Shown here piece after piece: positions 1 to 64,000 of a DNA stretch of 64,000 nucleotides; within the stretch, counting starts at the first letter, position 1; each line of letters starts with the position of its first letter. The notes under the pieces were generated by a model. The model was not told the origin of the DNA. It ran no database searches and worked only from the letters and a program-made list of their open reading frames with translations. Both the position numbers and the translations under genes were made by a program. The stretch lies in IMG/VR virus record IMGVR_UViG_3300020153_000001, positions 1-64,000 of that record, one strand, 5' to 3'. This DNA is from a virus.

Positions 1-98
1 GGAGAAATTATAGTTACTCCATTCGATTTCCAAGACCGCTAAGGAAATACAACCAAATAATCAAACCGTCTAATCCAATTCAATTTTGCTCACTGAGC

Positions 99-689
99 TT
101 ATTCCTCAACTTCGTCCGAAACCATAGTCTCAAACATCTCCCATATCTCAGCTAGAAAGGAATGCAAAGGAATCTCCTCATCTGGCTGTTCCCAGAGACG
201 CCATATGTAGTACTCCATTACTCGCTTGAATTTACGATATTCTTCCTCAACGGCATCGGTCCAACGACCATGCTTATTAACCGCAACATAAAAACCGCAC
301 AATATGAGAATGATCTTATACGCTTTAGCGGCCCAATGGAGCTTTCCGATATCATCTATTTGATGGTGACTAGTAATGTAACGACAAATATATTCTTCAA
401 ATTCATTTAGCCGAAAATCGGCACGAGTGGCCGCATGAAGCGTAGCACTATCAGTAAACAGCGACTCTTTTAATCTCTCTAGATGATTTATTAGCGCTAG
501 CCATGTAGCTCGTCTATACTGGAATAGATCAATTAACCCGTATAAACCTAACAAGGTCAACACATCGTCCTTGGATGGGTCAACCTCGTTAGATGACAAT
601 GAACTACTAACATCTTCCGCTAAATCTAGAAGAATATCCTCAACAAGAGTATTCCTAAGCGTTCTCCTCAGTATACTCTTTTCGTTCAT
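99..689 (-). CDS. Hypothetical alpha-helical protein B1, paralogue of 2155-2757
   Basis: Start moved to MNEKSIL (ATG 689, AAGGA SD). Shares LVEDILLxLAEDVS, TLLGLYGLxDLFQ and EExPLHSFLAE with 2155-2757. Confidence 0.8.
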   Translation of the reverse strand: MNEKSILRRTLRNTLVEDILLDLAEDVSSSLSSNEVDPSKDDVLTLLGLYGLIDLFQYRRATWLALINHLERLKESLFTDSATLHAATRADFRLNEFEEYICRYITSHHQIDDIGKLHWAAKAYKIILILCGFYVAVNKHGRWTDAVEEEYRKFKRVMEYYIWRLWEQPDEEIPLHSFLAEIWEMFETMVSDEVEE

Positions 690-1716
690 CGCTGTTTCCT
701 TTCGCAGCCTCTTTATATTCTTGCTGACTATACCTTGGATTTTGAATAACCGCCTTAACCAGTTCACATACTCTCCCCTCAGCGCTCCGTGGTAAAGACG
801 TTACCACCTTGGATAAATACTGTAATCGCCTTTTCGGAATATCCAATCTAGAAATTAAATCTAGTATAAGATCGGCTAGCTCGTCCCAATAGATTGTGTG
901 TTTAAGTCGTTCAGCTATGTCTTGAATTATGGTCTCAATATTATATTGAATCCCGTGTATAGGATCCGACAATATCAGTGTCAAAGCCTGTCTGAGTAAA
1001 TGTACCATTTGGCGGTTAGCAACATACTCGCTAACGCTTATCAAGAACGTCGCCCTAGAACAAGGACTTAAGGTGCTAGCTATTGCCGAAATAGCATCCG
1101 TCCTATTCTGCCAACAAACATTTCGAGAAAAGGTCTCGACAAAACGCTGCGCTGCAAATTGCTGACACATCACCAAACGAAGCAACAATTTACAAAATTG
1201 TCTTACTATATCATCAAACTCAATGCCGCTACTATAAAACAGTTGCAATATCCCTAAAATGAAAATAATATGCCTACTAAGTACGTGGCCGGACAAGCTC
1301 GCTGCATATTCCTGAAAAAATCGCCAGAGGGCTTTTGTGGTAAAATCATTACATTCCCTAGATTCCAGAATGCTATGTATTACAGCAAGGATATCCTCAG
1401 ACCGACGCTTCCGCTCAACCATACTACGTAGAACACCGTCGACCTGATCCCACGTGATACGTGCTAATAAAGTCCCGGCTACTTTGATTGACCATTTTGA
1501 ATATATTTCATTTAGAAGTAAATCGATGAAATGTAATAAATCCTTGCGCTGCTTAGGGAAAAACGGAGCAAGACACTGGGCAGCCAGAACGTCATCTCCC
1601 AGTGTGCTCTTGACCTGCTCCCATAGCTTGGCGGCGTTTATCATTGACTCACGCCGTTTGGCCTTAGGTGTTTTGATACCACCTTGCAACGTTCTTGATA
1701 CAACTTGCTTCTTCAT
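655..1716 (-). CDS. Hypothetical helical (HEAT/ARM-like) protein A1, paralogue of 2723-3781
   Basis: 353-aa ORF with GAGG SD. Shares LGDDVLxxQCLAPFFPK and RLQYLSK..LPRxxEGRVCE with 2723-3781. Confidence 0.85.
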   Translation of the reverse strand: MKKQVVSRTLQGGIKTPKAKRRESMINAAKLWEQVKSTLGDDVLAAQCLAPFFPKQRKDLLHFIDLLLNEIYSKWSIKVAGTLLARITWDQVDGVLRSMVERKRRSEDILAVIHSILESRECNDFTTKALWRFFQEYAASLSGHVLSRHIIFILGILQLFYSSGIEFDDIVRQFCKLLLRLVMCQQFAAQRFVETFSRNVCWQNRTDAISAIASTLSPCSRATFLISVSEYVANRQMVHLLRQALTLILSDPIHGIQYNIETIIQDIAERLKHTIYWDELADLILDLISRLDIPKRRLQYLSKVVTSLPRSAEGRVCELVKAVIQNPRYSQQEYKEAAKGNSDERKEYTEENA

Positions 1717-1756
1717 ACCTACGTCCTCTTGTTAAGACACAGAGACTAGTCAGTAG

Positions 1757-1776
1757 TTTTGACTCCGGAGTCAAAA
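1757..1776. repeat. 20-bp palindrome TTTTGACTCCGGAGTCAAAA (copy 1, perfect)
   Basis: Read directly; about 40 bp upstream of the A1 start. Confidence 0.95.
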
Positions 1777-1783
1777 ACAGCGT

Positions 1784-2053
1784 CTAGACGATACTACTTT
1801 TTGTCTCGTTCTGAAACGATTTGTCGTTACAATTATGTTCTCCCGATCTTAAATCTCGAACATATCTTAGAACCTCTTCCGCCGTCATGAGACGTAGTCC
1901 CTTTTTGATAGCTTTCAGGCGAAGTCGGCACAATCTTCTGGCTAGATTCGTCTTGAACTTCACTTTAGTCCTTTCTAATCTAAAAGTCGCTCGCAGAACC
2001 TTATCAATACTAAAATAATGATTTCGACGGTCGAGAAGCTCCCGCCAAAGCAC
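1784..2053 (-). CDS. Small basic hypothetical protein
   Basis: 89-aa ORF with GTG start after AAGG; fills the gap between the duplicated units on the coding strand. Confidence 0.5.
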   Translation of the reverse strand: MLWRELLDRRNHYFSIDKVLRATFRLERTKVKFKTNLARRLCRLRLKAIKKGLRLMTAEEVLRYVRDLRSGEHNCNDKSFQNETKSSIV

Positions 2054-2154
2054 AGATAACCTTATTGTCCAGGCGGCGGGAACTTCTCGACACAGTCGTT
2101 TATTACCGCAGTTTTATCGTGATGACGCTCGATAGTCGTTACATTTTTTATTTG

Positions 2155-2757
2155 CTAATTTTCGACCGAAATGGATCTAGCAGACAGTATCGTTGTTTTC
2201 GCAACTGGCCATACTTCGGCTAGGAAGGAATGTAAAGGTACCTCTTCGTCCGGTTCTCCTTTTAGACGCCAGACGTAATAATCCATTACCGTCGCAAATC
2301 TGTCATATGAGTAGTTTACATCATCGGTCCAACAGCCTTGATCTGCAACGGCAATGTATAACCCACACAACACAAGAACTAGTTTGTAGATATTGGAGGT
2401 CCAGTGTACTTCGCCTATAGGATCCAGACTATGGCGGCTAGCAACGTAATTGCAAATATACTCTTCGAGCTTATTTAACCTAAGATCGGCGCGAGTAGCT
2501 GCATGTAAGATGTTGCTGTCGGTAAATGCTTTATCCTTCATGTTTTCCATAATGCCGATTAACGATATCCGTGTGGTCCGGCCGCACTGAAATAGATCAA
2601 ATAATCCATACAGACCTAACAAAGTCAAAATGTCGCCTTTGTCCGAATCAATATCCCCTGTCGATAAGATATCGCTAACGTCCTCGGCTAGGGTTAGCAA
2701 AATATCCTCAACAAGGCGGTTTCTAATCGTTCTTGTCAGTTCCGTTTTCTTGTCCAT
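2155..2757 (-). CDS. Hypothetical protein B2, paralogue of 99-689
   Basis: 200-aa ORF with clear similarity to B1. Confidence 0.85.
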   Translation of the reverse strand: MDKKTELTRTIRNRLVEDILLTLAEDVSDILSTGDIDSDKGDILTLLGLYGLFDLFQCGRTTRISLIGIMENMKDKAFTDSNILHAATRADLRLNKLEEYICNYVASRHSLDPIGEVHWTSNIYKLVLVLCGLYIAVADQGCWTDDVNYSYDRFATVMDYYVWRLKGEPDEEVPLHSFLAEVWPVAKTTILSARSISVEN

Positions 2758-3781
2758 TGTTAGATCCTTTCACGTCCTGTTTAGACTCTTGCTGACTATA
2801 GCTTGGATCCCGGACAGCCGATTCAACAACTTCGCACACTCTACCCTCAACCCTCCGCGGCAAAAACGGAGCTATCTTGGACAAATACTGTAGTCGTTTT
2901 GTCGGAGTATCTAATTTAGAAATCGAGTCTAGTACAAGACTAGCTAGCTCAGTCCAGTAAGCCGTGTTCTTAATCTGTTCGGACATGCATAGAAGTATAG
3001 TCTCAATGTTATAAAGATTTCCATACGCTGGATTCGATAGTATCTTTGTCAGAGCCTGTTTGAGCAAACCGATTGCTTGATAGCTGGGGATATACTTACT
3101 GGAACTTATCAGAAACAACGCCCGATGATACGGATCTAAAAGTCGGTCTATCTCCGCGACAGCGTTCGACTGGCGTTGCAAACTAATACTCGAAGCAAAA
3201 CATTCGATAAAACGTTGCGCTATGAATGGTCGGCATACTTTGGTAAAGCGCGGCAGCAGATCACAAAACTGACGTGCTACGTCCTCAAATACGATACCAT
3301 TGTTATAAAATGATCGGAATATTTCCAAAATAGAAAAGGCACAACCCGTAATCGCACTACCGGGCAAATTTGTCAAATATTCCACGAAAAATCGCCAAAG
3401 AGCCCTCGCGGGACCACTATCGCATTCCCTAGATTCCAGTACGCTGTGTACTAGAGAAAGAATATCTTCGGGCCGACGATTTTGTGCAACCATATTGTTC
3501 AATACAGCGACTATCTGACCCGGCGGTCTACGGACCAGAAGCGTCCCCGCTGTCTTGATCGGCCATTTTGAATGCGTCTCCTTCAAAAGTATATCAATAA
3601 AACGTTGCAGACCCTTACATCGCTTAGGGAAGAATGGGGCAAGGCATTGGACTACTAGGACGTCATCTCCTAGCTTATTCTTAACTCGCTTCCACGTATT
3701 GGCGGCGTTTATCATTGACCTACGCCGCTTGGCCTTAGACGTTTTGACCTGCGGCCTTCTTGACATAACTTTCTTCTTCAT
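2723..3781 (-). CDS. Hypothetical helical protein A2, paralogue of 655-1716
   Basis: 352-aa ORF with AAGGAG SD and clear similarity to A1. Confidence 0.85.
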   Translation of the reverse strand: MKKKVMSRRPQVKTSKAKRRRSMINAANTWKRVKNKLGDDVLVVQCLAPFFPKRCKGLQRFIDILLKETHSKWPIKTAGTLLVRRPPGQIVAVLNNMVAQNRRPEDILSLVHSVLESRECDSGPARALWRFFVEYLTNLPGSAITGCAFSILEIFRSFYNNGIVFEDVARQFCDLLPRFTKVCRPFIAQRFIECFASSISLQRQSNAVAEIDRLLDPYHRALFLISSSKYIPSYQAIGLLKQALTKILSNPAYGNLYNIETILLCMSEQIKNTAYWTELASLVLDSISKLDTPTKRLQYLSKIAPFLPRRVEGRVCEVVESAVRDPSYSQQESKQDVKGSNNGQENGTDKND

Positions 3782-3821
3782 TTCTACGTTCTCCTTTTAA
3801 GACGCAACAACTAGTCAGTAA

Positions 3822-3840
3822 TTTTGACTCCGGATCAAAA
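3822..3840. repeat. Palindrome copy 2 (TTTTGACTCCGGA-TCAAAA, 1-nt deletion)
   Basis: Read directly; same position relative to A2 as copy 1 to A1, with the shared flank CTAGTCAGTA. Confidence 0.9.
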
Positions 3841-3845
3841 TCACG

Positions 3846-3879
3846 AAAAGAACAAACAGCAGGGGAGTACTTCCCCGCT
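3846..3879 (-). terminator. Putative intrinsic terminator
   Basis: Minus strand GCGGGGAA-GTA-CTCCCCTGC hairpin followed by TGTTTGTTCTTTT, just after the stop of 3890-4543. Confidence 0.5.
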
Positions 3880-3889
3880 CGTAGTAATC

Positions 3890-4543
3890 CTAGCTTATAT
3901 TCGTCTTATATCCTTTCTTCGTCTCCTCTAAAAGTTTTCTCCATAATTTGAATCCTTTATGGAATACCTTCAGCGTAGGACGAATAACATCATAATATTT
4001 TGCATACATAACACACTTGAAATAGTCGAGCACTAGATAATCCCAATATATATCAAGTTCTCCGTTACTTTTGGAAAAGCTTTCAAATTCTTCCATCGTG
4101 GGAAACGGGGCAGTATGCGGCAATTTCATGGCTTCATATAGTCTCTTCATGTCATCTAGACATGATTTAGCCAGAGGCTTTACCTCATATGGAAATTCTA
4201 TGTCTGCAGACGGGTTTATCGTCTTTGCAAATTCTTCGAGATCCATCCCCTCGAGCTCCGCGCCATCAATCATAAACCCGCCCTCGAATCCGCCATCGGT
4301 AAGTGTCCATAAAGCCCAATGAGAAGAACCGATCAGCACGGACTCCATGTCTAAATTACGATATGAACAACCGGGAAATACAATAAAACGATTAAATATA
4401 ACCCCAGACGGCTCTCCGTCGGTCATGAGACACGACAGCTCCGGATCAAGATGTCCTCCTTCCAGTAGGACTTTCTTGGCCCTTTCAAGTAGTACCCTCG
4501 TTCTGTACTTTCCCACGCCCTCAACAAACGTATAAACGCTCAT
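3890..4543 (-). CDS. Hypothetical protein
   Basis: Start moved to MSVYTF (ATG 4543, GGAGAGG SD). Confidence 0.75.
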   Translation of the reverse strand: MSVYTFVEGVGKYRTRVLLERAKKVLLEGGHLDPELSCLMTDGEPSGVIFNRFIVFPGCSYRNLDMESVLIGSSHWALWTLTDGGFEGGFMIDGAELEGMDLEEFAKTINPSADIEFPYEVKPLAKSCLDDMKRLYEAMKLPHTAPFPTMEEFESFSKSNGELDIYWDYLVLDYFKCVMYAKYYDVIRPTLKVFHKGFKLWRKLLEETKKGYKTNIS

Positions 4544-5525
4544 CAGCCAACCTCCTCTCCATATCAACAGCTTCGGTAAGCGCAGTACTAAGGAAGTCCA
4601 TCATAAAGTTATAGTCTCCACAAAACATGGAGCGCTCCATGTCGCCGCGCAACATATAGACGAACGGCAAAGCCCGTCTAGCCGACGGGCAGTTTACGCT
4701 ACTATCTATCATATTGAGTAACGATTCTAGATTCTTTTTGCCTACAGGCAACTGTAACAGTATAGTCCACTGTAACATGTAAGCTGCACTAGATGCTGTG
4801 TCGATAACGTTATGGAACAACGTCTCGTTTAGCTTGTCGAAACACAACAGTACTAGCGCCGCCTGCGTCGCCGTATATGTGCTACGTTCGGCCGCGATAA
4901 ACTTGAGCGCTTGGCTTATGATGCGATCTTCGAGATGTTGAGCATACCGCATATTCTTAAGAATAATGTCAAACAACATTGTTATAGCCTGAGGGTCGCT
5001 ACTATCTTCGAGCATATCTAGAGCACACAATAGTACCTTCTCGCCTTGGAAATGCTCCAATACAAAACAGCGCGCATATTCGCTAAGTTCGCCATTGAGT
5101 GCCTTATCTAAAAGCTCATATGCCGCAGCATCGCTGATATGCGTTATAGTCCTAACGACCAATCTTAGATATCGAGGCTTGCTGCGACCGTCTGTGCTCG
5201 ATAAAACGTTGAACAGAAGATTTTTTATCGTCGGATCTTTTCTTGCAAGCTCTGCAAGGTAGCCGACGATAGTATTGGCTGCCGCGCCAGTGGCTCGTTC
5301 CAGACAGATTAGTAAAGTCTCCTTATCTTTCAGGCATATTGCCAGCTTGGCTGCCGTCAGTACGCCACGGCTTTCTACCAATTTTGCCGCTTTTCGTAAA
5401 ATGGATATGAGCTCGTCTTCTGCTCGCATAGAGCGGCAGACAAGAAATGTAGAAAGAAGCGCGCACTCGTCGACGATATTCGAGTTGTCAAAGACAAGAC
5501 CTTCTAGCTTTGTTGCCTCTGCCAT
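4521..5525 (-). CDS. Alpha-helical repeat (HEAT/ARM-like) hypothetical protein
   Basis: 334 aa, Leu/Ala/Cys-rich helical pattern, AAGGAG SD. Confidence 0.75.
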   Translation of the reverse strand: MAEATKLEGLVFDNSNIVDECALLSTFLVCRSMRAEDELISILRKAAKLVESRGVLTAAKLAICLKDKETLLICLERATGAAANTIVGYLAELARKDPTIKNLLFNVLSSTDGRSKPRYLRLVVRTITHISDAAAYELLDKALNGELSEYARCFVLEHFQGEKVLLCALDMLEDSSDPQAITMLFDIILKNMRYAQHLEDRIISQALKFIAAERSTYTATQAALVLLCFDKLNETLFHNVIDTASSAAYMLQWTILLQLPVGKKNLESLLNMIDSSVNCPSARRALPFVYMLRGDMERSMFCGDYNFMMDFLSTALTEAVDMERRLADERLYVC

Positions 5526-6454
5526 GTTAACGCTCCTTCTGCAGACGCCTTAATAAAGACCGCTTCGACTACATCGAGGAAGCTGTCAATGCATGTTTCA
5601 TCAACCGGAACATTAAGCCAAAATAGCATCGTTGCAAAATCTGATGTTTTCACGTTGCGCATAAGTCTGATAATATAGGGCCATAGCAGCCGAGCATTTC
5701 TAAAAGACGCTCCGGCTACGTCAATAAGCTGCCAACAAATCAGACTAGCAGACGAGCTGTTATTCAACAAGTCTGTGCAACATTTCGACATGTCGGTTAG
5801 CGTATCTACAATAAGGCTAACGGCCTTTTCTTCTGAGGCGCGGCATGTTGTAGCAAGATTGACTAAAAACTCGATTCTAGATCGGCAGCAAAGCAGTTTA
5901 CATAGCCCTTCTATGTCCCTTTCGATAATCTCCGGACAACAATCCAACAGCTCCCGCAGCAGTAACAGCCTTCCTGCATCAGAAGTAATCCTGGCTGCGA
6001 CACTACGCACAAATGCCGTGCCGTCGATGTTGCTTGGAACTATTTTGAGAAGCACGCACAGCAGGCGCGCTATGCGGTAAGCCCGATCTTCCCTGTCTAA
6101 ATCAATTTCGTCTAATAGTTTCTCTGCAACGCGCCATAGCATCTGCTTGTCTGATTCCGAGAGGGCTGATCTGTCTATTGCTAGAAGATATGCCTCGAAA
6201 GCAGAAATCAAAACCAATGCGTCGTACGTGCCGATTCTATATAAGAACTCATCAACTACTCGGCGTACTGGCTCTACGGACAACAGCTTTCCAGCCGTAT
6301 GTCCTGCTTCTTCATCAAACATCAGCCCAATTAGCTCGTCGCGCTTGTCTTGCGACAAACAGGGCGCCAAGATAGCGCAAATATCCTTGAAGACGGTATC
6401 CTTAGCCGCATCGACAATTTGGCCAGCGCGCTCGTATAGCTTGTAGTCTGACAT
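5504..6454 (-). CDS. Alpha-helical repeat hypothetical protein
   Basis: 316 aa, AAGGAG SD, overlaps the next gene. Confidence 0.75.
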   Translation of the reverse strand: MSDYKLYERAGQIVDAAKDTVFKDICAILAPCLSQDKRDELIGLMFDEEAGHTAGKLLSVEPVRRVVDEFLYRIGTYDALVLISAFEAYLLAIDRSALSESDKQMLWRVAEKLLDEIDLDREDRAYRIARLLCVLLKIVPSNIDGTAFVRSVAARITSDAGRLLLLRELLDCCPEIIERDIEGLCKLLCCRSRIEFLVNLATTCRASEEKAVSLIVDTLTDMSKCCTDLLNNSSSASLICWQLIDVAGASFRNARLLWPYIIRLMRNVKTSDFATMLFWLNVPVDETCIDSFLDVVEAVFIKASAEGALTWQRQQS

Positions 6455-6466
6455 TCGACATCTCCT

Positions 6467-6886
6467 TTACTGACAAAAGTCTTTACCGCAGATGACATTC
6501 AGAGCGTCTAACGCGACCAGTGCTCTACACATGTTGTCAGTAGCTTGTACAACATCGTTAATTCTGATATATGCCGAACTGAACGATATGCTAGTATAAA
6601 TGTTATCGCCATCGACTGTCACGCCGAAACGATCCAAAACCTTAGCAATGTACTGCGCGTAATTCTCGTAAGCGCCACAGGACTTCAGAGCCGGGATAAT
6701 GACACTATTACATAGTTGTATATCGGATCCATCGATATAAATACGGAATGTCCGACTGTATTCCGTAAGATAGGTAGGCAGTGTAACGATGTAAGTTAGC
6801 CGATCATAGTCTTCACAACGGACCGATTGGAACTTTCTGTACAGCTCGAACGTTATGTAATGAAGTATTTCCTCGTCGTCGAACAT
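6467..6886 (-). CDS. YbjN/CesT-like (T3SS-chaperone fold) hypothetical protein
   Basis: Start MFDDEE (ATG 6886, AAGGAGG). Helix, three strands, helix, two strands, C-terminal amphipathic helix; the fold call is inference. Confidence 0.5.
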   Translation of the reverse strand: MFDDEEILHYITFELYRKFQSVRCEDYDRLTYIVTLPTYLTEYSRTFRIYIDGSDIQLCNSVIIPALKSCGAYENYAQYIAKVLDRFGVTVDGDNIYTSISFSSAYIRINDVVQATDNMCRALVALDALNVICGKDFCQ

Positions 6887-6931
6887 AGTTAGACCTCCTT
6901 TCCTCGGCGAGACTCTGACGCGCATGGTAGA

Positions 6932-7414
6932 CTATCTAACTTTATTACGACCCGCGCAACGCGTCGTATCTTGCTCGTTCGCAGCATCGCCAATAGTTAC
7001 CAGCAGTTCGAGCATATTACAGGCCGCGATAACAGACGAAACAGTCTCAAGTAAACTGTCTGTAACGTCTTCCTCTTCGATATTGTCAACGGATAGCTCT
7101 TTTCTCGACACTATGGTACCATCCTCTGTTATTTTGACATTACATATACCACGTATCTTTATCAAAATAGCATTATAAAGTGGAAACACGCAAAGACCTT
7201 TTAGCTTATCAATTGGTTCAAACGTGCTAGACGCCGTCAGTACGCGACCTTCCAACTTTACTCTAATGAACACGGCAGTCTTCTTGGAAAAATGCGCCCA
7301 TACTTCAAACGTTTTATCGTCGTATTTGTATATATATACTAAGTTTTCTGACAAACGCGCCATAGCACTGTGAAACGCAGATATAAGCTCGTCAGATGCC
7401 GCTTCTCTTACCAT
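6932..7414 (-). CDS. YbjN/CesT-like hypothetical protein
   Basis: Start MVREAA (ATG 7414, GGGAGAG). Same secondary-structure pattern as its neighbour. Confidence 0.5.
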   Translation of the reverse strand: MVREAASDELISAFHSAMARLSENLVYIYKYDDKTFEVWAHFSKKTAVFIRVKLEGRVLTASSTFEPIDKLKGLCVFPLYNAILIKIRGICNVKITEDGTIVSRKELSVDNIEEEDVTDSLLETVSSVIAACNMLELLVTIGDAANEQDTTRCAGRNKVR

Positions 7415-7498
7415 TTCATCTCTCCCAGAAGACAAAAAAACGCCCTGTCTAACTGACAGGGCTGGAACGACCGAGCAGATTAACAGCAAGATTTACTA

Positions 7499-8389
7499 CT
7501 ATCTTGGAGGTGCGGGCGTTGGTTCGCTTTTTCGCCCAATTACAAGCCTGGCCTCTGCTTCTCTCCTTAGCTGTTCTCTCTTCTCGAAGCATTCAGAAGG
7601 CTTGATCTTGCTGTCGGTAATAAACAGCAAGTGTTCCTCTTTGAGCCACTCCCTAACTCTTGTTATTGGTATGAACCACCCCATATGAGGAAAGATCTGA
7701 GACCAACTACCGGCTACTCGGCTAGGTACTCCTATAAAGTAATAATCGCTATTGTGTTCCGTAAAGACCGCGCCGCCGCTGTTTCCGAATACAATATTCG
7801 CCGTGCCCATCCAGTACACTTTTTTGTCGATAACATCGTCTAGATAGTTAATTTCGCCCTTTGTGGCTACCGGTGGGTGTCGCAACGAGCAGCCGACGGC
7901 GTAGATAGGCTGAAAGATATAGACCTTGGCGTCTGGCGGCAACAGCTTTGCGACGTGATCCAGCTTGCGGCTTGTCTTAAGCTTTAGAAGAGCCAGGTCG
8001 TGTTCCTTTGAATGGGCAACGATCTCTGCCTGACAAGCATCGGTAAAGTCCTGACGACTGCCGGCGGTATAGCGGAATATTTCCACCTTAACCTCGTCGT
8101 TTGCCTCTCTTTTAACATCCTGCTGCAACAGTGAAGACCACTCTGTCACCACGTTAATAGCGCCTTCGACAACGTGGTGATTGGTAAGAACGTAAGTCTG
8201 ACAGCCGTCTCCACGATCCTCGCTGTACAGGATAGTGCCGGACCCGCCCGCATTCTTTGCGGTGACTCTAACAACCGGATAAAGCATTTGGACATGCTTC
8301 TTTTCAACATCAGGAGGCAGATCTCCGGCTAGCAGTAAAGATGCCATAAAAGACAACAAAACGGCGCTTGTGGCGGTACGAACTGACAT
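7499..8389 (-). CDS. Exported trypsin-like (S1) serine protease
   Basis: Catalytic triad motifs TNHHV, HDLALL and GNSGG. Signal-peptide-like N-terminus MSVRTATSAVLLSFMASLLLAG; AGGAGG SD. Confidence 0.85.
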   Translation of the reverse strand: MSVRTATSAVLLSFMASLLLAGDLPPDVEKKHVQMLYPVVRVTAKNAGGSGTILYSEDRGDGCQTYVLTNHHVVEGAINVVTEWSSLLQQDVKREANDEVKVEIFRYTAGSRQDFTDACQAEIVAHSKEHDLALLKLKTSRKLDHVAKLLPPDAKVYIFQPIYAVGCSLRHPPVATKGEINYLDDVIDKKVYWMGTANIVFGNSGGAVFTEHNSDYYFIGVPSRVAGSWSQIFPHMGWFIPITRVREWLKEEHLLFITDSKIKPSECFEKREQLRREAEARLVIGRKSEPTPAPPR

Positions 8390-8477
8390 TTTTTCTTCCT
8401 CCTTACTAAACGGACAATACTTAAAAAAACCGACGAACAAATAAAGTCTAACGAATTACCACAAAACAAGCAAGCTT

Positions 8478-8497
8478 GTTTAACTCCGGAGTCAAAA
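8478..8497. repeat. Palindrome copy 3 (GTTTAACTCCGGAGTCAAAA, 2 mismatches)
   Basis: Read directly. Confidence 0.85.
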
Positions 8498-8578
8498 CCT
8501 GAAGAAAGGCGTAATGAAGCTGGCCTTGAATAACACGGTTAAGCCGCATTATTACTATCCTTGTAAACAATATGAAGA

Positions 8579-8598
8579 TTTTGACTCCGGAGTCAAAA
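8579..8598. repeat. Palindrome copy 4 (perfect)
   Basis: Read directly; 101 bp from copy 3. Confidence 0.95.
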
Positions 8599-8638
8599 AA
8601 TTCGCCCCGCCCGCCAAATCCGTTGTAGCGGGCGGGGC
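8595..8638 (-). terminator. Intrinsic terminator whose T-tract runs into palindrome copy 4
   Basis: 11-bp GC stem GCCCCGCCCGC/GCGGGCGGGGC (8604-8638), then GAATTTTTT on the minus strand. Confidence 0.65.
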
Positions 8639-8661
8639 ATTCCCCAAGGAGACGCGTATCG

Positions 8662-8952
8662 CTAATTATTACCGAAAAGCTTATCCAAGCACAACCGTAC
8701 TGTCACAGACGACGTGTTCTGTAATTCAGATTTTACTAATGACATAATATCGTCAACTTTACTGCATAACCAGGCAAAGCTATCGGCCGTAATGGCCACA
8801 ACTACTCTGGCGTTACCTGCTTCGTTAGTGTGTGGATCGTAAGGACTAATAATAAGTCCTATCATAACATCATCACCATTGCTAAGGCCGATTACGCCTC
8901 TGAGCGCAGCAGGTATTACTGGTACGTTGCTAGCGTCAAAGTTGTTTGCCGT
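8662..8952 (-). CDS. Hypothetical protein, possibly ACG-initiated
   Basis: The frame of 8662-8865 is open to an ACG at 8952 that lies 7 nt after AGGGAG. Confidence 0.45.
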   Translation of the reverse strand, partial: TANNFDASNVPVIPAALRGVIGLSNGDDVMIGLIISPYDPHTNEAGNARVVVAITADSFAWLCSKVDDIMSLVKSELQNTSSVTVRLCLDKLFGNN

Positions 8953-8954
8953 CG

Positions 8955-9308
8955 CTACGCTCCCTTCAGCGATTTGAAAGGGTCCATAAATAGCTTAATA
9001 CTGTCATCAGCTTTTTCGGCTTCTACAGACGTGATGTATTCCCAGCCCCTACTCCTAAGCCGTCTATCTAATATTTCGAGGCTGCACCAGCTAATCAGCC
9101 CGTTCGTAAATATAACGGCGAAAACGAGGCTTAATCCGCCAGCCCACAATGCCATAATCAATGTCATAAACCCCAATGCTTCAACATATGCCCCATGCCA
9201 CAAAAGCCAAAAGGGGCCAAATAGAAGAGCAGGGATATTAATCTTAGACACGCGAATGGTACGGAAACCGCCGTCGCAGCCAAACTTGTAAATCCTATAT
9301 ACTGCCAT
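8955..9308 (-). CDS. DUF2628-like small membrane protein
   Basis: ALLFGPFWLLWHGAY motif, two hydrophobic segments and an LRSRGWEY tail. Confidence 0.65.
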   Translation of the reverse strand: MAVYRIYKFGCDGGFRTIRVSKINIPALLFGPFWLLWHGAYVEALGFMTLIMALWAGGLSLVFAVIFTNGLISWCSLEILDRRLRSRGWEYITSVEAEKADDSIKLFMDPFKSLKGA

Positions 9309-9311
9309 TTT

Positions 9312-10175
9312 TTACTCCTCTAAGAGGGGTAACAAGGAACCCTTCGCCATGGCCGCCAACTTTTGACACTGTGCAAACATCTTACTCCGTTTTAACGACT
9401 TGAACTTTATGTTATATGATGACAGCATAGGTAACAGAGAATCACGCATCTCTTTCTCGCTAGGTGTAAGTCGCGATTTCTTATCGAATAAACTGCGCTC
9501 TATTCTTTTAACACTTCTCGAACCGCCTATTATGTTTATCGAAGAATGCACTGGAATGAATTTCAATACCTTACTTATTACCGACATATAAGCGTACGTA
9601 ACGGAAACGCGTGGCATATAGCCAACAAATTTTCCCATAACGACGTTGCGATCAACTAATAAGGCAGCCCAGCCCTTGATTGCATTTTTGCCCTTACCGT
9701 TGACGTGTATATACAAGTTATATGGTCTACCATCGTTAGACGGTAGTAGATCTGAACCAATTTGCGATGCGAGCTGTCTAGACCGCTCTTTGTTTAGATT
9801 CGTTAGAGATTCGACAGTCGACATATTAAGCCTTTCAAACAGATCACTAGGTTCGTCGCCATTGCTATCAGGTACGCGAGAGCTCCTTGTAGTTTTTATT
9901 ATGATCCGCTTGCGATCTTCTATCTCAGAAGGCGTTGGTACTTTGTGTCGACGAAGTAGAGAAAGCTCTTCCGGCGTGACTTCGCCGAATTCGCTATGTA
10001 CGAGCTCGCGTAGCTTTGCATAACAACCATCTACCGATAGCTCTACTGATGATTTAATAAGATCCCTTAGATGCTTTTTATCTATGTTTAGTAGCTTACT
10101 TAGATGTGATATCTTCGTAGGGCCGTGTCGTCTAACATAGTCTTCAACGAAGAGCAGAGCGGTTTCGTCGTTCAT
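9312..10175 (-). CDS. N-terminal HTH-like region plus C-terminal degenerate RNase H-like domain
   Basis: C-terminus follows the RNase HI pattern (LYIHVNG..GWAALL..CQKLAAMA) without the catalytic acids. Confidence 0.55.
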   Translation of the reverse strand: MNDETALLFVEDYVRRHGPTKISHLSKLLNIDKKHLRDLIKSSVELSVDGCYAKLRELVHSEFGEVTPEELSLLRRHKVPTPSEIEDRKRIIIKTTRSSRVPDSNGDEPSDLFERLNMSTVESLTNLNKERSRQLASQIGSDLLPSNDGRPYNLYIHVNGKGKNAIKGWAALLVDRNVVMGKFVGYMPRVSVTYAYMSVISKVLKFIPVHSSINIIGGSRSVKRIERSLFDKKSRLTPSEKEMRDSLLPMLSSYNIKFKSLKRSKMFAQCQKLAAMAKGSLLPLLEE

Positions 10176-10195
10176 CGATCATCTCCCTTTCTAAC

Positions 10196-10639
10196 CTACG
10201 TATTACATTTCACGTCTAGCATACACGCATACGCAATCAGTAGAGCGTCGGCTGTCTGCTCTGTAATATCGGCAACATTAGGAAACAGATTCTGTGCTTT
10301 CTGTTTGGCCAGCTTCTTGTTACCTTTTGAAGAAAACCTAATACGTCTCTGCCATGCTACAGGCCTTATGCCATCAAACGGTATCTCTAAAGCGGTGAGG
10401 ACGCCTCTTAAGAAACCATAGTTTTTGCCAAACTTAAATGTCGACGCTACGCCCTGCCTCGGCATGGCGTGTACGTCTTCTATATAGCACATTATCGGAG
10501 CATATTCCTCCTTTATTCTGCAAAATAAGTCAAATATATCGCGCTCTGTCGACGGCATCCTGAAAACAACAGCTGACATGTTATCTAAAATTACGGCAAC
10601 AGCGCCGTTTTGACCAGGATCTATGCCAAGAACGCTCAT
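10196..10639 (-). CDS. ruvC: RuvC-like Holliday junction resolvase
   Basis: VLGIDPG, YIEDV, FKFGKNYG, PVAWQ and ADALLIA motifs; true start MSVLG at 10639. Confidence 0.85.
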   Translation of the reverse strand: MSVLGIDPGQNGAVAVILDNMSAVVFRMPSTERDIFDLFCRIKEEYAPIMCYIEDVHAMPRQGVASTFKFGKNYGFLRGVLTALEIPFDGIRPVAWQRRIRFSSKGNKKLAKQKAQNLFPNVADITEQTADALLIAYACMLDVKCNT

Positions 10640-10641
10640 TT

Positions 10642-10661
10642 TTTTGACTCCGGAGTCAAAA
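10642..10661. repeat. Palindrome copy 5 (perfect), immediately upstream of the ruvC ATG
   Basis: Read directly. Confidence 0.95.
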
Positions 10662-10702
10662 GTTCGTAGATTCTCACATAAATTGTGCACAAACAGCTAA
10701 AA

Positions 10703-10756
10703 AATTCAACGGCGGCCTGACTGATCCAACCGGGGACCAGCCAGGCCGCCTTTTTT
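10703..10756. terminator. Bidirectional terminator-like hairpin
   Basis: GGCGGCCTG...CAGGCCGCC stem (10711-10750) with T6 after it on the plus strand and TTGAATTTTTT on the minus strand. Confidence 0.55.
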
Positions 10757-10774
10757 CAATGTCGAATCAAATTT

Positions 10775-11296
10775 TTATGGATTTCTAACCTTTCTGTGTA
10801 GGATGTAAGACCGCGGTAGGGCACTCGCTAGCGCGCGAGGTACGGCCCCGTACGCGGCCTTTGTCGTATACGGGACTATTGGCGGAAATATTGGATCTCC
10901 GCCCGGGAAGGTCGGCAGCACGTAAGCGCTGATAGGGTGTCTTGCCCCCGCCTCGGCTGCCCGAACTACGAGCCGGGCCATAGATGACACATAGGTCCTA
11001 GACGGGTCCCACGACCAGACCTCCCCAATCATCCTGCGGTCTACGCCCTCGCCGATAGGGTACGGCTCCAGCCGGATGCCGTAACACCGGGCGAACCCGT
11101 CTGGAAAGACGGTGACCGCGCCGCAGTAGAGACCGCGGTCGTTCGTCCCGTGGGCGGGCCAATATAGCCCTGTCACGGGAGTCTTCAGGGTCTTCGTCCG
11201 TTCCTTCATTTCGTCGATGTACGACGGCAGCAGACCGATCTCCGCCGCTACTTCGTCATGAGTAACTTCTACTTCATTACGAATGGCGTCCGACAT
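10775..11296 (-). CDS. Hypothetical protein of anomalously high GC
   Basis: Start MSDAIRN (ATG 11296, AAGGAG). Sampled 60-nt lines are about 50-68% GC, against AT-richer neighbours. Confidence 0.7.
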   Translation of the reverse strand: MSDAIRNEVEVTHDEVAAEIGLLPSYIDEMKERTKTLKTPVTGLYWPAHGTNDRGLYCGAVTVFPDGFARCYGIRLEPYPIGEGVDRRMIGEVWSWDPSRTYVSSMARLVVRAAEAGARHPISAYVLPTFPGGDPIFPPIVPYTTKAAYGAVPRALASALPRSYILHRKVRNP

Positions 11297-11315
11297 TGTG
11301 AACTCCTTCACTACT

Positions 11316-11385
11316 TTGGCCAGGGCCTGGGTTCCTGGCCAAGCAAAAAAAATGTTGCCTTGCTTGCCCAGGCACAAGCAAGGCA
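11316..11385 (-). terminator. Two tandem hairpins; the first is followed by T8 (terminator)
   Basis: TGCCTTGCTTG/CAAGCAAGGCA (11356-11385), then ACATTTTTTTT on the minus strand, then TTGGCCAGG/CCTGGCCAA (11316-11342). Confidence 0.6.
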
Positions 11386-11470
11386 TTCCCTAGTTAAAAA
11401 ACGACAAAAAGTAAACCGGGAAGGCTACAAAGCCTTCCCAATATTAAATGCCAACATTTTAGGCAACTAT

Positions 11471-13183
11471 TTAGAGTTGTATGACAGTATCGAACGCCGA
11501 TTGTATGTCCTGACAATGGCTAATAACTAGTAGCTTAGTCCCCTCGTTACGACACGCATCTGCAACCTTTCGCATCAGATCCCTAAGAGCAGAGATCCTG
11601 GCGCTGTCTAGGAAGGCTGTGGGCTCGTCTAACGCAATAAATTTGAATCGACCACCTAAAAGCCTTAAAATAGCAAGCTTCATAGCGACAGATATCGCAA
11701 CACGCTGTCCGCCAGATAATAAATTATCTGGAAGTGTATTTGAACCGAACACGGCAGATAACACCATTGATCCGTCTCGGTAGCAGGCCTTAAATGGCGT
11801 CTCTAATACGTCTAGGTATTCGTTAATACTATCGACAAGATTGCCTAGGACGAACGCAGATGCCTGTGCCGATAAATTACGCCAATGGAAAACATCCCTG
11901 ATTTTGTTTATATAATCTCTCTTTTGCTGGTATTTGCCCATTTTTAGAAGCCGCCGCTTTCGGCTAAGTTCTTCATACGCTTTAGCGATTTCGTTCATAG
12001 TAGCATCTGTTTCGGCTACCAATTGCTCGGCGTCAAGATCACAAAGTTCGCCATCTTCCGGTAACAGAAACGTGCTTATTCTATTAGCCAACGTTGCAAT
12101 TTCCGACTCTAACAATTTGGCTCTATCGTCAAGCGTCGATAGCTCGACGCGTTTACTGGATTGCTCGTTCGTATGATAAGCTATAGAAGCTCGAAGATCA
12201 GCAAGTTTGTTGATAGTTGACCGATCAATGTCCTTTGGCATAAGGTGAGTTAGAAGGTCGGCAACGTGTTGTAGAACGTCAGCGATAGCTTTATATTCGC
12301 CATCAGCACAGCCTTTGCGCTTTATATCGTCAATGACAAGTGAGTATGCTTCCTGAAGTTTAACACTTGCCTCGACAGAAGCAGCTTCTGGCTCAATCTC
12401 CTTGATTTTTGATACAATCTCGGAAATGGCGGTATTTATATTGTCGAGCTCAGCCTGCTTTTTGACAATCTGCTGCTTAGTCGCAGCGAGTTCGCCGTCT
12501 TTGATGACCATGAGTCGATTAAGCTCTTCAATCCTAGCGCGATTCTTTGCTGCGTTTTGCTTTGCAATGGCCGCATTGCGCTTTGATTTAAGCTCACTTA
12601 GCCTACTACGAAGCTCAGTAAGCTTATGTTCTAACCGATCAAGCTCGACCTCATCGACAGGCTCTACTTTACCGTAGTCCGGATATTCAGAGAGCGCGTC
12701 GGTCAACCATTCGTATCTTGATTTAATGCCACTTACTCCTGGGATAAGAGAAGATAACATATTGACACGCTTCGATTCCGTACCCATAAAGAACTCACAC
12801 ATCATTTCCTGTCTTGCTAATAGAGTATCAATGGCCTCTTCGGAAATATCAAAGTAGTCGAGAATATATTTAGTCGCCGCAGAAGACCCAGAAATGGTGT
12901 TATCGATATGGCGAAGTTCGGCCTGACTTCCACGCCTTCCTATCTTTCGTCTTATGAAAATATCATCGTCACATATAAGCTCAACAACAGCCTCGTCACT
13001 TCCTATAGATATCGTATCTTTTAGATCTCCATAGACACATCCGGTAAGTGTAAAGCGGATAGCTTCCACGATGGTGCTCTTGCCGGCCCCATTCGGCCCT
13101 AAAACCAATGTCGCAGGACCAAACTCAATTCTTATATCTTTATGCTTTCTAAAGTTATGTAGCGTTAAGCTTTTCAAACTCAT
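11471..13183 (-). CDS. sbcC: SbcC/Rad50 (T4 gp46-like) recombination ATPase
   Basis: GPNGAGKST Walker A, coiled coil, LSGGQ signature, LDEPT Walker B/D-loop and SH switch. Confidence 0.92.
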   Translation of the reverse strand: MSLKSLTLHNFRKHKDIRIEFGPATLVLGPNGAGKSTIVEAIRFTLTGCVYGDLKDTISIGSDEAVVELICDDDIFIRRKIGRRGSQAELRHIDNTISGSSAATKYILDYFDISEEAIDTLLARQEMMCEFFMGTESKRVNMLSSLIPGVSGIKSRYEWLTDALSEYPDYGKVEPVDEVELDRLEHKLTELRSRLSELKSKRNAAIAKQNAAKNRARIEELNRLMVIKDGELAATKQQIVKKQAELDNINTAISEIVSKIKEIEPEAASVEASVKLQEAYSLVIDDIKRKGCADGEYKAIADVLQHVADLLTHLMPKDIDRSTINKLADLRASIAYHTNEQSSKRVELSTLDDRAKLLESEIATLANRISTFLLPEDGELCDLDAEQLVAETDATMNEIAKAYEELSRKRRLLKMGKYQQKRDYINKIRDVFHWRNLSAQASAFVLGNLVDSINEYLDVLETPFKACYRDGSMVLSAVFGSNTLPDNLLSGGQRVAISVAMKLAILRLLGGRFKFIALDEPTAFLDSARISALRDLMRKVADACRNEGTKLLVISHCQDIQSAFDTVIQL

Positions 13184-14253
13184 CAGCCCAACTCCTTGCT
13201 AATCTTGGCGCCGTTTTCTCCGAGGATATTTTGCACTATAGACCTGATCTCGGACGGACTAGATGCCGATAGTACGCTTTCAATATCTTTAAGGCGCGGA
13301 TCTCCGGAGTACATCCGTGTTATGACTTGCTTAATGTCGAAACAGCCAGACATTGTTCTGTCTATATGCTGATCCTCCTTTTTATCTTGTAACAATACAT
13401 GTATACACACGGCATGCATGGTAGAAACCGCCTTTAACACAGTACTATGCAACTCAGCCGGATATCGCAGAATACATGCCGGTGTTGATAACTGATCCGG
13501 CGTATCTTGTGACGGATTGAACGAATTGACTTCGCTGATGGCCTCGTCTAGCGCATCGGCGTCGCGTATTGTAAAATCAAACCATTTCCGCGAAGGTATT
13601 CGTATGCTCGAATAGGAAAGATCGTCATATATAGCCCAAATGCTGCACGTCTTTGGTTCGCTAAGCCGTTGTGGTGTTATAGCGCCCGGCGATAAAATCT
13701 TCGGTAGGTCGTCGCCAAGGTCGAACACTACGTGTTCATGCCAGTCGCCAGAAATGACCAGCTTTTTCTTAGCTAACGCCGGTAACGGATCTTGTATACC
13801 GAACGGCCAATTAGGTCGTTTCCAGTTCTGATGTGTCACAAGGACGTCGCAAGATATAGGAGAAAGAGGCTTATACGAAAAGTCCAGCCCGCCTATCCAT
13901 ATGTTTTCGACCACGTACGATGATAATATACCATTCAAATGAAAGGCACGGCCAATGGACGACAAGATTGGTACCTTATTAAGGTCGTGCTGGCCTTGTA
14001 CGAATAGCACGGCACAGCCCGCGTTTTCGCATTGATAAACAAAGCGGGCACATTTTGATAACGATTCACCGTTTACTGCCTTAGTATCAAATATGTCGCC
14101 AGCCAGGATAAAACATCTAGGACACAGTCGTTCGACTTCGCGCCATATAAGATCAATTAGTATGTCCACATCGTTTTTTAGCTCTAGAGGGATATGGCTC
14201 CTCACGTGATCTGAGATGTGCCAATCAGCCGACGCTAAAGCTAGTACCCTCAT
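13183..14253 (-). CDS. sbcD: SbcD/Mre11 (gp47-like) metallophosphoesterase nuclease
   Basis: ADWH, AGDIFD, GQHD, TH and GDWH motifs; adjacent to sbcC. Confidence 0.9.
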   Translation of the reverse strand: MRVLALASADWHISDHVRSHIPLELKNDVDILIDLIWREVERLCPRCFILAGDIFDTKAVNGESLSKCARFVYQCENAGCAVLFVQGQHDLNKVPILSSIGRAFHLNGILSSYVVENIWIGGLDFSYKPLSPISCDVLVTHQNWKRPNWPFGIQDPLPALAKKKLVISGDWHEHVVFDLGDDLPKILSPGAITPQRLSEPKTCSIWAIYDDLSYSSIRIPSRKWFDFTIRDADALDEAISEVNSFNPSQDTPDQLSTPACILRYPAELHSTVLKAVSTMHAVCIHVLLQDKKEDQHIDRTMSGCFDIKQVITRMYSGDPRLKDIESVLSASSPSEIRSIVQNILGENGAKISKELG

Positions 14254-15161
14254 CGTATCTCCTTAGAAACAGCGTACTTGTAAGTTGGCAATCGCGCAGT
14301 CATACCAATAATACCCAGTAATGTCTTTCCATTGATACTGGCCAGTTTGTCTTTACCTATGAAAGCTATAGAGTAATCACCTAATGTAATCAGTAAACCT
14401 TTACTAACCAGTACGCACGCGGCAAACGGCGTGTCAACGACTACAGGATAGTCCGACGAAAAGTCGATATATATCGTTCCGATCCAAGATTGGCAATGGA
14501 CGATGCACGCGTCGCCGACGCTATAGACAGTAGCACGACTATTAGTTGTTGGAACACGTCGATATAACCTGTCACCTGTTATGATGTCAACAAGCCCGTC
14601 GGATACAGCTACCAGCGATGTAGCCGATACCGGGTATAACAACCTATATCTGTCCGCATTTACGCCGCAAAACCTACCGACGACCTCGTCAGTTGTAGCG
14701 TCGATAACTAGAACGTCGTTTTTGCTGCCATCAATCGCGGTGTATATGCATCTGTCGCTGTTGAACGACACGACACGATAACGCAAACGTTTACGTACGC
14801 CATCTATAACAACGCTTTCGTACGCATCATGTCTGCAAAAGAAACATCGCTTCCGCGCGCTGTAGTCGATAGCGCTTTTGTCGTATCTAATATGCGCAAA
14901 GCCTGGAACCTCGACGACAAATGAAGGAGTTACACGCGGCACCTCAAACAGCAGAAAGTAACCATTCCTACCTTCGCAATATGCGTAGTCAGACCTGGCC
15001 AATATACTGTCAAAAAGCGTAAACCGCCATTCTGGCAGTTCAACAAGATAGATATCATAGTTTCTGGCTTGTCGTTCAACATAATACAGCCGCCCATCAA
15101 GACCTTCTACAAAATGTCTTGCCGACTTAGCATAGACCGGTAGCAACTGACATACATCCAC
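14250..15161 (-). CDS. Beta-strand-rich (beta-propeller-like) protein, family X
   Basis: Shares VEGxDGxLY and YPVSxxxxV with 16417-17367 and 17378-18322. Confidence 0.7.
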   Translation of the reverse strand: MDVCQLLPVYAKSARHFVEGLDGRLYYVERQARNYDIYLVELPEWRFTLFDSILARSDYAYCEGRNGYFLLFEVPRVTPSFVVEVPGFAHIRYDKSAIDYSARKRCFFCRHDAYESVVIDGVRKRLRYRVVSFNSDRCIYTAIDGSKNDVLVIDATTDEVVGRFCGVNADRYRLLYPVSATSLVAVSDGLVDIITGDRLYRRVPTTNSRATVYSVGDACIVHCQSWIGTIYIDFSSDYPVVVDTPFAACVLVSKGLLITLGDYSIAFIGKDKLASINGKTLLGIIGMTARLPTYKYAVSKEIR

Positions 15162-15177
15162 ATTTCCACCTCCCTTA

Positions 15178-15978
15178 TCAATTCATAGTAAGACAAACGT
15201 AGTGCTCGTCGTAAAAGTCCGGAACACTAACAACTAATGTATTGTTTGTTCCGACTATAGCGCTAATAACACTTCTAATATCTAGCATAAACAAACGAGG
15301 ATAGCCTGTGCTCGCGGTAAATACAGCACAGCCGTCCCTTGTCGCAGCGAATTCTGACACGCCATTTAATATAACGCTATTATTTGTCTTTGGGTCAATA
15401 ACATGCACTTTATTGCAGTCTTTAAGAATAACGCAGCCAAACATGACCGACACTTTGGACACGAAATCTGTATAAATATCCGCCTCCGCTATAGGCAAAA
15501 GGTTACTATCGCACAGCTGCAAGTTAACGCGCGGGATACAAACGCACAAGTTAACGACGCATGAAAGATCTGTTGAAAGCACGCAGTCGTGACGACCTAA
15601 AACTTCATAACTGTTACGAGCTACGTCGAGCACTAGCATGCTCTGTGCCGTTTCTATAAAGAACTTGTTGTCGATGACAGCAAACCTGCGAACCTCGGAA
15701 TCTATCTTAAACGGGAAATATATTTGTATTGTGTTAGACTCGCCGCCATTTATGCAGACACTGTCATTCTTGAGCATGAAAATTGTTTCGTGCAATGCGA
15801 AAAGCGCAAGCGCATCTTCCACCTTTTCATGTTCCCCAAACAGTTCTGGTGCAGATCGGAGAATCCCGCTATTGCCGACGCGACTAACGTTATCGCCGAT
15901 TAATACCTTTGACGTGGAACCGGCTACCCCATCGCTACGCGGCACGAAAGCTATTACCCCGTCTCGGCAGACGAACAT
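15178..15978 (-). CDS. Beta-strand-rich protein, family Y
   Basis: FVCRDGVI and AATRDGCAV resemble FVSRDGRI and AVTNDGYIA of 18319-19356. Confidence 0.65.
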   Translation of the reverse strand: MFVCRDGVIAFVPRSDGVAGSTSKVLIGDNVSRVGNSGILRSAPELFGEHEKVEDALALFALHETIFMLKNDSVCINGGESNTIQIYFPFKIDSEVRRFAVIDNKFFIETAQSMLVLDVARNSYEVLGRHDCVLSTDLSCVVNLCVCIPRVNLQLCDSNLLPIAEADIYTDFVSKVSVMFGCVILKDCNKVHVIDPKTNNSVILNGVSEFAATRDGCAVFTASTGYPRLFMLDIRSVISAIVGTNNTLVVSVPDFYDEHYVCLTMN

Positions 15979-15997
15979 AGATGCTACATTCTGGCAG

Positions 15998-16406
15998 TTA
16001 CGTATTCGTCAGACATAAGGAAGGCCTCAGATCGTAGGAGCTTGCTGAACCAAAACACTCGATCTGCACAACGGACTCAGAGCAATACTGCTGATATCGC
16101 CTGTTTCGAGCTGGCTGTTGGGTATTAAAGACCAGTTATTACCTATCACACTACAGACGGCTACTCCATCAGACAAAAGCACCACATCTTTTGCATTATA
16201 TATGGTACATACACTGTTATTCTGCGCCCGCTCTTTATAAATCCCATCTTGTCATCAAACAGTTGATAGATATGAATGATTTTGCGACCGCATAATTCGT
16301 ACAGACTATGATCTACCACGTCAAATAAATATATATGCCCGTCGTAGCCTTCTATGACTTCACCGACAAAGCTGAATACTTCGTGGTCGCGGCATGCTAG
16401 ACCCAT
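15998..16406 (-). pseudogene. Internally deleted, frameshifted family-X copy
   Basis: N-part VIEGYDGHIYLFD..KSGR. A second frame from about 16218 to 15998 reads VCTIYNAKDVVLLSDGVAV..NNWSLIPNSQL, matching the C-terminus of 16417-17367. Confidence 0.8.
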
Positions 16407-16416
16407 AACAGCTCTC

Positions 16417-17367
16417 CTATAACAGCAATGGCGCCTCGCTGATCAAGACCGCGGATCGACGCAAAGGACTGATAACAATATGATTAGCAGGCTCGGCGTC
16501 AAGTTGACTATATGGTATGATAAACCAGCTGTTGCCTGTCGCCGCAAGCACAGCTAGCCTATCAGATAGTAGTACAGCATTCTGTGCGTTATATATAGTA
16601 CAGATATTACCATCCTTCGTGTTGATGTATACTAAGCACGACAGCGTCACGTGTTTAATAGCATGTCTAACGAGAGCTTTAGCAATCACTCTATCTCGCC
16701 GACTAGCTATATTCCACGGCCGAAATCGGCTATCTCTAAGGACGATCTGATCGTTTTTGATTATCGTTATACCGTGGCAGCTAGATATGACTGTATCGGC
16801 CGACACAGGATAAACATAATCAAAACTCGACACGCTTACAGGCGATTTGATTTCGGAGACGAGAGCGCCGCTGACTAAGTCATATATCTTGATTAGTTTA
16901 TCGCCATTTAACGCGCCTACTAGCAGCCTATCAACGTTTACTGAATCGTTCTGTACTCGTACATCCAACCGTTGCTGTCTGGCAGGCCTACGACTATGGT
17001 CGACGCAAATAACGTAAGAACGACCATGGTCTGTCAAAACAGCCACAGTTCGTTCAGCGTTGTAGCCCATAAAGATATGTCCTGGCAGATATACCAGCCG
17101 CTTAGAAAACGCCGGTACTGTGCACACTCGCCACACATAGCGACTGGCAAACCTGCGCCTAGCTATATAACCATACCCGGCTTTAAAGCCCTCTAAGCTT
17201 TCGCTTTGTTGTTCATTAAATAGTTGCCCAATCAAAGTAGTGCTACGCCCGTCGAGCTCAAATATGTAACTGTATAGGTAATCGTAAAGGTATATATGTC
17301 CGTTGCTGCCTTCCACAATACTTCCAGCAAAACTAACGACCTCGTAGTCGTAACGTGTAATATTCAC
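16417..17367 (-). CDS. Beta-strand-rich protein, family X
   Basis: GTG start at 17367 after AGGAGGAG; IVEGSNGHIY and YPVSADTVI. Confidence 0.75.
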   Translation of the reverse strand: MNITRYDYEVVSFAGSIVEGSNGHIYLYDYLYSYIFELDGRSTTLIGQLFNEQQSESLEGFKAGYGYIARRRFASRYVWRVCTVPAFSKRLVYLPGHIFMGYNAERTVAVLTDHGRSYVICVDHSRRPARQQRLDVRVQNDSVNVDRLLVGALNGDKLIKIYDLVSGALVSEIKSPVSVSSFDYVYPVSADTVISSCHGITIIKNDQIVLRDSRFRPWNIASRRDRVIAKALVRHAIKHVTLSCLVYINTKDGNICTIYNAQNAVLLSDRLAVLAATGNSWFIIPYSQLDAEPANHIVISPLRRSAVLISEAPLLL

Positions 17368-17377
17368 CTTACTCCTC

Positions 17378-18322
17378 CTATATCGTATAAGACTGAGCGA
17401 CAATTACCGATGAACAGTTAGCCGGAGAGAATTCAATATAGCTGGCACGGTCTAATAGAGATCCGTCATCGTCGATGATACACCATGCTTTCGTCGATGC
17501 TAGCTGAACCGCCAATCCCCTTTTAACAGCGACAGCGTATCTTGCGCCGTCGATACAACAATACATGTTGCGACTGATATCCCCATAGATACACCGACGA
17601 TAGTACTTAAAATCGACAATCTTCGCTATATTTATGACAACGCGACCATCGACGTTGCTTAGGCTGGTTATATTAAAGCCAAACATACTAAAAATGATCT
17701 TGTCCGGCGAAAGAATGGTCGTACCGTAACGATTGTTACCATAGGCTCCGTACGCTATAACCACCGTTTCGGACAAAGGATACAAAAATCCGACGAACGA
17801 AATACCTAACCTCGATGGGTTGATTATTGTTATTCTGTTATTGACAATGTCGCTGATTTTAATCTTGTCGTTTGCGTAAGAGGCCGCAAGCATACGCGAA
17901 TCATTAATAGCGCCTAATCCGGCTATAAAACCAAGGTGGCGTATGTTTCGCCGCTTGCGCGTGCAGTCGAACAGCATAAGGTTGGACGATCCAGTGTCAT
18001 AAAGTATGGCTATTTTGCTATCAGAGTTGTAGCCGTACACTACCGCGTGCGGGACGCGTATATGAAAACATTCCATCGAAGGAATAGAATAGATCTTCCA
18101 GACGTGTCTATCGTGGTTGCTTAATAGAACAACATAACCGCGTCCTGACTTATAATATGCATAACCGCGCTCGACGCTATCGACGTAACACAGGCGGCAA
18201 TGTTCTCCTATCTTATATATAGCCCCATTCGACACATCGAGCGCGTAAAGCTCATCGTCTGTACCCTCGACGATAACGCCAGCGAAAGCGGGGCACATAT
18301 ATTGGTCGTGACGTAACGTCAT
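17378..18322 (-). CDS. Beta-strand-rich protein, family X
   Basis: IVEGTDDELY and YPLSETVVI. Confidence 0.75.
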   Translation of the reverse strand: MTLRHDQYMCPAFAGVIVEGTDDELYALDVSNGAIYKIGEHCRLCYVDSVERGYAYYKSGRGYVVLLSNHDRHVWKIYSIPSMECFHIRVPHAVVYGYNSDSKIAILYDTGSSNLMLFDCTRKRRNIRHLGFIAGLGAINDSRMLAASYANDKIKISDIVNNRITIINPSRLGISFVGFLYPLSETVVIAYGAYGNNRYGTTILSPDKIIFSMFGFNITSLSNVDGRVVINIAKIVDFKYYRRCIYGDISRNMYCCIDGARYAVAVKRGLAVQLASTKAWCIIDDDGSLLDRASYIEFSPANCSSVIVAQSYTI

Positions 18323-19356
18323 AGCTTTAGTGCTCCTATGTTATTCCTATTCGACGATACCTCGTTGTCATTAAGATAAACAACATCTACAGTACTAACG
18401 TTGGCAAACAAACATAGGCCGCCTGTCCTAAACTGCCCCCACTTAACAGCAGGAATATCGTCTAGACGAAAGATGTGCGCCGTTTGTTGTGAGTGTAACG
18501 GATCCCAGCACGCATCGTCCGCCACTACGGCAATATAACCATCATTCGTCACAGCAGCAGACCTGGCTGGTACGATAATTGATCTGGAATCTTTAATGTT
18601 GTTTACCACAAAACACTCGGTTGGCGTGCGGTGTTCGATAATAATATAATCGCCGACGCATAAAACATTTCCTGCGTTGTTATAAAGAATATCATCAAAT
18701 ACCGTGTTTCCGTCCAAATCGAGAACAGTCAGCCGACTAGCCGTTTCGCTACCGGCACTTATGAGACGGTAATCGATAAGATATCGACCGTCCTGAGATA
18801 CAGTGTGATTATCCACGACATTGCAAAGCTTTCCAGCCCTAATGTCAAAGATCAGGACCGTTTTCTTGCGCAATTGATAGTAGGTCAACGCGGCCTTATC
18901 GTTGTATATTGCTGTAAGCTGAGCATTGTTAACGTTGCATCCGATGTTGGCGGCTATGCTGTCCGGAACTGGAATCTCCGCAATTTCGACCCAATCAAAA
19001 TTGATAACTGACACGCGGTCTTTATACAAGGCTGCGATGTAAGACTTTCCGATAGCCGCGTCTATGCATCTGAGCCCGATACTATCAAACGAGACATAAC
19101 GTGACACGCGTACTTGCGACGGCGACTTATTGACACAAATAATACGACCGTCGCGCGATACAAACAACTTATTTGATGTAATGTCGTCTTTCACCTTGTT
19201 TAACGACGGAATATAAACAATATAGTCGTCAGAAGAATAAGAATGACGATATTTATCGAATAACGTCGGTGTCTCAATGCGAAAAGCGTCGCCCAAGCTA
19301 GTAATGTTAGATCTATAATTGACTGGAATCGAAACGGTCTGGATCGCCGTGATCAT
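18319..19356 (-). CDS. Beta-propeller-like protein, family Y
   Basis: Repeated SxDG-type turns (VSRDG, VSQDG, TNDG); AAGGAG SD. Confidence 0.7.
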   Translation of the reverse strand: MITAIQTVSIPVNYRSNITSLGDAFRIETPTLFDKYRHSYSSDDYIVYIPSLNKVKDDITSNKLFVSRDGRIICVNKSPSQVRVSRYVSFDSIGLRCIDAAIGKSYIAALYKDRVSVINFDWVEIAEIPVPDSIAANIGCNVNNAQLTAIYNDKAALTYYQLRKKTVLIFDIRAGKLCNVVDNHTVSQDGRYLIDYRLISAGSETASRLTVLDLDGNTVFDDILYNNAGNVLCVGDYIIIEHRTPTECFVVNNIKDSRSIIVPARSAAVTNDGYIAVVADDACWDPLHSQQTAHIFRLDDIPAVKWGQFRTGGLCLFANVSTVDVVYLNDNEVSSNRNNIGALKL

Positions 19357-19410
19357 TAAAAGGCTCCTTCTAAAAATAGAACACTAAACCGACAAGTTAG
19401 GGCATAGCTA

Positions 19411-19440
19411 AAATAAAAAAGGGACGGCGAACCGTCCCAT
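19411..19440 (-). terminator. Intrinsic terminator ending the tail operon
   Basis: Minus strand GGGACGG-TTCG-CCGTCCC followed by TTTTTTATTT. Confidence 0.8.
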
Positions 19441-19451
19441 ATTTAAATGCC

Positions 19452-19483
19452 GCTAATTTTTGACTCCGGAGTCAAAAATTAGC
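19452..19483. repeat. Palindrome copy 6, extended to a 32-bp perfect palindrome
   Basis: GCTAATTTTTGACTCCGGAGTCAAAAATTAGC; core 19458-19477; overlaps the TAA of 19479-19889. Confidence 0.95.
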
Positions 19484-19889
19484 CGTTATCGGCGTATTTG
19501 CCCATAATATTTATAATCCTGTCAAAGTCCGGCAATACTTTGCCGCCAGACTGCTGGAATTTGACGCGCTCTTCTCGTATAGCAGCCGATAATTCAGGCC
19601 ATTGTAAGCTTTCTTCCTCTGCTTCGTGCAGATGGCCTATTATTCTAACCCTATACGGATACCCCTGTTGAAGCTCGGTAGATAGCACTATAGCAGCGCC
19701 TATGTGCTTCTCGACACATTGAATACAGCTTTTGCGATTATTTCCCATATCCATAGGCCTGACGACCTCCTCTGGTTTTACTCTGTCTTTTAGTGGACCA
19801 GCAGGCCGAGCGTTATTTGTACTACCATCAGCCGCGACAGTAGCGACGCTGGTCCTTTCAATCTTCTTTTTTCCGCAACCGCAACCCAT
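19479..19889 (-). CDS. Hypothetical protein (MGCGCG N-terminus, CxxC, HxHE)
   Basis: 136-aa ORF at the end of the tail module. Confidence 0.75.
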   Translation of the reverse strand: MGCGCGKKKIERTSVATVAADGSTNNARPAGPLKDRVKPEEVVRPMDMGNNRKSCIQCVEKHIGAAIVLSTELQQGYPYRVRIIGHLHEAEEESLQWPELSAAIREERVKFQQSGGKVLPDFDRIINIMGKYADNG

Positions 19890-19891
19890 TT

Positions 19892-21394
19892 TTAGTTTAT
19901 TATCGATGTCCCATTAAAGTATGTCCCATATAGCGGACTATAGGCAGGACAAAGATCATTATCTAAAGAGTTCCTGCAGTGTGTCAGCGAATACGCTATC
20001 TGAGCCTGACAGTTTTCGGAGTCTACAGATATTTTAACGCTATCAACACAACCATACCAGCTATACGTGCCGAACTGAGGACCGGAGAACGATATGATAC
20101 TGCCCGGGGACGCTACAAGAACGGCTGGCGTGGGGGCGCACACAACTATTGCTTCTCTCGTCTCCAACAGTTCGCGCATCATCATCGATCCAGCAACGTA
20201 GTTAGCAAGTAACATCGGATCAACGCCCTTATTGGCAGAAATAGGCGGCGCACCGCGGAGATCGTCTATGCTTAATATCTTGCCTGTATAAGTAACTGGC
20301 GGCGCTAGCGTTAATATATAGTCCAATATCGGCGGAGCGCGACGTAGCGTTACTGTACCAACAACGCCAGTGTTAATAGCTGCCAATATAGGTGTAGCAG
20401 AGAGGTCGCCCGGTCCTAGACCATAAATGCTCTGCACTTGGCCGTATATACCATAAAGCATTATAGGTTTCTGTAACGTTCTAGCACCAACAGACGCAAT
20501 CTGATTGCTTCTCGATATAACCAGAGCAGGATAAGGACACGTTGGAGTTGATGGTACTATAAAGGCCGAGTTGACACAAGGAATAATGTCCAACATAAAG
20601 TACGGACAAAAAGCCTCTACTAGACGGCGCCACAGCGTCGTTCCCCAGATTTCTTCGGGATTCTTCGGCAAATCTAACAGCAACGACGCAATTACATTAG
20701 GAAGTTCTGGTATTGCTGCCCCGATAAGCCCAAGTGGAAGACCACTAGAATAAATCCTTCTTAGAGCATCAGATACATCAGGTATAGGCGGCAGTGTCGG
20801 CAGACCGATATCCGCAAGAAAGTTGGTATTTAGTACTGTTAGTAAAAACGGTTTAACCCTGTCTTCCCACAGATCACCCCCACCCCCAAACAGATGGGTC
20901 ATTGCGCTAAAAAGATGCCCGCCTAGAGGTAGGCCGCCGGCGGGTAGGGCGAAGTTAGCCGGATGACCTGTCAAACATACTGGATTTGATGGTGCGCTAT
21001 ATGCCGAATGCGGCGCGGAGTAGTTCAGCCAGTCTAGCCAATGATTGACATACACCTCATATTGCAAACTGCCGCCAGTTTCCGTCTTGGTCAGATTGAC
21101 AACGGGACCGGAAATTAACGTAGTTCCGTTTAACGTTACGGTCGCGATAAGTACTGTGTTTAGACCGGGAACTACGTAGTGAATTCCGCTCAGATCCTGC
21201 ACTCTTCCAGCGCAATGCCTCGATAAGAACCTTTCAAATTCGTACCCACCAGCAACAAGAAGCGCTGCATTAGGTATTTGGTTCTTCGCGTACGTGCAGT
21301 CAATTTTCACTACGGGTACTATTGCAGACGTTAGTGTCCGTCTACTAAATATCGTGCAGTAGGCGCGAAATTCCGTAAACCGCAGTTCTGCCAT
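19892..21394 (-). CDS. Putative baseplate hub (gp27/gpD-like) protein
   Basis: Start MAELRF (21394). Position plus C-terminal PGSIISF..YGCVDSVKISVD..IAYSL pattern; inference. Confidence 0.5.
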   Translation of the reverse strand: MAELRFTEFRAYCTIFSRRTLTSAIVPVVKIDCTYAKNQIPNAALLVAGGYEFERFLSRHCAGRVQDLSGIHYVVPGLNTVLIATVTLNGTTLISGPVVNLTKTETGGSLQYEVYVNHWLDWLNYSAPHSAYSAPSNPVCLTGHPANFALPAGGLPLGGHLFSAMTHLFGGGGDLWEDRVKPFLLTVLNTNFLADIGLPTLPPIPDVSDALRRIYSSGLPLGLIGAAIPELPNVIASLLLDLPKNPEEIWGTTLWRRLVEAFCPYFMLDIIPCVNSAFIVPSTPTCPYPALVISRSNQIASVGARTLQKPIMLYGIYGQVQSIYGLGPGDLSATPILAAINTGVVGTVTLRRAPPILDYILTLAPPVTYTGKILSIDDLRGAPPISANKGVDPMLLANYVAGSMMMRELLETREAIVVCAPTPAVLVASPGSIISFSGPQFGTYSWYGCVDSVKISVDSENCQAQIAYSLTHCRNSLDNDLCPAYSPLYGTYFNGTSIIN

Positions 21395-21399
21395 ATCTG

Positions 21400-21807
21400 C
21401 TAGCCATAGACGCCAACAAGCCGTAGTCCAAACGACGACACGGGCCCGCCAATATAGCTTTCGACAACCTCTACACACTTTCCATGAAATCCGCCAACGT
21501 ATATTCTGCAACTACCGAGCATACGAAGTATAGAGCCGGCGGGTATCAGCGGGTTCGGGTTAGATTCCGTCGGGCATTGTCCGTACAAAACGCCTTGGAT
21601 ATCCACTACACACGCTCTTTCTACAAACCCAGCATAATATATCGCATTGCCGAGAGAGTGCAATACCTGATAGCCTGCCTTTCTATTGACTGTAACCCTG
21701 TTGACAGCGCCGCCCGAGACAGATAGCCCTATCGTAAGGGACAACGGTACAGCGTTGTCCACAAACGCTACGGCGCGATTCTTTACAGGAAGTATGGCTA
21801 CCGACAT
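21400..21807 (-). CDS. Putative tail-tube-like/tube initiator protein
   Basis: 135-aa all-beta protein (YQVLHSLGNAIYYAGFVERACVVDIQG) within the tail module. Confidence 0.45.
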   Translation of the reverse strand: MSVAILPVKNRAVAFVDNAVPLSLTIGLSVSGGAVNRVTVNRKAGYQVLHSLGNAIYYAGFVERACVVDIQGVLYGQCPTESNPNPLIPAGSILRMLGSCRIYVGGFHGKCVEVVESYIGGPVSSFGLRLVGVYG

Positions 21808-21809
21808 AG

Positions 21810-22145
21810 CTATGGATGCAGATCAACGTTATCCCATGATGATGTCGGCGATAGAGGCGGAAGTATAGACATCGGGGCCGATTGAGGAATAAAAGAATCA
21901 GCACTAATAGGCACAAACGCCGGACTCTGTGGAACAACAGTGCTTGGATTAAACAACGACAAAGCCGGTGATTGTGATAGCTGACTGACAAGTCTGTTTA
22001 CGGTATCAAACATAGATGATATATCTTCCCTCGAACGATCAAATAGCGATGCTGCATCAAAACTATACGGCATACTAGGTCTAAACCCTGGCGGAGACAG
22101 GCCGGTAACTACACTAGCTGCTCTTATGTAATATGGGTTCATCAT
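21810..22145 (-). CDS. Pro/Ser-rich hypothetical protein
   Basis: Start MMNPYY (22145); occupies the slot downstream of the chaperone. Confidence 0.5.
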   Translation of the reverse strand: MMNPYYIRAASVVTGLSPPGFRPSMPYSFDAASLFDRSREDISSMFDTVNRLVSQLSQSPALSLFNPSTVVPQSPAFVPISADSFIPQSAPMSILPPLSPTSSWDNVDLHP

Positions 22146-22832
22146 TGGTGCTTTTCCTGTTAGCAAGGATAATGGCCGAAATATTGCTAAAATCGTACAA
22201 AAACGCAAACGCGTCCGCAGCAAACGTACTCTTCCCTTTGTCTAAGGCAGCCAAAATGCTCAATATAGTTGCCGTGGTAACAGCACGCTCGACTTCGCTA
22301 ATACTATAATACGCAATCCTAACACCGACTGGCATTCTATCCATCGCAGCAAGAACTACTGCTCTTGCTGCGATGTTTTTACGAAAAAATCCGGATCAGA
22401 TGCCCTATCTATTAGCTTATTTATTCTAGTCTTGAAATCGTCGTAGACACGCTCAATAGCCTCGTATACGCTTACCGTCGTGACAACGTTTTCTCTAAAC
22501 CACTTGACAAGCTGAACAACCACGTCTTGTGTTGTTCTGGAAAGTTCAGATATAGGCCGAAACGTGTGGGACTTGCTTTGCAAGTTGTTGTTGAACTGAG
22601 AAATTGAGGCAAATATTTCAGCCTGCTTTTTATCAATACCGCGCGAGTATTCCGCATCCTGGATGATTTGCTTGTCTTGTAGCGACAGTTCTCGAAAAAC
22701 TATCTCTATGTTGCCGAATAGTACGTACTTTGCCTCAAACGGCTTACCGGTTGCTAAACACTTTAAGTACTCTACAACATCAAGATCTTGGCTTGCGGAC
22801 TGTTGAAGCCGCTGAAGATCGCTTTCTGACAT
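22114..22832 (-). CDS. Tail assembly chaperone GT (-1 frameshift product)
   Basis: The -1 frame after the slippery site reads RKNIAARAVVLAA, in frame into ORF 22114-22344. Confidence 0.7.
22342..22389 (-). promoter_or_regulatory. -1 programmed ribosomal frameshift signal
   Basis: T TTT TTC heptamer (22383-22389), 7-nt spacer, 13-bp perfect stem CATCGCAGCAAGA/TCTTGCTGCGATG with an 8-nt loop. Confidence 0.8.
22356..22832 (-). CDS. Tail assembly chaperone G
   Basis: 158 aa with IVFRELS motif, ending DPDFF at the slippery site; in the tail module. Confidence 0.7.
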   Translation of the reverse strand: MSESDLQRLQQSASQDLDVVEYLKCLATGKPFEAKYVLFGNIEIVFRELSLQDKQIIQDAEYSRGIDKKQAEIFASISQFNNNLQSKSHTFRPISELSRTTQDVVVQLVKWFRENVVTTVSVYEAIERVYDDFKTRINKLIDRASDPDFFVKTSQQEQ

Positions 22833-22850
22833 GGTCTACTCCTCCCCTTC

Positions 22851-25436
22851 TTACCCTTCCTCTCCTTCCTCCTCGCACTCAACACCACGCCCACATTTTT
22901 TAATACCATATATATTAAGTCCCTTATTACTTTTAATGTTTATCGTAATGTCAGATGCGCGCTCGATTTTGGGTGGCGGGTCCTTGGCCGTATTATCGTC
23001 TTCTAGTATGGTCTCATTTTGATCGTATTCTTTGGGCTTGGCTTTTCCGGTGGGATCATAGCCGGGATACGATCCCGATATTCTCGGGTGAAGCGTGTTT
23101 ATACGCATATTGGATTTTCTGATAGCAGCGGCACGCTCTTCGTCGTCTTCCGCCAACCTATACCATCGTGGCTTTATAAGCTCGATGCACTTTGTACACA
23201 TTTGATTCACGGATCTGAATGTGAAGCAAAAACTATATGTCTTTATGTCGTCATATGCGTTTGGATGAATTGCAGAAATATGGTTTTTAACTGAGATTAA
23301 CGACTTATTATATCTACCGACATCAAATCCAGACTCGTCGACCGTTTTACATTTTACGCTATCTACTATGTACAACACCGGCGCCATGAAGTGGTCTTTT
23401 GCGGCGAAGTATATCGTAGACGGGTTACCGTATGCAGGATATCTGAATATAACAGCACAGTCGACGTGATGGTTTACGGTGTCGCCAACGAGAACCACAC
23501 GACCATTAGGACGTCCTGGATTTTTGCCGCAAGCTTCAACACGCACCTCGCCGCCACTAACAGTGCCGTGCGCCACCATATGGATGTTACTCGCATAGGC
23601 AGCTATTACATGTCTCGGGCACAGCAGCCTAATACCACCTATAGTCACACCCTCTCCAACAGCGTCGGGATCTCCGCTGAAAAACCATCTCGGGTTATCG
23701 GATGTGCTTCTGCTCTCAATAAGTACTCCGTGTGCACCGCCTGCCAACGCACCAGCTAAATGCAGGTTGTGTCGTGCAGCAACACGAACGTCTTTCTTTG
23801 CCGCAACATCAATACTATTATCGGCAGTTACGATAAAATCGCTACCAGGAAAAATCCCGACTTCTCTGCCAGACCTTATAAAGACACCACCCGGGGCATC
23901 GATAAAGACCTTACCGCCGGCCATTGCTATTTCGCTACCGTATCCGTCGCCTATAGTAATCCCGCCGTCCGGTAGCATGGCTATATAAGAAACACTATTG
24001 AACACAGTACCGTCGGATAAACCGAGCACGTCTACAAACGCTTTTTCGGGAGGCGGCATAAACTTACCAGATTCTAGTTCCTCAAATCCATTCATACTCA
24101 TCACGCGCCTCCACCCTTGCCGCTTAAACGTGTTTTCAAAGAAATCAGACTCGCTAGCGCATACAAAATCGCCGCCATGAATAAAGTTTTGTGAACCAAA
24201 CCACACAAAAGAATGCAACAAAACATCCCACGTGGTTAGTGCATAAGAAACGGACTTAACTGTTTTTGTATCATTATCAATCGGAAACGGGCGATAAGCA
24301 TCGTTTAAGCTTAGTCCGGTACCGTTAATCCTTACTGCCCTGCGCGGTGCCGATATGATGGGCGTCTTTAGCCAACCAAAACCAGCGGCCGATCTAGCGC
24401 AGTAGAGGCCATCGACGCCTAAAAACTCATCAAACAGACCAGTATAGCCGATCTCTGGAGGCGGCGGAGACGACGACGAGGAGGAGGAAGAGTCGCCTTC
24501 CTCGTTTTCTTCGTCTTTCATTACATGGAGCTGCCCATACTTATCTACTGGGGGAGAGACTAAGAACGAACGCTTGAAGAATCCTAATGCGCCGCTATAC
24601 TGCTGAAGCCGATGGAACGGGAACTGGCCAAAGTCTACACAGTCAATAGGCGCTTCCCAGGTCTTGCTAGTATCCGATTTTTGCTCGCTTATTTCCGTAG
24701 AACCGTCACCATAATACGCGCCAGCTTGCTCGTCTGCGGTAAGATTAACTCCTTCATACAGACAAGTCAGACCAGACGCTGCCCAACCGCTTCGTTCGTG
24801 TGCCGCCGACCATTCTTGATACGTCTTACCACTAATACGAACGAGACGATCCATTGCGAATACAAACAGACCCGTCGCCTCGTCGTATCTTATCTGGGCA
24901 AGGAACGGGTCGATGGTAATGGCCATCCCCGAGGCGGCGCTGAATCCTTGCTCAAGCCCCGATGCGTCGGCGAACATTCTGCCGGATAGATCCGGATATC
25001 TGAGCGCCGTAGCAACCGGATACCAAAGGGAATTGTAGAAGTCGAATCCTATAATAGATACCTTGTCCGGCAGCGGCAGTTGGCCTACTTTTCCAAGCGG
25101 TATCGAGCCCAATATGAACCCGTAGGGAAACGCCGAATGACAAAGTACGGCAACGAAATCACCTGGGGTATAAGTCGGGGTAGATACAACTCCTACCTGG
25201 CCTGGTCCTCCCCATCTCAACGGTGTAGCAAGTATAGGCGGTCCTTCGCCCGTAATGACCTTATATACTTGCAAATACGGGGACATGCTGACAACGCGGC
25301 CTATCCGTATAGAACTACGACCGCCGGCTGCTGTCGTAAGAATATGCGTCGGAATCAGCCGCGGCCCGCCGGCATATGTGTCAGTCTGCACAGATGGGGA
25401 TAGCGGCGGCAATTTTATCAGATTGTAATCTTGCAT
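22851..25436 (-). CDS. Baseplate spike/VgrG-gp5-like protein
   Basis: N-terminal OB-like region (GRVVS..PTYTPGDFVAV..GFILGSIP) and later beta-helix repeats (GITIGDGYGSEIAM..VFIDAPGGVFIRSG..IDVAAKKDVRVAA). Confidence 0.65.
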   Translation of the reverse strand: MQDYNLIKLPPLSPSVQTDTYAGGPRLIPTHILTTAAGGRSSIRIGRVVSMSPYLQVYKVITGEGPPILATPLRWGGPGQVGVVSTPTYTPGDFVAVLCHSAFPYGFILGSIPLGKVGQLPLPDKVSIIGFDFYNSLWYPVATALRYPDLSGRMFADASGLEQGFSAASGMAITIDPFLAQIRYDEATGLFVFAMDRLVRISGKTYQEWSAAHERSGWAASGLTCLYEGVNLTADEQAGAYYGDGSTEISEQKSDTSKTWEAPIDCVDFGQFPFHRLQQYSGALGFFKRSFLVSPPVDKYGQLHVMKDEENEEGDSSSSSSSSPPPPEIGYTGLFDEFLGVDGLYCARSAAGFGWLKTPIISAPRRAVRINGTGLSLNDAYRPFPIDNDTKTVKSVSYALTTWDVLLHSFVWFGSQNFIHGGDFVCASESDFFENTFKRQGWRRVMSMNGFEELESGKFMPPPEKAFVDVLGLSDGTVFNSVSYIAMLPDGGITIGDGYGSEIAMAGGKVFIDAPGGVFIRSGREVGIFPGSDFIVTADNSIDVAAKKDVRVAARHNLHLAGALAGGAHGVLIESRSTSDNPRWFFSGDPDAVGEGVTIGGIRLLCPRHVIAAYASNIHMVAHGTVSGGEVRVEACGKNPGRPNGRVVLVGDTVNHHVDCAVIFRYPAYGNPSTIYFAAKDHFMAPVLYIVDSVKCKTVDESGFDVGRYNKSLISVKNHISAIHPNAYDDIKTYSFCFTFRSVNQMCTKCIELIKPRWYRLAEDDEERAAAIRKSNMRINTLHPRISGSYPGYDPTGKAKPKEYDQNETILEDDNTAKDPPPKIERASDITINIKSNKGLNIYGIKKCGRGVECEEEGEEG

Positions 25437-25444
25437 AACACAGC

Positions 25445-25939
25445 CTATGAGCCAGAAGACGATGAAGACTCGACAACTTCTATTTCCATGTTGTAGCAGC
25501 TTATAGCGATGCTGGTCATAGGAGCAGGGGTATTAACAGAAATTGCGCCCCCTATACTTTTCATAATAGCAGTCGAAAATTTTATCTTTATATAAGACGG
25601 GTCGTTAGGACAGGCCGTCTGGGACCTTATTTCTATGCTTCCGCCTGCCGAACAAGCCGTAGAAAATGCCTGTATAAAACTTATAATATCGTTTGTACCA
25701 CCAACCATCCCTGACAAGTTGATCTCTCCCATAGGGATACCGCGAATTAGAATCATATCTTTCGATACGAGGTCAAATATGGGAGAGACCTGCGTAGAAA
25801 AACCGTACTGCACCTGTAGTACGGCCATGGGCTCCGCAATCGCCTGGCCTTCGTCGTCCTTTACCGTGATCGTAACGCCGCCTATCGTGTATACTGCGGC
25901 CAATGTTGGATTTGCGTCGAAGACATTTAATCTGGGCAT
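25445..25939 (-). CDS. Putative tail tube(-like) protein
   Basis: 164-aa beta-rich protein following the completion protein. Confidence 0.5.
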   Translation of the reverse strand: MPRLNVFDANPTLAAVYTIGGVTITVKDDEGQAIAEPMAVLQVQYGFSTQVSPIFDLVSKDMILIRGIPMGEINLSGMVGGTNDIISFIQAFSTACSAGGSIEIRSQTACPNDPSYIKIKFSTAIMKSIGGAISVNTPAPMTSIAISCYNMEIEVVESSSSSGS

Positions 25940-25957
25940 TTTCAGCTCCTAATGCCT

Positions 25958-26542
25958 TCAGGTATGTTTTAATATGTCAAATGATTTCTGGAATATGTAG
26001 GTTATAACGACGGGCGTCTCCCATAGCTCGGCAACATGCTGCGACTGCGTTGTAGCGCCGAGCCTACTCACAATGAGCTTTTCTACGCCTATCATTGTCT
26101 CAACAGGACGACGTTTCGATATGAACAAGTTAGCGACCTCAAACGCTAGTTCCGCGGACTCAATAGGCACAGCAGATACACAGTTAAACAAATGCGACCC
26201 CTGCCACAACGACGGTACAACGGCAGCAATATTGCTTATATTAGTATAACCACGCATTAGTTTGTTAAATATCGGAGACCAGTCTGTCCTAGTAATAATA
26301 ACAGCTGGGCCGCTGTCGGCTGACTCCGGTGTCCATACGTAATATGGCTCAATTCGGATAGAGTTATTCTTATAGTCATCGACACACAGTTTATTTCTAA
26401 GGTATGGTGAAACTATAGCGGTTGACTCAGAAAAATGCTCGGAAATTACCCGCCTGAAAACTCTGTCAAAATACAACGGCGAAGGACCTAATGTGCAAAC
26501 TTCTTCGTCGGGTGCTAGGTCAAACGGATGGTCTGACATCAA
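25958..26542 (-). CDS. Putative tail terminator/completion protein
   Basis: Size, position and the PAVIITR..FNCVS..ESAELAFEV pattern. Confidence 0.5.
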   Translation of the reverse strand: MMSDHPFDLAPDEEVCTLGPSPLYFDRVFRRVISEHFSESTAIVSPYLRNKLCVDDYKNNSIRIEPYYVWTPESADSGPAVIITRTDWSPIFNKLMRGYTNISNIAAVVPSLWQGSHLFNCVSAVPIESAELAFEVANLFISKRRPVETMIGVEKLIVSRLGATTQSQHVAELWETPVVITYIFQKSFDILKHT

Positions 26543-27339
26543 TTAACCTCTATTGCGTATATAGGGCTATCTGGAGGTATGAGGCCCATTGTTGCTTGTA
26601 TTATAAGCGGAATTCCGTTTAGCTCCGCAGCAATGTTGGCTTCTCTTATTATATAACGCAATCGAGATACACTATCAACCCAAACGTCCCTAGGATAGAC
26701 AAGCGGCAGACCTACAAATAGCCCTTGCTTGGCTACATTCACCGTAGTCCCCAGTTTCATGTCTATCCTGGCAGCGCTTTGTTGCGCGCTTATGAGAATA
26801 ACAGGGGAATCCGCGGGTTTCCAAAATCCGCCAATAACACCAGTACCATAACATATTCGACACTTGCTATCGGTAGCAGCCTTAATCTGGCTAGAGCAGG
26901 TACACGGACTCCCAACGGCCTTGCGGTGCAGTAACCATCCCCTCAGTCTCGGCATGGACGGTCGTTCCAATCGCAAGAGCCGATACAACTTCTTAGCTAT
27001 ATATCTCTGACGCCACGTCAGTTCGCCTAATGATGAAACTGCGCCCGAGGTATAAGCACCTTGCGGCGTCGTCAGTATTACCCTAAACAGAGGTGTAACG
27101 TTCGGTATATAATGTCGACCTTGTTCTATACGCACGAAGTTGGCATCTTGGACAGGATCTCCGATATTTTCCCATGCGTCATCCTGTCCGTTAAGGTTAT
27201 TTATCTGAACCTGGAACGTCCACGGGGTCGGATCCGAAAACGGTCCTTCCAAGTCCCAGGATATACGGTAATATCCTGTGTCTGTTTCACATATGACCCA
27301 CTTAAACGGTGGTGTGTTGGGTGGTAGATTCGGCCACAT
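26539..27339 (-). CDS. Putative head-closure/neck protein with Zn finger
   Basis: CTC..CRICYGTG..GGF motif, as in neck proteins of large myoviruses; beta-sandwich N-terminus. Confidence 0.6.
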   Translation of the reverse strand: MWPNLPPNTPPFKWVICETDTGYYRISWDLEGPFSDPTPWTFQVQINNLNGQDDAWENIGDPVQDANFVRIEQGRHYIPNVTPLFRVILTTPQGAYTSGAVSSLGELTWRQRYIAKKLYRLLRLERPSMPRLRGWLLHRKAVGSPCTCSSQIKAATDSKCRICYGTGVIGGFWKPADSPVILISAQQSAARIDMKLGTTVNVAKQGLFVGLPLVYPRDVWVDSVSRLRYIIREANIAAELNGIPLIIQATMGLIPPDSPIYAIEVN

Positions 27340-28546
27340 TGGAAGCCGTCAGTCTATGTAAAAGCGCCTTTACCGATCTAATAATAGCTATAAACCTATC
27401 AAGTTCTTTATTTTGACCTTGGGAAGGATCCAATAGCGCGCTACCTCTGGTCGCCGGAGGTTTGTCTATTGTTGGTCGTAGCTGGCTAAGAGGCTGATTC
27501 TGTCCTGTCATAGCTGCTGCCTTACTGTAGATAGATGGTTTTGATATGGCCCACCACATATCAAGCAACTTGTACCATCCTTTACGAAACGTACCAATAT
27601 TTTTGTATTTCGATAGCTCTTCCACAAGCGGTATATGCTCGTTGTCGCCAGCTAGTATCTCAACAGGGTGTCGAACTATAGCTGGCGGATTTATTTGGAT
27701 ATTGTTCTCCCTAACGAACCTCTTCCATTTTGGCGTATCCGGAACAGGAAGAATGCCATTAGCAATAGCCGCGACAACGCCAGGAGTATAGTTCTCGGTG
27801 ACCCAGTTGTGGAACGCCCTAGTGGTCGCCTCGGCCGCTATTTCTTGTATCAATCGCACTTTATCTTTCTCGACGTCGCTAACGCGCGGATGCGTCTGCA
27901 GTTGGTACAGGCTGGTAGGTGATGTGGCATGTACAAGTTCGTGAAATAGCGTCTGCAAGAAACTTGCGCCTTGCATTGGCGACATCACTACAGTCGGAGT
28001 CTTCTTATCCACGAAGAAGAACCCCAACAGATTGCCCATGTTGGGGGCTTCCATGTATAGGCGGCCAATATCGAGATTAAACTTTTTCTTGAAATGACGG
28101 AAAGCCTGCCTTACTCTGGGATTAACGACGTACTTGTCGCCTTGTCTAATAAAATATGCATCAACTTCTTCGTGCGGCGCAATAACGTATTTTTGCCATG
28201 TGCTTCTTAGTTCAACATTGGGTGCGACGGCGTACTCTGGCAATCCCTTCCTCAGCTCGTCCGGGTCTATCTTGCTAATATCTTCGTCTTGTTCGTGGAA
28301 TCGCTGTTGCACAGCGCTCCACCATTCATCGACATATGTCGGATCGAGCTTTTCGACAACGTCGCGGAATAGGTCGATAACAAGGTTTATAGCTGCAACT
28401 TCCGCCGGTCTCTTGCCGTAGGTAAGCGCTATGCGAAGCTGCCGAAGGCGTTTACGCGCTTCGTCCCTGTTAGTGGAGCCTGCGACAATGCGGGCTGCTC
28501 TATCTCCGACTTCCTTAAGTAGTTTTCTCGTTGCAAGCTTTAGCAT
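27302..28546 (-). CDS. HExxH metallopeptidase-like protein (ImmA/IrrE-like), paralogue of 56740-57816
   Basis: FHELVH plus downstream QEIAAE; shares GxLPxPDxPxWK with 56740-57816. Confidence 0.7.
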   Translation of the reverse strand: MLKLATRKLLKEVGDRAARIVAGSTNRDEARKRLRQLRIALTYGKRPAEVAAINLVIDLFRDVVEKLDPTYVDEWWSAVQQRFHEQDEDISKIDPDELRKGLPEYAVAPNVELRSTWQKYVIAPHEEVDAYFIRQGDKYVVNPRVRQAFRHFKKKFNLDIGRLYMEAPNMGNLLGFFFVDKKTPTVVMSPMQGASFLQTLFHELVHATSPTSLYQLQTHPRVSDVEKDKVRLIQEIAAEATTRAFHNWVTENYTPGVVAAIANGILPVPDTPKWKRFVRENNIQINPPAIVRHPVEILAGDNEHIPLVEELSKYKNIGTFRKGWYKLLDMWWAISKPSIYSKAAAMTGQNQPLSQLRPTIDKPPATRGSALLDPSQGQNKELDRFIAIIRSVKALLHRLTASNVAESTTQHTTV

Positions 28547-28554
28547 AGCCGGCC

Positions 28555-29373
28555 CTACGGAATAATTCGGAATATATTTCGCATGTTTTTATGGTACTTC
28601 AACCGAAATACTTCCTCTAGGTACTTACGCTGAGCCTCCGCTAATGCTGTGCTATACTCTTGCAGCTTGCTATCGTTAATAGCAATACCAGCAGCCTGGT
28701 ACACGAGACTATTTTTACGATAGTGTTCTACAAGCATAGAATAGAGTTTTAGCTTGACGCCTACGATGAAATTGCAACAATCCCATATTGTGCTTGTCGT
28801 AACTGTAAGCGTAGGGACGAACGGCGCTGAGGTATTCCATTCATCAACAGCGGCTACCGCCGCCGTGCATATATCTGTTAAATTAAACTGCTTCTGGCCA
28901 AGAAGCTCATTTTCTATGTAGCTAGTGTCGAAAAGCTCTGTACGAACCCTAGAAAGCGGTGGGAACTCGGTAGGTTTGCTCTGATCGGGAGACGGATCCA
29001 GGTAGATGTAGTACTCTCTGGAATCGACCCATTTGTCGTCGCTGTTTATTATCTTGACAAGCACATCATACACGCCCGGCACGTTCTTTACGTCATCGTG
29101 CAGTGTAAAGGCTATTTTGCCGGCGGGCCTGTCCAAAATACTAACGTCTTTATGCCCGTCTAGCCAGCTAGTACTGCTACCTTCCTTGAAATAGGCTTTA
29201 AGCGTTGCCTGACCGTAAGGTCCAGAAGAACCTAAGTTGATCGGATTTCCGTTTTCGTCTCTGATAGTGGCTTCAAACTCAACATCCATGCCTGCCCTGG
29301 CGTGGAAGGCTGACTTTTTGGCATAAACGGGCTGTCCAAGAAATTGCGGTATCTCTTCTTGTATCCTAGCCAT
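28555..29373 (-). CDS. Putative head-tail adaptor with N-terminal BppU/Ig-like domain
   Basis: Start MARIQEE (29373). N-terminal DENGNPINL..AGKIAFTL..PGVY Ig-like pattern; helical C-terminal adaptor-like part. Confidence 0.55.
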   Translation of the reverse strand: MARIQEEIPQFLGQPVYAKKSAFHARAGMDVEFEATIRDENGNPINLGSSGPYGQATLKAYFKEGSSTSWLDGHKDVSILDRPAGKIAFTLHDDVKNVPGVYDVLVKIINSDDKWVDSREYYIYLDPSPDQSKPTEFPPLSRVRTELFDTSYIENELLGQKQFNLTDICTAAVAAVDEWNTSAPFVPTLTVTTSTIWDCCNFIVGVKLKLYSMLVEHYRKNSLVYQAAGIAINDSKLQEYSTALAEAQRKYLEEVFRLKYHKNMRNIFRIIP

Positions 29374-29377
29374 AACA

Positions 29378-29593
29378 CTAGCCCTTGCGTCCGAACTGGT
29401 CCTCGCCAAACACAGTGTATAGCAAGTCAAAAAGCTGTTTGCGTTCGAGACTATCTGTCTTAGACAGCTCTAGTTGATACAAGATATTGGCTATATGGAC
29501 CCTGTCGTCGGCAAGCTTCGTAAGATCAAACAAAGCTACCGGCTCGTCGTTTAGAGCCTTCTGTAGAATGTTATATCTATTATCTAGTGGCAT
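29378..29593 (-). CDS. Small hypothetical protein
   Basis: 71-aa ORF packed between genes on the coding strand. Confidence 0.55.
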   Translation of the reverse strand: MPLDNRYNILQKALNDEPVALFDLTKLADDRVHIANILYQLELSKTDSLERKQLFDLLYTVFGEDQFGRKG

Positions 29594-29629
29594 ATCACAG
29601 ATCCCGCTATGGTGGTAGCTTTAAAACTT

Positions 29630-29649
29630 TTTTGACTCCGGAGTCAAAA
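29630..29649. repeat. Palindrome copy 7 (perfect)
   Basis: Read directly; 1 nt after the TAA of 29651-30418. Confidence 0.95.
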
Positions 29650-29650
29650 A

Positions 29651-30418
29651 TTAGCTTGGTAATTTGATCCGGACATAACCTAGCTCGTCCACCCACAGCT
29701 GATAGTTGCTAAGACCCACATCTGAGGTCGGTAGTCCTTGTAATATCACGGTCAGCGGCGAGGCGGTTGCTGATATGGAAGATTTAGTGATAGCAACCGA
29801 CGACGTACCATCAGAAACGGTAACGCTATCGCCGTCGACAACCACCGAGGTATTCCCTAGTACAATCTCTATGCTTCCAGGACTACCGGTATTTATTGCC
29901 ACTGTAGACGACGATATTGAACCGTAGCTATTTGCTACAAGAGCTTTATTGGGAACGATGCTACCGGGCGTAACATTTAATACTTGGAACTGTTCGCTAG
30001 AAACGGAATTAACTTTACCGTCGCTTCCAACAACAAGCGCCTTATTTTCCGTCCAACTACCCGGCGTTGTGTCAATATAGGCAAACTGGGTACTATTAAC
30101 GCCGTTTACTTCGCCATTGTTATCTACGACAAGAGCTTTTCCAGTCGTCCACGTACCTGGCGTAACATTGAGCCTTACTAGTTCGTTCTGCCCGACCCCA
30201 GGCGCTACATTACCAGATGGGTCTGCGACAACGGCCGCATTCGCCACTATAGTTCCAGGTACGGCATTCAGGAGTTCCCCTACTAAATTACCAGCCGTGA
30301 TAGCTTTATTAGTGCCGGTAGGCGCCATAGAATGGTCGCTAACGTCGAGAATTTCTAGTTTGTCGTCGGCGGCAAGGTTGGCTTTTGTAAGCGCAGATAA
30401 TTCGCTAATTTTAACCAT
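29651..30418 (-). CDS. Putative virion fibre/decoration protein with ~29-aa repeats
   Basis: VKISEL N-terminus; three NVTPG/DTTPG..KALV repeats; ends with a LWVDELGYVRI motif. Confidence 0.6.
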   Translation of the reverse strand: MVKISELSALTKANLAADDKLEILDVSDHSMAPTGTNKAITAGNLVGELLNAVPGTIVANAAVVADPSGNVAPGVGQNELVRLNVTPGTWTTGKALVVDNNGEVNGVNSTQFAYIDTTPGSWTENKALVVGSDGKVNSVSSEQFQVLNVTPGSIVPNKALVANSYGSISSSTVAINTGSPGSIEIVLGNTSVVVDGDSVTVSDGTSSVAITKSSISATASPLTVILQGLPTSDVGLSNYQLWVDELGYVRIKLPS

Positions 30419-30468
30419 TGCGTGTTACTCCTAAGATAAAAAAATTACACAGACACGACTTTTCTTCT

Positions 30469-30477
30469 ATTATAACA
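30469..30477 (-). promoter_or_regulatory. Extended -10 promoter element TGTTATAAT
   Basis: About 50 nt upstream of the ATG at 30418 and just past a terminator. Confidence 0.55.
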
Positions 30478-30502
30478 TTGCTACATAATTAGTTCAGCAT
30501 AA

Positions 30503-30534
30503 ACGAAAAGGGCCGCGTTATTCTAACGCGGCCC
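30503..30534 (-). terminator. Intrinsic terminator
   Basis: 11-bp stem GGGCCGCGTTA/TAACGCGGCCC, then TTTTCGTTT on the minus strand. Confidence 0.75.
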
Positions 30535-30563
30535 AATACTGTCAGATAGCAAAGTCGTACTAT

Positions 30564-31046
30564 CTATTTTTCTAAGCTATTTAAGCATTCTGCGCAGGCT
30601 GGAAATACTCCATCTACTCTATATGAGCGCTCGTCGCATACGTCATAGGAGTTGCTAGATATAACTAATCCACATATCGCATTACCATCTTCCGATACAA
30701 CTTTAACTATCTTGTCGTTGTACTCCTCTAATCCTTTTAGCGATGGTACAAATACCTTATCTAAAGTAACACAGTCTACTAGCACCCAATATTTATTCGA
30801 CTCCTGGTCTAACCCCAAAGGTAACGTATACGATCTTGTTACATCGACAATATGGCTAGCCGATACAAGCCGCTGTACCGTCTCTTCTAACCGCGAAAGA
30901 AACGAGCCAAGCGTTCCGAGGCTTATATGGCATAGCCTGATAAGCTCTAGTACCACATCTGTCACACTATCGCCTGTAACTGTATCGCCAGAATGAAACT
31001 GACGCCCGGCGATATTCACGTCGGTGTTAAACGTCACCCTGGCCAT
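30564..31046 (-). CDS. Hypothetical protein
   Basis: 160-aa ORF with GGAG SD. Confidence 0.65.
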   Translation of the reverse strand: MARVTFNTDVNIAGRQFHSGDTVTGDSVTDVVLELIRLCHISLGTLGSFLSRLEETVQRLVSASHIVDVTRSYTLPLGLDQESNKYWVLVDCVTLDKVFVPSLKGLEEYNDKIVKVVSEDGNAICGLVISSNSYDVCDERSYRVDGVFPACAECLNSLEK

Positions 31047-31051
31047 TACGA

Positions 31052-31261
31052 CTACTCCGTCTCAATCGTTACCTTGCCGCTGCTTGCAAGTGCGGCCAAT
31101 AAAGCTTCTACTTTACTAATAACCTTACGCCGTCTGCGAAGCATGCCACGTTGGGACCTGGCAAACGCTTCAGCGTAGGAGTCGGCCTCCACAGTATAGT
31201 TTTGCGGAAACCGTCTTCCCATTATGTCTACACCACCAGGTTTTACCACCTTGAGTATCAT
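31052..31261 (-). CDS. Small hypothetical protein
   Basis: 69-aa ORF, tightly packed. Confidence 0.6.
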   Translation of the reverse strand: MILKVVKPGGVDIMGRRFPQNYTVEADSYAEAFARSQRGMLRRRRKVISKVEALLAALASSGKVTIETE

Positions 31262-31264
31262 AGC

Positions 31265-31531
31265 CTAGTCCCTACCGAAGAGAGTGCAAACGGCTTCGAT
31301 AAGTTTCGGATCATTATATGCAGAGCTATCCGCAGCGAACTTCTCCATTTCAGCGTTGCTGAGACGTCGAAGAAGTTCGCCAGCTTCTTCGCCGAGTTTG
31401 ATTAGGACTTCGGCTTCCTTCTCGTTTTCCGGAATGATACCAAGTTCCGCAAGCCTACGAAAGAAGGCAGGCTTAGCGTAGTTGTCGTCAATATATTCCA
31501 GAGCTTCGATAATCTTTTCTCTGTCGGGCAT
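31265..31531 (-). CDS. Small helical hypothetical protein
   Basis: 88 aa, AGGAG SD, directly after the MCP; contains EKFAA. Confidence 0.7.
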   Translation of the reverse strand: MPDREKIIEALEYIDDNYAKPAFFRRLAELGIIPENEKEAEVLIKLGEEAGELLRRLSNAEMEKFAADSSAYNDPKLIEAVCTLFGRD

Positions 31532-31561
31532 AGCGTTTTCTCCTGCAACTCGGGCACACGA

Positions 31562-32524
31562 TTACGTTACGTTGAATTTCGCGCGGGCCATAGCATAACC
31601 GTTAACAATGGCCGTGCCGATCTCTTCGTAGCAGAACCAGAGGATATTCCAGGCCTTGGTATCAACGAACATGGTGACGTCTTCCAGGCTATAGGCCTTA
31701 CCAAGACCTCTCGGATCGGCGAACAGGTAGTACTCTTGGTCAGGAACGAGATGTCGTTTAATGGTAACGACCCACTTAATATCCTCGAATTGGTCATAAG
31801 CGTTACCGCCAAACAGAACTTCCTGGCTACGCTGACCACCCAATTCCATGAAGTCCCACTTTCTGATTTCTTTGGCAGTAACGTTATTGACGACAATGGT
31901 TTGAGTCTCGAAGTGGGCCGGGGTGCTGGGCAGAATCTGCAAAGAGCTCACAAAGGTTTCACGGCTAAAGCCGCCGCTATAACCAACATACTGCACAACA
32001 CCAGTCATCGGACTGGCGCCGTTTACCGTGGTGCCGAGCGCACTATTGACGGCGGCAAAGAATCGGGAATCCTCCTGAGCCATTAGGTCCAGCACCAGCT
32101 GGTCAGTAACGACTTGGCGAATATCGTACTGATAGGTTCTCAGCAGGCTCTTATCGCACCACAGAGTCGGACTGAGAACTCTGTTGAAAGTGAGCAAGAA
32201 ACGATCACCGTGGACGAACCAGGCGCTGTTGTTGGTATTGTAACCAACGTTAATGGCACCGGGGCTGTTGGGCTCCTTGAACAGGATCACAGCCGGCACG
32301 TCAGTATTAACTTGCGGGGTCAGCTGGTCGTTGGTGATCGGCAAAAACGGCAGGAACCGACGCTGGACGCCGGTTTCACGAGCCATCAGTCGAACAAAGT
32401 TATCCAAATCCTGTTGGGCTGCCGCTTTTTCGTACGGATCGCCCATCAGTTGGTTAAATAGCGCTTCATTCAACAGTCTATAATCCTTAATGGGATCACC
32501 TGTTTTGACTGCAGGATCTGCCAT
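31562..32524 (-). CDS. Major capsid protein (HK97-like fold)
   Basis: 320 aa, GAGGAG SD, strong codon bias, DIRQ..QEDSRFF pattern; lies downstream of protease, scaffold and decoration genes. Confidence 0.8.
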   Translation of the reverse strand: MADPAVKTGDPIKDYRLLNEALFNQLMGDPYEKAAAQQDLDNFVRLMARETGVQRRFLPFLPITNDQLTPQVNTDVPAVILFKEPNSPGAINVGYNTNNSAWFVHGDRFLLTFNRVLSPTLWCDKSLLRTYQYDIRQVVTDQLVLDLMAQEDSRFFAAVNSALGTTVNGASPMTGVVQYVGYSGGFSRETFVSSLQILPSTPAHFETQTIVVNNVTAKEIRKWDFMELGGQRSQEVLFGGNAYDQFEDIKWVVTIKRHLVPDQEYYLFADPRGLGKAYSLEDVTMFVDTKAWNILWFCYEEIGTAIVNGYAMARAKFNVT

Positions 32525-32582
32525 AGTTTTCGTCTCCTCATATCTTAGAATTACAGTTGCAAGCTCGGTTTTTATCTAGTCA

Positions 32583-33203
32583 TTAAGAAGAGGTCTTCGG
32601 CAAGAAGTAACTCCAGAACGTGAGCACGTTTCTTCGCATAGCGTTCACGCCAACGGGACTAGTCGGATATTGGCCGGGGCCGAGGGCTTGATAGTCATAT
32701 CCCCAGTGCAAAGAAGCAATACCGCAAACCCAGTTGGTATAAAACGCACCGTTCGTAATAAGACCACCTACGTTGTCGCTATCCAGACGGACCGTAAGCG
32801 GTGTATTAGGCGCGTAGGTACCACTGGTGTAGTACTCCGTGGTCTGTAGTTCAAAACCACCAGTCGCCACGAGACCGGTTATCATACCGCCTGGCGAGGC
32901 ATTAACTTGGACAATGTTACCGGCGGCGTTTACGCCTGTATCCGAAACGTCATAGCTCTGGCCGCCTTGCAAGAGGTAAAGAGGCATCGGGTTTCCGGAC
33001 ACGTTGGTCGGAGTAGCCAAAGTGATAGTACCAGCGTTGCCGCCAGAACCGGACACAAAACCAACGCGCCCAGCAGGCCACGAGCTAATGGTCTGCAAAA
33101 GCGCGCTATCGACAGGGGCGACCTTTTGCAGATGAGTCGGCGGATTCCAGCCACGCACGACGTTCAATGCGTGATCGTATGCTTGAACAATCAGTCTAGC
33201 CAT
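32583..33203 (-). CDS. Head decoration/cement protein
   Basis: Gly/Thr-rich beta protein directly upstream of the MCP. Confidence 0.6.
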   Translation of the reverse strand: MARLIVQAYDHALNVVRGWNPPTHLQKVAPVDSALLQTISSWPAGRVGFVSGSGGNAGTITLATPTNVSGNPMPLYLLQGGQSYDVSDTGVNAAGNIVQVNASPGGMITGLVATGGFELQTTEYYTSGTYAPNTPLTVRLDSDNVGGLITNGAFYTNWVCGIASLHWGYDYQALGPGQYPTSPVGVNAMRRNVLTFWSYFLPKTSS

Positions 33204-33234
33204 CGTTATATTCTCCTCTTTAGATTGTTTTCAA

Positions 33235-33612
33235 TTATGACCGAGATAGAATCTTTTGTGCGAACTCTTGTGCTACCGGAAGATCATCTATCCGCGGGAC
33301 ATGGTCTACGGCCACACGCCGAATACTCTGCGTCGAACTTCCAACCGGCTCTCCAATAAACCCGGACGGACGAGCACTGGCCTTTTTGGCCATTCGCTCA
33401 ATAATCTCCAAGCTTCCTTCGTGTGTATTAAGAAGCTTAGCCGCGACTTCCCGTTGGTTCACAGTAATAAACGAGTTTGCAACCAAGGTGTCGACGATTT
33501 CCGGGACGCGTTTGGCCACCTCGGCCCGTTTTTCAAACTGCCGGGCAGCCCTTTTGGAGAGCTCGCTAACGATGAGGCCTAGGTTCTCTGCATATTCTGC
33601 AATTCTTGCCAT
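33235..33612 (-). CDS. Small head-module protein with K-x-A motifs
   Basis: LSKRAA, FEKRAE, AKKAS; GAGGAG SD. Confidence 0.75.
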   Translation of the reverse strand: MARIAEYAENLGLIVSELSKRAARQFEKRAEVAKRVPEIVDTLVANSFITVNQREVAAKLLNTHEGSLEIIERMAKKASARPSGFIGEPVGSSTQSIRRVAVDHVPRIDDLPVAQEFAQKILSRS

Positions 33613-33627
33613 ATTTATCTCTCCTCG

Positions 33628-34809
33628 TTAGTTTCTACTTTTATTATACAAATCCGCTATAAAGTCCTCAACGTGATCGCGGAGGCGCTTAGCGCGAGCA
33701 CGCTTCTCTGCGGGTAGCCGAGAAAGAGGAACGTATTTACCGCTCTTTAAATGCACTTCCGCGGACTTGGCCAGGCGATAACCCGTCCTACCGCCTTTTG
33801 ACGCGAGGTCGGTAAGACTTTCTCCTCTGGCCAGAAGCGCATCTAGAGTGGCCGAAAGGATTTCTTCGTCACTAGCGTTTTTTATTTCCTCCGGAGGAGC
33901 CGCTTCCTGCGCTGGGGCCGGAGAGCCGGCCAGCAATCGTTCCATGATTTCTCCTTTATCTTCGGGCGACTCTTCCGGCGTCTCCTCTTCTTCCTGCCCT
34001 TCCTCAGTAGGCTCTTCCTCCTCTTCTAGCGTTTCAGGACTACCTTGCTCGATAGGTTCACTTCTAGCGAGATCGACTATCGCATCAAGCAGTTTGTCTA
34101 TATCTTCGTTAGAAATAGCGGGCTGTTCTTCTTCGGGGGAAGTAGGAATTTCTGACTCGATCTCGTCTTCTTTACTTCTCCTTTCTTCCTCCTCAGCTTC
34201 AGGCTCTTCTTCCTCGGCCTCTTCTTCCTCGACACTCGCATCTTGGGCCAATTTCACCGAATACAATATGGCACCTACCATATTGGCCCGGCTTCTAGCG
34301 TCTTCGACCACTTTGTCTGCGACAATTCTAGATAGTATTCTCGGCGAAATCTCGCTAAGAAGATATCCACCGTCTTCGGATGCCTCTTTTACGAACTCGG
34401 CGATACTAGATGCATAGAATATAGCTGCGTCGGAAAGTTCGTTTGTGCTTGCTTGTTTTATATGGCTTTGCTTCTCGACGCTGGCAGGCGAGGAAGTAGG
34501 GCTATCTGTCGGCGTATCGGACGGTTCTGGGACGCCCTCGAACCCCGCAGGACCGGCAAGCAAATTCTCGGCGCCTTCAATAGTCTCCAGTTCTTTATCC
34601 TCGTCCGTGTCTTTCTCTTCCTCTTCGTCGTGGCTCTCGACACCGGACGGGATCGTATCCTTATTTTCCTGGATCAGTTCTTCGCCGTGTTCGCCGATCT
34701 CCGCAGGTTGGGTCTTATCGTCCTCGTTGTCGCCGATAGATGCTTGCTTTATTTTTCCCTCGATTATCTGCCGAAGAACGTCAGTCACTTCGCGCAAAGA
34801 TTTGCTCAT
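33628..34809 (-). CDS. Acidic scaffolding-like protein
   Basis: Start MSKSLRE (34809, GAGGAG). Very Glu-rich; lies between protease and MCP; IKQAS x2, VKEAS, VKLAQ, IKNAS. Confidence 0.7.
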   Translation of the reverse strand: MSKSLREVTDVLRQIIEGKIKQASIGDNEDDKTQPAEIGEHGEELIQENKDTIPSGVESHDEEEEKDTDEDKELETIEGAENLLAGPAGFEGVPEPSDTPTDSPTSSPASVEKQSHIKQASTNELSDAAIFYASSIAEFVKEASEDGGYLLSEISPRILSRIVADKVVEDARSRANMVGAILYSVKLAQDASVEEEEAEEEEPEAEEEERRSKEDEIESEIPTSPEEEQPAISNEDIDKLLDAIVDLARSEPIEQGSPETLEEEEEPTEEGQEEEETPEESPEDKGEIMERLLAGSPAPAQEAAPPEEIKNASDEEILSATLDALLARGESLTDLASKGGRTGYRLAKSAEVHLKSGKYVPLSRLPAEKRARAKRLRDHVEDFIADLYNKSRN

Positions 34810-34872
34810 ATTTTTCTCTCCTCGTTTAAGCTTCAAAGGTAAATCAGACAACAAACTACTACCTTAATATCT

Positions 34873-34902
34873 ATGATAGCATTTATAAAGCCGGGCGCTC
34901 AA
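34873..34902 (-). promoter_or_regulatory. Sigma70-like promoter TTGAGC-N18-TATCAT (TGCTATCAT)
   Basis: Lies between palindrome copy 8 and the scaffold gene. Confidence 0.5.
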
Positions 34903-34904
34903 TA

Positions 34905-34930
34905 CAATTTTGACTCCGGAGTCAAAATTG
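34905..34930. repeat. Palindrome copy 8 (core 34908-34927, extended to 26 bp); contains the protease TGA stop
   Basis: CAATTTTGACTCCGGAGTCAAAATTG. Confidence 0.95.
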
Positions 34931-36319
34931 CATGGAAACGGCCGCGGCAGCCATTTTCTTGAAATCGGGACTATCTATGTGGTTTGACAACACCGCTAAC
35001 TGATACATTGCATACTCGCACGCTAGCACCGGGCCTAGGGCAGCGTCTGCTTTATCGGCCAGCCTAACGTAGCCTAGACTGCTGGCACTCTTAACAGAAA
35101 GGTCAAAAGGTTTAATAGAGTAGCACAAGAGCGAGCTATCTAGCGATCCGGCGCATTTTGTCATTTCGCGTTGGACGTACGGATTACTTTCCAAGACGGA
35201 GACAACGTCAGCTTGTCGTGACAGCTTGGTAAATACACCCGGCAGATGATCTGTAAAGTCAGGAGCGCCTAACAAATCAGCCCAAACTTTAGGGGGTAGT
35301 AATATACCCAATCGGCCGGCCGCCGATAGCTGCTCGTATTTGTCGGCATCTTTTATAAAAACGCGATTTCCGCTACTCGCTACGCGGGAGATGTCGGCTA
35401 GTCTCCTTGCATAACTTTCGTCAAATGCCGCTGTTTTCTCAACTTCAGCTAACGTGACTAACGCTTTATACTGCTTCTTAACGGCTGACGACGGAAGAGC
35501 GTCAATATACCAGACAGGAAGCGCTAGTTTTATCCGCTCGGCAAGCTCTGCCCCAGAGATAACACGGCCAGAAGCTTCTGCCTGCTTAGTAAGCTCTCCA
35601 TATACGGCAATCGAATACGCTATTCTGTCGGCGGGACGAAGAACATGGGAGATATCGAACCACTCGCAGATGGGGTTTACGGCACATAGGGTATGGCCGT
35701 CGTCAAACGTTTTGCCTATGTTGTTCTTTAGCCCGCCGTACTTAACACATCGATCAGGCCCGCAGTACTCAAGCCTATTCCTGGCTTTGTTGCCGCAACC
35801 AGAACATACGTCGTACGGCACCCTGGTCGCCATGCTTACGGGTATATCCTCCCCTTTTGACAGAAGCTCTATTTCATCGTCGGCGACCAGTCCCTTATTA
35901 CGCTCTGCGGCTTCTTTAGTGCCGTTCAGGTATACTAAGAGCTCTATTCTTCCAGCAGGCTTATTGTAATATGACGCTTTTACAATGCCATAGCTACGTC
36001 TAGGGTCTTTATTGATGTGAGACCTGTAAAAGTAAGCAAACTTAGTGAATGTGGGATGGTCTCGTTCACAAGTCTCTGAAGGAAAATAGTCGCCGTTTTT
36101 ATTTGGACCGAAGTGTTCTCCGTCTCCAAGCGCTATAACATGGATAGGGACTTCGCCCTTCTTAGGCGGCGACTTTTGTAGCACATCTACAAAATACGCA
36201 GCCGCACGCTTTAGCAGCTGCTTCTTATCCTCCCCAACCAGCCCACGAGAAGCCACTTTAATAGCATATGTGACTGGCTCGTCAAAGGACTGGCTATTTG
36301 GAGGAACAACCTTGAGCAT
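34922..36319 (-). CDS. Prohead (capsid maturation) protease with Zn-finger insert and C-terminal extension
   Basis: PNKNGDYF, HINKDP, VSMATRVPYDVCSGCG and FDISHVLRPAD motifs; upstream of scaffold and MCP. Confidence 0.8.
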   Translation of the reverse strand: MLKVVPPNSQSFDEPVTYAIKVASRGLVGEDKKQLLKRAAAYFVDVLQKSPPKKGEVPIHVIALGDGEHFGPNKNGDYFPSETCERDHPTFTKFAYFYRSHINKDPRRSYGIVKASYYNKPAGRIELLVYLNGTKEAAERNKGLVADDEIELLSKGEDIPVSMATRVPYDVCSGCGNKARNRLEYCGPDRCVKYGGLKNNIGKTFDDGHTLCAVNPICEWFDISHVLRPADRIAYSIAVYGELTKQAEASGRVISGAELAERIKLALPVWYIDALPSSAVKKQYKALVTLAEVEKTAAFDESYARRLADISRVASSGNRVFIKDADKYEQLSAAGRLGILLPPKVWADLLGAPDFTDHLPGVFTKLSRQADVVSVLESNPYVQREMTKCAGSLDSSLLCYSIKPFDLSVKSASSLGYVRLADKADAALGPVLACEYAMYQLAVLSNHIDSPDFKKMAAAAVSMQF

Positions 36320-36473
36320 TTGTGGCTGCTAAAAGCTGACAGTTTGTTAAAGTAATATAGAACTACTCTAATTTTTGACTGCAATTAATAAGCGTGTAAC
36401 AAAACATAACACGCTAACATACAAGTTAGCACATAATCTGAGCGGAGCAGTTATCTACCGCGACATCAATTAA

Positions 36474-37526
36474 TTAATACTCTCTTCTCAAGTCGAAGAC
36501 GTCAGCCACAGCTCTGCCTAATCCATAGCCGGCAAGACCGCCAACAAGACCACGTGCGCCGCTGCGGCCTAAAGCTTTCTTATTCTTAACTGCGCTTTGC
36601 GCGAGTCCTTTCAAAGCCGCCAAACCACCTCCGGCACGCTGGACGCCGGCTTGATATAGACCCTTAGCGGCTCCGGGCACACGCTTCACAAGCGCGCCTA
36701 GCTGCTTAGCGTAGTCTTTAGCGAGTTCGGGCGAGCGCTTCACAAGCGCGCCTAGCTGCTTAGCGTAGTCTTTAGCGATTTCGGGCGATCGCTTCGCAAG
36801 CGCAGCTAAGTGTCTAGCGTAGTCCTTCGCGATTTCGGGCGAGCGCTTCGCAAAATCGCCTAAGCGCTTAATATATTCCTTTGCGGCTTCGGGCGCGTGT
36901 TTCGCAAGTTCACCTATGTGCCTCGCATATTCCTTTGCAATTTCGGGCGAACGCTTCGCAATGTCCCCTAAGACCTTAATATATTGCTTTGCGATTCCAG
37001 GCGTACGCATCAAAAAGTCGGGCACACCCATAGCTTTAACCAGATCTTTCGCTTTCCCAACCGCTCCGGGAAATGCTCCAATACCTGCGCCTGTAGCCGC
37101 AGAAAGCCCGATGAGCCCTTTTCCAAATGGCGTATAACCGCTCTCACCTTTCTCCAACGATCTGAGTGCCTCCTCGATTTGCTTAATAGTATCAGGCGAT
37201 AGGGCCCCGGCGGCGCCGCCTCCTGCGCCCGCTGCACTTAGCGCACCTAATGCGCCTCCACCTCCTCCCCCGCCTCCCCCGGCCTTACCGCCGAATATAG
37301 ATGTAATACCGCTGGCTCCCAGGCCGGCTCCCGCAACGGCCCCCAAAACGGTCAGCAGTGCCGATGTTTTCTTATCAAACCCCAACAGTTGGCTTAAAAT
37401 GAGCGCTGTCATTCCGAGCCCTGCGCCCGGTATAACAATATCCCATACATCAGCAGCCTCTTTCACATAATCATCGTCAAGGGGAATCCTAGAAGCTATA
37501 TTTGCGACGTGATAAATATCATGCAT
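36474..37526 (-). CDS. Membrane-segment protein with Gly linker and 18-aa amphipathic repeats
   Basis: VKEAA followed by hydrophobic Gly-rich helices; repeats AKxYxxxLGxLAKRSP. Confidence 0.8.
   Translation of the reverse strand: MHDIYHVANIASRIPLDDDYVKEAADVWDIVIPGAGLGMTALILSQLLGFDKKTSALLTVLGAVAGAGLGASGITSIFGGKAGGGGGGGGGALGALSAAGAGGGAAGALSPDTIKQIEEALRSLEKGESGYTPFGKGLIGLSAATGAGIGAFPGAVGKAKDLVKAMGVPDFLMRTPGIAKQYIKVLGDIAKRSPEIAKEYARHIGELAKHAPEAAKEYIKRLGDFAKRSPEIAKDYARHLAALAKRSPEIAKDYAKQLGALVKRSPELAKDYAKQLGALVKRVPGAAKGLYQAGVQRAGGGLAALKGLAQSAVKNKKALGRSGARGLVGGLAGYGLGRAVADVFDLRREY
36675..36998 (-). repeat. Six 54-bp (18-aa) coding tandem repeats
   Basis: An identical 43-nt stretch recurs at 36682 and 36736. 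Confidence 0.9.
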
Positions 37527-37579
37527 TATTTTGTCTCCTCTGCCATCAAAGATCGGTCTTTATGCCGTCAACAAGTAAT

Positions 37580-37588
37580 ATTATACCA
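37580..37588 (-). promoter_or_regulatory. Extended -10 element TGGTATAAT
   Basis: 54 nt upstream of the ATG at 37526. Confidence 0.55.
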
Positions 37589-37605
37589 CAAACAACGTTA
37601 AAAGA

Positions 37606-38469
37606 CTATTTCTCTCGTGGTGACGCAAACAAATGCCCTAACAAGCTACCTAAAAACCCCCACCCAGCCCAGCGGGCACCGCGACGTAAAACATCTTTAC
37701 CCGTCAGCCTGAGCCGGCCAATCGAGAATCTAGGAAGAACACCCGCGCTCCTACCTATGTTATTAAGAGAGCGTAGCTGGTTTTCTAGCGTGCGAAGCCG
37801 GGCCTGAGTCTGTCGGTTTAACGGACCCCGTTGACCTAACCGAATCTGTCGGATCTCATTATTGATCACTTCTATAGCCCTAGTAAGGTCGCTATGTCTT
37901 GGCTTGATAGGGATGTCCCCGATTTCTCTTCTTAGTTCTTTTCTTATTTTGTCAAAGTCGGGTATTTCAGGGTTAACCCATCTAGCCCACATGGGTTTTG
38001 TAGCAGCCGAACCAGCTCCGGCTAGTCCACTAAGTCCGGCTGTGGTAGCAGGATCAAACCACGATACAAGGTCGGCCAGAGAACCGATAGCACCTGACGT
38101 CCGACTATCCGGCTCAGGTATCACTCTTGTTACAAACCTCTCTAAACCGCTAACCATACCCTCTAAACGACCGGCGCCACCACCACCGCTAGTATCTTTC
38201 TCTACGTCTAACTTTACTTCTTTTCCCATACTATATAACCCGACGCCAACACCAATTGCAGCTCCAAGGGCGCCTAAGGCCGCGCTCAGCCCAGAAAAGA
38301 TTCCATGCTTTTTATCAAACAAAACGCCAAGCAGAACACCTACTGCGCCGAGACCCAAAGCTGGCGGTAACGTAGCAGTCAAGATCTCCCTTGCTTTTTC
38401 GACATCGAACGCCGCCTTGACATGGTTTTTGTAGGCGCGTATTTCGTTCAGTACGCTGTTGTTGCGCAT
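37606..38469 (-). CDS. Gly-rich membrane-segment protein
   Basis: VKAAF followed by two hydrophobic segments; hydrophobic C-terminus. Confidence 0.75.
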   Translation of the reverse strand: MRNNSVLNEIRAYKNHVKAAFDVEKAREILTATLPPALGLGAVGVLLGVLFDKKHGIFSGLSAALGALGAAIGVGVGLYSMGKEVKLDVEKDTSGGGGAGRLEGMVSGLERFVTRVIPEPDSRTSGAIGSLADLVSWFDPATTAGLSGLAGAGSAATKPMWARWVNPEIPDFDKIRKELRREIGDIPIKPRHSDLTRAIEVINNEIRQIRLGQRGPLNRQTQARLRTLENQLRSLNNIGRSAGVLPRFSIGRLRLTGKDVLRRGARWAGWGFLGSLLGHLFASPREK

Positions 38470-38500
38470 AGCAAGGCCCTGTTCGTTACCTCGTTATTAT

Positions 38501-38764
38501 TCACTTAGATACGTACTTCTTACGCGTCGAACTCCACCGATAGCGCAACGGGGCAGTATAGCCGGTACCAGGCTTTTTGCCCTTAGCACGAGCAAGTGCT
38601 ATGCGAGCCTTGACTTCGGCGGGCATTTCTTCGCCGTATTCGCGTTTAAGGGATCTATATATCTCTTTTGCCTTTTCCGGATAGTTCTTCTCCGTAAAAC
38701 TCTTGGACTTTCTTCCCGATTTCACAAGCTCTGCAAGCTTCTGCAGCGGATATAGGCAAAACAT
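38501..38764 (-). CDS. Small basic protein
   Basis: 87 aa, Lys/Arg-rich, QKLAE motif. Confidence 0.65.
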   Translation of the reverse strand: MFCLYPLQKLAELVKSGRKSKSFTEKNYPEKAKEIYRSLKREYGEEMPAEVKARIALARAKGKKPGTGYTAPLRYRWSSTRKKYVSK

Positions 38765-38785
38765 AAGTAAAGCTCTCCTTTACGG

Positions 38786-40132
38786 CTAGACCAATGATTC
38801 TTCTTTGCCTCTTTCTGGTTCAGCTAAATTAAACATACCGGACGACATTCCAGTAGCGATCCGATCTAGCTCTCTGTTGAGAGATACAAGCGAGTTCGTA
38901 TGGAATGTGTCTAGAACGCCGCCAGATTGCAACGCGATACGCAGATACATACGGATGAGGTTAGGTTGCTGCATGGCTCTGGGAGCCAGTCGGCTTAGCG
39001 CGTTATATACCTTCACAATTTCATCGGAAGGATACTTGCTTATAACAGGGTCATTTGCCATCAAGTAAATAAGATAGCTTTTGACCTTAAGCGACGCAGC
39101 TTCGATATTCATTGAAACGTCTTTCGGCTTTACTACTGACGGCTGTGTCTTTCCGAAAATTTCGCCAACAGACTGACCGAAGCTAGAGATAGAGCCCACA
39201 TCAGGGAACATGGAAGACTTGGCCTCTTTCCTAAAGTCGAGCTCTGGGAAAATGGTTTGCCACCGCTCGGGCTCAAGCTCTGGGAAGATGGTTCCGTAGA
39301 TAGGCCTTCTCAGGTCGGCAATATCAAGTTTCTTCTTCGGCGGAGATGCGAAATTGGCAAGCTTTTCTGCCTTAACGGCCTCTAAATACTCGTTGCAGCA
39401 GTCAACAGCCTGTTTAATAAGCGAATATGGAGGTCGTTTGGCGTCGAATATCGGGTCGTTCGAGTAAATAGGAGGATGTTTTAGATTGGCCACGTCAAGC
39501 GCCAGCTTGACGATGGTCTCTCCCTCTTTACCAAATACAGCTACAGCGTTTTGCTTGACAACGTCGGGGTGGACAGAACCGTGACAAGAAAAATACTGTG
39601 CAAGTGCGTCAATAGCATTAGCAAAGCGCCGTTCTGATGCTAGCTTAGCAATTCCGGCTTCTTTCCTTGCTTGGTCAGCCACAAACGGCGTTACGTCTTT
39701 TCTATTAGGCTTTGGTCTGTCTAACGAAGCTAGTTTAATGCTAGCAGACCCTGTTTTAATGGTTGTGGGTCTTATAACGCTACTAACCGGAAGCTTCCAG
39801 TCAGAAGATACCGCTGCAGACTCGTTATAGGAAGGTTGACTAGCAGTCTTTATTGATGTATTTCGGCTAAATACGGCTTTTACGACGTCTTCTGCGTTTA
39901 TAACGCGGGGTACTTCGGCGCGCTTGTCTAAATCTTCTAGTTGAGATAGAGAAGCGGCCGTATTATACGCGCGGACGACCATTCTTATTTGGTCTTTTGT
40001 AAGGTCATAAACCCTTGCGATTTTGACCGCGGCGGTCTGTGGCTCCTCCCCCATTTCTACTAGGTCAATAAGCTCGTTGGCCGCCTTCTTGATCTTCTCT
40101 TTTGTAGCCGGCGTTATGCGCTTAGCTGCCAT
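38786..40132 (-). CDS. Hypothetical (putative inner-head) protein with multiple K-x-A motifs
   Basis: IKKAA, IKTAS, IKLAS, AKLAS, EKLAN, RKEAK; SD supplied by palindrome copy 9. Confidence 0.8.
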   Translation of the reverse strand: MAAKRITPATKEKIKKAANELIDLVEMGEEPQTAAVKIARVYDLTKDQIRMVVRAYNTAASLSQLEDLDKRAEVPRVINAEDVVKAVFSRNTSIKTASQPSYNESAAVSSDWKLPVSSVIRPTTIKTGSASIKLASLDRPKPNRKDVTPFVADQARKEAGIAKLASERRFANAIDALAQYFSCHGSVHPDVVKQNAVAVFGKEGETIVKLALDVANLKHPPIYSNDPIFDAKRPPYSLIKQAVDCCNEYLEAVKAEKLANFASPPKKKLDIADLRRPIYGTIFPELEPERWQTIFPELDFRKEAKSSMFPDVGSISSFGQSVGEIFGKTQPSVVKPKDVSMNIEAASLKVKSYLIYLMANDPVISKYPSDEIVKVYNALSRLAPRAMQQPNLIRMYLRIALQSGGVLDTFHTNSLVSLNRELDRIATGMSSGMFNLAEPERGKEESLV

Positions 40133-40904
40133 TTTTTGACTCCGGAGTCAAAATTTCAAAGTTCGGCACTAATTTGGCGCTTTCGAGAAGCTTCTTGTCA
40201 CCCCAGTTCCAACCCAGTCGGCTTATGCTGTCAGCCAGGACTTTATGCAGATTGTCGATTTCTGGTCTCTTCGCGTCATCTGACACGGCCGACAGGAACT
40301 TCTCGGCGTTTGTTTCGACAAGTCTATCGCTAAACGCTACCTTAACAGCTAGACGTCGCAGGGCAGTTTGCTTAAGGCATATCTTCCAGAAATCTTTACT
40401 CGAAACGCCGGACATTATCGAAGCATCATATATCACCTCGTCGATAACTTCCTTACCGCCGCAGAACGCAAAGAACTTCCATATAGCCTCCCTGGACGGC
40501 TTACCATCAATTACTTCTATAATGGGGTATATAAGCCGTTGGAATATGTAGCTGTGATTGTTCAACCTATCTCTTATATTATAAAACCAAGCTTCGTAAA
40601 ACCGCACGACGTCACTAGATGCGGATAGTCTGCTGGCTATATCGTTGTCAGACTGACCGGCTATAATCCTTGCCTCAATTTCCCACTTCACCGAAGCCAA
40701 CACTTCTTTGGAGTAAATGCTCTCAGCCGTACGCTGCTCAGAAGTTTGCTTGCCGCGCATGTAATCTATAGCTAAAAGCACATAATCATCGTTATCGTCG
40801 GTACGCGGCAATTCTGAATTGTCCTTGAGCGTTTGCGCACGGCGCCATCGCCAGTCCGGTGGTCGCCATATATCGGACTTGGTAAATTCGTGCTCTGATT
40901 TCAT
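40122..40904 (-). CDS. Hypothetical protein (possible HTH; small-terminase-like candidate)
   Basis: 260 aa; IAGQSDNDIASRLS HTH-like segment; C-terminal LTPESK is encoded by the palindrome. Confidence 0.6.
   Translation of the reverse strand: MKSEHEFTKSDIWRPPDWRWRRAQTLKDNSELPRTDDNDDYVLLAIDYMRGKQTSEQRTAESIYSKEVLASVKWEIEARIIAGQSDNDIASRLSASSDVVRFYEAWFYNIRDRLNNHSYIFQRLIYPIIEVIDGKPSREAIWKFFAFCGGKEVIDEVIYDASIMSGVSSKDFWKICLKQTALRRLAVKVAFSDRLVETNAEKFLSAVSDDAKRPEIDNLHKVLADSISRLGWNWGDKKLLESAKLVPNFEILTPESKNGS
40134..40153. repeat. Palindrome copy 9 (perfect)
   Basis: Inside the 3' end of 40122-40904; 1 nt before the ATG at 40132. Confidence 0.95.
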
Positions 40905-41308
40905 TACATGATAGCTCCGCCAACGTGAATTACAAGCGACAAAGCAAACTTAGAGTTAGCCGGTATGTTGCTGCCAGCGGTTATCTTCAGAAACAATGTT
41001 CCGCCGGCAGCATCCCGACGGCTGACAACCGAATAAGCCGCCTCTCCGATATATTGAACAGGGGCAGAGGTTTGCGTGGGTATAACTTCGCAAATATGAT
41101 TATACGCCTGGTCCGTGCTAGAAGGTTGGGCGTCGTATAGATCCACTGCCGTTATTGTTGGCACTCCATCTGACTCTACCGCCAGCGAGAAGCGCTTGAT
41201 CAGCCCTTCGGCGGGCACGGGGATGGAAAATACCACTGAAGTAGCCTCTTGCGCTACAACTAGCGGATTTCCTGTAACAGTCGAACGTTTAATTTCGTGT
41301 ATTTTCAT
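40904..41308 (-). CDS. Small beta-sandwich (structural-like) protein
   Basis: 134 aa with alternating beta pattern. Confidence 0.65.
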   Translation of the reverse strand: MKIHEIKRSTVTGNPLVVAQEATSVVFSIPVPAEGLIKRFSLAVESDGVPTITAVDLYDAQPSSTDQAYNHICEVIPTQTSAPVQYIGEAAYSVVSRRDAAGGTLFLKITAGSNIPANSKFALSLVIHVGGAIM

Positions 41309-41314
41309 ATCTTG

Positions 41315-43555
41315 TTATCCTAACTCTCTAGCCGAACCAAATTCGCCAGTACCTTCATCGATATGCCGTGTCGTTGCAGTCTGCTGCTGCTCTTTTAGCA
41401 TTACGGCTAGCTTGCCTAATTGTTTGAATTGAGCAGAAAGCATATTCTTAATTCGTTCGACGTCGTATTGTCCGTAACGCTTCTCGAAATCGTCGCTATG
41501 CCAATAGAACGTAAATAGAATACGACCTAGCGCGTCGACGGCCTGTAATACGTCAGGTAAGTGCTTGTCTATGATTTCTCTGTCGTCTGCGATAGATAGA
41601 AGCGAAGACAAAGTAGTTGTGTCGAATACTTCTTTTTGGCCCGTTTGGGCTGCTTCTTGTACAGCCCTTACAAGTTCTGGATTTAACGGCTCATTAGCCC
41701 GACGTCGAACGGGCATAATCCCTTTCACGGAAGATACTGTCATCAGGTATCTTAGACCTGGCTTTGTAGGCACTTGGCTCCCAAAGAGCATATCAGGAAC
41801 GGTAGGGGGTTCTATCATTCCGGGGGCTGGTGTTAGCCTTGGATCAAGTGATATCTGCTCGGCTTGTTTCTCGATAATCCATCTCGTTCCTTGCCGCGTC
41901 GACTTATTTAGAACATCTTCTGCAGACTTTTCGCTAAGCCCATACACAATGAGCAGATCGCTTATTGCTTGCTTACGATCTTTATCTTCGCCGTTTATCG
42001 CGTAATGATCTTTGTTGAACTTGATAACAACGAGCTCGTCGAAATCTCCTTTTGCCACCCTCTTTTGGAGTATATCCGGTCTGCCAGTAAAGTTTAGTTT
42101 CTTGACCTTCTTGTAAGTTATTGGAACAGCTCTCGCGTCTGGCGGTACGAATATGCTATGAGCGCCGAACACAATATTACCGGTCGGCGTTTCTTTGATC
42201 TCAACAGGTTTGTCTTCCGCGCTGGCTCGCAAACCGATACTATGGCCGTCTCGTCCAGCATGTCCAGATACAACAACACGGATAACACTATTTTCTTTAT
42301 CTATAATAATGAATTCTTCATCGCCGAACGTCTTGTTAGTTATCTCTCGAATTATCCCTCTAGGCGTAATGCTGCGTTTTTCCAAGGCTTTATGGAACTT
42401 TTCATCTGGCTCTTTGCTATCGACCTGTACGAGTAGATCGTGCGGATGATAAACATATTTTTCGTCTTTATCGCCGAGAAATTCGACGTATATCCTGGTC
42501 GGTAGATCGCTATAGTACTTATTGGGATACGGTTCGGCAAAATCTACGGATCGAGATGTCGAGCAAAGCCGAGGCGGTACTCTGAACGGTATAACAAGCG
42601 CTCGATGGAACTTGCCATCTTCCCCGCACAGTACTTTGTATATGCCGGGCTCGCTCACGCCGGACTGAATCTGCTCTCGTAGCGTTATCTCAACGTCATC
42701 CGCCTTGGCATATTTCGAGAATGCTTTACGCTTGTCTATTATAAAATAGCCATTCTTTTTAAGCTTAATTTTATCTTCGACAGACAGCCTAGGATCATTA
42801 ATGTCATCTGTCGTTAGTACTTCAACTGCGGCAGTCTTTACTTGCTGACGTTTCGTAGGCTGATATAGTATCGATTGGCCGGCTTTGACAGACCCTTTGG
42901 CTATCTTTAGAAGCCTGTCCACGCCGAAACTCTTATATAGCTTAATAGCGGGCCAGGCCTCGCTAAGCTTTATAAATGCAGCAGCTATTTTTGGACTATT
43001 AGCAATAGCTCGCTCTAGGTTAACGCCTTTCAGTCTTGGCGGATTGTACCTAGCATACGCAATATCTGGCAAATAATTCGTTAACCAATCGGCACTAGCT
43101 GCCTTGGTCGGCAGAAAACGCAGAAAGTCCATGGTGGGCTGAATCGGCCGGATATTCTCCGACACAAGCGTGCCGAGCGGCATATGATGATGCATCATAA
43201 GATGGTCAATCCACTCCGGTATCTTCGGCACGAATATATTACCCTCTGCCAACCACAACAGCTCGTTGCCGACTAGCTCGCCTTTATTGAAAAAGAACGG
43301 CGCAAGAGCAAGCTTACCGCCGATATCAAGCCCCATTACACCAATGGCTTTTCTTTCGTCTTCGCTTTTCTCGATAACCTGGAACCCCAGCATCCGCTCT
43401 GACAGCTGAGGGAACTGATCTATCATCACGGCCATGACGAGATTCGAGAACGCCTTCTCAAACTCTGTCGAACTAGAAGTATCGTCGGCCTTTTTGATGC
43501 CGCGAAGACTGGCAAGTTTGCTTAAAACGGCCTTGCTGGCGAGATAGTTTTGCAT
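41315..43555 (-). CDS. Large hypothetical protein with K-x-A motifs
   Basis: 746 aa; IKKAD, TKAAS, VKTAA, EKQAE. Confidence 0.85.
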   Translation of the reverse strand: MQNYLASKAVLSKLASLRGIKKADDTSSSTEFEKAFSNLVMAVMIDQFPQLSERMLGFQVIEKSEDERKAIGVMGLDIGGKLALAPFFFNKGELVGNELLWLAEGNIFVPKIPEWIDHLMMHHHMPLGTLVSENIRPIQPTMDFLRFLPTKAASADWLTNYLPDIAYARYNPPRLKGVNLERAIANSPKIAAAFIKLSEAWPAIKLYKSFGVDRLLKIAKGSVKAGQSILYQPTKRQQVKTAAVEVLTTDDINDPRLSVEDKIKLKKNGYFIIDKRKAFSKYAKADDVEITLREQIQSGVSEPGIYKVLCGEDGKFHRALVIPFRVPPRLCSTSRSVDFAEPYPNKYYSDLPTRIYVEFLGDKDEKYVYHPHDLLVQVDSKEPDEKFHKALEKRSITPRGIIREITNKTFGDEEFIIIDKENSVIRVVVSGHAGRDGHSIGLRASAEDKPVEIKETPTGNIVFGAHSIFVPPDARAVPITYKKVKKLNFTGRPDILQKRVAKGDFDELVVIKFNKDHYAINGEDKDRKQAISDLLIVYGLSEKSAEDVLNKSTRQGTRWIIEKQAEQISLDPRLTPAPGMIEPPTVPDMLFGSQVPTKPGLRYLMTVSSVKGIMPVRRRANEPLNPELVRAVQEAAQTGQKEVFDTTTLSSLLSIADDREIIDKHLPDVLQAVDALGRILFTFYWHSDDFEKRYGQYDVERIKNMLSAQFKQLGKLAVMLKEQQQTATTRHIDEGTGEFGSARELG

Positions 43556-43575
43556 AACTAGGCTCCGTTTCGCCG

Positions 43576-44061
43576 TTATCGTCGAAAGACCGCTGATAAA
43601 ATACTAGCGACCGCGTAAAGTATGGATCCTAGAACGCCTAGTATGATTATGCCACTGGTAACAATCACATTAACGACGACGTTTACCACAACTCCACCTG
43701 CTTTGGCTGTGCGGCGGCTTCTTCCCTTCTTTCTAAAACTAAATATCGACAGCAAAAAATCTTTCACGCTGACTGCTGCATTATATAGAGCTAATAATGC
43801 AGACCTTAACGCATTCACTACAGAAAGACAGACCGCGCACAATAACGACTGAACGGCAAGAAATATGTCGTACAGGTGTAAGCTATCAATAGGCACTTCT
43901 GCTGGCGAATATCTGAGTTTGAACGTCGTGCTTCTACGCTCCTTGCCAAATATTTTGGCGAAAAGATTGTACACAGCGGTAAGAAGATATCCCGCCATAA
44001 CGCTCATAATTTCCACAAACGTCATAAGTTGCCTTTTAACCCTTTCCCAAGTTTCGTTCAT
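43576..44061 (-). CDS. Multi-pass membrane protein
   Basis: Three hydrophobic segments separated by basic clusters; AAGGAG SD. Confidence 0.65.
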   Translation of the reverse strand: MNETWERVKRQLMTFVEIMSVMAGYLLTAVYNLFAKIFGKERRSTTFKLRYSPAEVPIDSLHLYDIFLAVQSLLCAVCLSVVNALRSALLALYNAAVSVKDFLLSIFSFRKKGRSRRTAKAGGVVVNVVVNVIVTSGIIILGVLGSILYAVASILSAVFRR

Positions 44062-44290
44062 TGTTTCTTTGCTCCTTTCGCTTATTTATGATATACTGCA
44101 GACACAGCCTGGCAAAATAATACGTCCTCCAGTTGCTTAGCTCGCCGGATTGATAAAAGTCGTTAACATCCTTGAGCAGCTCTTTAATCTGATCGTCGTC
44201 GAGACGCGAGAAGCGCTCGATCCCTTCAGGCTCAACAGCCCTGTCGTGGATGATCTTACCAAGCCTTGCTAGCTCTTCTATGTAATCCAT
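44036..44290 (-). CDS. Small hypothetical protein
   Basis: 84-aa helical ORF. Confidence 0.6.
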   Translation of the reverse strand: MDYIEELARLGKIIHDRAVEPEGIERFSRLDDDQIKELLKDVNDFYQSGELSNWRTYYFARLCLQYIINKRKEQRNNERNLGKG

Positions 44291-44355
44291 TCTTAAGATA
44301 TAGCACTGAAGATACGACGTTGGATGTTAGTTCCCGGACCGCTGCCGAAACACAT

Positions 44356-45213
44356 TTAAGCTACTTCCTCTTCAGACGATTCTTCAGGTTCCTCATCGAT
44401 CCGACGCCAGGGCGAATGCCAGATCAGAGGTGATCTCTTTCTACTTTTACGCCGTTCGCCCCACATAACATCAGCCGCAACGTCCGTCATCGTACCCATA
44501 AGTTCGTCCATATTTCTGGCAGTACCTCTAATGGGTTCCTGCCCCGGCGCACGGACCATATAGTTAAATCCACCGTCCGGATTTTGTGTAAATATATACG
44601 AAAACGGCTGGCCGGCGGGCGGCGGACCAAATGCATGGGGATAGTTGTACAAAAAGGTTATTGGACTAAGCACATACCACAGCCACGACCAGAAGCTCCA
44701 AGGATTGACGGGGGGATACCAACCTGGGTACCAACCTGGGTACCACCCCGGATACCAACCTGGGTACCACCCTGGATATACCTGCCCGGCGTATCCCCTC
44801 TGACTTTTCCTAGGCCTTCTACCTGGCGCACCGCCTTGTCTAGGCGGAGGAGTTGTACCGCCGCCTGGCGGAGGAGTTGTACCGCCGCCTGGTGGAGGAG
44901 TTGTACCACCGCCTGGTGGAGGAGTTGTACCGCCGCCTGGTGGAGGAGTTGTACCGCCGCCTGGTGGAGGAGTTGTACCGCCGCCTGGTGGAGGGGTCAT
45001 ACCAGCGCCCGGCGGAGGGGTAGGTCTAGCGCCCGGCGAGGCCATATAGTCCGGGCCTCCAAGTCGCTCTGAAAGGACTCGAGCCGCATGTGGCGACGCG
45101 CCGTATCCAATAAGTGTCTCATCGCTTACGTCGCCGATTTCGGCTAGCCTAGCAAGATCGTCTAACGGCGATTCGGCCGAAAGTTTTTCTAGTTTCTTAA
45201 TCAGTCGGTTCAT
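44356..45213 (-). CDS. Low-complexity Pro/Gly protein with (GGGTTPPP)6 and (PGWY)5
   Basis: Read from the translation; AAGGGAG SD. Confidence 0.8.
   Translation of the reverse strand: MNRLIKKLEKLSAESPLDDLARLAEIGDVSDETLIGYGASPHAARVLSERLGGPDYMASPGARPTPPPGAGMTPPPGGGTTPPPGGGTTPPPGGGTTPPPGGGTTPPPGGGTTPPPGGGTTPPPRQGGAPGRRPRKSQRGYAGQVYPGWYPGWYPGWYPGWYPGWYPPVNPWSFWSWLWYVLSPITFLYNYPHAFGPPPAGQPFSYIFTQNPDGGFNYMVRAPGQEPIRGTARNMDELMGTMTDVAADVMWGERRKSRKRSPLIWHSPWRRIDEEPEESSEEEVA
44713..44778 (-). repeat. 12-bp coding repeat x5 (PGWY)
   Basis: Synonymously diverged units. Confidence 0.9.
44843..45018 (-). repeat. 24-bp coding tandem repeat x6 plus one variant unit
   Basis: Plus-strand unit GGYGGAGGAGTTGTACCRCCGCCT. 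Confidence 0.95.
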
Positions 45214-45520
45214 CGTCGTCTCCCTTTTTATCTATCTCTATGCGAACGCCGTCTTTTGTTATCTCGGATATAAACTCGGCCATACTAGGCCCATGATATA
45301 CTAAGCGGTCATTTTCTATATTAACTTGTATAGAATTTTGGCTGTTTCGCTTTATCCCTCCTATAATATCCATTATAAATGAATCCGGTTTAGAATCTGA
45401 TACGCATTTCGATACAAAGACTACTCCCGACGCGATTTCAAAGGCCATTAATGGCTCGGACTCGTCTTTCCATATAACAACCAAAAACTCGTCATTAGTA
45501 GATGAGATCGTTATAAACAT
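45197..45520 (-). CDS. Small acidic hypothetical protein
   Basis: 107 aa with AGGA SD. Confidence 0.65.
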   Translation of the reverse strand: MFITISSTNDEFLVVIWKDESEPLMAFEIASGVVFVSKCVSDSKPDSFIMDIIGGIKRNSQNSIQVNIENDRLVYHGPSMAEFISEITKDGVRIEIDKKGDDDEPTD

Positions 45521-45540
45521 TGTCCTGTCCTATCGTGCTT

Positions 45541-48500
45541 TTAAGCGATAAGGTCAGTCTCTATACCAGCTAATGGTACGCTAGCCGTTCCAAAGGAATC
45601 ATTTCGTTTACCAGACTGGGCTATATTCTGACCTGGTGGGTTAACCTGAGGTGCTGTTCGAGTTGGAGGAACTCCCGACGATCTAGACGAGAGAGTACGC
45701 ACAAGAGGAGGAACTTCCTGAGTTGCAACTAGCGGCGGCTGGCTGCCGCCCGCAGAATATATAGACCGACGACCGGGAGCCGGCAACGATTGAACATTTT
45801 CGTCGAACGGAGCTGGAGGCTTATGGCCTTCAGATAATCGTTTTAGGGAAGAATACATTTGGTAGTAGCCTTCGCTTAACTTACCAGGAATATTCCGAAC
45901 ATCGCCGCTTAAGATTGCCCCAGCGACTCGGTGAATATAATCCATATTTCCTCCCGTACCGGACGCGAGCAACGCATAAACTACATCGCGGTATTCGATC
46001 TTACCGAGTTGATAGTCTCTCACAATCTTACTCACCACGTCTACAAACTCTGGTGTAAATCTACCCCTACCTACAGTGGCAAACTGCTTCCTAATTATAT
46101 ACGCGGAATAGTTCGCCAAGTCCTGCCGGGTAGGATTTTCTGGCAGCAAATACACGGGCGGACCATAGTCCGGTTGTGTCGTATCTGACTGAGACGCCGG
46201 CGGTCGGGTCGGACGCGTTTGTGCTACCGTAAATTCATCGTCCAATGACTCCCTTTGCCCGCGAAGAAACTCTCTTACACGCCGCCTTTCAGCTATTCCA
46301 GGATCTATAGGCACTCTATTTTCTCCAGCATATTGGCGATCACGCGACCTATCCCTGAACGGTAATGGTGTTCTTTTCTGTCTTTCTTCCCAGGCCTTTC
46401 TCCACCAGTCGTGTTCGTGGCCGAAGTTGCCGCCCGGGAATAATTCATCAACGTCTTTAGAAGCTCCCGGATACGCCGCGGATCTGCCGTGTAACATGAT
46501 GTCGTAGTCATCAAGAACTTTAGTACCACGGTTGGTGATCTGGTTATATGCTTCCTTGATCTTGTCCCATTCTTCCGGAGAGTAAATACTCTTTAGCTGA
46601 GCTACTAAATTTTCAACTGATGCCCTACCCTTTGGACCATGTCTAGCCTCGTGCCCTAGAGAACTTTGAATTTGCAACAGCCTTATCAGACCTATCGCAT
46701 TTCTGACGGAATGGCCGTCGACGTACTGATTACCGTTTTCGTCCTGTTTAGCAAAATGCCGGCTCGCAATACCTATAACGTCTGCTTTATCCCAAAACGT
46801 GTCATAGCCTAACCTGCGCCAGTTGTAGCTATCGCTCCACTGGTCCGCGATTTTTAGCGCGTCCTCAGAAACCTTTCCATACACAGTATCAATAACTCTG
46901 GTGTAGTCTTTATAATCCCGGTTCTTCATTACTTGGTTGTAATAGCTAGTCGCTTCCTTGTGTTTTTGCGCCGATTCCTCCAGCCTCTCATCTATGGTTT
47001 TTTGTACGGTCACTACTCTACCGTCCGGGAACACGGCAAACGTTCGACCGGTCTTTTCATCTTTGTATACGCCAGGCGATAAGCCCTTAGGCGGCGGCTG
47101 CTGCAAGACCTTGATGTGTGGTGGTATATTTTGTGCCGGTTCCCTTGCAGCTTGTTGTTGTTGCTGTTGTTGGTCAGCCTCCGGTTGTTGGTCAGCCTCC
47201 GGTCGCCGGTCAGTACGTCTAGTACGAGCCTCCTGCACTCCATCTTGCGTAAATCCTGGGGCTATGCTTAGGTTTGGCGCACGTTTAGACAGTTTACTAG
47301 CGTCAGCCTTGTCGACATATTGGTTTACGTGCGGCCTTGCCAGCAGCTGTCCAACAAGCACGTGACCTAGCGACGCTTTTTGGTCTTTCGGCAGAGACTG
47401 AAGTAGTGCTAAGTATGGCTCCAATGTATATAAAAGCTTACCATATTCGTCCTGCGGAAGCACATCGCTAAGTTCTTCCATCGAAATTCTGAGCTCATCG
47501 GCCAGCTTTCCAACGGTCATGTTGAGATCGACGGGCTGCTTCTCATTTATTAATTCGGCAAGTTTCAATATACCATCATATCGATCAAGCCCCCTTAAGA
47601 AGTTGATGATATCTATAATCGCCTTGAATGGAACTTTATCGTCGACGCTTTCAACATATTTCTGTTTTATAAAATGCGACACCATAAAATTAATCGCATC
47701 ATCGGGCACGTTGGCCGCTTTTGCTTTAGCGATTAACTCTCGCAGCGTTATTTCCGGCAGGTTTAACTCTATCCACGCGTCATTCACCGATTCTTGTGCT
47801 TGTTTCGTAAACGGAAGCAGCGCTGTCGCGATAGACGCAAGCTTACTATTGAGTCTGCGTAGATAAGTTTGCCTCACGTTATCCGAGAATTCTCCTCCGA
47901 AAATAACCTTGCAGGCTTCGTCTAACCGGCCTTGCTTGGCAGCGCCTTTAAGGTATGATCTTAAAAAATAGTACCACGTGCCAGAATCGACCTGTCTTGA
48001 CTCCTTTATTTGCTTAGCGAAAAAGTTCGCGGCTGTCGCTTCTGGCGAAGGAAGCGGAGTAGTACTGAGCTTTCTATATATCTCGTTAAAACGAGAATAT
48101 GGCGGCGGCTGGATGCCGAGTCTGCTTGCTAGTTGTTCTCCAATCTTGTCGGCAAGCGGTTGTAGTTGTGGATGGTGTGGATAGTATCGAGAAACTATCC
48201 CAAGGAACTTATCAACAAACTCTGGGGGCAGATTGTTGCCACTATATATCTCTGGATGTTTTCGGATAAGATCGCGAGCCTGCGCTACGAAATCCTCAGG
48301 AAACGCGCCCGGATTTATCCCTGATACTCGCAGCAGCGCTGCGGCGGCGGTTCTCTGAAAAAAGCTGCTTTCGGGGTTAAAGTAGTCCAAAATCGGCTTG
48401 ATCTCGTCTCTTTTAACAGGCGGAACTATAATCTTGTAGTACTTATGAATGTCGCCAGCGTCCGTCGATTCTTTAATAAGTGGTCGCGGGCAGTTAGATA

Positions 48501-48543
48501 AGTTATTGATAGCGTTATTGAGTCTGTTGACATATGCGGACAT
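45541..48543 (-). CDS. 1000-aa multi-domain hypothetical protein (putative inner-head/ejected)
   Basis: Helical domains joined by Q/P-rich linkers; FTKQAQ; isolated HEARH; SD from palindrome copy 10. Confidence 0.85.
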   Translation of the reverse strand: MSAYVNRLNNAINNLSNCPRPLIKESTDAGDIHKYYKIIVPPVKRDEIKPILDYFNPESSFFQRTAAAALLRVSGINPGAFPEDFVAQARDLIRKHPEIYSGNNLPPEFVDKFLGIVSRYYPHHPQLQPLADKIGEQLASRLGIQPPPYSRFNEIYRKLSTTPLPSPEATAANFFAKQIKESRQVDSGTWYYFLRSYLKGAAKQGRLDEACKVIFGGEFSDNVRQTYLRRLNSKLASIATALLPFTKQAQESVNDAWIELNLPEITLRELIAKAKAANVPDDAINFMVSHFIKQKYVESVDDKVPFKAIIDIINFLRGLDRYDGILKLAELINEKQPVDLNMTVGKLADELRISMEELSDVLPQDEYGKLLYTLEPYLALLQSLPKDQKASLGHVLVGQLLARPHVNQYVDKADASKLSKRAPNLSIAPGFTQDGVQEARTRRTDRRPEADQQPEADQQQQQQQAAREPAQNIPPHIKVLQQPPPKGLSPGVYKDEKTGRTFAVFPDGRVVTVQKTIDERLEESAQKHKEATSYYNQVMKNRDYKDYTRVIDTVYGKVSEDALKIADQWSDSYNWRRLGYDTFWDKADVIGIASRHFAKQDENGNQYVDGHSVRNAIGLIRLLQIQSSLGHEARHGPKGRASVENLVAQLKSIYSPEEWDKIKEAYNQITNRGTKVLDDYDIMLHGRSAAYPGASKDVDELFPGGNFGHEHDWWRKAWEERQKRTPLPFRDRSRDRQYAGENRVPIDPGIAERRRVREFLRGQRESLDDEFTVAQTRPTRPPASQSDTTQPDYGPPVYLLPENPTRQDLANYSAYIIRKQFATVGRGRFTPEFVDVVSKIVRDYQLGKIEYRDVVYALLASGTGGNMDYIHRVAGAILSGDVRNIPGKLSEGYYQMYSSLKRLSEGHKPPAPFDENVQSLPAPGRRSIYSAGGSQPPLVATQEVPPLVRTLSSRSSGVPPTRTAPQVNPPGQNIAQSGKRNDSFGTASVPLAGIETDLIA

Positions 48544-48544
48544 T

Positions 48545-48564
48545 TTTTGACTCCGGAGTCAAAA
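48545..48564. repeat. Palindrome copy 10 (perfect); holds the beta'-C TGA stop and the next gene's GGAG
   Basis: Read directly. Confidence 0.95.
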
Positions 48565-50412
48565 TTGCCTGGCCTGTTCGACAACACCCTTAGCCCATTG
48601 CTGAAGGGGTATACCTATTGCTTTAGCAGGAACAAAGCTTGTGCCGTAAATATCAGCCATAGAACCCTGTCTTACCGCCGATAGCAGCGCGCGTACCTGG
48701 TTCGAGCCAAACAGTCTGGTCATCCAGTTAGGATCAAATTCAAGCGTAGAAGCCGCACGGACCATGTATGGTTCAAACGGCGGCGGCTCGCTATGAACAA
48801 CGATGTCTTTTATACCAGCTTCCCTTAGCTCTTTAACGACAGACTGTTTGATCTTCGTACCTATGGTATAGTGCAACACGGGAACCTCTAAGTAATAGCC
48901 TATAGCGCTATCGACGGGCACCCTCATACTACCACGACGGGGCTTCCATCGCTTTACTATTTCGCCATACGGCACAATTTCGTCTAAATAAAACCCCCCA
49001 AACGGCTGGGTTATAACAACATGGTCGATAAGCCCACGTGCTAACAGCTCGACGTTTCGTCTATGTACCGGCTGACCAGCATCTCGCATGGCGTCGCAAA
49101 ACATCTTAACAAACGCGCGTCGACCTTCGCCTATTCCTTTTTGTCTCACTACCTCGGCAGGGTTAGGTAGCCCCTCCGTAATCATGTCACCGGCTTCTAC
49201 AGTATCGCCTTCTTTCACTATAGGAGGATGGCTAGGCGGCGAAAGATGCTCCACGTCGCCAACAACGATTTTCCATTGGCCGATCTCGTTTCTTGTGATG
49301 GACCGAACTTTACCATCAACCTGACTGTGTATTGCCCCGCCCACAAACGTCTTTGGGACGTTTAGCATCTGTTCGAGTACCTTAAAACCACTAAACTTCG
49401 TCACACCGCCCGTGTGCTTTGAGCTTATAGATGTTTGCGTTATTCGCTCTCCTATGGCCTGCGCCGCGGAAAGACCAGGTATGCTACCGATTTCAGGAAG
49501 TCGACCGTGTTCGCGTATACCAGCATCGACAGCATAGACGCCGTCAACTGCCGGGCTAGCAATAGGACTACGAACAACGATCTTTTTAATGCCGTCTTTC
49601 TTGAGGTCTTCGTATACCGCCGGAGTAATCTCTGTACCGGCTGGCCATCTTCCTGCAGGAAGGGCTAAGAATGCGCCGATATTGTCGGGGTCGTCTGCAT
49701 TTACCGGCAACCCTAACGGGTAAGGTAGCTTAGCCTTATGATCATGGCCTATGACAACTAATCTATGAGCCGCTCTGTTTAGAAGTTTTGAAAGATAACC
49801 GCTTCTGGCGACGCCCAGCTTAGAATCTGCTAGTCCCTTTCTTGCTCCGTAGCAAGCAGCCCAGAACTCTGCTGTCGGTACACCAGCTGAATAGCTAGAA
49901 AGGACAGGGAATGGTACAACTTCGCCAGCCCTGTCGAAATACGCCGTATCGCCCATAATAAGCCGCTTAAGCATTGCAGGATTGCCTCTGGCGCCGGAAT
50001 AGACGTGTTCATAGAATCGGTTATTCCGCGCCTTGGCCTCATCCATCGTCAATTGAAGCAGCGTTTGCGAATGGGCAAATATAGCTTCAGATATCTTTTT
50101 GCGCTTCTCGTCGTCTGGCAGATCGCTTCCCGCAATACGCTCAATATCTTTTAAGATGGCTGGACGGTAGGAATAAGAAGATGGGAGGGGCTTTAAGTCT
50201 TCAAGGGAAAAAGATGCGCCGTCGCTGGCTAGTAGCGCCTGGACCGCGAGCTGGTTAAGCCGCCTTGTAATTTGCCCGTACTTATCAGGATACTTCTTAG
50301 CAAGTTCGGCGTAGAAGCTATTTACAGACTTCTTCGTGAACTCCTCGGGCAGACTAAGGTCAGAAGGGAGAACTTCCGAGAGTAAAAGGCGGCCTACCGT
50401 AACCTGATTCAT
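48559..50412 (-). CDS. rpoC: RNA polymerase beta' subunit, C-terminal half
   Basis: TVGRLLL, SGARG, bridge helix GARKGLAD..SGYL, trigger loop AAQAIGERITQ..HTGG, VHRRNVELLARG. Confidence 0.93.
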   Translation of the reverse strand: MNQVTVGRLLLSEVLPSDLSLPEEFTKKSVNSFYAELAKKYPDKYGQITRRLNQLAVQALLASDGASFSLEDLKPLPSSYSYRPAILKDIERIAGSDLPDDEKRKKISEAIFAHSQTLLQLTMDEAKARNNRFYEHVYSGARGNPAMLKRLIMGDTAYFDRAGEVVPFPVLSSYSAGVPTAEFWAACYGARKGLADSKLGVARSGYLSKLLNRAAHRLVVIGHDHKAKLPYPLGLPVNADDPDNIGAFLALPAGRWPAGTEITPAVYEDLKKDGIKKIVVRSPIASPAVDGVYAVDAGIREHGRLPEIGSIPGLSAAQAIGERITQTSISSKHTGGVTKFSGFKVLEQMLNVPKTFVGGAIHSQVDGKVRSITRNEIGQWKIVVGDVEHLSPPSHPPIVKEGDTVEAGDMITEGLPNPAEVVRQKGIGEGRRAFVKMFCDAMRDAGQPVHRRNVELLARGLIDHVVITQPFGGFYLDEIVPYGEIVKRWKPRRGSMRVPVDSAIGYYLEVPVLHYTIGTKIKQSVVKELREAGIKDIVVHSEPPPFEPYMVRAASTLEFDPNWMTRLFGSNQVRALLSAVRQGSMADIYGTSFVPAKAIGIPLQQWAKGVVEQARQF

Positions 50413-50674
50413 GGTATCGAGCTAAGTCCTGATCCGATGGTTGTGCGGGAACAGACAACTGTGGCATAAACGGCTTGGCATCGATAACTTGCGTAGGAGC
50501 GCGTTCGGCTGGATAACCTGTCATTGACAGTACTTTTGGGAAATCAGCGCTTACGCAAGTATCGAATACAAGCACGTTTCCATTATCAAATCCTGCAGCC
50601 ACAGCGTTGCCGAATGTATCTAGTACGACAAACTTCTTACACTCTAACTCTTTATCGTCTATGATAATTTTCAT
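50360..50674 (-). CDS. Small hypothetical protein
   Basis: 104 aa; overlaps the beta'-C start by 53 nt. Confidence 0.55.
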   Translation of the reverse strand: MKIIIDDKELECKKFVVLDTFGNAVAAGFDNGNVLVFDTCVSADFPKVLSMTGYPAERAPTQVIDAKPFMPQLSVPAQPSDQDLARYHESGYGRPPFTLGSSPF

Positions 50675-50721
50675 TGTGCTACACCAACTGTAAGTTTAAT
50701 TTGAAATGGCCGACGTTACGG

Positions 50722-50886
50722 CTATATCTTTGGAGCTTTAGTAGGTTTAACGTACTTTGGCATTACGGCACGCGCGGTACGCGCTGGCTGATTTGTCTTC
50801 TTCGCCTCTGATTCGGCACGACGAAGAAGATGCTTCAACGACAAAACGGGCCGTAGCGAGAAAAACTGTCTCTTTTTTCTAGCCAT
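50722..50886 (-). CDS. 54-aa basic ORF below the track threshold
   Basis: MARKKRQFFSLRPVLSLKHLLRRAESEAKKTNQPARTARAVMPKYVKPTKAPKI, preceded by AGGGTG. Confidence 0.4.
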   Translation of the reverse strand: MARKKRQFFSLRPVLSLKHLLRRAESEAKKTNQPARTARAVMPKYVKPTKAPKI

Positions 50887-50904
50887 AGTTAAAGTCACCC
50901 TATT

Positions 50905-51678
50905 TTATGGCTGTATGCCGAATAGTGCGTGTGGTAACATCCAACCATACGTTGTTGGACTGCGCAGGATCATTTCGAGTTGTTGGTTATTAGCGGACAG
51001 CGCACTTGTAATAGCAGCCCTTGCAGTTTGCGCGTCCGCTAGCATGCGCTGCGCATCCTTACTACTCTTATTAGGTGTCGCCTGATATGCTATCCTGCTC
51101 GCTAAGTACGTGTTCAGTCTATCGTTTATCTTATTGCGGTCCGCGGGGTCGGATAGAGTCAAATGAGATAAAACCTTAACGGTCCGCGCAAACATCGCAT
51201 CGTCTAATGCGGTGTAGAATACGTTGAGCTCGTTGACGGTTTTATTCGACCGGAGTGCGCTACGAAGCAATTTCAAGTCGCCGTCTTGTATCGCTTCGTA
51301 GGTTTTCATATATAGCTCTGTCTCGTCACCATGACCTATCACATCCTTGAGCGAGCTGATGCCAGACGAGGCGGGCGGCTGCCTTGTAAGCCACGCTAGC
51401 TGACTAAACTCCTCAAGCTCTTTAAGCCCCTTAAGCTCATCAGCAGGTTCTGTCGGTTTCGAGTAGTTTAATAGAGAATATAAACCACCGCCCGCGGCAC
51501 CCAAAAGCCCGCCAAGCAAAGTCTTGCTTCTTTGGCCTGGAAACAGTAAATCAAGCAGGGCGCCTATCGCTAGACCGGCCCCACCGCCCAATAGGGCGGG
51601 CTTTGCAAATCTAGCTAACTCCTCCCAATCAAGGGCAAGCTTTGTAAAACTGTCGTTTGCAAAATCGTAGATTAGCAT
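50905..51678 (-). CDS. Membrane-segment protein
   Basis: FTKLAL followed by two Gly-rich hydrophobic helices; AAGGAGG SD. Confidence 0.8.
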   Translation of the reverse strand: MLIYDFANDSFTKLALDWEELARFAKPALLGGGAGLAIGALLDLLFPGQRSKTLLGGLLGAAGGGLYSLLNYSKPTEPADELKGLKELEEFSQLAWLTRQPPASSGISSLKDVIGHGDETELYMKTYEAIQDGDLKLLRSALRSNKTVNELNVFYTALDDAMFARTVKVLSHLTLSDPADRNKINDRLNTYLASRIAYQATPNKSSKDAQRMLADAQTARAAITSALSANNQQLEMILRSPTTYGWMLPHALFGIQP

Positions 51679-51706
51679 ACCTTATCTGCCTCCTTATATA
51701 TGCATT

Positions 51707-52081
51707 CTATTTAGTAAACCATTTCTGTTGTATTGCTTTATACCAGTTCGCAAAGTTGACCTTTTCCCTCAACCCCGGCGACATCGCAGTTAACGCAAGA
51801 CCGCCTAACGCAAGAAGTATCGGCACAAACGGCTCTTTCGACACAAAAGAGCCAAGTACCGCCAATATAGTTGGCAATGTACCATAACCAGCGAGCTCGG
51901 TAGGCAACTGGCGTCGTAATTCCTGTTCCGCTGCAGCTCGTTGTTTGCTTACGTAATCACCAATTAAGTTGGTTAGCTCATCTGCTTTATCTTGTGGAAG
52001 TATACCAGCCAGCGTCTGGCGTATTTTACCAAGAGTATCTTGCTGTGCCTGTGCTTGCTTTGATAGTAGCCTTATGGACAT
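51707..52081 (-). CDS. Small membrane protein
   Basis: LSKQAQ; two C-terminal hydrophobic segments; GGAGG SD. Confidence 0.75.
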   Translation of the reverse strand: MSIRLLSKQAQAQQDTLGKIRQTLAGILPQDKADELTNLIGDYVSKQRAAAEQELRRQLPTELAGYGTLPTILAVLGSFVSKEPFVPILLALGGLALTAMSPGLREKVNFANWYKAIQQKWFTK

Positions 52082-52083
52082 GT

Positions 52084-52803
52084 CTATCCTCCGAATATCG
52101 ATTTCTTAATATCCGGCGGTATAGATGCCGTATTTTCGTTGGGCTGCGCCGTCTCAGGTGGCGGCGATAGTGCCGGAGTAGTTTGTTCTTTTTCCTTAGG
52201 CGACTGCCGTACTTCTTCCTTTTCTGTCAAGTATACCTCTTCGTCAGACAACGCGTCTGACGGTATTTTCAAATTCAGCGCGTCGTAGATGCCTACTAGC
52301 AGCTTCCTGACTTTTACGAGTTCTGTATAAAGCGTAGTCGGTGTAACTTCTGCTTTTTGCACCTTGGGTGTCTCTTCACGCTCTAGCTCTTCTTTTGGCT
52401 TGCCTTCCGGTTTTTCCTCGGGTTTGCCCTCAGGCGGAGGTTCAGGCGGAGGAGGAGGCATAGCACCGAGTAAACCCATTAACGAGCCAAGGTCACCAGC
52501 GCCGGCAATCGGCATTGGTCCACCCGGCCCGGGAGGCATCGCGCCAGGCGGACCGCCCATAGGAGGCCCACCCATAGGAGGCCCACCCATTGGTGGGGCG
52601 CCTGGAGGACCACCAGGAGGAGCCATGCCAGCCATATCCATTGGCGGCATGCCACCTGTAGGTGGGGGCATCATACCAGCAGCTGGATCCTGCCCCGCTT
52701 TGACCGGAGTAAAGCCGCGTTTTTCCATATCCTTCTGCAAGGCGTTCGATAAGTACATCGCAATGATTGATCTAGCGAGATCGTCGACGTTATATGTCGC
52801 CAT
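52084..52803 (-). CDS. Pro/Gly/Met-rich low-complexity protein
   Basis: GGPPM repeats followed by an acidic segment; AGGGAG SD. Confidence 0.75.
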   Translation of the reverse strand: MATYNVDDLARSIIAMYLSNALQKDMEKRGFTPVKAGQDPAAGMMPPPTGGMPPMDMAGMAPPGGPPGAPPMGGPPMGGPPMGGPPGAMPPGPGGPMPIAGAGDLGSLMGLLGAMPPPPPEPPPEGKPEEKPEGKPKEELEREETPKVQKAEVTPTTLYTELVKVRKLLVGIYDALNLKIPSDALSDEEVYLTEKEEVRQSPKEKEQTTPALSPPPETAQPNENTASIPPDIKKSIFGG

Positions 52804-52814
52804 CTTTGTCTCCC

Positions 52815-53096
52815 TTATAGCTTTATGACTACACGTCGCTTGCCTTCCTGGTCGATTTCGCCGTTGTCGCTTAAGTATGCTGTATGTTCTTTTTCGGCTT
52901 CTTCGTCCTCTTCGCTGCTTCCAAACCAGTTTTTATACGCATACCAACCAAGCAAAGACAGTCCGGCTAGGCTAAGTACTACAGGCCAAAACGCAGAATA
53001 AGAAACTGTCGACGTGGTCGATGGCCCGGCGCTATTTGTCGCGGCGTTTGCTGTTGCACTAGCGGCCTGGCCGAGCTTTACGGCTTTATTTTTCAC
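52815..53096 (-). CDS. Small single-pass membrane protein
   Basis: AFWPVVLSLAGLSLLGWYAY; AAGGAGG SD. Confidence 0.7.
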   Translation of the reverse strand: MKNKAVKLGQAASATANAATNSAGPSTTSTVSYSAFWPVVLSLAGLSLLGWYAYKNWFGSSEEDEEAEKEHTAYLSDNGEIDQEGKRRVVIKL

Positions 53097-53128
53097 TAGA
53101 CGCCTCCTTTACCGATTTCTTATTATAT

Positions 53129-53137
53129 ATTGTACCA
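53129..53137 (-). promoter_or_regulatory. Extended -10 element TGGTACAAT
   Basis: Intergenic, 33 nt upstream of the 53096 start. Confidence 0.5.
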
Positions 53138-53234
53138 GATAAAAGTCTTATGTTGGACAATCCGGTCTAATATATTTAGCCAGACGCTAATCTCCTCGGA
53201 ATCATTTGTAAGTAAAACGGGACGATCAATTTTC

Positions 53235-54866
53235 CTAAGGCTGGTATTTAAAAAAGCCTTTTGTCAAAATATCAATTATCGGCGTTGTATATGTTTTACT
53301 AAACTCGCTTTCAGGGATAGGCGGCTTATATCCATATCTCATTCGACGTATATTAATATACCCGTCGCCAAGTCTGCTGCGGCTGGGTCCGATTGTACGA
53401 AAATATGGAATTACGTCTTCTACAACCCAGTCAATCGGGGTCTTGACTACATCTGAACCGCCTGGCAGCAGCCCCGCGCGCTTAGCCGACTGAACAAGTG
53501 GATGGTCGTCAAGACCTTTTACATATCCAATGAAAGCTATACTAAACGCATCAGCCGCAATCTCGCTTACAGTCCTTTGTAGGGAGTTCTCGATAGGAAG
53601 CGGGTAATTCATACTATGCCCAAACTCGTGGGCGAATACAGGCAGCTTATCCGATGTTTCAATGGTGTGCGTGCGAGGGCGATAAGCGCCTAGTAATTCC
53701 GGTGGCGGTGATTTTACCGATAGTCCGGGAAACCTAGTACCGAACTTGTTGTATAGATGATTTAAAACTTCTCCTACTCTACTCCATTCTTCAGTTTTCA
53801 ATTGCACCCGGCGATCTACTATTGCTGACGCCGCTTCGACTTCGCCAAGTATCAACTCAAGTTCATCTAAGTCACTTTGCAAAATTGTAGACATATTTTC
53901 TGGCTTGACCGCCGTTGGGCTCTGTGCAATGCCGAGGCGCTCGCTAAGCCTCCTGAGTGGGCCGGGCAGTTTTGGTGTTCTGCTAATTTCTGGATACGTA
54001 TAAAGCTCAGCTACAACTGGGCGTTTTGAAGGAAACAAAGTACGAAGATGGGACATTTGGCTGTCGCCTGTAATGAGCCCCTTTACTACCTGCTGTGCTT
54101 GCTCTCGACCGAATCTTTTCGTGAGAAACTGTTTCAAACTGTCTATAGATTCGCCACCATGAACCACTCCAACAGCCAACGAAACGCGCGCCGGATCTGC
54201 GAGTATTCTTTTTACAGCAATCTGCCTCTCTGACGGATCAATATCGAACATATTTACAAAAGACTCAACAGCAGAACGCACTTCATCCGAAGTCATCTGG
54301 CTGATGACAGGAGCATATTTGTCGTGGAAGCTGCTTAGGAGATGCTGTGCGGCCACGTCCGCGACGCCAGGATAGAGCCTCATTGTCAAATCCATTACTA
54401 GCCTGTCTCTTAGCGTCGCGTCAAACCGCTGCCCACCAACTATAGACCTTACCTCTTCAGGATAAGATATTAGAATCGCAGACAAATAGCGCCCAGCTAG
54501 ATCATTTTTGGTCTTATCGTCAATGCTCGCCAGATAGGCGTTAAAATCGGGCTTATCCGATGAAAATATATGTTGCTGTACCGGCTTTGCCAGCAGCGAT
54601 CTGGCAAAGAATTCAAAATCAGGTCTGAAGCTAATTGCCGAACGGCCCAACAACGCGTGGTACGATCTGTCTAGCGGCGCTATTCCAATAGCTCGATTAA
54701 GAGCTGCTGCTAGGGGGTGCCCGAGAACGTCCGGAGTAGTCTTTACTTCAATAGGCTCAAACTCGCTATAACGCCCCGTTGCTGCAGAGTATGTCTTCTC
54801 AAGCGCGCGCTCTCCGGATAAAAGTTTCCTTAAGTATGTATATACGTTCGATACCGCGGCTGGCAT
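53235..54866 (-). CDS. HExxH metallopeptidase-like protein, paralogue of 54985-56703
   Basis: AHEFGH and SEIAADAF; shares LYPGVAD and DDHPLVxxAKRAGLLPGG with its neighbour. Confidence 0.85.
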   Translation of the reverse strand: MPAAVSNVYTYLRKLLSGERALEKTYSAATGRYSEFEPIEVKTTPDVLGHPLAAALNRAIGIAPLDRSYHALLGRSAISFRPDFEFFARSLLAKPVQQHIFSSDKPDFNAYLASIDDKTKNDLAGRYLSAILISYPEEVRSIVGGQRFDATLRDRLVMDLTMRLYPGVADVAAQHLLSSFHDKYAPVISQMTSDEVRSAVESFVNMFDIDPSERQIAVKRILADPARVSLAVGVVHGGESIDSLKQFLTKRFGREQAQQVVKGLITGDSQMSHLRTLFPSKRPVVAELYTYPEISRTPKLPGPLRRLSERLGIAQSPTAVKPENMSTILQSDLDELELILGEVEAASAIVDRRVQLKTEEWSRVGEVLNHLYNKFGTRFPGLSVKSPPPELLGAYRPRTHTIETSDKLPVFAHEFGHSMNYPLPIENSLQRTVSEIAADAFSIAFIGYVKGLDDHPLVQSAKRAGLLPGGSDVVKTPIDWVVEDVIPYFRTIGPSRSRLGDGYINIRRMRYGYKPPIPESEFSKTYTTPIIDILTKGFFKYQP

Positions 54867-54883
54867 GGATTATTAATGGCAAC

Positions 54884-54903
54884 TTTTGACTCCGGAGTCA
54901 AAA
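54884..54903. repeat. Palindrome copy 11 (perfect)
   Basis: 17 nt upstream of the ATG at 54866. Confidence 0.95.
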
Positions 54904-54984
54904 TTCTTGTTGGCTTATGGCCTAAAATCCGAAGTGTCACCAACGACATCATCACTTACTCATTTAGTTTGTGCTTTTTCTTAT

Positions 54985-56703
54985 CTATTCGCGATTATCG
55001 TTTTTAATAGTCGAGTGGGCTCGTTCCAAATCGTCGACGTTCGGCGCAAGCGGTCTGGCAAGGTCGCGCATTAACGGGCTTAGGAAGTTATCCGACCCTA
55101 TTACGCGGCCGAGCGAAGAGCGTCCAAGCTTCCTATACACAGAGATACTGACATCACCTAAAGCGCTTCGACTGGGGCCTGCGCGTTCTACATAAGGTAT
55201 GACGTCCTTTATCACCCAGTCAAAAAGGCCTGTTGTTTGTTTTGCCCCGCCCGGAAGCAAACCAGCGCGCTTGGCTAATATAACAAGCGGATGATCGTCC
55301 TTACCATACACGTATGCCGTTGCTGCTATCGAAAAGGCGTTAGCGATGATCTCCCCGACTAGATTCGTATAGTAATCGTTTTCTAGCGGACTACCCTCAA
55401 ACGAATAGGTCAGGCCGTGGGCGAGCTCGTGGAAAAACGTAGATAATTTTCTATCCATCATCAGCTTTCGTTCCCGCGGCAGGTAAAGACCTGCCGCGTC
55501 GGGCGTAGGCTCCTCCGGCGAAATCCCTGGCAGAGTTCCACCGAATCTTTCATATAAGTGTTTGACGACCTCTTCGGCTCGCGCCAGCTCTTTGTCCGAC
55601 AACGTTTTATCTTCAATCGCTACACCAATAAGTCCTAATGTCCCTGCTAGCTCTCCGTGAACTAGCTCAAGCCTTCCTACTTCTCTAACTCCATCCCTCA
55701 AATCTTCTAAATCTTTTATTGATACATCGAGAAACCATATTAGATTTTCTCTGGAAGGCTCTGTTATCGGTCTGCCGTATTGCGGTCTTATTCTCGTTTG
55801 TGGTAACGCAAGAATTTCCGTGACAAGTCCGCGACCTTCTCTAGGTGTCGAATAAAGCGGCCTGACGCGCTCACTTGCTCTGCCAGCGGTAAGCCCGCGC
55901 ATGATGGACTTGATCTGCTCATCATCTACTTTGCCAGCTAGGAAATCCTTTAACTGATCAATAGAGTAGCCTCCGCTTGCTACCACTGCTGCTAGGGTAG
56001 TTCGTCTTGGGCTTAGTAGTATCTGCGATATGGCTTTTTCCCTATCCTTGCCGCTAATACCAAACATGTCAACATACTTTTCGGCAAGCAAGCGTTTATC
56101 CGCCGGGCTCATTTGATTAACGATAGGGCCGAATATTCTGTAATATTCGTCTGCCAACTGGTCGGCGGCGATGTCAGCTACACCAGGATAAAGATGAAAG
56201 ATAAGCTTTAAGAACAAGGTATCTCTTAGCGCGTCGTTAAATGGTAATCTTCCTATTATTTCCCGCTCTTTTTCTGGCGTACGCGCGAACAGGTGGCTTA
56301 GGAAACGACCGGCCAAACTGGCACGTACGTTAGGGTCAACGCTCGCTAAGAATTTAGAAAAATCTGGATTTTCGGAAAGAAGATACCTTCTGACAGGCTC
56401 GTCTAGGGCTTGTACAGCCTCTCGTCTGAACTTATCGTTGAACGTAAGGATTGATTTACGTTTTAGTTCTTCGTAAGTAGGCGTTAGCGCTTGTATTCCA
56501 GTAACTCTTGTTGTAGCGGCCTCTAACGGCGTAAGGTACGACGGCAAATACGTGGGTAATATAGCATTAGCTGCAGAATATTCCTTGGGACGGCCAGTTA
56601 GGGCAGAATAAGTAGAAGCCGGACCGGTAGGTTCCGGCTTACCTGACAGTAGTTGCTTCAGCTGGTTATAGACATAGCCTATAGGACCACCGTTACCATT
56701 CAT
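54985..56703 (-). CDS. HExxH metallopeptidase-like protein, paralogue of 53235-54866
   Basis: FHELAH and GEIIANAF; AAGGAGG SD. Confidence 0.85.
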   Translation of the reverse strand: MNGNGGPIGYVYNQLKQLLSGKPEPTGPASTYSALTGRPKEYSAANAILPTYLPSYLTPLEAATTRVTGIQALTPTYEELKRKSILTFNDKFRREAVQALDEPVRRYLLSENPDFSKFLASVDPNVRASLAGRFLSHLFARTPEKEREIIGRLPFNDALRDTLFLKLIFHLYPGVADIAADQLADEYYRIFGPIVNQMSPADKRLLAEKYVDMFGISGKDREKAISQILLSPRRTTLAAVVASGGYSIDQLKDFLAGKVDDEQIKSIMRGLTAGRASERVRPLYSTPREGRGLVTEILALPQTRIRPQYGRPITEPSRENLIWFLDVSIKDLEDLRDGVREVGRLELVHGELAGTLGLIGVAIEDKTLSDKELARAEEVVKHLYERFGGTLPGISPEEPTPDAAGLYLPRERKLMMDRKLSTFFHELAHGLTYSFEGSPLENDYYTNLVGEIIANAFSIAATAYVYGKDDHPLVILAKRAGLLPGGAKQTTGLFDWVIKDVIPYVERAGPSRSALGDVSISVYRKLGRSSLGRVIGSDNFLSPLMRDLARPLAPNVDDLERAHSTIKNDNRE

Positions 56704-56739
56704 CGGGAAAACCTCCTTTTTGTTAAAGATAGGTAACTA

Positions 56740-57816
56740 CTATTTTGACTCCGGAGTCAAAGATTTTTGGGCCCTGCTACCTAAAGCCCGAATTATGGGG
56801 TCAAGCAGTCTTCCTAATCCGCCTCGCGGCCTATCGTTTCCGAATTTATCCATAAACTCCTTCACCTTCTTATAAGTGTTCGCTCTTTCCGGATACCAAC
56901 TTATCCAATGCTGCGCCAACCATCTATCCGGAATAGTGCCGCTATATCCCAGTACGGCTAGAGACGGCGGAACAAATTTCTTAGAAATCGGGAAATCCGG
57001 TACGGCTTCTTTTAAGGCCTTCCATTCTGGCCAATCTGGTTCCGGCAGCCAACCGGCGCTTACTGCCATCACGACAGGCCATGTCAGCTTATTGTTATAG
57101 TAGTCGAGAACTGCGGCGGCAAACGTGTTTGCGCCAATTTCATTTATAGTACGCCATATCGTTACCATCGAAGCCAGCCTTGGGTCTCTTACCATAACAT
57201 AAGGCTGATCTTCGTCACCCTGCAGACCAAAGTAGTCAAAAATACTTTTAGCCATGAGCGTATCCAACGAGTGTCCTAACTCGTGGGCGATAACGGCTGT
57301 TCCTTTAGGCGTTGCCATGACATCTGGATCGATGATCAGCTTACCTGTGAGTGCGTTAAATCCACCCAACAAGGAGGGCTGTCTACCGACTTCGGCTGAT
57401 GTGATATATGGCATGGCTCGAAGTGCGGCATAATCTAGAATCTGCTTAACCTTTGCCGTATCAACCAACCTTCCGCCGCTTGTAGCTGCATTGAGCGCTT
57501 GCCACAAACGCTCCTCGGATTCGGTTTGCGCCCTACCTATCGGGGAGGAAAAAAATGCCGGTGCAGAAGAACTAGCGTCTTCGGGCATAATACTATGTAG
57601 TTTGGCAACCATTTTTGTTACCGGACCGCGCAACTCCTGTTCTTCCTGATAACGAATGTCTTTTATAGTAGGACCATATTCCGACCATTGATACAGACTA
57701 TTTAATAGGTCAACATTATGTGCCCGTTGTTCGTGGTGATGTGTAACGGGGGGTTCTTTGCTTTGGGCGTTTTTTAGCAGGTTTTGTAGATCATTAACGG
57801 CTCGTTTGCAGATCAT
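56740..57816 (-). CDS. ImmA/IrrE (M78)-like metallopeptidase-domain protein
   Basis: IAHELGH and NEIGANTFAAAVL; ends in LTPESK*, encoded by the palindrome. Confidence 0.8.
   Translation of the reverse strand: MICKRAVNDLQNLLKNAQSKEPPVTHHHEQRAHNVDLLNSLYQWSEYGPTIKDIRYQEEQELRGPVTKMVAKLHSIMPEDASSSAPAFFSSPIGRAQTESEERLWQALNAATSGGRLVDTAKVKQILDYAALRAMPYITSAEVGRQPSLLGGFNALTGKLIIDPDVMATPKGTAVIAHELGHSLDTLMAKSIFDYFGLQGDEDQPYVMVRDPRLASMVTIWRTINEIGANTFAAAVLDYYNNKLTWPVVMAVSAGWLPEPDWPEWKALKEAVPDFPISKKFVPPSLAVLGYSGTIPDRWLAQHWISWYPERANTYKKVKEFMDKFGNDRPRGGLGRLLDPIIRALGSRAQKSLTPESK
56743..56762. repeat. Palindrome copy 12 (19/20 match)
   Basis: TTTTGACTCCGGAGTCAAAG. Confidence 0.93.
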
Positions 57817-57832
57817 CTTTCTAGGTCCTAAG

Positions 57833-60800
57833 TTATTTCTCGATTATCTTTATTGGCTGGTCTATAGCAATTTCTCCTCTAGCAAACGCGGCAAGCGCGT
57901 CTTTTTTCGTTTTAAATATTTTTACTGGTTTACGGCTATCGACGCGACTAGCATACCATAGGCCGATGAGATAGTCTTGTTGGGGGGTATAAACAGGCTC
58001 TGCAAATATGGCTGCTTTGAATAGATTCTTCGACGGTAGCAATTTATCGTAGGCTTCCTTGACGGCGTCGTCGGATGCGGGTACATGGAATTGCATCGTA
58101 TCGCCGTCGAAGTCAGCGCCAAAGGCCTGTGTAATAAGAGGGCTTATCTCTATGGTTTTACCCGGTATAAGAACGGGTCGAAACGCCATAATTCCGTACT
58201 TGTGAAGCACGGGCGCGCGGTTTACTACAACAGGCCGCTCTTGGATAACACGTTCCAAAGACTGCTTAGCATAGGGATGGCGCTCATTAACAAGCATATT
58301 CGCCACTAGAAACGGCGAAGCACGTAACGCTGGCGGAACGTTACGAAGCACGCTATCAGGAAGGCCGCGATGCATTAGGTCGCGAATAATAAACGGCTTA
58401 TACGCGACCCAAGCCGCCTCCTCGGGAATACCTATCTCGTCAATATCTAAAGAACTGTTCGGCGTAATGACTGCCCTACCAGCCAGCGTGGCACTAATAC
58501 CAAGCATTTTTCTCTGCATTATGCTGGCTTTCGGGCTGGAACCAACCACGGTAGCCAGCAAACCCTTAATACCCTGCTTCTTCAGGGCGTAGCTATGTGG
58601 ATCGTCTAGGCCTGTAAGCCCGTAAAAGATGGACATGAGCGATCTTCGCTCTTCCCGTAGATCGCTAATATCCGAGGCCAGTTCTTTATAAGCGCCGATG
58701 AAGTCGATGAGCTCTTTATAAAGATAGTTCGCATCATTAACGACAAGCGTGCCGTCTTTAATCATCGAGATAGGTCGAAAGATGGGCGGAATGACTGGAA
58801 CTTTGGTCCAAAATAGCTCGGACGGGTGGATACTAAAGCGTTTGAGGCCTTCAAGGTAGTTTAGCTTTTTGATAAGCGACGACCGTTTCGATGGCGTAGC
58901 AGTTTGGAGTTCTTCCCTGGTACGCGTTATTTCTCTATCGACGTCATAGTTTTTAAATAGTTCATAAAGCGCCATCGGACCGGATATAGGCCCTTTTGAT
59001 TGACGATACCGTTCAGGTATGGGAAGCTCGCCAGCAAATATGCTAATGAGGTCCTTCTCGCTTACGCCAATCAATCTACCAAGCAGTTCCACCATGATTG
59101 GGTTTGGAACCGGCTCTGGTAGCTTGATGGCGCTCCACCGCGTGCCAGCTAGACCTCCGGTAAGACCGTCGTCAAACAGCCCACCCTCTACCGTTCGGAA
59201 ACCGTCGCTATAGACACGAACTGTCTCGGAGTTCTGAACATATCGGTTACCCGCTAGTTGATCTATATCTTTATCTCGAAGCGCAAGAAGCCGTATACCA
59301 GAACGTTCTTGGATGGGGTTAATCCCTGCCCCTCTAAGCAAGGCGACAAATTTGTGCCATATATGCGGGATCTTGGGCTGCGGTAGGCTGTGGCCAGTCA
59401 TAAATTGTCGCCATGCCTCATCGTTCGCTTGTCCGCGGATAAGTGCGGCATCGGTTATTGTGTTGTACGCGCCGTGCGCCAACAGCGCGTTAAGCTCAAG
59501 GATCCCCAACCGTTTGGCTTTTCCCGATTCACCAACAGTGGGGATATCTTCTGCGCTTGCAGCAATAGCCTCGTCTACGGCCTGAAGCTTATCTTCTGCA
59601 ATATGGCACAGGCGCAGAATATATCCATAGCCTGTAAGCGCGCGTATTTTTCTACCCGTAACGGGATCTGTGAGCACTTCTGTATCGCTAACACCATGCT
59701 TCTTTAGCACGTCAGAAACGTATTGATGCAGCCTGTCGGCGTGTTCAAAATCCTTTACATAGATTGGCTTTCCTATCTTCTTAGCAACCTTCCCTAGAAG
59801 TGCTTCATATATTTGACCAATATTAGCCCGCGAAATAATAAACGGCGACGCGATGATATCGACAGGCTTGCCATCTTCGCCTATGGGCATCTGGCTATCG
59901 GGTTTAATGATAACGACGCCTTTATTTCCATATAGCCCCGCAATCTTATCTCCTTGTTGGGTCTCGAATATCGACTTTACGATAGCAACAATGCCCTCTT
60001 TTGTCTTACCAGCCGCTATTACTATCCCAGGCGCGTCATAGTCCCACGTAACGCTGTCATCAACAAACATCTTGTGGGAAGCTCTAGCGGTGGTGATAGG
60101 AAGCATCTTGGCACTAAGAATAATCGGCTCGCCCTTACGGAGAACCGTTCCTGGCCGCGCCACGCCCTCGTTAGTATACTTCTCTAAGTCCTCAGCGGTC
60201 ATTTTGCCAGGAAATAGCGACACGTAAGCCTGTTTTCCGCTAGGCTCTGCTGTTTGGTGCTGATAGACAAAAAGATTCTCGGCAGACAGTTTGCGCGCAA
60301 ATGACTGTGAGATAACGAAAGCGTCTTCGTATGTATCGCCGGTAGCCATATAGGCAATCTTTGCGTTTGTTCCCACCGCAAGATTGCCGTTTATATCGGT
60401 AAAATTGCTATAAGCCAAAAGCTGGCCAGGCTTTACGACATCGCCAGGCTTTACAAGCGGCTCGTTATATAAAGCCGTCTGCCTGGCATAAGGCGTATTG
60501 TTGTGCAACCAGATCTTCTTTGTGCTTCGGCTGTCAGCGTCATAAAGCTCGATAAAATCGGGAGTTACTTTGCGTACGACCCCCTTATATGGGCTATAAA
60601 CGGCACCAGCGTATTTTCCAAATATTGATACAAACGGTCTTCCACGGCTATCAACCGATTGCACTAAAGGCGCTTCTCTGTTTATGATGGGCAATGCTTG
60701 CGTAATAAATCGGCTTCCCATCGCCACGCGCTGCGGGAAGCAGGCGCTTTTCATGGGGATAAGTGACGCAAGCGGACCAAAGATATGCGTTGCATCCTTG

Positions 60801-62191
60801 ATGTAATGCGTTATTTTTTCCCTTGGTACGAAGAGCTCGTAGCCTTTTGATATTGCACGAACGTAACGACGACCGCTTTCTAGCTCGCCAGGGAACGCTA
60901 TCGTAACGTCCTCTACTTGATCCGATCTTAGCCAAGTCTCCTTATTTGTCTTTGCGTCGATGACTGGAATATAAAGAAGGCCGTCCGATCCTCGTCTTGC
61001 CGAGATTGTCATCCTTGTTTCTACCCCTACTTTGAGGGATTCTGGGGTAGTAACAGGGTCGATAAATCCTAGCTGCGTAGCATGGACGTCCCTGGCAGAA
61101 GATGGGATGGCCTCTACGGCGCCTATACCACCCTCCCCCATTCGTGTAAGACGGAAGGCGTGGTCAAGGATTTCGACGGGGTTGATCTCGGCTGGCGCCA
61201 TCACAAGCCCAGAAGCGCGAATTACATGATCAACGATAGGCTGGGCTGGTCTTGGCGGTATGATCTCTTTTTTGGGATTACGCATGGCCTTCCAGAGGAT
61301 ATTTCTTAAAATGAGGCGCATCTTTGCAGGGACGTTTTCGGCAAAGATATCCTCTGGACCAAGGAACTGCTGGTTGGCCAAAGAGTCTCTATCGTCTTCT
61401 CTGGCCTTGCCTTGGAGAAGCTGGATCATCTTGGCTGTAGCTGCTAGCGCCGCGCGTTTGTCGACATAGTTCTGCATTAGCCCTAAGTTGCGGCGCATCA
61501 CGTCCTGCGCTACAGGAACTTGCAAGAACTCGCGCGCAAGATCTACATCCGTAGAGCCAAACATTCTTTTGGCAAAACGCCGCGCATCTTCTACTTTCTC
61601 TGTTACATTGCGTGCCAGAAGATCAGCACCCCATGCTTGCCTTAGCTCTTCATCAGTTACTCCGATAGCTCTTAGAATAGGATAAAGCCGAAACTTCGCC
61701 TGTCCTGCTTGTATGTAGAATATGCCTGTCGTAGGGTCGAGTACGTAACGATGGGTTTTGCCGGCTGGGAGGTTGATGAAAGCCTCCGGCTCCCCTGTCT
61801 GACGGAACCGGACGTAGACGCCAGGTTTTAGCCGTTGTTGGTTCGTAATGGAATACTCAACGCCGCCTATAACAAAGACGCCTCGGTCGGTAAGATAGGG
61901 AACTTTGGCAAGAAGTGTGCGTTTCTCGATAACGCCTGATGGCGTTGTTATTCGTATCGTTCCATAAAGATCCCGCGCCAGTGTGCTGTTTGTGATAATG
62001 GCGCGCTTGTGATTAATAGGGCTTAAGATTTCTTCTTCTGGTTCCTTGTCTTTATATTCCACGTCTTTTAGCTCGATAGTCCAGTTACCCTGGCTATAAG
62101 AAGGCGTGGAAATAAAAGAATTACGGACAGCGTCGAAGATACGCTGCCGTATCGTCTTAACATCGGCAATATCGATAAGCTCGCCAGTCAT
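57833..62191 (-). CDS. rpoBC: RNA polymerase beta subunit fused to the N-terminal half of beta'
   Basis: Beta motifs: RDVHATQLG..TPES, GDKIAGLYGNKG, SRANIGQIYE, RLGILELNAL. Junction near 59305. Beta' motifs: PVIPPIFRP, GRAVI, NRAPVLH, GADFDGD (58100-58120). Confidence 0.95.
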   Translation of the reverse strand: MTGELIDIADVKTIRQRIFDAVRNSFISTPSYSQGNWTIELKDVEYKDKEPEEEILSPINHKRAIITNSTLARDLYGTIRITTPSGVIEKRTLLAKVPYLTDRGVFVIGGVEYSITNQQRLKPGVYVRFRQTGEPEAFINLPAGKTHRYVLDPTTGIFYIQAGQAKFRLYPILRAIGVTDEELRQAWGADLLARNVTEKVEDARRFAKRMFGSTDVDLAREFLQVPVAQDVMRRNLGLMQNYVDKRAALAATAKMIQLLQGKAREDDRDSLANQQFLGPEDIFAENVPAKMRLILRNILWKAMRNPKKEIIPPRPAQPIVDHVIRASGLVMAPAEINPVEILDHAFRLTRMGEGGIGAVEAIPSSARDVHATQLGFIDPVTTPESLKVGVETRMTISARRGSDGLLYIPVIDAKTNKETWLRSDQVEDVTIAFPGELESGRRYVRAISKGYELFVPREKITHYIKDATHIFGPLASLIPMKSACFPQRVAMGSRFITQALPIINREAPLVQSVDSRGRPFVSIFGKYAGAVYSPYKGVVRKVTPDFIELYDADSRSTKKIWLHNNTPYARQTALYNEPLVKPGDVVKPGQLLAYSNFTDINGNLAVGTNAKIAYMATGDTYEDAFVISQSFARKLSAENLFVYQHQTAEPSGKQAYVSLFPGKMTAEDLEKYTNEGVARPGTVLRKGEPIILSAKMLPITTARASHKMFVDDSVTWDYDAPGIVIAAGKTKEGIVAIVKSIFETQQGDKIAGLYGNKGVVIIKPDSQMPIGEDGKPVDIIASPFIISRANIGQIYEALLGKVAKKIGKPIYVKDFEHADRLHQYVSDVLKKHGVSDTEVLTDPVTGRKIRALTGYGYILRLCHIAEDKLQAVDEAIAASAEDIPTVGESGKAKRLGILELNALLAHGAYNTITDAALIRGQANDEAWRQFMTGHSLPQPKIPHIWHKFVALLRGAGINPIQERSGIRLLALRDKDIDQLAGNRYVQNSETVRVYSDGFRTVEGGLFDDGLTGGLAGTRWSAIKLPEPVPNPIMVELLGRLIGVSEKDLISIFAGELPIPERYRQSKGPISGPMALYELFKNYDVDREITRTREELQTATPSKRSSLIKKLNYLEGLKRFSIHPSELFWTKVPVIPPIFRPISMIKDGTLVVNDANYLYKELIDFIGAYKELASDISDLREERRSLMSIFYGLTGLDDPHSYALKKQGIKGLLATVVGSSPKASIMQRKMLGISATLAGRAVITPNSSLDIDEIGIPEEAAWVAYKPFIIRDLMHRGLPDSVLRNVPPALRASPFLVANMLVNERHPYAKQSLERVIQERPVVVNRAPVLHKYGIMAFRPVLIPGKTIEISPLITQAFGADFDGDTMQFHVPASDDAVKEAYDKLLPSKNLFKAAIFAEPVYTPQQDYLIGLWYASRVDSRKPVKIFKTKKDALAAFARGEIAIDQPIKIIEK

Positions 62192-62194
62192 TGT

Positions 62195-63172
62195 TTAAGA
62201 GAGGAAGTGAATCGTACGCTTTTCGTTGGTGCGTTTTGGACCTTCTTTAGCAAGCCCGTAAGGTATGGCGGGACGACCTGCGCTTTGCTCGACGGTCTTA
62301 TGCTGGAAGATCTGCTGGAATTCGTCAGGATCGATCTCAACAGGGTAAGGGGAACCAGACAGAATACTAAGCGCTTTCCCTACAGCAGCTTGCTCTGGGT
62401 CAGGAGAATGCGGGCTGGCTTGCTCGAAGGCACGATATGTTAAAAGGGCCGCAACGACTCCTAAACCATATAGCCCATAGACAAACGCCGGCGGGACGGC
62501 CGATATAATCTGCCATAATACGCCTGAAGAAGCCGTCTTTGTAAGCGTTACTCCCACTTCTGGCTTTGCGGGACTATCGTCCGTGCTCACTGCGGAGTCA
62601 AACGGCTCTGGCATCTTAGCCTTAATTAGCCGTTTCAACGACGCAAGCATCCTCTTCTTGGCCGCCGCTACGTCTTCTGAGACCTCTGCTGTAAGCTTTG
62701 AATTTGTAATAAGATCGCCTATCTTTCCTCCTACCCACGACCCAAGCCACACTAAGAGTCCCGTCATCGTAAAGCCTGCAACATGCCTTAGCGATTGTAT
62801 GGGCATATAGCCAGAAACATACTCAATACCTTCCGCAGTAAGCGCAACGGGAAGGGGAAGGGTAACGGACTGTTGAGCCTGCTTAACTTCTTTAACCACA
62901 CCTATCCACTCTTCCTTAGGGATGCCGCCATAAAAACGCTGCTGACGAACCTTCTCTATCGCAGACCGCACGGAATCGCGTAGCTTGTGGAGGCTAAATA
63001 CACTTCCTATCGCCGATATCGCCATTGAGCCTAGCAAGGCATACCACATGATTTCCGCGGCAGTAACGCTTTCGGGGGATAGGGCAGACATTGTTTGGGC
63101 GTTCTTAACGAATCTCTTGTCAATATAGTCAAAGAAATCTTCAAGGTCGCGTCGGGTGATCGTAACACTCAC
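62195..63172 (-). CDS. Membrane-segment protein with three K-x-A-delimited hydrophobic units
   Basis: Probable GTG start at 63172 (frame open to 63262); VKNAQ, VKQAQ and TKTAS each precede a hydrophobic helix. Confidence 0.7.
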   Translation of the reverse strand: MSVTITRRDLEDFFDYIDKRFVKNAQTMSALSPESVTAAEIMWYALLGSMAISAIGSVFSLHKLRDSVRSAIEKVRQQRFYGGIPKEEWIGVVKEVKQAQQSVTLPLPVALTAEGIEYVSGYMPIQSLRHVAGFTMTGLLVWLGSWVGGKIGDLITNSKLTAEVSEDVAAAKKRMLASLKRLIKAKMPEPFDSAVSTDDSPAKPEVGVTLTKTASSGVLWQIISAVPPAFVYGLYGLGVVAALLTYRAFEQASPHSPDPEQAAVGKALSILSGSPYPVEIDPDEFQQIFQHKTVEQSAGRPAIPYGLAKEGPKRTNEKRTIHFLS

Positions 63173-63184
63173 GAAACCGCTCTT

Positions 63185-63204
63185 TTTTGACTCCGGAGTC
63201 AAAA
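63185..63204. repeat. Palindrome copy 13 (perfect)
   Basis: 2 nt after the TAA of 63207-63608. Confidence 0.95.
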
Positions 63205-63206
63205 TT

Positions 63207-63608
63207 TTACGTAAAATGGGATGCATCTTTCGTAAGCTCCGAATAAAGTTGTGCCCATTCAAGATAAATGTGATAGTTTTTCCGTTCGTCGTCCCAGTGC
63301 CGCTCTACAAAGATCTGTCGGAACCAACCATTTGCAATCCTGTCTTGTACCCACTGGTACGCTTTACGATCATCTTCATTAGACAAATCAAAAAGATCGT
63401 GCCGCCAATCAGCGACAAGCGTCGTATACTCGTAAATCTCGTTCAGGTCAAGCTTAGGAAGTACGTTTGAAGACCTTAGACGTAGCGGTAGACCGAACGG
63501 CATGAACTGCCAGTAAAGATAGCCGTTATGCCGTTCGTCTTGCTCACCGGCGTACTTATAGATTGCCGCAGGACGCTGACCTGTAAACGTCTGCTGTAGA
63601 TTGGACAT
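63207..63608 (-). CDS. Hypothetical protein
   Basis: 133 aa, aromatic-rich, YKYAG motif. Confidence 0.7.
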   Translation of the reverse strand: MSNLQQTFTGQRPAAIYKYAGEQDERHNGYLYWQFMPFGLPLRLRSSNVLPKLDLNEIYEYTTLVADWRHDLFDLSNEDDRKAYQWVQDRIANGWFRQIFVERHWDDERKNYHIYLEWAQLYSELTKDASHFT

Positions 63609-63639
63609 TGAAACATACTTTTTTATTTATTACCTGGCA

Positions 63640-64000
63640 TCAAGCTACCTCTTTTTTAGCCTTTTCCTCTTCGGCTTTTTGGGCCTCTGCATCGAATTCG
63701 TCTGCTAGTTCTTCGCAGACAGTCTTTATGGCTTCATCGCGCGCCCATTCGTCGGACGATCTAGCATGGCCTCTAGTCACCTGCTTATAGGCGCCAAATA
63801 GGCTATGCACCGTAACAAAACCAGCACCAAAGAGGGTAGGTAGAACCAACCAGGAGAGTGCTTTCTCTAATACCGAACCAGCAGTACCGGTGAGAAAGGA
63901 CAGGCCTTTGGTGGCTATTGTCCCAAATATGGATCCTCCTCCACCAGCGGCTGCTTTCTTTACGCGTTTCTTGGCTGCTGGTTTTCGATTTTGTTTGCTG
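63640..64000 (-). CDS. 5'-truncated membrane-segment protein
   Basis: Frame is open to the window edge: ..KRVKKAAAGGGGSIFGTIATKGLSFLTG..WLVLPTLFGAGF. Confidence 0.7.
   Translation of the reverse strand, partial: SKQNRKPAAKKRVKKAAAGGGGSIFGTIATKGLSFLTGTAGSVLEKALSWLVLPTLFGAGFVTVHSLFGAYKQVTRGHARSSDEWARDEAIKTVCEELADEFDAEAQKAEEEKAKKEVA

Follow-up and report, generated by a model that had tools for sequence, protein, structure and literature searches.

The two polymerase genes

The window analysed here is a stretch of 64,000 nucleotides from the 135.5-kb genome of an uncultured phage (positions 1 to 64,000 of IMG/VR record IMGVR_UViG_3300020153_000001). This phage encodes its own bacterial-type RNA polymerase (RNAP) core, consisting of a large chain, P0001, and a small chain, P0002 (Table 1). 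A single set of RNAP genes was found in the genome. A first-pass annotation had described one 1452-aa ORF running from beta into beta' through the GADFDGD motif, and a separate 617-aa ORF with the bridge helix and trigger loop, 7.4 kb apart. Both are present exactly as claimed, the former by ORF, Pfam and profile alignment, the latter by ORF and alignment to PDB beta' chains, and the measured intergenic distance is 7,420 bases. The large chain lacks the remainder of beta': its reading frame stops after residue 1452, and the missing part is encoded by the gene 7.4 kb away.

Table 1. Features of the polymerase locus (window coordinates)
Feature	Position	Strand	Basis or remark
P0001, large chain, 1452 aa: in-frame fusion of beta with the N-terminal half of beta'	57833..62191	-	ORF and translation
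Beta module, residues 1-959	59315..62191	-	Lacks E. coli SI1 and SI2; flap tip shortened (profile alignment)
Active-site lysine motif of the beta double-psi barrel, GDKIAGLYGNKG, residues 747-758	59918..59953	-	Aligned to E. coli GDKMAGRHGNKG
Six-residue linker IQERSG, between beta C-end ..GAGINP and beta' N-end IRLLAL..	59297..59314	-	12-sequence alignment
Beta' N-terminal module, residues 966-1452, ending ..IAIDQPIKIIEK (about E. coli beta' 552)	57833..59296	-	Profile alignment, junction alignment
Catalytic Mg-binding loop GADFDGD, residues 1358-1364	58100..58120	-	Bacteria have NADFDGD
Variable filler: nine same-strand ORFs, 58-572 aa, without recognised family	50413..57832	-	Pfam, PHROGs, PADLOC
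P0002, small chain, 617 aa: C-terminal half of beta'	48559..50412	-	ORF and translation
Small-chain start MNQVTVGRLLL, the TTxGR segment (E. coli beta' 572-576)	50380..50412	-	Alignment and homologue starts
Bridge helix YGARKGLADSKLGVARSGYLSKLL, residues 188-211	49780..49851	-	Aligned to bacterial HGARKGLADTAL.TA.SGYLTRRL
Trigger loop AAQAIGERITQTSISSKHTGG, residues 316-336	49405..49467	-	Lacks the E. coli SI3 insertion
20-bp palindrome copy TTTTGACTCCGGAGTCAAAA	48545..48564		Overlaps the small-chain stop codon; ends 2 nt before the next ATG

Pfam places Rpb2_3 (3.5e-8), Rpb2_6 (1.1e-38) and then Rpb1_1 and Rpb1_2 (7.1e-26) on the single chain P0001. A profile built from 60 homologues mapped it to E. 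coli beta 96-1337 (of 1342) and beta' 160-550, with the beta module aligned as four blocks and an 8-residue gap at the position of the flap-tip helix. Beta chains in the PDB match the beta module with an E value of 4e-52. The beta module ends in RGAGINP (59315-59335, minus strand) and beta' begins with IRLLAL at 59296 on the same strand, so that the junction proposed at about 59305 falls within the linker mapped to 59297-59314. The flanks of this junction are conserved in the 12-sequence alignment, and the linker is short and variable. In an AlphaFold2 model of residues 860-1160 the part following the linker resembles the N-termini of bacterial beta' and cyanobacterial gamma (Foldseek E 1e-10), and the junction is predicted to fold like a beta' N-terminus. 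Clamp helices and a double-psi barrel are present in the beta' module, in which GGLAGTRW stands in place of the zinc ribbon. GDK..GNKG (residues 747-758), with its two active-site lysines, is intact and matches the E. coli motif. Together with GADFDGD (1358-1364) it lies in P0001, placing both catalytic double-psi barrels on one chain as the annotation held. Because the large chain comprises beta and beta' through the double-psi barrel, the two barrels that make up the active site are on one polypeptide, together with the clamp helices and the cleft for the RNA-DNA hybrid.

P0002 matches Rpb1_5 (4.3e-16), and residues 4-498 align to actinobacterial beta' 661-1176 in a search against PDB beta' chains (E 5e-30). 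The mobile catalytic elements, bridge helix and trigger loop, map to this second chain, again in agreement with the annotation. The end of P0001 corresponds to about residue 552 of E. coli beta' and the first residue of P0002 to about 569, and the split thus lies directly before TTxGR, where it had been predicted. Comparison with an 83%-identical relative gave pN 0.11 and pS 0.77 for P0001, and pN 0.13 and pS 0.80 for P0002. With pN/pS at about 0.15 in both genes and synonymous sites saturated, these values indicate that P0001 and P0002 are under strong purifying selection.

The ORFs between the two genes had no match in Pfam, PHROGs or PADLOC, except for a sub-threshold Gly-zipper (PF13441, E 0.002) in a 257-aa ORF. 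The 83%-identical relative lacks most of the nine, and across relatives the polymerase genes lie 0.65 kb to 48 kb apart. The order fusion gene, beta'C gene, gp218-like gene is kept in relatives that have the partner inside the fetched flank. The palindrome TTTTGACTCCGGAGTCAAAA occurs in 28 exact copies genome-wide; further copies near the polymerase genes are located at 54884-54903, 56743-56762 and 63185-63204.

The genome was also searched for alpha, omega and sigma, as the annotation had proposed; a sigma-like ORF was found. Profiles for alpha and omega (PF01000, PF01193 and PF01192) matched nothing in the 135.5-kb genome at E<=1, while 14 of 14 control genomes gave matches. The phage core may use the alpha and omega subunits of its host, or the phage may encode a diverged or unrelated assembly factor that sequence profiles miss. 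Both Cys4 zinc sites of beta' are missing; P0001 and P0002 contain two cysteines each in total. The flap tip and both zinc sites have roles in sigma and terminator functions in bacteria, and their shortening or absence here weighs against the function proposed below. The sigma-like ORF (271 aa, genome positions 88383-89198, outside the window) matches Sigma70_r3 (1.8e-9) and Sigma70_r4 (5.7e-10), without a Pfam match for region 2. It is homologous to Gp10 of Salmonella phage Arash (phmmer E 1.3e-11) and adjoins a gp13 homologue, giving the gene order Gp10 ... Gp13 seen in Arash. Judged from sequence, this protein could equally serve the host polymerase instead.

A layout shared by hundreds of phages

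This genome comes as one metagenomic contig, and the only runs containing it are probably its own source, which leaves room in principle for a fusion or split that reflects misassembly, a pseudogene with a frameshift or a chimeric contig. Logan contigs, a separate assembly of two runs that likely come from the source sample and thus are not independent data, span 48000-62600 unbroken at about 19.6x and show 0 differences. They include both sites for which support had been sought, near 59305 and at 57833. All 120 of the 120 top listed large-chain homologues, on contigs of up to 218 kb, carry beta and beta' Pfam domains on one chain. For P0002, 953 cluster representatives matched at E<1e-30, and the best 150 of these all start M-x(0-5)-TT[VAIL]G and have no beta'N part. 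The fused-and-split layout was found in hundreds of contigs (JGI, ENA, NCBI, Logan) and in sequenced isolates, with the junction and split point conserved residue for residue. This recurrence, the identical Logan assembly, the conserved junction and the purifying selection on both genes refute the artefact reading, the probability of which is negligible. The layout is thus confirmed as real and common to hundreds of phages, including isolates.

This architecture is not rare. It is the rule in a large phage clade, and the deposited isolates Arash and Vibrio phages D69, D148 and D181 possess it. Arash (Gp206 and Gp216; OQ632216, PMC10585845) and the Vibrio phages have the same two-chain cut. Their large chain of 1525 or 1527 aa spans 97-99% of P0001 in one piece at 28-30% identity; Gp206 matched P0001 by tblastn with 97% coverage in one piece (E 3e-169), and with a profile score of 1097. 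Their small chain of about 606 aa has the same start point as P0002, in the TTxG segment, and their sigma and neighbouring virion genes are homologous to those described here. They differ in forming a separate branch within the fused clade, with identity of only about 30%, and in a shorter intergenic gap of 0.65-4.8 kb as against 7.4 kb. In the records these proteins carry no label other than "beta", "beta'" or hypothetical; neither the fusion nor the split is mentioned in the Arash paper (PMC10585845). No paper describing this fused-and-split RNAP layout was found in the literature.

Both barrels and all metal and lysine ligands reside on chain 1, and single-chain two-barrel enzymes without a trigger loop are known (PMC7481178, PMC10770324). 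Chain 1 alone might accordingly be a working minimal polymerase of the YonO, crAss or P23-45 type, with chain 2, which has a long unrelated C-terminal extension in most relatives, having drifted to another role. However, both mobile elements of chain 2, the bridge helix and the trigger loop, are conserved and evolve under purifying selection, a P0002 counterpart is present in nearly every genome with enough sequence, and both chains are co-abundant in Arash virions (PMC10585845). We consider such a minimal enzyme very unlikely.

Alternatively, the two halves could be re-joined by a split intein or trans-splicing into a single-chain working enzyme. Inteins are common among the homologues, which reach 2509 aa with LAGLIDADG and intein-splicing domains, and single-chain relatives are known. 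Against this, the polymerase profiles reach the end of P0001 and the start of P0002, so there is no room for intein halves. Furthermore, the genes lie up to 48 kb apart, and mass spectrometry of Arash virions recovered Gp206 and Gp216 as two distinct proteins, with 100% and 89% coverage (PMC10585845). Re-joining is thus extremely unlikely, and two separate chains remain the preferred reading.

Relationship to other multisubunit polymerases

Phylogenetic relationships were assessed with a quick LG+G4 search giving an unrooted tree, in which 14 rows represented the mReC phage polymerases. All beta-fused enzymes fell on one side of a branch with SH-aLRT 100, and bacteria and mReC on the opposite side. 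The mReC rows formed a clade of their own (SH-aLRT 100) that groups with bacteria in this unrooted tree. A single origin of the split was not rejected (p-AU 0.52).

Single-chain beta::beta' polymerases of 2020-2500 aa from uncultured phages were found in 45 of 80 fetched IMG/VR loci, and in L032. They share the beta-to-beta' junction with the present enzyme, have also lost the N-terminal zinc ribbon, and share its side of the tree (SH-aLRT 100). They differ in that beta' is uncut, with 0-30 residues bridging its two parts at the place of the stop and new start found in this phage, and in retaining NADFDGD. At the first position of that loop, N is found in 22 of the 23 single-chain forms and throughout the sampled bacteria and mReC, and G in 13 of 26 split-clade sequences. 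Many single-chain forms have about four cysteines in all, which may represent the second zinc site. The alignments and tree place the enzyme in a large phage-only clade with covalently fused beta and beta', some members of which are complete single chains. A one-off re-cut of a cellular operon does not fit these data: the nearest relatives are complete single-chain phage enzymes, which makes the split form one variant within a fused family.

In Helicobacter and Wolbachia rpoB and rpoC are fused, with beta linked head-to-tail to the N-terminus of beta' via a short linker. That chain carries the whole of beta' and works with alpha, omega and both zinc sites, whereas here beta' is only partly on the fused chain, no alpha or omega homologue was found at Pfam E<=1 and both zinc sites are missing. 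The cyanobacterial and plastid enzymes (gamma/RpoC1 and RpoC2) and the phiKZ/AR9 types have, as here, beta' cut after the double-psi barrel, in the same linker region (PMC7598289). In cyanobacteria, however, beta is a separate chain. P0001 ends near position ~560 of the 624-residue gamma chain, and residue 46 of P0002 is matched with residue 36 of RpoC2. Alignments to gamma and beta' chains place the split approximately 10-50 residues before the cyanobacterial one, in line with the slightly earlier position given in the annotation.

The phiKZ/AR9-type RNAPs of jumbo phages have both beta and beta' split, giving four to five chains, with virion and non-virion sets and no sigma homologue (PMC7598289). 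The present phage has one set only, a whole and fused beta, and a sigma homologue. As the annotation held, the phiKZ types are split differently, with beta itself cut, and they have diverged much further: none appeared among the tblastn matches. A comparable layout is known from the yeast cytoplasmic linear plasmid pGKL2 (K2ORF6p and K2ORF7p), with a large chain of beta plus partial beta' and a small beta' C-terminal chain, a fusion called unknown in any other RNAP (PMC6211774). The pGKL2 enzyme is however much smaller and far diverged, belongs to a eukaryotic element with a capping enzyme, and has its cut where archaeal A' and A'' are divided, which leaves the bridge helix on the large chain.

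The mReC polymerases (Weinheimer and Aylward 2020, PMC7481178) are also phage-encoded, alignable to cellular enzymes and deep-branching. They differ in having separate genes, an unsplit beta' (~900 aa) followed by beta (~1000 aa), and in retaining the zinc-ribbon cysteines. Subunit lengths were taken from Supplementary Data 2 of that paper (PMC7481178), and the fetched mReC loci include two that agree with contigs listed there in metagenome id and length. The T4 Gp23-type capsid (PF07068), an mReC trait, had no match in this genome, in a search whose control was also without any match. The comparison with mReC that had been called for thus places the present enzyme in a different lineage with a different layout, by both tree and subunit organisation.

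Proposed function and probable virion delivery

We consider it likely, with a probability of roughly 0.8, that the two genes encode a two-chain, sigma-dependent phage RNAP core in which the fusion replaces the alpha and omega assembly aids, and that both chains are packed in the virion with sigma. Chain 1 contributes the whole of beta, a six-residue linker and beta' to the end of the double-psi barrel domain; chain 2 contributes the remainder of beta', with bridge helix and trigger loop. Enzymes of the split branch carry a single cut, always in the same loop just before TTxGR. The covalent link between beta and beta' would stand in for the alpha dimer and omega, which have no homologue in the genome by the profiles searched. 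Promoter choice would fall to the 271-aa Gp10 homologue, a sigma70-family protein. Both chains and sigma would enter with the DNA and start transcription independently of the host polymerase, as in Arash.

Spectral counts in Arash virions were 3516 for Gp206, the most of any protein, 1210 for Gp216 and 467 for the sigma Gp10 (PMC10585845). The virion data come only from mass spectrometry of Arash, a relative of about 30% identity. The polymerase genes of the present phage lie among homologues of the Arash virion proteins gp218 and gp222.

The same two-chain polymerase could instead be made after infection for middle and late genes, with early genes transcribed by the host enzyme, perhaps redirected by sigma. 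The Arash authors noted possible carry-over of abundant proteins in particle preparations, which would allow contamination by enzymes of the infection phase (PMC10585845), and sigma factors directed at the host's core enzyme are found in many phages (PMC7824862). However, in Arash the two chains and sigma rank with the most abundant proteins of the virion, at 89-100% coverage (PMC10585845), and the genes described here lie amid gp218 and gp222 virion homologues, with sigma beside the gp13 homologue. Synthesis after infection is thus an unlikely alternative, and the enzyme is probably sigma-dependent and virion-delivered, judging by gene content and by analogy with Arash.

More tentatively, at slightly less than even odds, the clade may represent an undescribed third lineage of phage multisubunit RNAPs beside the phiKZ type and mReC. 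Its fusion would permit assembly without alpha, omega and the zinc sites, it would use a phage sigma and be virion-delivered, and its two-chain form would have arisen once from a single-chain ancestor by one cut in a surface loop.

Multisubunit RNAPs are among the most conserved machines of life, with nearly fixed subunit boundaries. This clade shows a close relative of the bacterial enzyme re-partitioned, with both zinc sites missing and apparently without the alpha and omega assembly subunits, under strong selection across hundreds of phages. If the proposal is correct, the clade would provide a compact two-gene, or one-gene, sigma-dependent polymerase for biochemistry and structure, and a natural experiment on core assembly. 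It would furthermore provide a new system for studying transcription delivered with the virion, with members that can be cultured (Arash on Salmonella, D69 on Vibrio), and an extra lineage for the debate on how often phages have acquired cellular-type polymerases.

Anatomy of the two polymerase chains

The polymerase is encoded by two genes on the minus strand (Table), which carries nearly all genes of the 135,539-bp record, and it is the only polymerase set in the genome. The window covers the first 64 kb of this IMG/VR record, which is 94% complete according to CheckV; no terminal repeats were found in it. The first-pass annotation had described a beta subunit fused to the N-terminal half of beta' (beta'N) and a separate C-terminal half (beta'C), and this was confirmed by the ORFs, by Pfam and by alignment to the E. 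coli subunits. The large chain, P0001, contains in order Rpb2 domains 3 and 6 and Rpb1 domains 1 and 2, and the small chain, P0002, contains Rpb1 domain 5. In the PDB, residues ~237–958 of P0001 match bacterial beta chains and residues ~1070–1450 match bacterial beta' and cyanobacterial gamma, while P0002 matches the C-halves of bacterial beta'.

A profile from 60 homologues, aligned to E. coli beta and beta', mapped the beta part of P0001 to E. coli beta 96–1337 of 1342, with an 8-residue gap at the flap-tip helix and the lineage-specific insertions absent, and its beta' part to E. coli beta' 160–550. The linker is followed by IRLLALRDKDID...GGLFD..LTGG, which by eye appears to be the beta' N-terminus (cf. 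E. coli IKIALASPDMI...DGLFCARIFGP). An AlphaFold2 model of residues 860–1160 (12-row alignment, mean pLDDT 71) is confident past the linker, and in Foldseek it scored best against cyanobacterial gamma and bacterial beta' at their N-termini (E 1e-10). The zinc ribbon, ~37 residues in bacteria, is shrunk to about five in P0001; with no more than two cysteines in either chain, both beta' zinc sites are gone.

P0001 extends to about E. coli beta' 552 and P0002 starts at about 569, right at the TTxGR segment (E. coli 572–576), with only a loop missing in between. The split thus falls just before TTxGR, as had been proposed. A comparison of the first 65 residues of P0002 with the PDB gave no useful match for the position of the cyanobacterial cut. 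The beta lysine motif and GADFDGD sit on P0001 and the bridge helix and trigger loop on P0002, in agreement with the earlier placement of both barrels on one chain and the mobile elements on the other. Taken together, the two genes lack none of the catalytic elements of a bacterial-type core.

Table. Coordinates of the polymerase genes and associated features
Feature	Position	Strand	Remarks
P0001 gene, large chain	57833-62191	(-)	1452 aa; ORF and translation
Beta C-end	59315-59335	(-)	..RGAGINP
Linker	59297-59314	(-)	six residues, between beta C-end and beta' N-end
Catalytic loop	58100-58120		GADFDGD
P0002 gene, small chain	48559-50412	(-)	617 aa; ORF and translation
1000-aa ORF	45541-48543		no known family; starts 15 nt past P0002 stop
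Palindrome TTTTGACTCCGGAGTCAAAA	48545-48564, 54884-54903, 56743-56762, 63185-63204		copies in the window; 24 further in genome
Sigma-like ORF	88383-89198	(-)	271 aa; genome coordinates
Reverse transcriptase	98714-99679	(-)	RVT_1 7e-18; beyond the window
Portal	113031-114953		genome coordinates

Reality and distribution of the layout

Logan contigs of two runs span positions 48000–62600 in one piece, with 0 differences and at ~19.6x. One run is a hot-spring metagenome and the other, almost as large, a sediment metagenome; both probably represent the source sample, deposited two times, and the support therefore comes from a different assembler and not from an independent sample. No RNA run was among the public runs listed for the genome. 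P0001 has 676 homologues at E<1e-10, and in 120 of the 120 listed the beta and beta' domains are on one chain; their sources are JGI, ENA, Logan and NCBI, and their contigs reach 218 kb. Among 953 small-chain cluster representatives at E<1e-30, all of the best 150 start with M-x(0-5)-TT[VAIL]G, and beta'N is missing from every one of these. An assembly artefact was rejected because the Logan assembly is identical and the layout recurs in hundreds of homologues. A pseudogene was likewise rejected, as pN is 0.11–0.13 against a pS of 0.77–0.80 (saturated synonymous sites) in both genes when compared with a relative of 83% identity. The two genes are conserved as a pair and under selection. Re-joining of the two halves by a split intein was also rejected, because P0001 stops and P0002 starts right where the polymerase profiles do, which leaves no space for intein halves. 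The fusion gene also turned up on MAG contigs assigned to widely differing bacteria; these are probably mis-binned phage contigs.

A tblastn search of deposited phages revealed the same layout in four isolates: Salmonella phage Arash, with Gp206 (1525 aa) and Gp216 (606 aa) separated by 4.8 kb, and Vibrio phages D69, D148 and D181, with chains of 1527 and 609 aa and a gap of 0.65 kb in D69. A large phage clade that includes these cultured members has this layout as its rule, and the finding is therefore less singular than it first seemed. The Arash paper names Gp206 and Gp216 beta and beta' and mentions neither fusion nor split (PMC10585845). In virions of Arash, Gp206 gave 3516 spectra, the most of any protein, Gp216 1210 and the sigma Gp10 467 (PMC10585845).

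Inteins and LAGLIDADG domains (PF14528, PF14890) break up many homologues of both chains, including P0042, P0067, P0072, P0077 and P0085. In the small chain, these elements lie near residues ~200–210 and ~328–341, the latter beside the trigger loop, and beta'C homologues with such elements give 2–3 matched stretches each. The large-chain gene of D148 and D181 is interrupted by a homing-endonuclease gene.

Related enzymes and origin of the fusion

With aligned unsplit beta' proteins as the query, 80 loci were retrieved from IMG/VR. About a third are mReC-type, with a beta' of ~900 aa followed by a beta of ~1000 aa, and two of these agree in metagenome id and length with contigs listed in the mReC paper (3300017989, 149,482 bp; 3300005915, 152,423 bp). 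All proteins in that paper's list are either a separate beta or an unsplit beta', and a fused-and-split layout is unmentioned (PMC7481178). In 45 of the 80 loci (among L067–L140) a single ORF of 2020–2500 aa aligns over the full length of the fused-chain profile (scores ~1000–1230, like Arash), and the small-chain match starts 0–30 residues after the fused-chain match. Such ORFs are complete single-chain beta::beta' enzymes comprising beta, beta'N and beta'C. One more is encoded on a MAG contig (L032:2643-8729). The split enzyme has its nearest relatives in these single-chain forms, which were found in no cultured phage among the deposited phages searched.

The beta'–beta gene order of the mReC-type loci (L061–L083 and similar) is shared by Cobetia phage Carin-5 (L020) and is the reverse of bacterial rpoB–rpoC. 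Carin-5 has a sigma gene directly upstream, and no IMG/VR relatives of its beta' were found. At the end of another MAG contig (L034:5854-8967), the beta homologue is divided between two adjacent ORFs (636 and 401 aa), which is yet another partition.

None of the fused forms sampled has the N-terminal zinc ribbon; mReC-type beta' proteins and those of Rhizobium phage and Carin-5 retain it. The first residue of the catalytic loop is N in bacteria, mReC and the single-chain phage forms (NADFDGD in 22 of 23 of the latter), in contrast to G in the window enzyme; most members of the split clade have G, S, A or T. In bacteria, this asparagine contacts the ribose of the incoming nucleotide. The sugar selectivity of the GADFDGD enzyme may differ from that of the bacterial one.

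An unrooted maximum-likelihood tree was computed from 87 sequences and 1393 profile columns (IQ-TREE quick search, LG+G4, SH-aLRT); only its strongly supported splits are to be trusted, as the search was brief and many rows deviate in composition. Loci that were truncated or carried inteins (L019, L023, L025, L029–L031, L034, L040, L054, L057, L058) were omitted from the trees, and Carin-5, whose alignment covered 26% of columns and was too poor for placement, is not in the second tree. A branch with support 100 separates all beta-fused enzymes (26 split, 23 single-chain) from the bacteria (24 rows) and mReC (14 rows), each of which forms a clade with support 100; the comparison with mReC thus sets the window enzyme apart from that lineage. 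It therefore seems that the fusion arose only once. The fused side is an unresolved fork of four groups: Arash with D69; L011 with L026 and L032; the 22-row split clade of the window; and a 22-row single-chain clade. Constraining all split forms to one clade gave a slightly better tree, which an AU test did not reject (p 0.52); the cut may have arisen once. Because bacterial beta' is unsplit, a single-chain ancestor that was later cut would be the more economical reading; the direction of the change, cutting or re-joining, depends on a root.

Gene neighbourhood and proposed mode of action

Nine ORFs separate the two polymerase genes, most of them missing from the closest relative. These nine, the abutting 1000-aa ORF and two upstream ORFs had nothing in Pfam, PHROGs or PADLOC except a sub-threshold Gly-zipper match on a 257-aa ORF, the sole match in the interval. 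In relatives the gap is 0.65, 0.9, 1.1, 1.7, 2.8, 3.6, 4.8, 5.1, 13.3 or 48 kb; the 13.3 kb belong to the closest relative (G001, 144 kb, with terminal repeats) and the 48 kb to G003, the contig of L011, with the fusion gene at ~43.2–47.6 kb and beta'C at 95.8–97.7 kb. The varied gap sizes indicate that linkage is loose and that genes turn over in the interval.

Most beta'C homologues (P0125–P0271) are 1000–1700 aa long (median 1170), with a C-terminal extension of 400–1100 aa beyond the ~610-aa polymerase part, and no Pfam domains were found in these extensions. Unlike most, P0002 has no such extension, and the 1000-aa ORF next to it shows no similarity to the extensions by BLASTP or phmmer.

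The perfect 20-bp palindrome TTTTGACTCCGGAGTCAAAA occurs in 28 exact copies in the 135.5 kb, mostly 0–8 nt past a stop codon or overlapping one, and often right before the next start. It has TTGACT on both strands and no T-run behind it. Copies flank the P0001 unit on both sides and close the unit ending in P0002. The palindrome may be a transcript-end mark, a processing site or a regulator site serving the phage-encoded polymerase. Beyond the window (64–84 kb, 104–135 kb) the genome encodes three glycosyltransferases, two radical-SAM proteins, a family A DNA polymerase, a UDG-family protein, a GpA-type terminase, a SNF2-type helicase and an ATP-dependent ligase with a LigD phosphoesterase domain; a reverse transcriptase was also found.

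Among the accessory subunits, alpha and omega had no profile match in the genome at E<=1 (14 of 14 control genomes matched), and only sigma has a candidate. This sigma-like ORF contains Sigma70 regions 3 and 4 and is homologous to Arash Gp10 (phmmer E 1.3e-11), with a homologue of Arash gp13 downstream, the order being as in Arash. Sigma70 region 2 (Sigma70_r2) was not found in the genome, nor did the Arash gp196 and D69 sigmas as queries give a match there. A predicted complex of the sigma-like ORF with P0001 residues 1085–1452 scored 0.30 against a mark of 0.32. The small-chain gene is followed by homologues of the Arash virion proteins gp218 and gp222. We infer that the covalent beta–beta' link would take the place of alpha- and omega-assisted assembly and that the Gp10-like sigma would direct the enzyme, despite the missing flap tip and zinc ribbon. 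The holoenzyme would be carried in the virion, as the Arash proteome suggests.

According to reviews of jumbo-phage polymerases, the phiKZ type has both subunits split, two sets and no sigma, and its beta' cut coincides with the cyanobacterial one; the Arash-type family is undescribed there (PMC7598289). The one described case of beta joined to part of beta', with the rest separate, is the enzyme of the yeast plasmid pGKL2, which is cut at the archaeal position and far diverged from the phage enzyme (PMC6211774). The split-fused phage layout, of which we found no description in the freely readable full-text literature, is nevertheless common in a phage clade with cultured members.

Follow-up and report, generated by a model that had tools for sequence, protein, structure and literature searches.

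The window, which is the whole 64,000-nucleotide stretch of viral DNA that was analysed, encodes on its minus strand an RNA polymerase (RNAP) divided between two genes: an open reading frame (ORF) in which the beta subunit is fused to the N-terminal half of beta', and a separate ORF for the C-terminal half of beta' (beta'C). The features of these genes, together with a sigma factor gene of the same phage that lies outside the window, are as follows.

48559-50412, minus strand: RNAP beta' C-terminal half (P0121), 617 aa, 2 Cys, Pfam match Rpb1_5
49519-49572, minus strand: remnant of the second zinc site, beta'C residues 281-298, RSPIASPAVDGVYAVDAG (phmmer and family alignment)
49738-49740, minus strand: codon of His225, aligned to ligand Cys814 (family alignment)
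50360-57816, minus strand: ORFs between the two RNAP genes, cysteine-poor, with 0-2 Cys per ORF
56740-57816, 54985-56703 and 53235-54866, minus strand: three paralogues with an HExxH motif among the intervening ORFs
57833-62191, minus strand: fused RNAP beta and beta' N-terminal half (P0001), 1452 aa, 2 Cys
57836-59302, minus strand: beta' N-terminal portion, approximately residues 964-1452, with clamp helices, lid, rudder and catalytic loop
58100-58114, minus strand: catalytic DFDGD loop in the context GADFDGD, residue 1360 (read from the sequence)
59120-59185, minus strand: zinc-domain deletion junction, residues 1003-1024 of the fused ORF, GGLFDDGLTGGLAGTRWSAIKL (MAFFT alignment)
59303-62191, minus strand: beta portion, approximately residues 1-963 (approximate boundary)
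60053-60118, minus strand: truncated beta flap tip, residues 692-713 (anchor-to-anchor alignment)
G000 88383-89198, outside the window: sigma70-family protein P0241, regions 3 and 4 above the Pfam cut-offs

The fused ORF matches the Pfam domains Rpb2_6 (1e-38), Rpb2_3, Rpb1_2 (7e-26) and Rpb1_1, its top NCBIfam match is the fused beta/beta' model PRK09603, and in phmmer comparisons with the PDB its residues 237-954 match bacterial beta chains and its residues 1070-1450 match beta' chains. The boundary between the two portions was placed from two landmarks, the beta C-terminal motif (residue 947) and the start of the beta' N-terminal alignment (about residue 964); the beta' portion stops at the same point as cyanobacterial gamma (RpoC1), with the NCBIfam model rpoC1_cyan covering residues 1071-1447. 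The phmmer matches of beta'C are the C-terminal halves of bacterial beta', to which both its bridge helix (from residue 189) and its trigger loop (from residue 316) align. The D-x-D-G-D columns of the catalytic loop are invariant in the family alignment A1, and across the span of E. coli beta' 180-390 the aligned phage protein has no indels of 8 residues or more. AlphaFold2 (AF2) models of the fused ORF and beta'C have mean pLDDT values of 86.9 and 88.1 and bacterial beta' as their top fold matches, with low pLDDT in the trigger loop, as expected of a mobile element. The ORFs between the two genes have no Pfam or PHROG matches; the 572-aa and 543-aa HExxH ORFs share 38% identity.

Judged from these sequence comparisons, the RNAP is the core of a bacterial-type multisubunit enzyme, and because the catalytic parts, clamp helices, lid, rudder, bridge helix and trigger loop are intact, it should transcribe by the normal two-metal mechanism. 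Both double-psi beta-barrel domains that mark such enzymes are present (Rpb2_6 and Rpb1_2). It shares with bacterial RNAP the domain order, catalytic loop, bridge helix, trigger loop and clamp helices; its fusion point is that of the Helicobacter and Wolbachia beta-beta' proteins, and its split point is that of cyanobacterial gamma/beta'. It differs from the bacterial enzyme in having no Cys4 zinc sites, no flap-tip helix, no lineage-specific insertions and no encoded alpha or omega, neither alpha (PF01000) nor omega (PF01192) having a match anywhere in the record of 135.5 kb, whose completeness is 94%. The absence of insertions, zinc sites, alpha and omega, together with the short flap tip, bears out the description of a streamlined enzyme given in an earlier note on this DNA.

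The N-terminal Cys4 zinc-binding domain of beta' is described by Lane & Darst, as cited in PMC7618050, as common to all multisubunit RNAPs. In a local MAFFT alignment against Salmonella RpoC, numbered as E. coli, GGLFDDGLTGGLAGTRWSAIKL bridges GLFC...RMGHIEL and E. coli beta' 64-97, including Cys70, Cys72, Cys85 and Cys88, is gone, which confirms the earlier claim that a four-Cys domain is skipped at this place. The loss is a clean deletion of 32 residues, and AF2 pLDDT exceeds 90 across the junction. The domain is missing from all 92 of the fused homologues examined, and Arash gp206 and Vibrio phage D69 are likewise without beta' 64-97.

Bacterial RNAP has a further, standard zinc site in beta', and the proposal that its RSxxxC..GVCxxCYG motif is replaced in this phage holds up in the alignment, where the ligands become Ser, gap, gap and His: RSPIASPAVDGVYAVDAG pairs with RSVVSCDTDFGVCAHCYG such that Cys888 is exchanged for Ser and Cys895 and Cys898 lie within a 4-residue gap, and His225 stands at Cys814. 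AF2 pLDDT over this remnant is above 92. Across the family the Cys814 column holds D (41 rows), A (19), S (18) and H (7), with Cys in the Arash row only, and the Cys888 column is Gly in 90 of 103 rows; all four positions (E. coli Cys814, 888, 895 and 898) are non-Cys or gap in 102 of 102 beta'C homologues. The site is kept only in Arash and D69, which have exactly its four ligands and no other Cys in beta'C.

The beta flap-tip helix is the usual dock for sigma region 4. With E. coli V884 and L918 as fixed anchors, the flap tip measures 33 residues in E. coli, 30 in Arash, 25 in most of the family and 22 in this phage, where AF2 places a 12-residue coil with no helix and with pLDDT below 50 at residues 701-705; the helix that the earlier note reported as missing is thus absent from the free-chain model, in a tip of 22 rather than 33 residues. 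AF2 models the free chain only, and a flap-tip helix induced by the binding of a partner may still form. All three stretches named in the earlier note are found on the minus strand at the positions it gave.

The two subunits contain exactly 4 Cys, at residues 484 and 862 of the fused ORF and 187 and 439 of beta'C, in agreement with the previous estimate of about four, as against about 43 expected at the frequency of about 2.1% found in the non-virion part of the genome (Poisson probability of 4 or fewer, about 2e-14). Cysteine makes up 0.19% of the RNAP compared to 1.8-2.3% in non-virion genome blocks. It is at 0.43% across 27.3-63.7 kb, a block encoding both the major head protein and the RNAP, at 0.25% across 104.7-115.6 kb and at 1.8-2.3% elsewhere, and in the replication genes of this phage it stays at about 2%. 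Cys is entirely lacking in 74 of 92 fused homologues, 92 of 102 beta'C homologues and 143 of 151 members of the sigma family.

Homologues at E <= 1e-10 number 676 for the fused ORF and 1081 for beta'C, on phage contigs of up to about 246 kb; the nearest relatives of the RNAP are IMG/VR phage contigs, and the genome itself carries tailed-phage markers in the form of major head protein and large terminase matches. The catalytic and structural motifs are invariant in at least 60 homologues at 40-85% identity. The losses at the zinc sites and the flap tip are traits of a clade and are not peculiar to this phage. The RNAP is assigned, on sequence identity, to the published “mReC” phage clade of Weinheimer & Aylward 2020 (PMC7481178), tailed phages whose genomes encode both beta and beta' homologues alignable to the cellular enzymes, as is the case here. 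In a term search, that paper mentions neither zinc nor sigma nor virion, and it uses “fused” and “fusion” for crAssphage only. The identity is 28-30% to Arash and D69 over the full length versus about 25-28% to bacteria.

Salmonella phage Arash (gp206/gp216) and Vibrio phage D69 have the same fusion of beta to the beta' N-terminal half, the same separate beta'C, RNAP genes among the head genes, a deleted N-terminal zinc domain and a partner sigma from the same family. They differ in that their second zinc site is intact and their flap tip, at 30 residues, has the helix-like LTETDMVLGRLHK stretch; both features are lost in this phage and its approximately 100 nearest relatives. Rhizobium phage RHph_TM21B (Kleczkowskaviridae) also encodes a bacterial-type beta', but this is unsplit, adjoins a DNA polymerase gene and retains both zinc sites intact among its 16 Cys, and it therefore serves as a natural control. 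The phiKZ and AR9 RNAPs are likewise phage homologues of beta and beta' without alpha or omega. Their beta and beta', however, are each split into two or more genes and unfused, the rudder is absent and there is no sigma70-family homologue; an enzyme of this type was rejected for the present phage because beta is fused to the beta' N-terminal half and a sigma70 homologue is present. Similarity to these RNAPs is very weak, with PHROG matches only at 1e-5 to 1e-20.

The family profile of P0241 matches the solved structures of SigA, RpoS and SigB with E values of 1e-15 to 1e-9 over profile positions 12-244; the match spans regions 2-4, region 2 being visible at the profile level only, and P0241 falls below every NCBIfam subfamily cut-off. 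Arash and each of the four complete relatives that were tested, five records altogether, carry a single copy of the family, and the Arash member, gp10, contains no Cys. Since the phage encodes a sigma70-family protein, promoter recognition is probably sigma-dependent in kind. The proposal of non-canonical promoter recognition made in the earlier note accordingly stands in part: the truncated flap tip and an extended -10-like motif speak for it, but the phage has a sigma70-family protein of its own, which the accompanying suggestion of testing the host sigma overlooks.

The motif in question, GGCATTTAAt.aTGG, is strand-specific and common to this phage and its closest relative only. In form it is similar to an extended -10-type promoter whose upstream box is weak, and it is treated as a candidate promoter; its appearance fits the promoter idea of the previous reader. 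According to work cited in PMC3950348, the beta' zinc domain and zipper play an important part at the extended -10 promoters of bacteria, so the absence of the zinc domain would fit only awkwardly with a purely extended -10 model.

These comparisons show the anatomy of the genes, the losses, how far these extend through the clade, the sigma gene and the cysteine pattern; from them we infer virion packaging in this phage, the reason for the losses and the mode of promoter recognition. Most likely, the zinc sites, the flap tip and the cysteines were lost because the enzyme and its own sigma are packed in the virion and injected. The RNAP core and the phage sigma70-family factor would enter the cell with the DNA and transcribe the early genes. 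Cys is strongly selected against in injected proteins, the proposed causes being unfolded passage through the tail and periplasm and long exposure to oxidising surroundings. Such selection would remove both Cys4 zinc sites, the N-terminal domain by outright deletion and the second site, in this sub-clade, by exchange for Gly/Pro-rich turns, and the flap tip would be reduced to a loop. Sigma region 4 could then not use the flap-tip helix dock in the usual way, and promoter recognition would probably rely on sigma regions 2 and 3 and on a -10-proximal element.

Packaging of the RNAP and sigma in the virion of this phage is suggested by Arash, whose orthologous proteins share only about 30% identity with those analysed here: mass spectrometry places gp206 and gp216 among its most abundant virion proteins, and its virion contains sigma gp10 as well (PMC10585845). 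The same study counts 88 “structural” proteins, and its authors warn that abundant enzymes may contaminate virion preparations (PMC10585845). A parallel for the loss of Cys is provided by the virion RNAP of N4 and other Schitoviridae (gp50, DEV gp71), which is carried in the virion, injected and completely suppressed in Cys (0 Cys in 3500 residues in N4), such suppression being conserved among the injected proteins of Schitoviridae (PMC11445570). That enzyme differs in being a single-subunit, T7-like polymerase of unrelated fold which uses hairpin promoters and no sigma factor. One of the two phiKZ enzymes is also packaged, and its subunit gp80 retains 6 Cys (1.3%), so packaging alone does not force the loss of Cys. 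Taken as a whole, the reading of an injected mReC-clade holoenzyme which gave up its Cys4 zinc sites under selection against Cys is considered probable, with appreciable room for doubt. Its central element, a suppression of Cys across the whole holoenzyme like that in injected virion proteins, is the likeliest cause of the losses and was missed by the earlier reader.

An unlikely competitor is that the RNAP is made after infection and never packaged, and that zinc and Cys were lost for some other cause, such as evasion of a host defence or phage weapon directed at thiols or zinc sites, or mere reductive drift of a viral enzyme that evolves fast. The non-virion RNAP of AR9 is also without the beta' zinc domain (PMC7618050), which makes such a loss possible without packaging, and no virion function is recognised for the genes that lie between the two RNAP genes and around them. 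Drift, however, leaves unexplained both the near-total removal of Cys from three separate proteins across hundreds of lineages and its persistence in the replication genes, and any account without packaging has to contend with the virions in which the Arash orthologues of both subunits and of sigma were found.

It is likewise unlikely that, as the earlier note strictly read would have it, the RNAP reads promoters without canonical sigma contact, for example by recognizing 20-bp palindromes extruded as hairpins in the manner of the N4 virion RNAP, with the sigma serving the host polymerase. In favour of this, the flap tip and zinc domain are missing, many phages encode sigma factors that redirect the host RNAP (PMC7824862), and the palindrome TTTTGACTCCGGAGTCAAAA has 28 perfect copies, mostly just upstream of genes; but the palindrome often abuts the ATG, with GGAG 7 nt before it, and so resembles a translation or regulatory site more than a promoter. 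The clamp helices, lid and rudder, on which sigma region 2 mainly docks, are moreover retained, and in all the genomes tested sigma is paired one-to-one with the RNAP, the two having the Cys-free signature in common. That the losses come from gene decay or from an assembly artefact, the enzyme being inactive, has a negligible chance of being correct and is effectively refuted by conservation across homologues, because nothing beyond the missing elements speaks for it and it is contradicted by the long open frames, the invariant motifs, the confident AF2 models and the same architecture in cultured, viable phages.

Hundreds of natural enzymes, most of them without any Cys, thus manage without two supposedly standard zinc sites. 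They offer structural and biochemical studies a ready-made bacterial-type polymerase that is minimal and insensitive to redox conditions, and with RHph_TM21B (both sites), Arash and D69 (one) and this clade (none) they form a natural series in which the contribution of each site can be tested. The combination of a truncated flap tip with a dedicated sigma makes the placement of region 4 without its usual dock directly testable. A Cys-free core and sigma would extend the rule that injected proteins avoid cysteine from N4-like phages to a cellular-type holoenzyme, and the Cys-free signature may help to predict the injected proteins of uncultured phages. It can be put forward only tentatively that a large and widespread phage clade injects a complete sigma-dependent holoenzyme without Cys or structural zinc, in which region 4 takes up its position with no help from a flap-tip helix; if this is true, both “universal” beta' zinc sites would be dispensable for folding and function, and the promoter architecture would be unlike that of every cellular holoenzyme.

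The record of 135.5 kb, of which the window is the first 64 kb, is estimated to be 94% complete and carries nearly all of its genes on the minus strand. Two of them encode the core of a bacterial-type RNA polymerase (RNAP):

Genes of the RNAP core (window positions)
57833-62191, minus strand, 1452 aa: fused beta + beta'N subunit; Pfam Rpb2_3, Rpb2_6, Rpb1_1, Rpb1_2
48559-50412, minus strand, 617 aa: beta'C; Pfam Rpb1_5; matches bacterial beta' C-terminal halves

The 1452-aa ORF aligns with bacterial beta chains of known structure at residues 237-954 and with beta' chains at residues 1070-1450, while the beta' C-terminal matches fall in the 617-aa ORF; beta is therefore joined to the first half of beta', with the junction near residue 964. 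What is left of beta' is encoded separately, 7.4 kb from the fused gene. The fusion point is the one seen in Helicobacter and Wolbachia, whose beta and beta' are naturally fused, and the split point is that of the cyanobacterial gamma/beta' split. The enzyme retains the catalytic DFDGD loop, the bridge helix and the trigger loop; no deletions of at least 8 residues touching the lid, rudder or clamp helices were found, and a gene for alpha or omega could not be detected in the 135.5-kb record.

[quoted passage not shown] When the beta'N portions of 92 fused homologues were aligned locally to Salmonella RpoC, a deletion covered residues 64-97 of E. coli beta', the whole Cys4 zinc-binding domain, and what the deletion leaves, GGLFD..LTGG..G.RWS.I.L, is present in every one of the 92. 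The second zinc site is likewise absent: its ligands Cys814, Cys888, Cys895 and Cys898 correspond to His, Ser, gap and gap in the phage beta'C, and these positions are never Cys among the 102 nearest beta'C homologues. A zinc site with His or Asp in place of Cys was rejected, since the positions have changed to Gly, Pro, Ala, Ser or a gap and show no conservation as ligands. The two proteins together contain 4 cysteines in 2069 residues, which bears out the earlier estimate of about four, whereas the Cys frequency in the genome's replication genes predicts about 43 (P about 2e-14). In the AlphaFold2 model of the fused subunit (residues 560-1452, 67-row alignment, mean pLDDT 86.9), the chain runs straight through the former zinc-domain site with pLDDT >90, and the beta'C model (mean pLDDT 88.1) exceeds 92 around the former second site. 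The flap tip is shortened as well, the hairpin between fixed anchors measuring 22 residues in the phage and 33 in E. coli, and in the model its helix is absent, the tip being a 12-residue coil with pLDDT <50 on a flap domain that is itself confidently predicted. A text search of the AR9 structure paper found nothing on flap or zinc.

The zinc and cysteine finding is real and extends across the clade. At E <= 1e-10 there are 676 homologues of the fused subunit and 1081 of beta'C, carried by phage contigs that reach about 246 kb, and inteins interrupt some of these homologues; among the intein-free nearest homologues, 74/92 fused subunits and 92/102 beta'C subunits contain no Cys. Many relatives of both subunits (P0041, P0066, P0071, P0076, P0130, P0189, P0209 and others) have 300-1000 extra residues, with intein or LAGLIDADG domains (PF14528, PF14890, PF05203), and in Vibrio phages D181 and D148 a homing endonuclease interrupts the fused gene. 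The RNAP belongs to an already described phage lineage, named "mReC" (PMC7481178). Searched by terms, that paper yielded nothing on zinc, sigma or virion packaging, and it uses "fused" or "fusion" only of the crAssphage enzyme. The cultured relatives, Salmonella phage Arash and Vibrio phage D69 (28-30% identity), have the same fusion/split layout and likewise lack the zinc domain, but their beta'C subunits have exactly four Cys, which are the ligands of the second site, and their flap tips, at 30 residues, are longer than that of the phage and include a stretch like the bacterial tip helix. The more distant Rhizobium phage RHph_TM21B has an unsplit beta', whose gene adjoins the DNA polymerase gene, with both zinc sites and 16 Cys. 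With both sites in RHph_TM21B, one in Arash and D69, and none in the phage and its nearest relatives, the enzymes form a graded series.

A reason for these losses is suggested by the sharply bimodal use of cysteine in the phage genome. Cys makes up 0.43% of residues across 27.3-63.7 kb, a block that includes the major head protein and both RNAP genes, and 0.25% across 104.7-115.6 kb, as against 1.8-2.3% in the remaining blocks. Adaptation of the whole proteome to the environment does not account for this, given that Cys content is normal in this genome's replication genes. Suppression of cysteine has been published as a hallmark of phage-injected proteins; it is found throughout the Schitoviridae ejection operon, and the proposed explanation is transit of the periplasm with its disulfide-forming enzymes (PMC11445570). 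By our count, the N4 virion RNA polymerase has 0 Cys in 3500 residues. Mass spectrometry of Arash virions places the enzyme in the particle, gp206 (the fused subunit) giving the most spectra of all proteins and gp216 (beta'C) ranking fifth (PMC10585845). Selection against Cys on injected proteins would be incompatible with keeping a Cys4 zinc site, and since such a site could not survive it, both losses may be read as a consequence of the RNAP being an injected virion protein. The virion proteins of phiKZ are also Cys-poor (0.49% vs 1.3%), but its packaged subunit gp80 keeps six Cys and so gives the idea that packaged means cysteine-free partial support; the non-virion RNAP of AR9, conversely, lacks the zinc domain (PMC7618050). 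These two cases make the link between packaging and Cys loss strong without being obligatory.

Several other proteins share this composition or adjoin the RNAP genes:

Other Cys-poor proteins (all minus strand; window positions unless marked G000, the whole record)
56740-57816, 54985-56703, 53235-54866: three paralogues between the RNAP genes, with HExxH motifs HELGHS, HELAHG and HEFGHS
44356-45213, 52084-52803: two Cys-free low-complexity repeat proteins in the head-gene block
45541-48543: 1000-aa ORF directly downstream of beta'C, 2 Cys
G000 104698-106968, outside the window: 756-aa protein, 0 Cys, matching ATP-dependent ligases (PHROG 114, E = 4e-25)

The HExxH paralogues have 0-1 Cys each, the two larger being 38% identical, and have no Pfam or PHROG match; they may be injected metallo-enzymes. 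The repeat units are GGGTTPPP and YPGW in one low-complexity protein and PPMGG in the other. The 1000-aa ORF, which has no match in Pfam or PHROGs, stands where Arash has gp217, a virion DNA helicase. The ligase-like protein heads a second Cys-free block, where its neighbours measure 582, 962 and 640 aa. RNA ligases have reportedly been found in Arash virions, so that this protein may be another injected enzyme.

The genome also encodes a putative partner sigma factor for this core:

Proteins matching Sigma70 domains (G000 positions, outside the window)
88383-89198, 271 aa: Sigma70 regions 3 and 4 above Pfam cut-offs
101379-101621, minus strand, 80 aa: winged-helix protein, 0 Cys, Sigma70_r4_2 above the Pfam cut-off (32 bits)

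A scan of the genome with Pfam Sigma70_r2 gave no match, and region 2 is visible at the profile level only: a profile of 81 relatives of the 271-aa protein matches solved SigA, SigB and RpoS chains over regions 2 to 4 (E 1e-15 to 1e-9), with region 3 matched by 81/81. Exhaustive searching at E <= 1e-10 brought out 751 relatives, where a word-index search gave only one, and 143/151 family members are Cys-free. Four complete genomes of related phages each give a single match to the profile (E 1e-80 to 1e-98), and its match in Arash is gp10, likewise without Cys, the virion sigma factor detected with 100% coverage by mass spectrometry (PMC10585845). Core and sigma thus travel together and obey one constraint on composition, and Arash virions contain both; promoter recognition is therefore most likely sigma-dependent, by a dedicated phage sigma instead of the host's. 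The 80-aa protein is a candidate small DNA-binding regulator.

In bacteria, sigma region 4 docks on the flap-tip helix, and displacing this pair blocks -10/-35 promoters while sparing extended -10 promoters (PMC3950348). A complex prediction for the flap domain (residues 70-185 of A1, the fused-subunit alignment) with sigma region 4 (residues 190-271 of A3, the alignment covering the sigma) returned "no answer", with a score of 0.00, which weighs neither for nor against such docking. Two repeated elements were found in the genome:

Repeated elements
GGCA(T/A)TTAA then t.aTGG, minus strand: G000 11452, 19451, 67264, 68336, 69956, 70323, 73904, 89833, 91536, 100735, 128708 (the first two inside the window)
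Palindrome TTTTGACTCCGGAGTCAAAA: window 1757, 8579, 10642, 19458, 29630, 34908, 40134, 48545, 54884, 63185, and 18 more sites in the rest of the genome

The first, GGCATTTAAt.aTGG (also written GGCATTTAAT.aTGG), has 11 copies, always on the coding strand and mostly intergenic; the closest relative has 15, all on one strand, and four more distant relatives have it at chance level. A TTG box lies 13-14 nt upstream at only 9/26 sites. The motif looks like a candidate phage promoter dominated by the -10 region, which this RNAP may read, and such a promoter fits a polymerase without a region 4 dock. In bacteria, the beta' zinc domain and zipper matter for extended -10 promoters (cited in PMC3950348), so that a purely extended -10 model is hard to square with the loss of that domain. 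The second, a perfect 20-bp palindrome with 28 copies in 135.5 kb, contains TTGACT within each half and often adjoins the ATG of the next gene, so that GGAG precedes the start codon by 7 nt. Its T-run sits before the stem and not after it, which rules out a classic terminator; the palindrome may be the site of a dimeric regulator or a translation operator.

In the literature searched, no description was found of the complete lack of zinc sites, of the truncated flap tip or of the co-evolving Cys-free sigma. The best explanation of the enzyme is that it is probably delivered into the host as an injected, cysteine-free holoenzyme.
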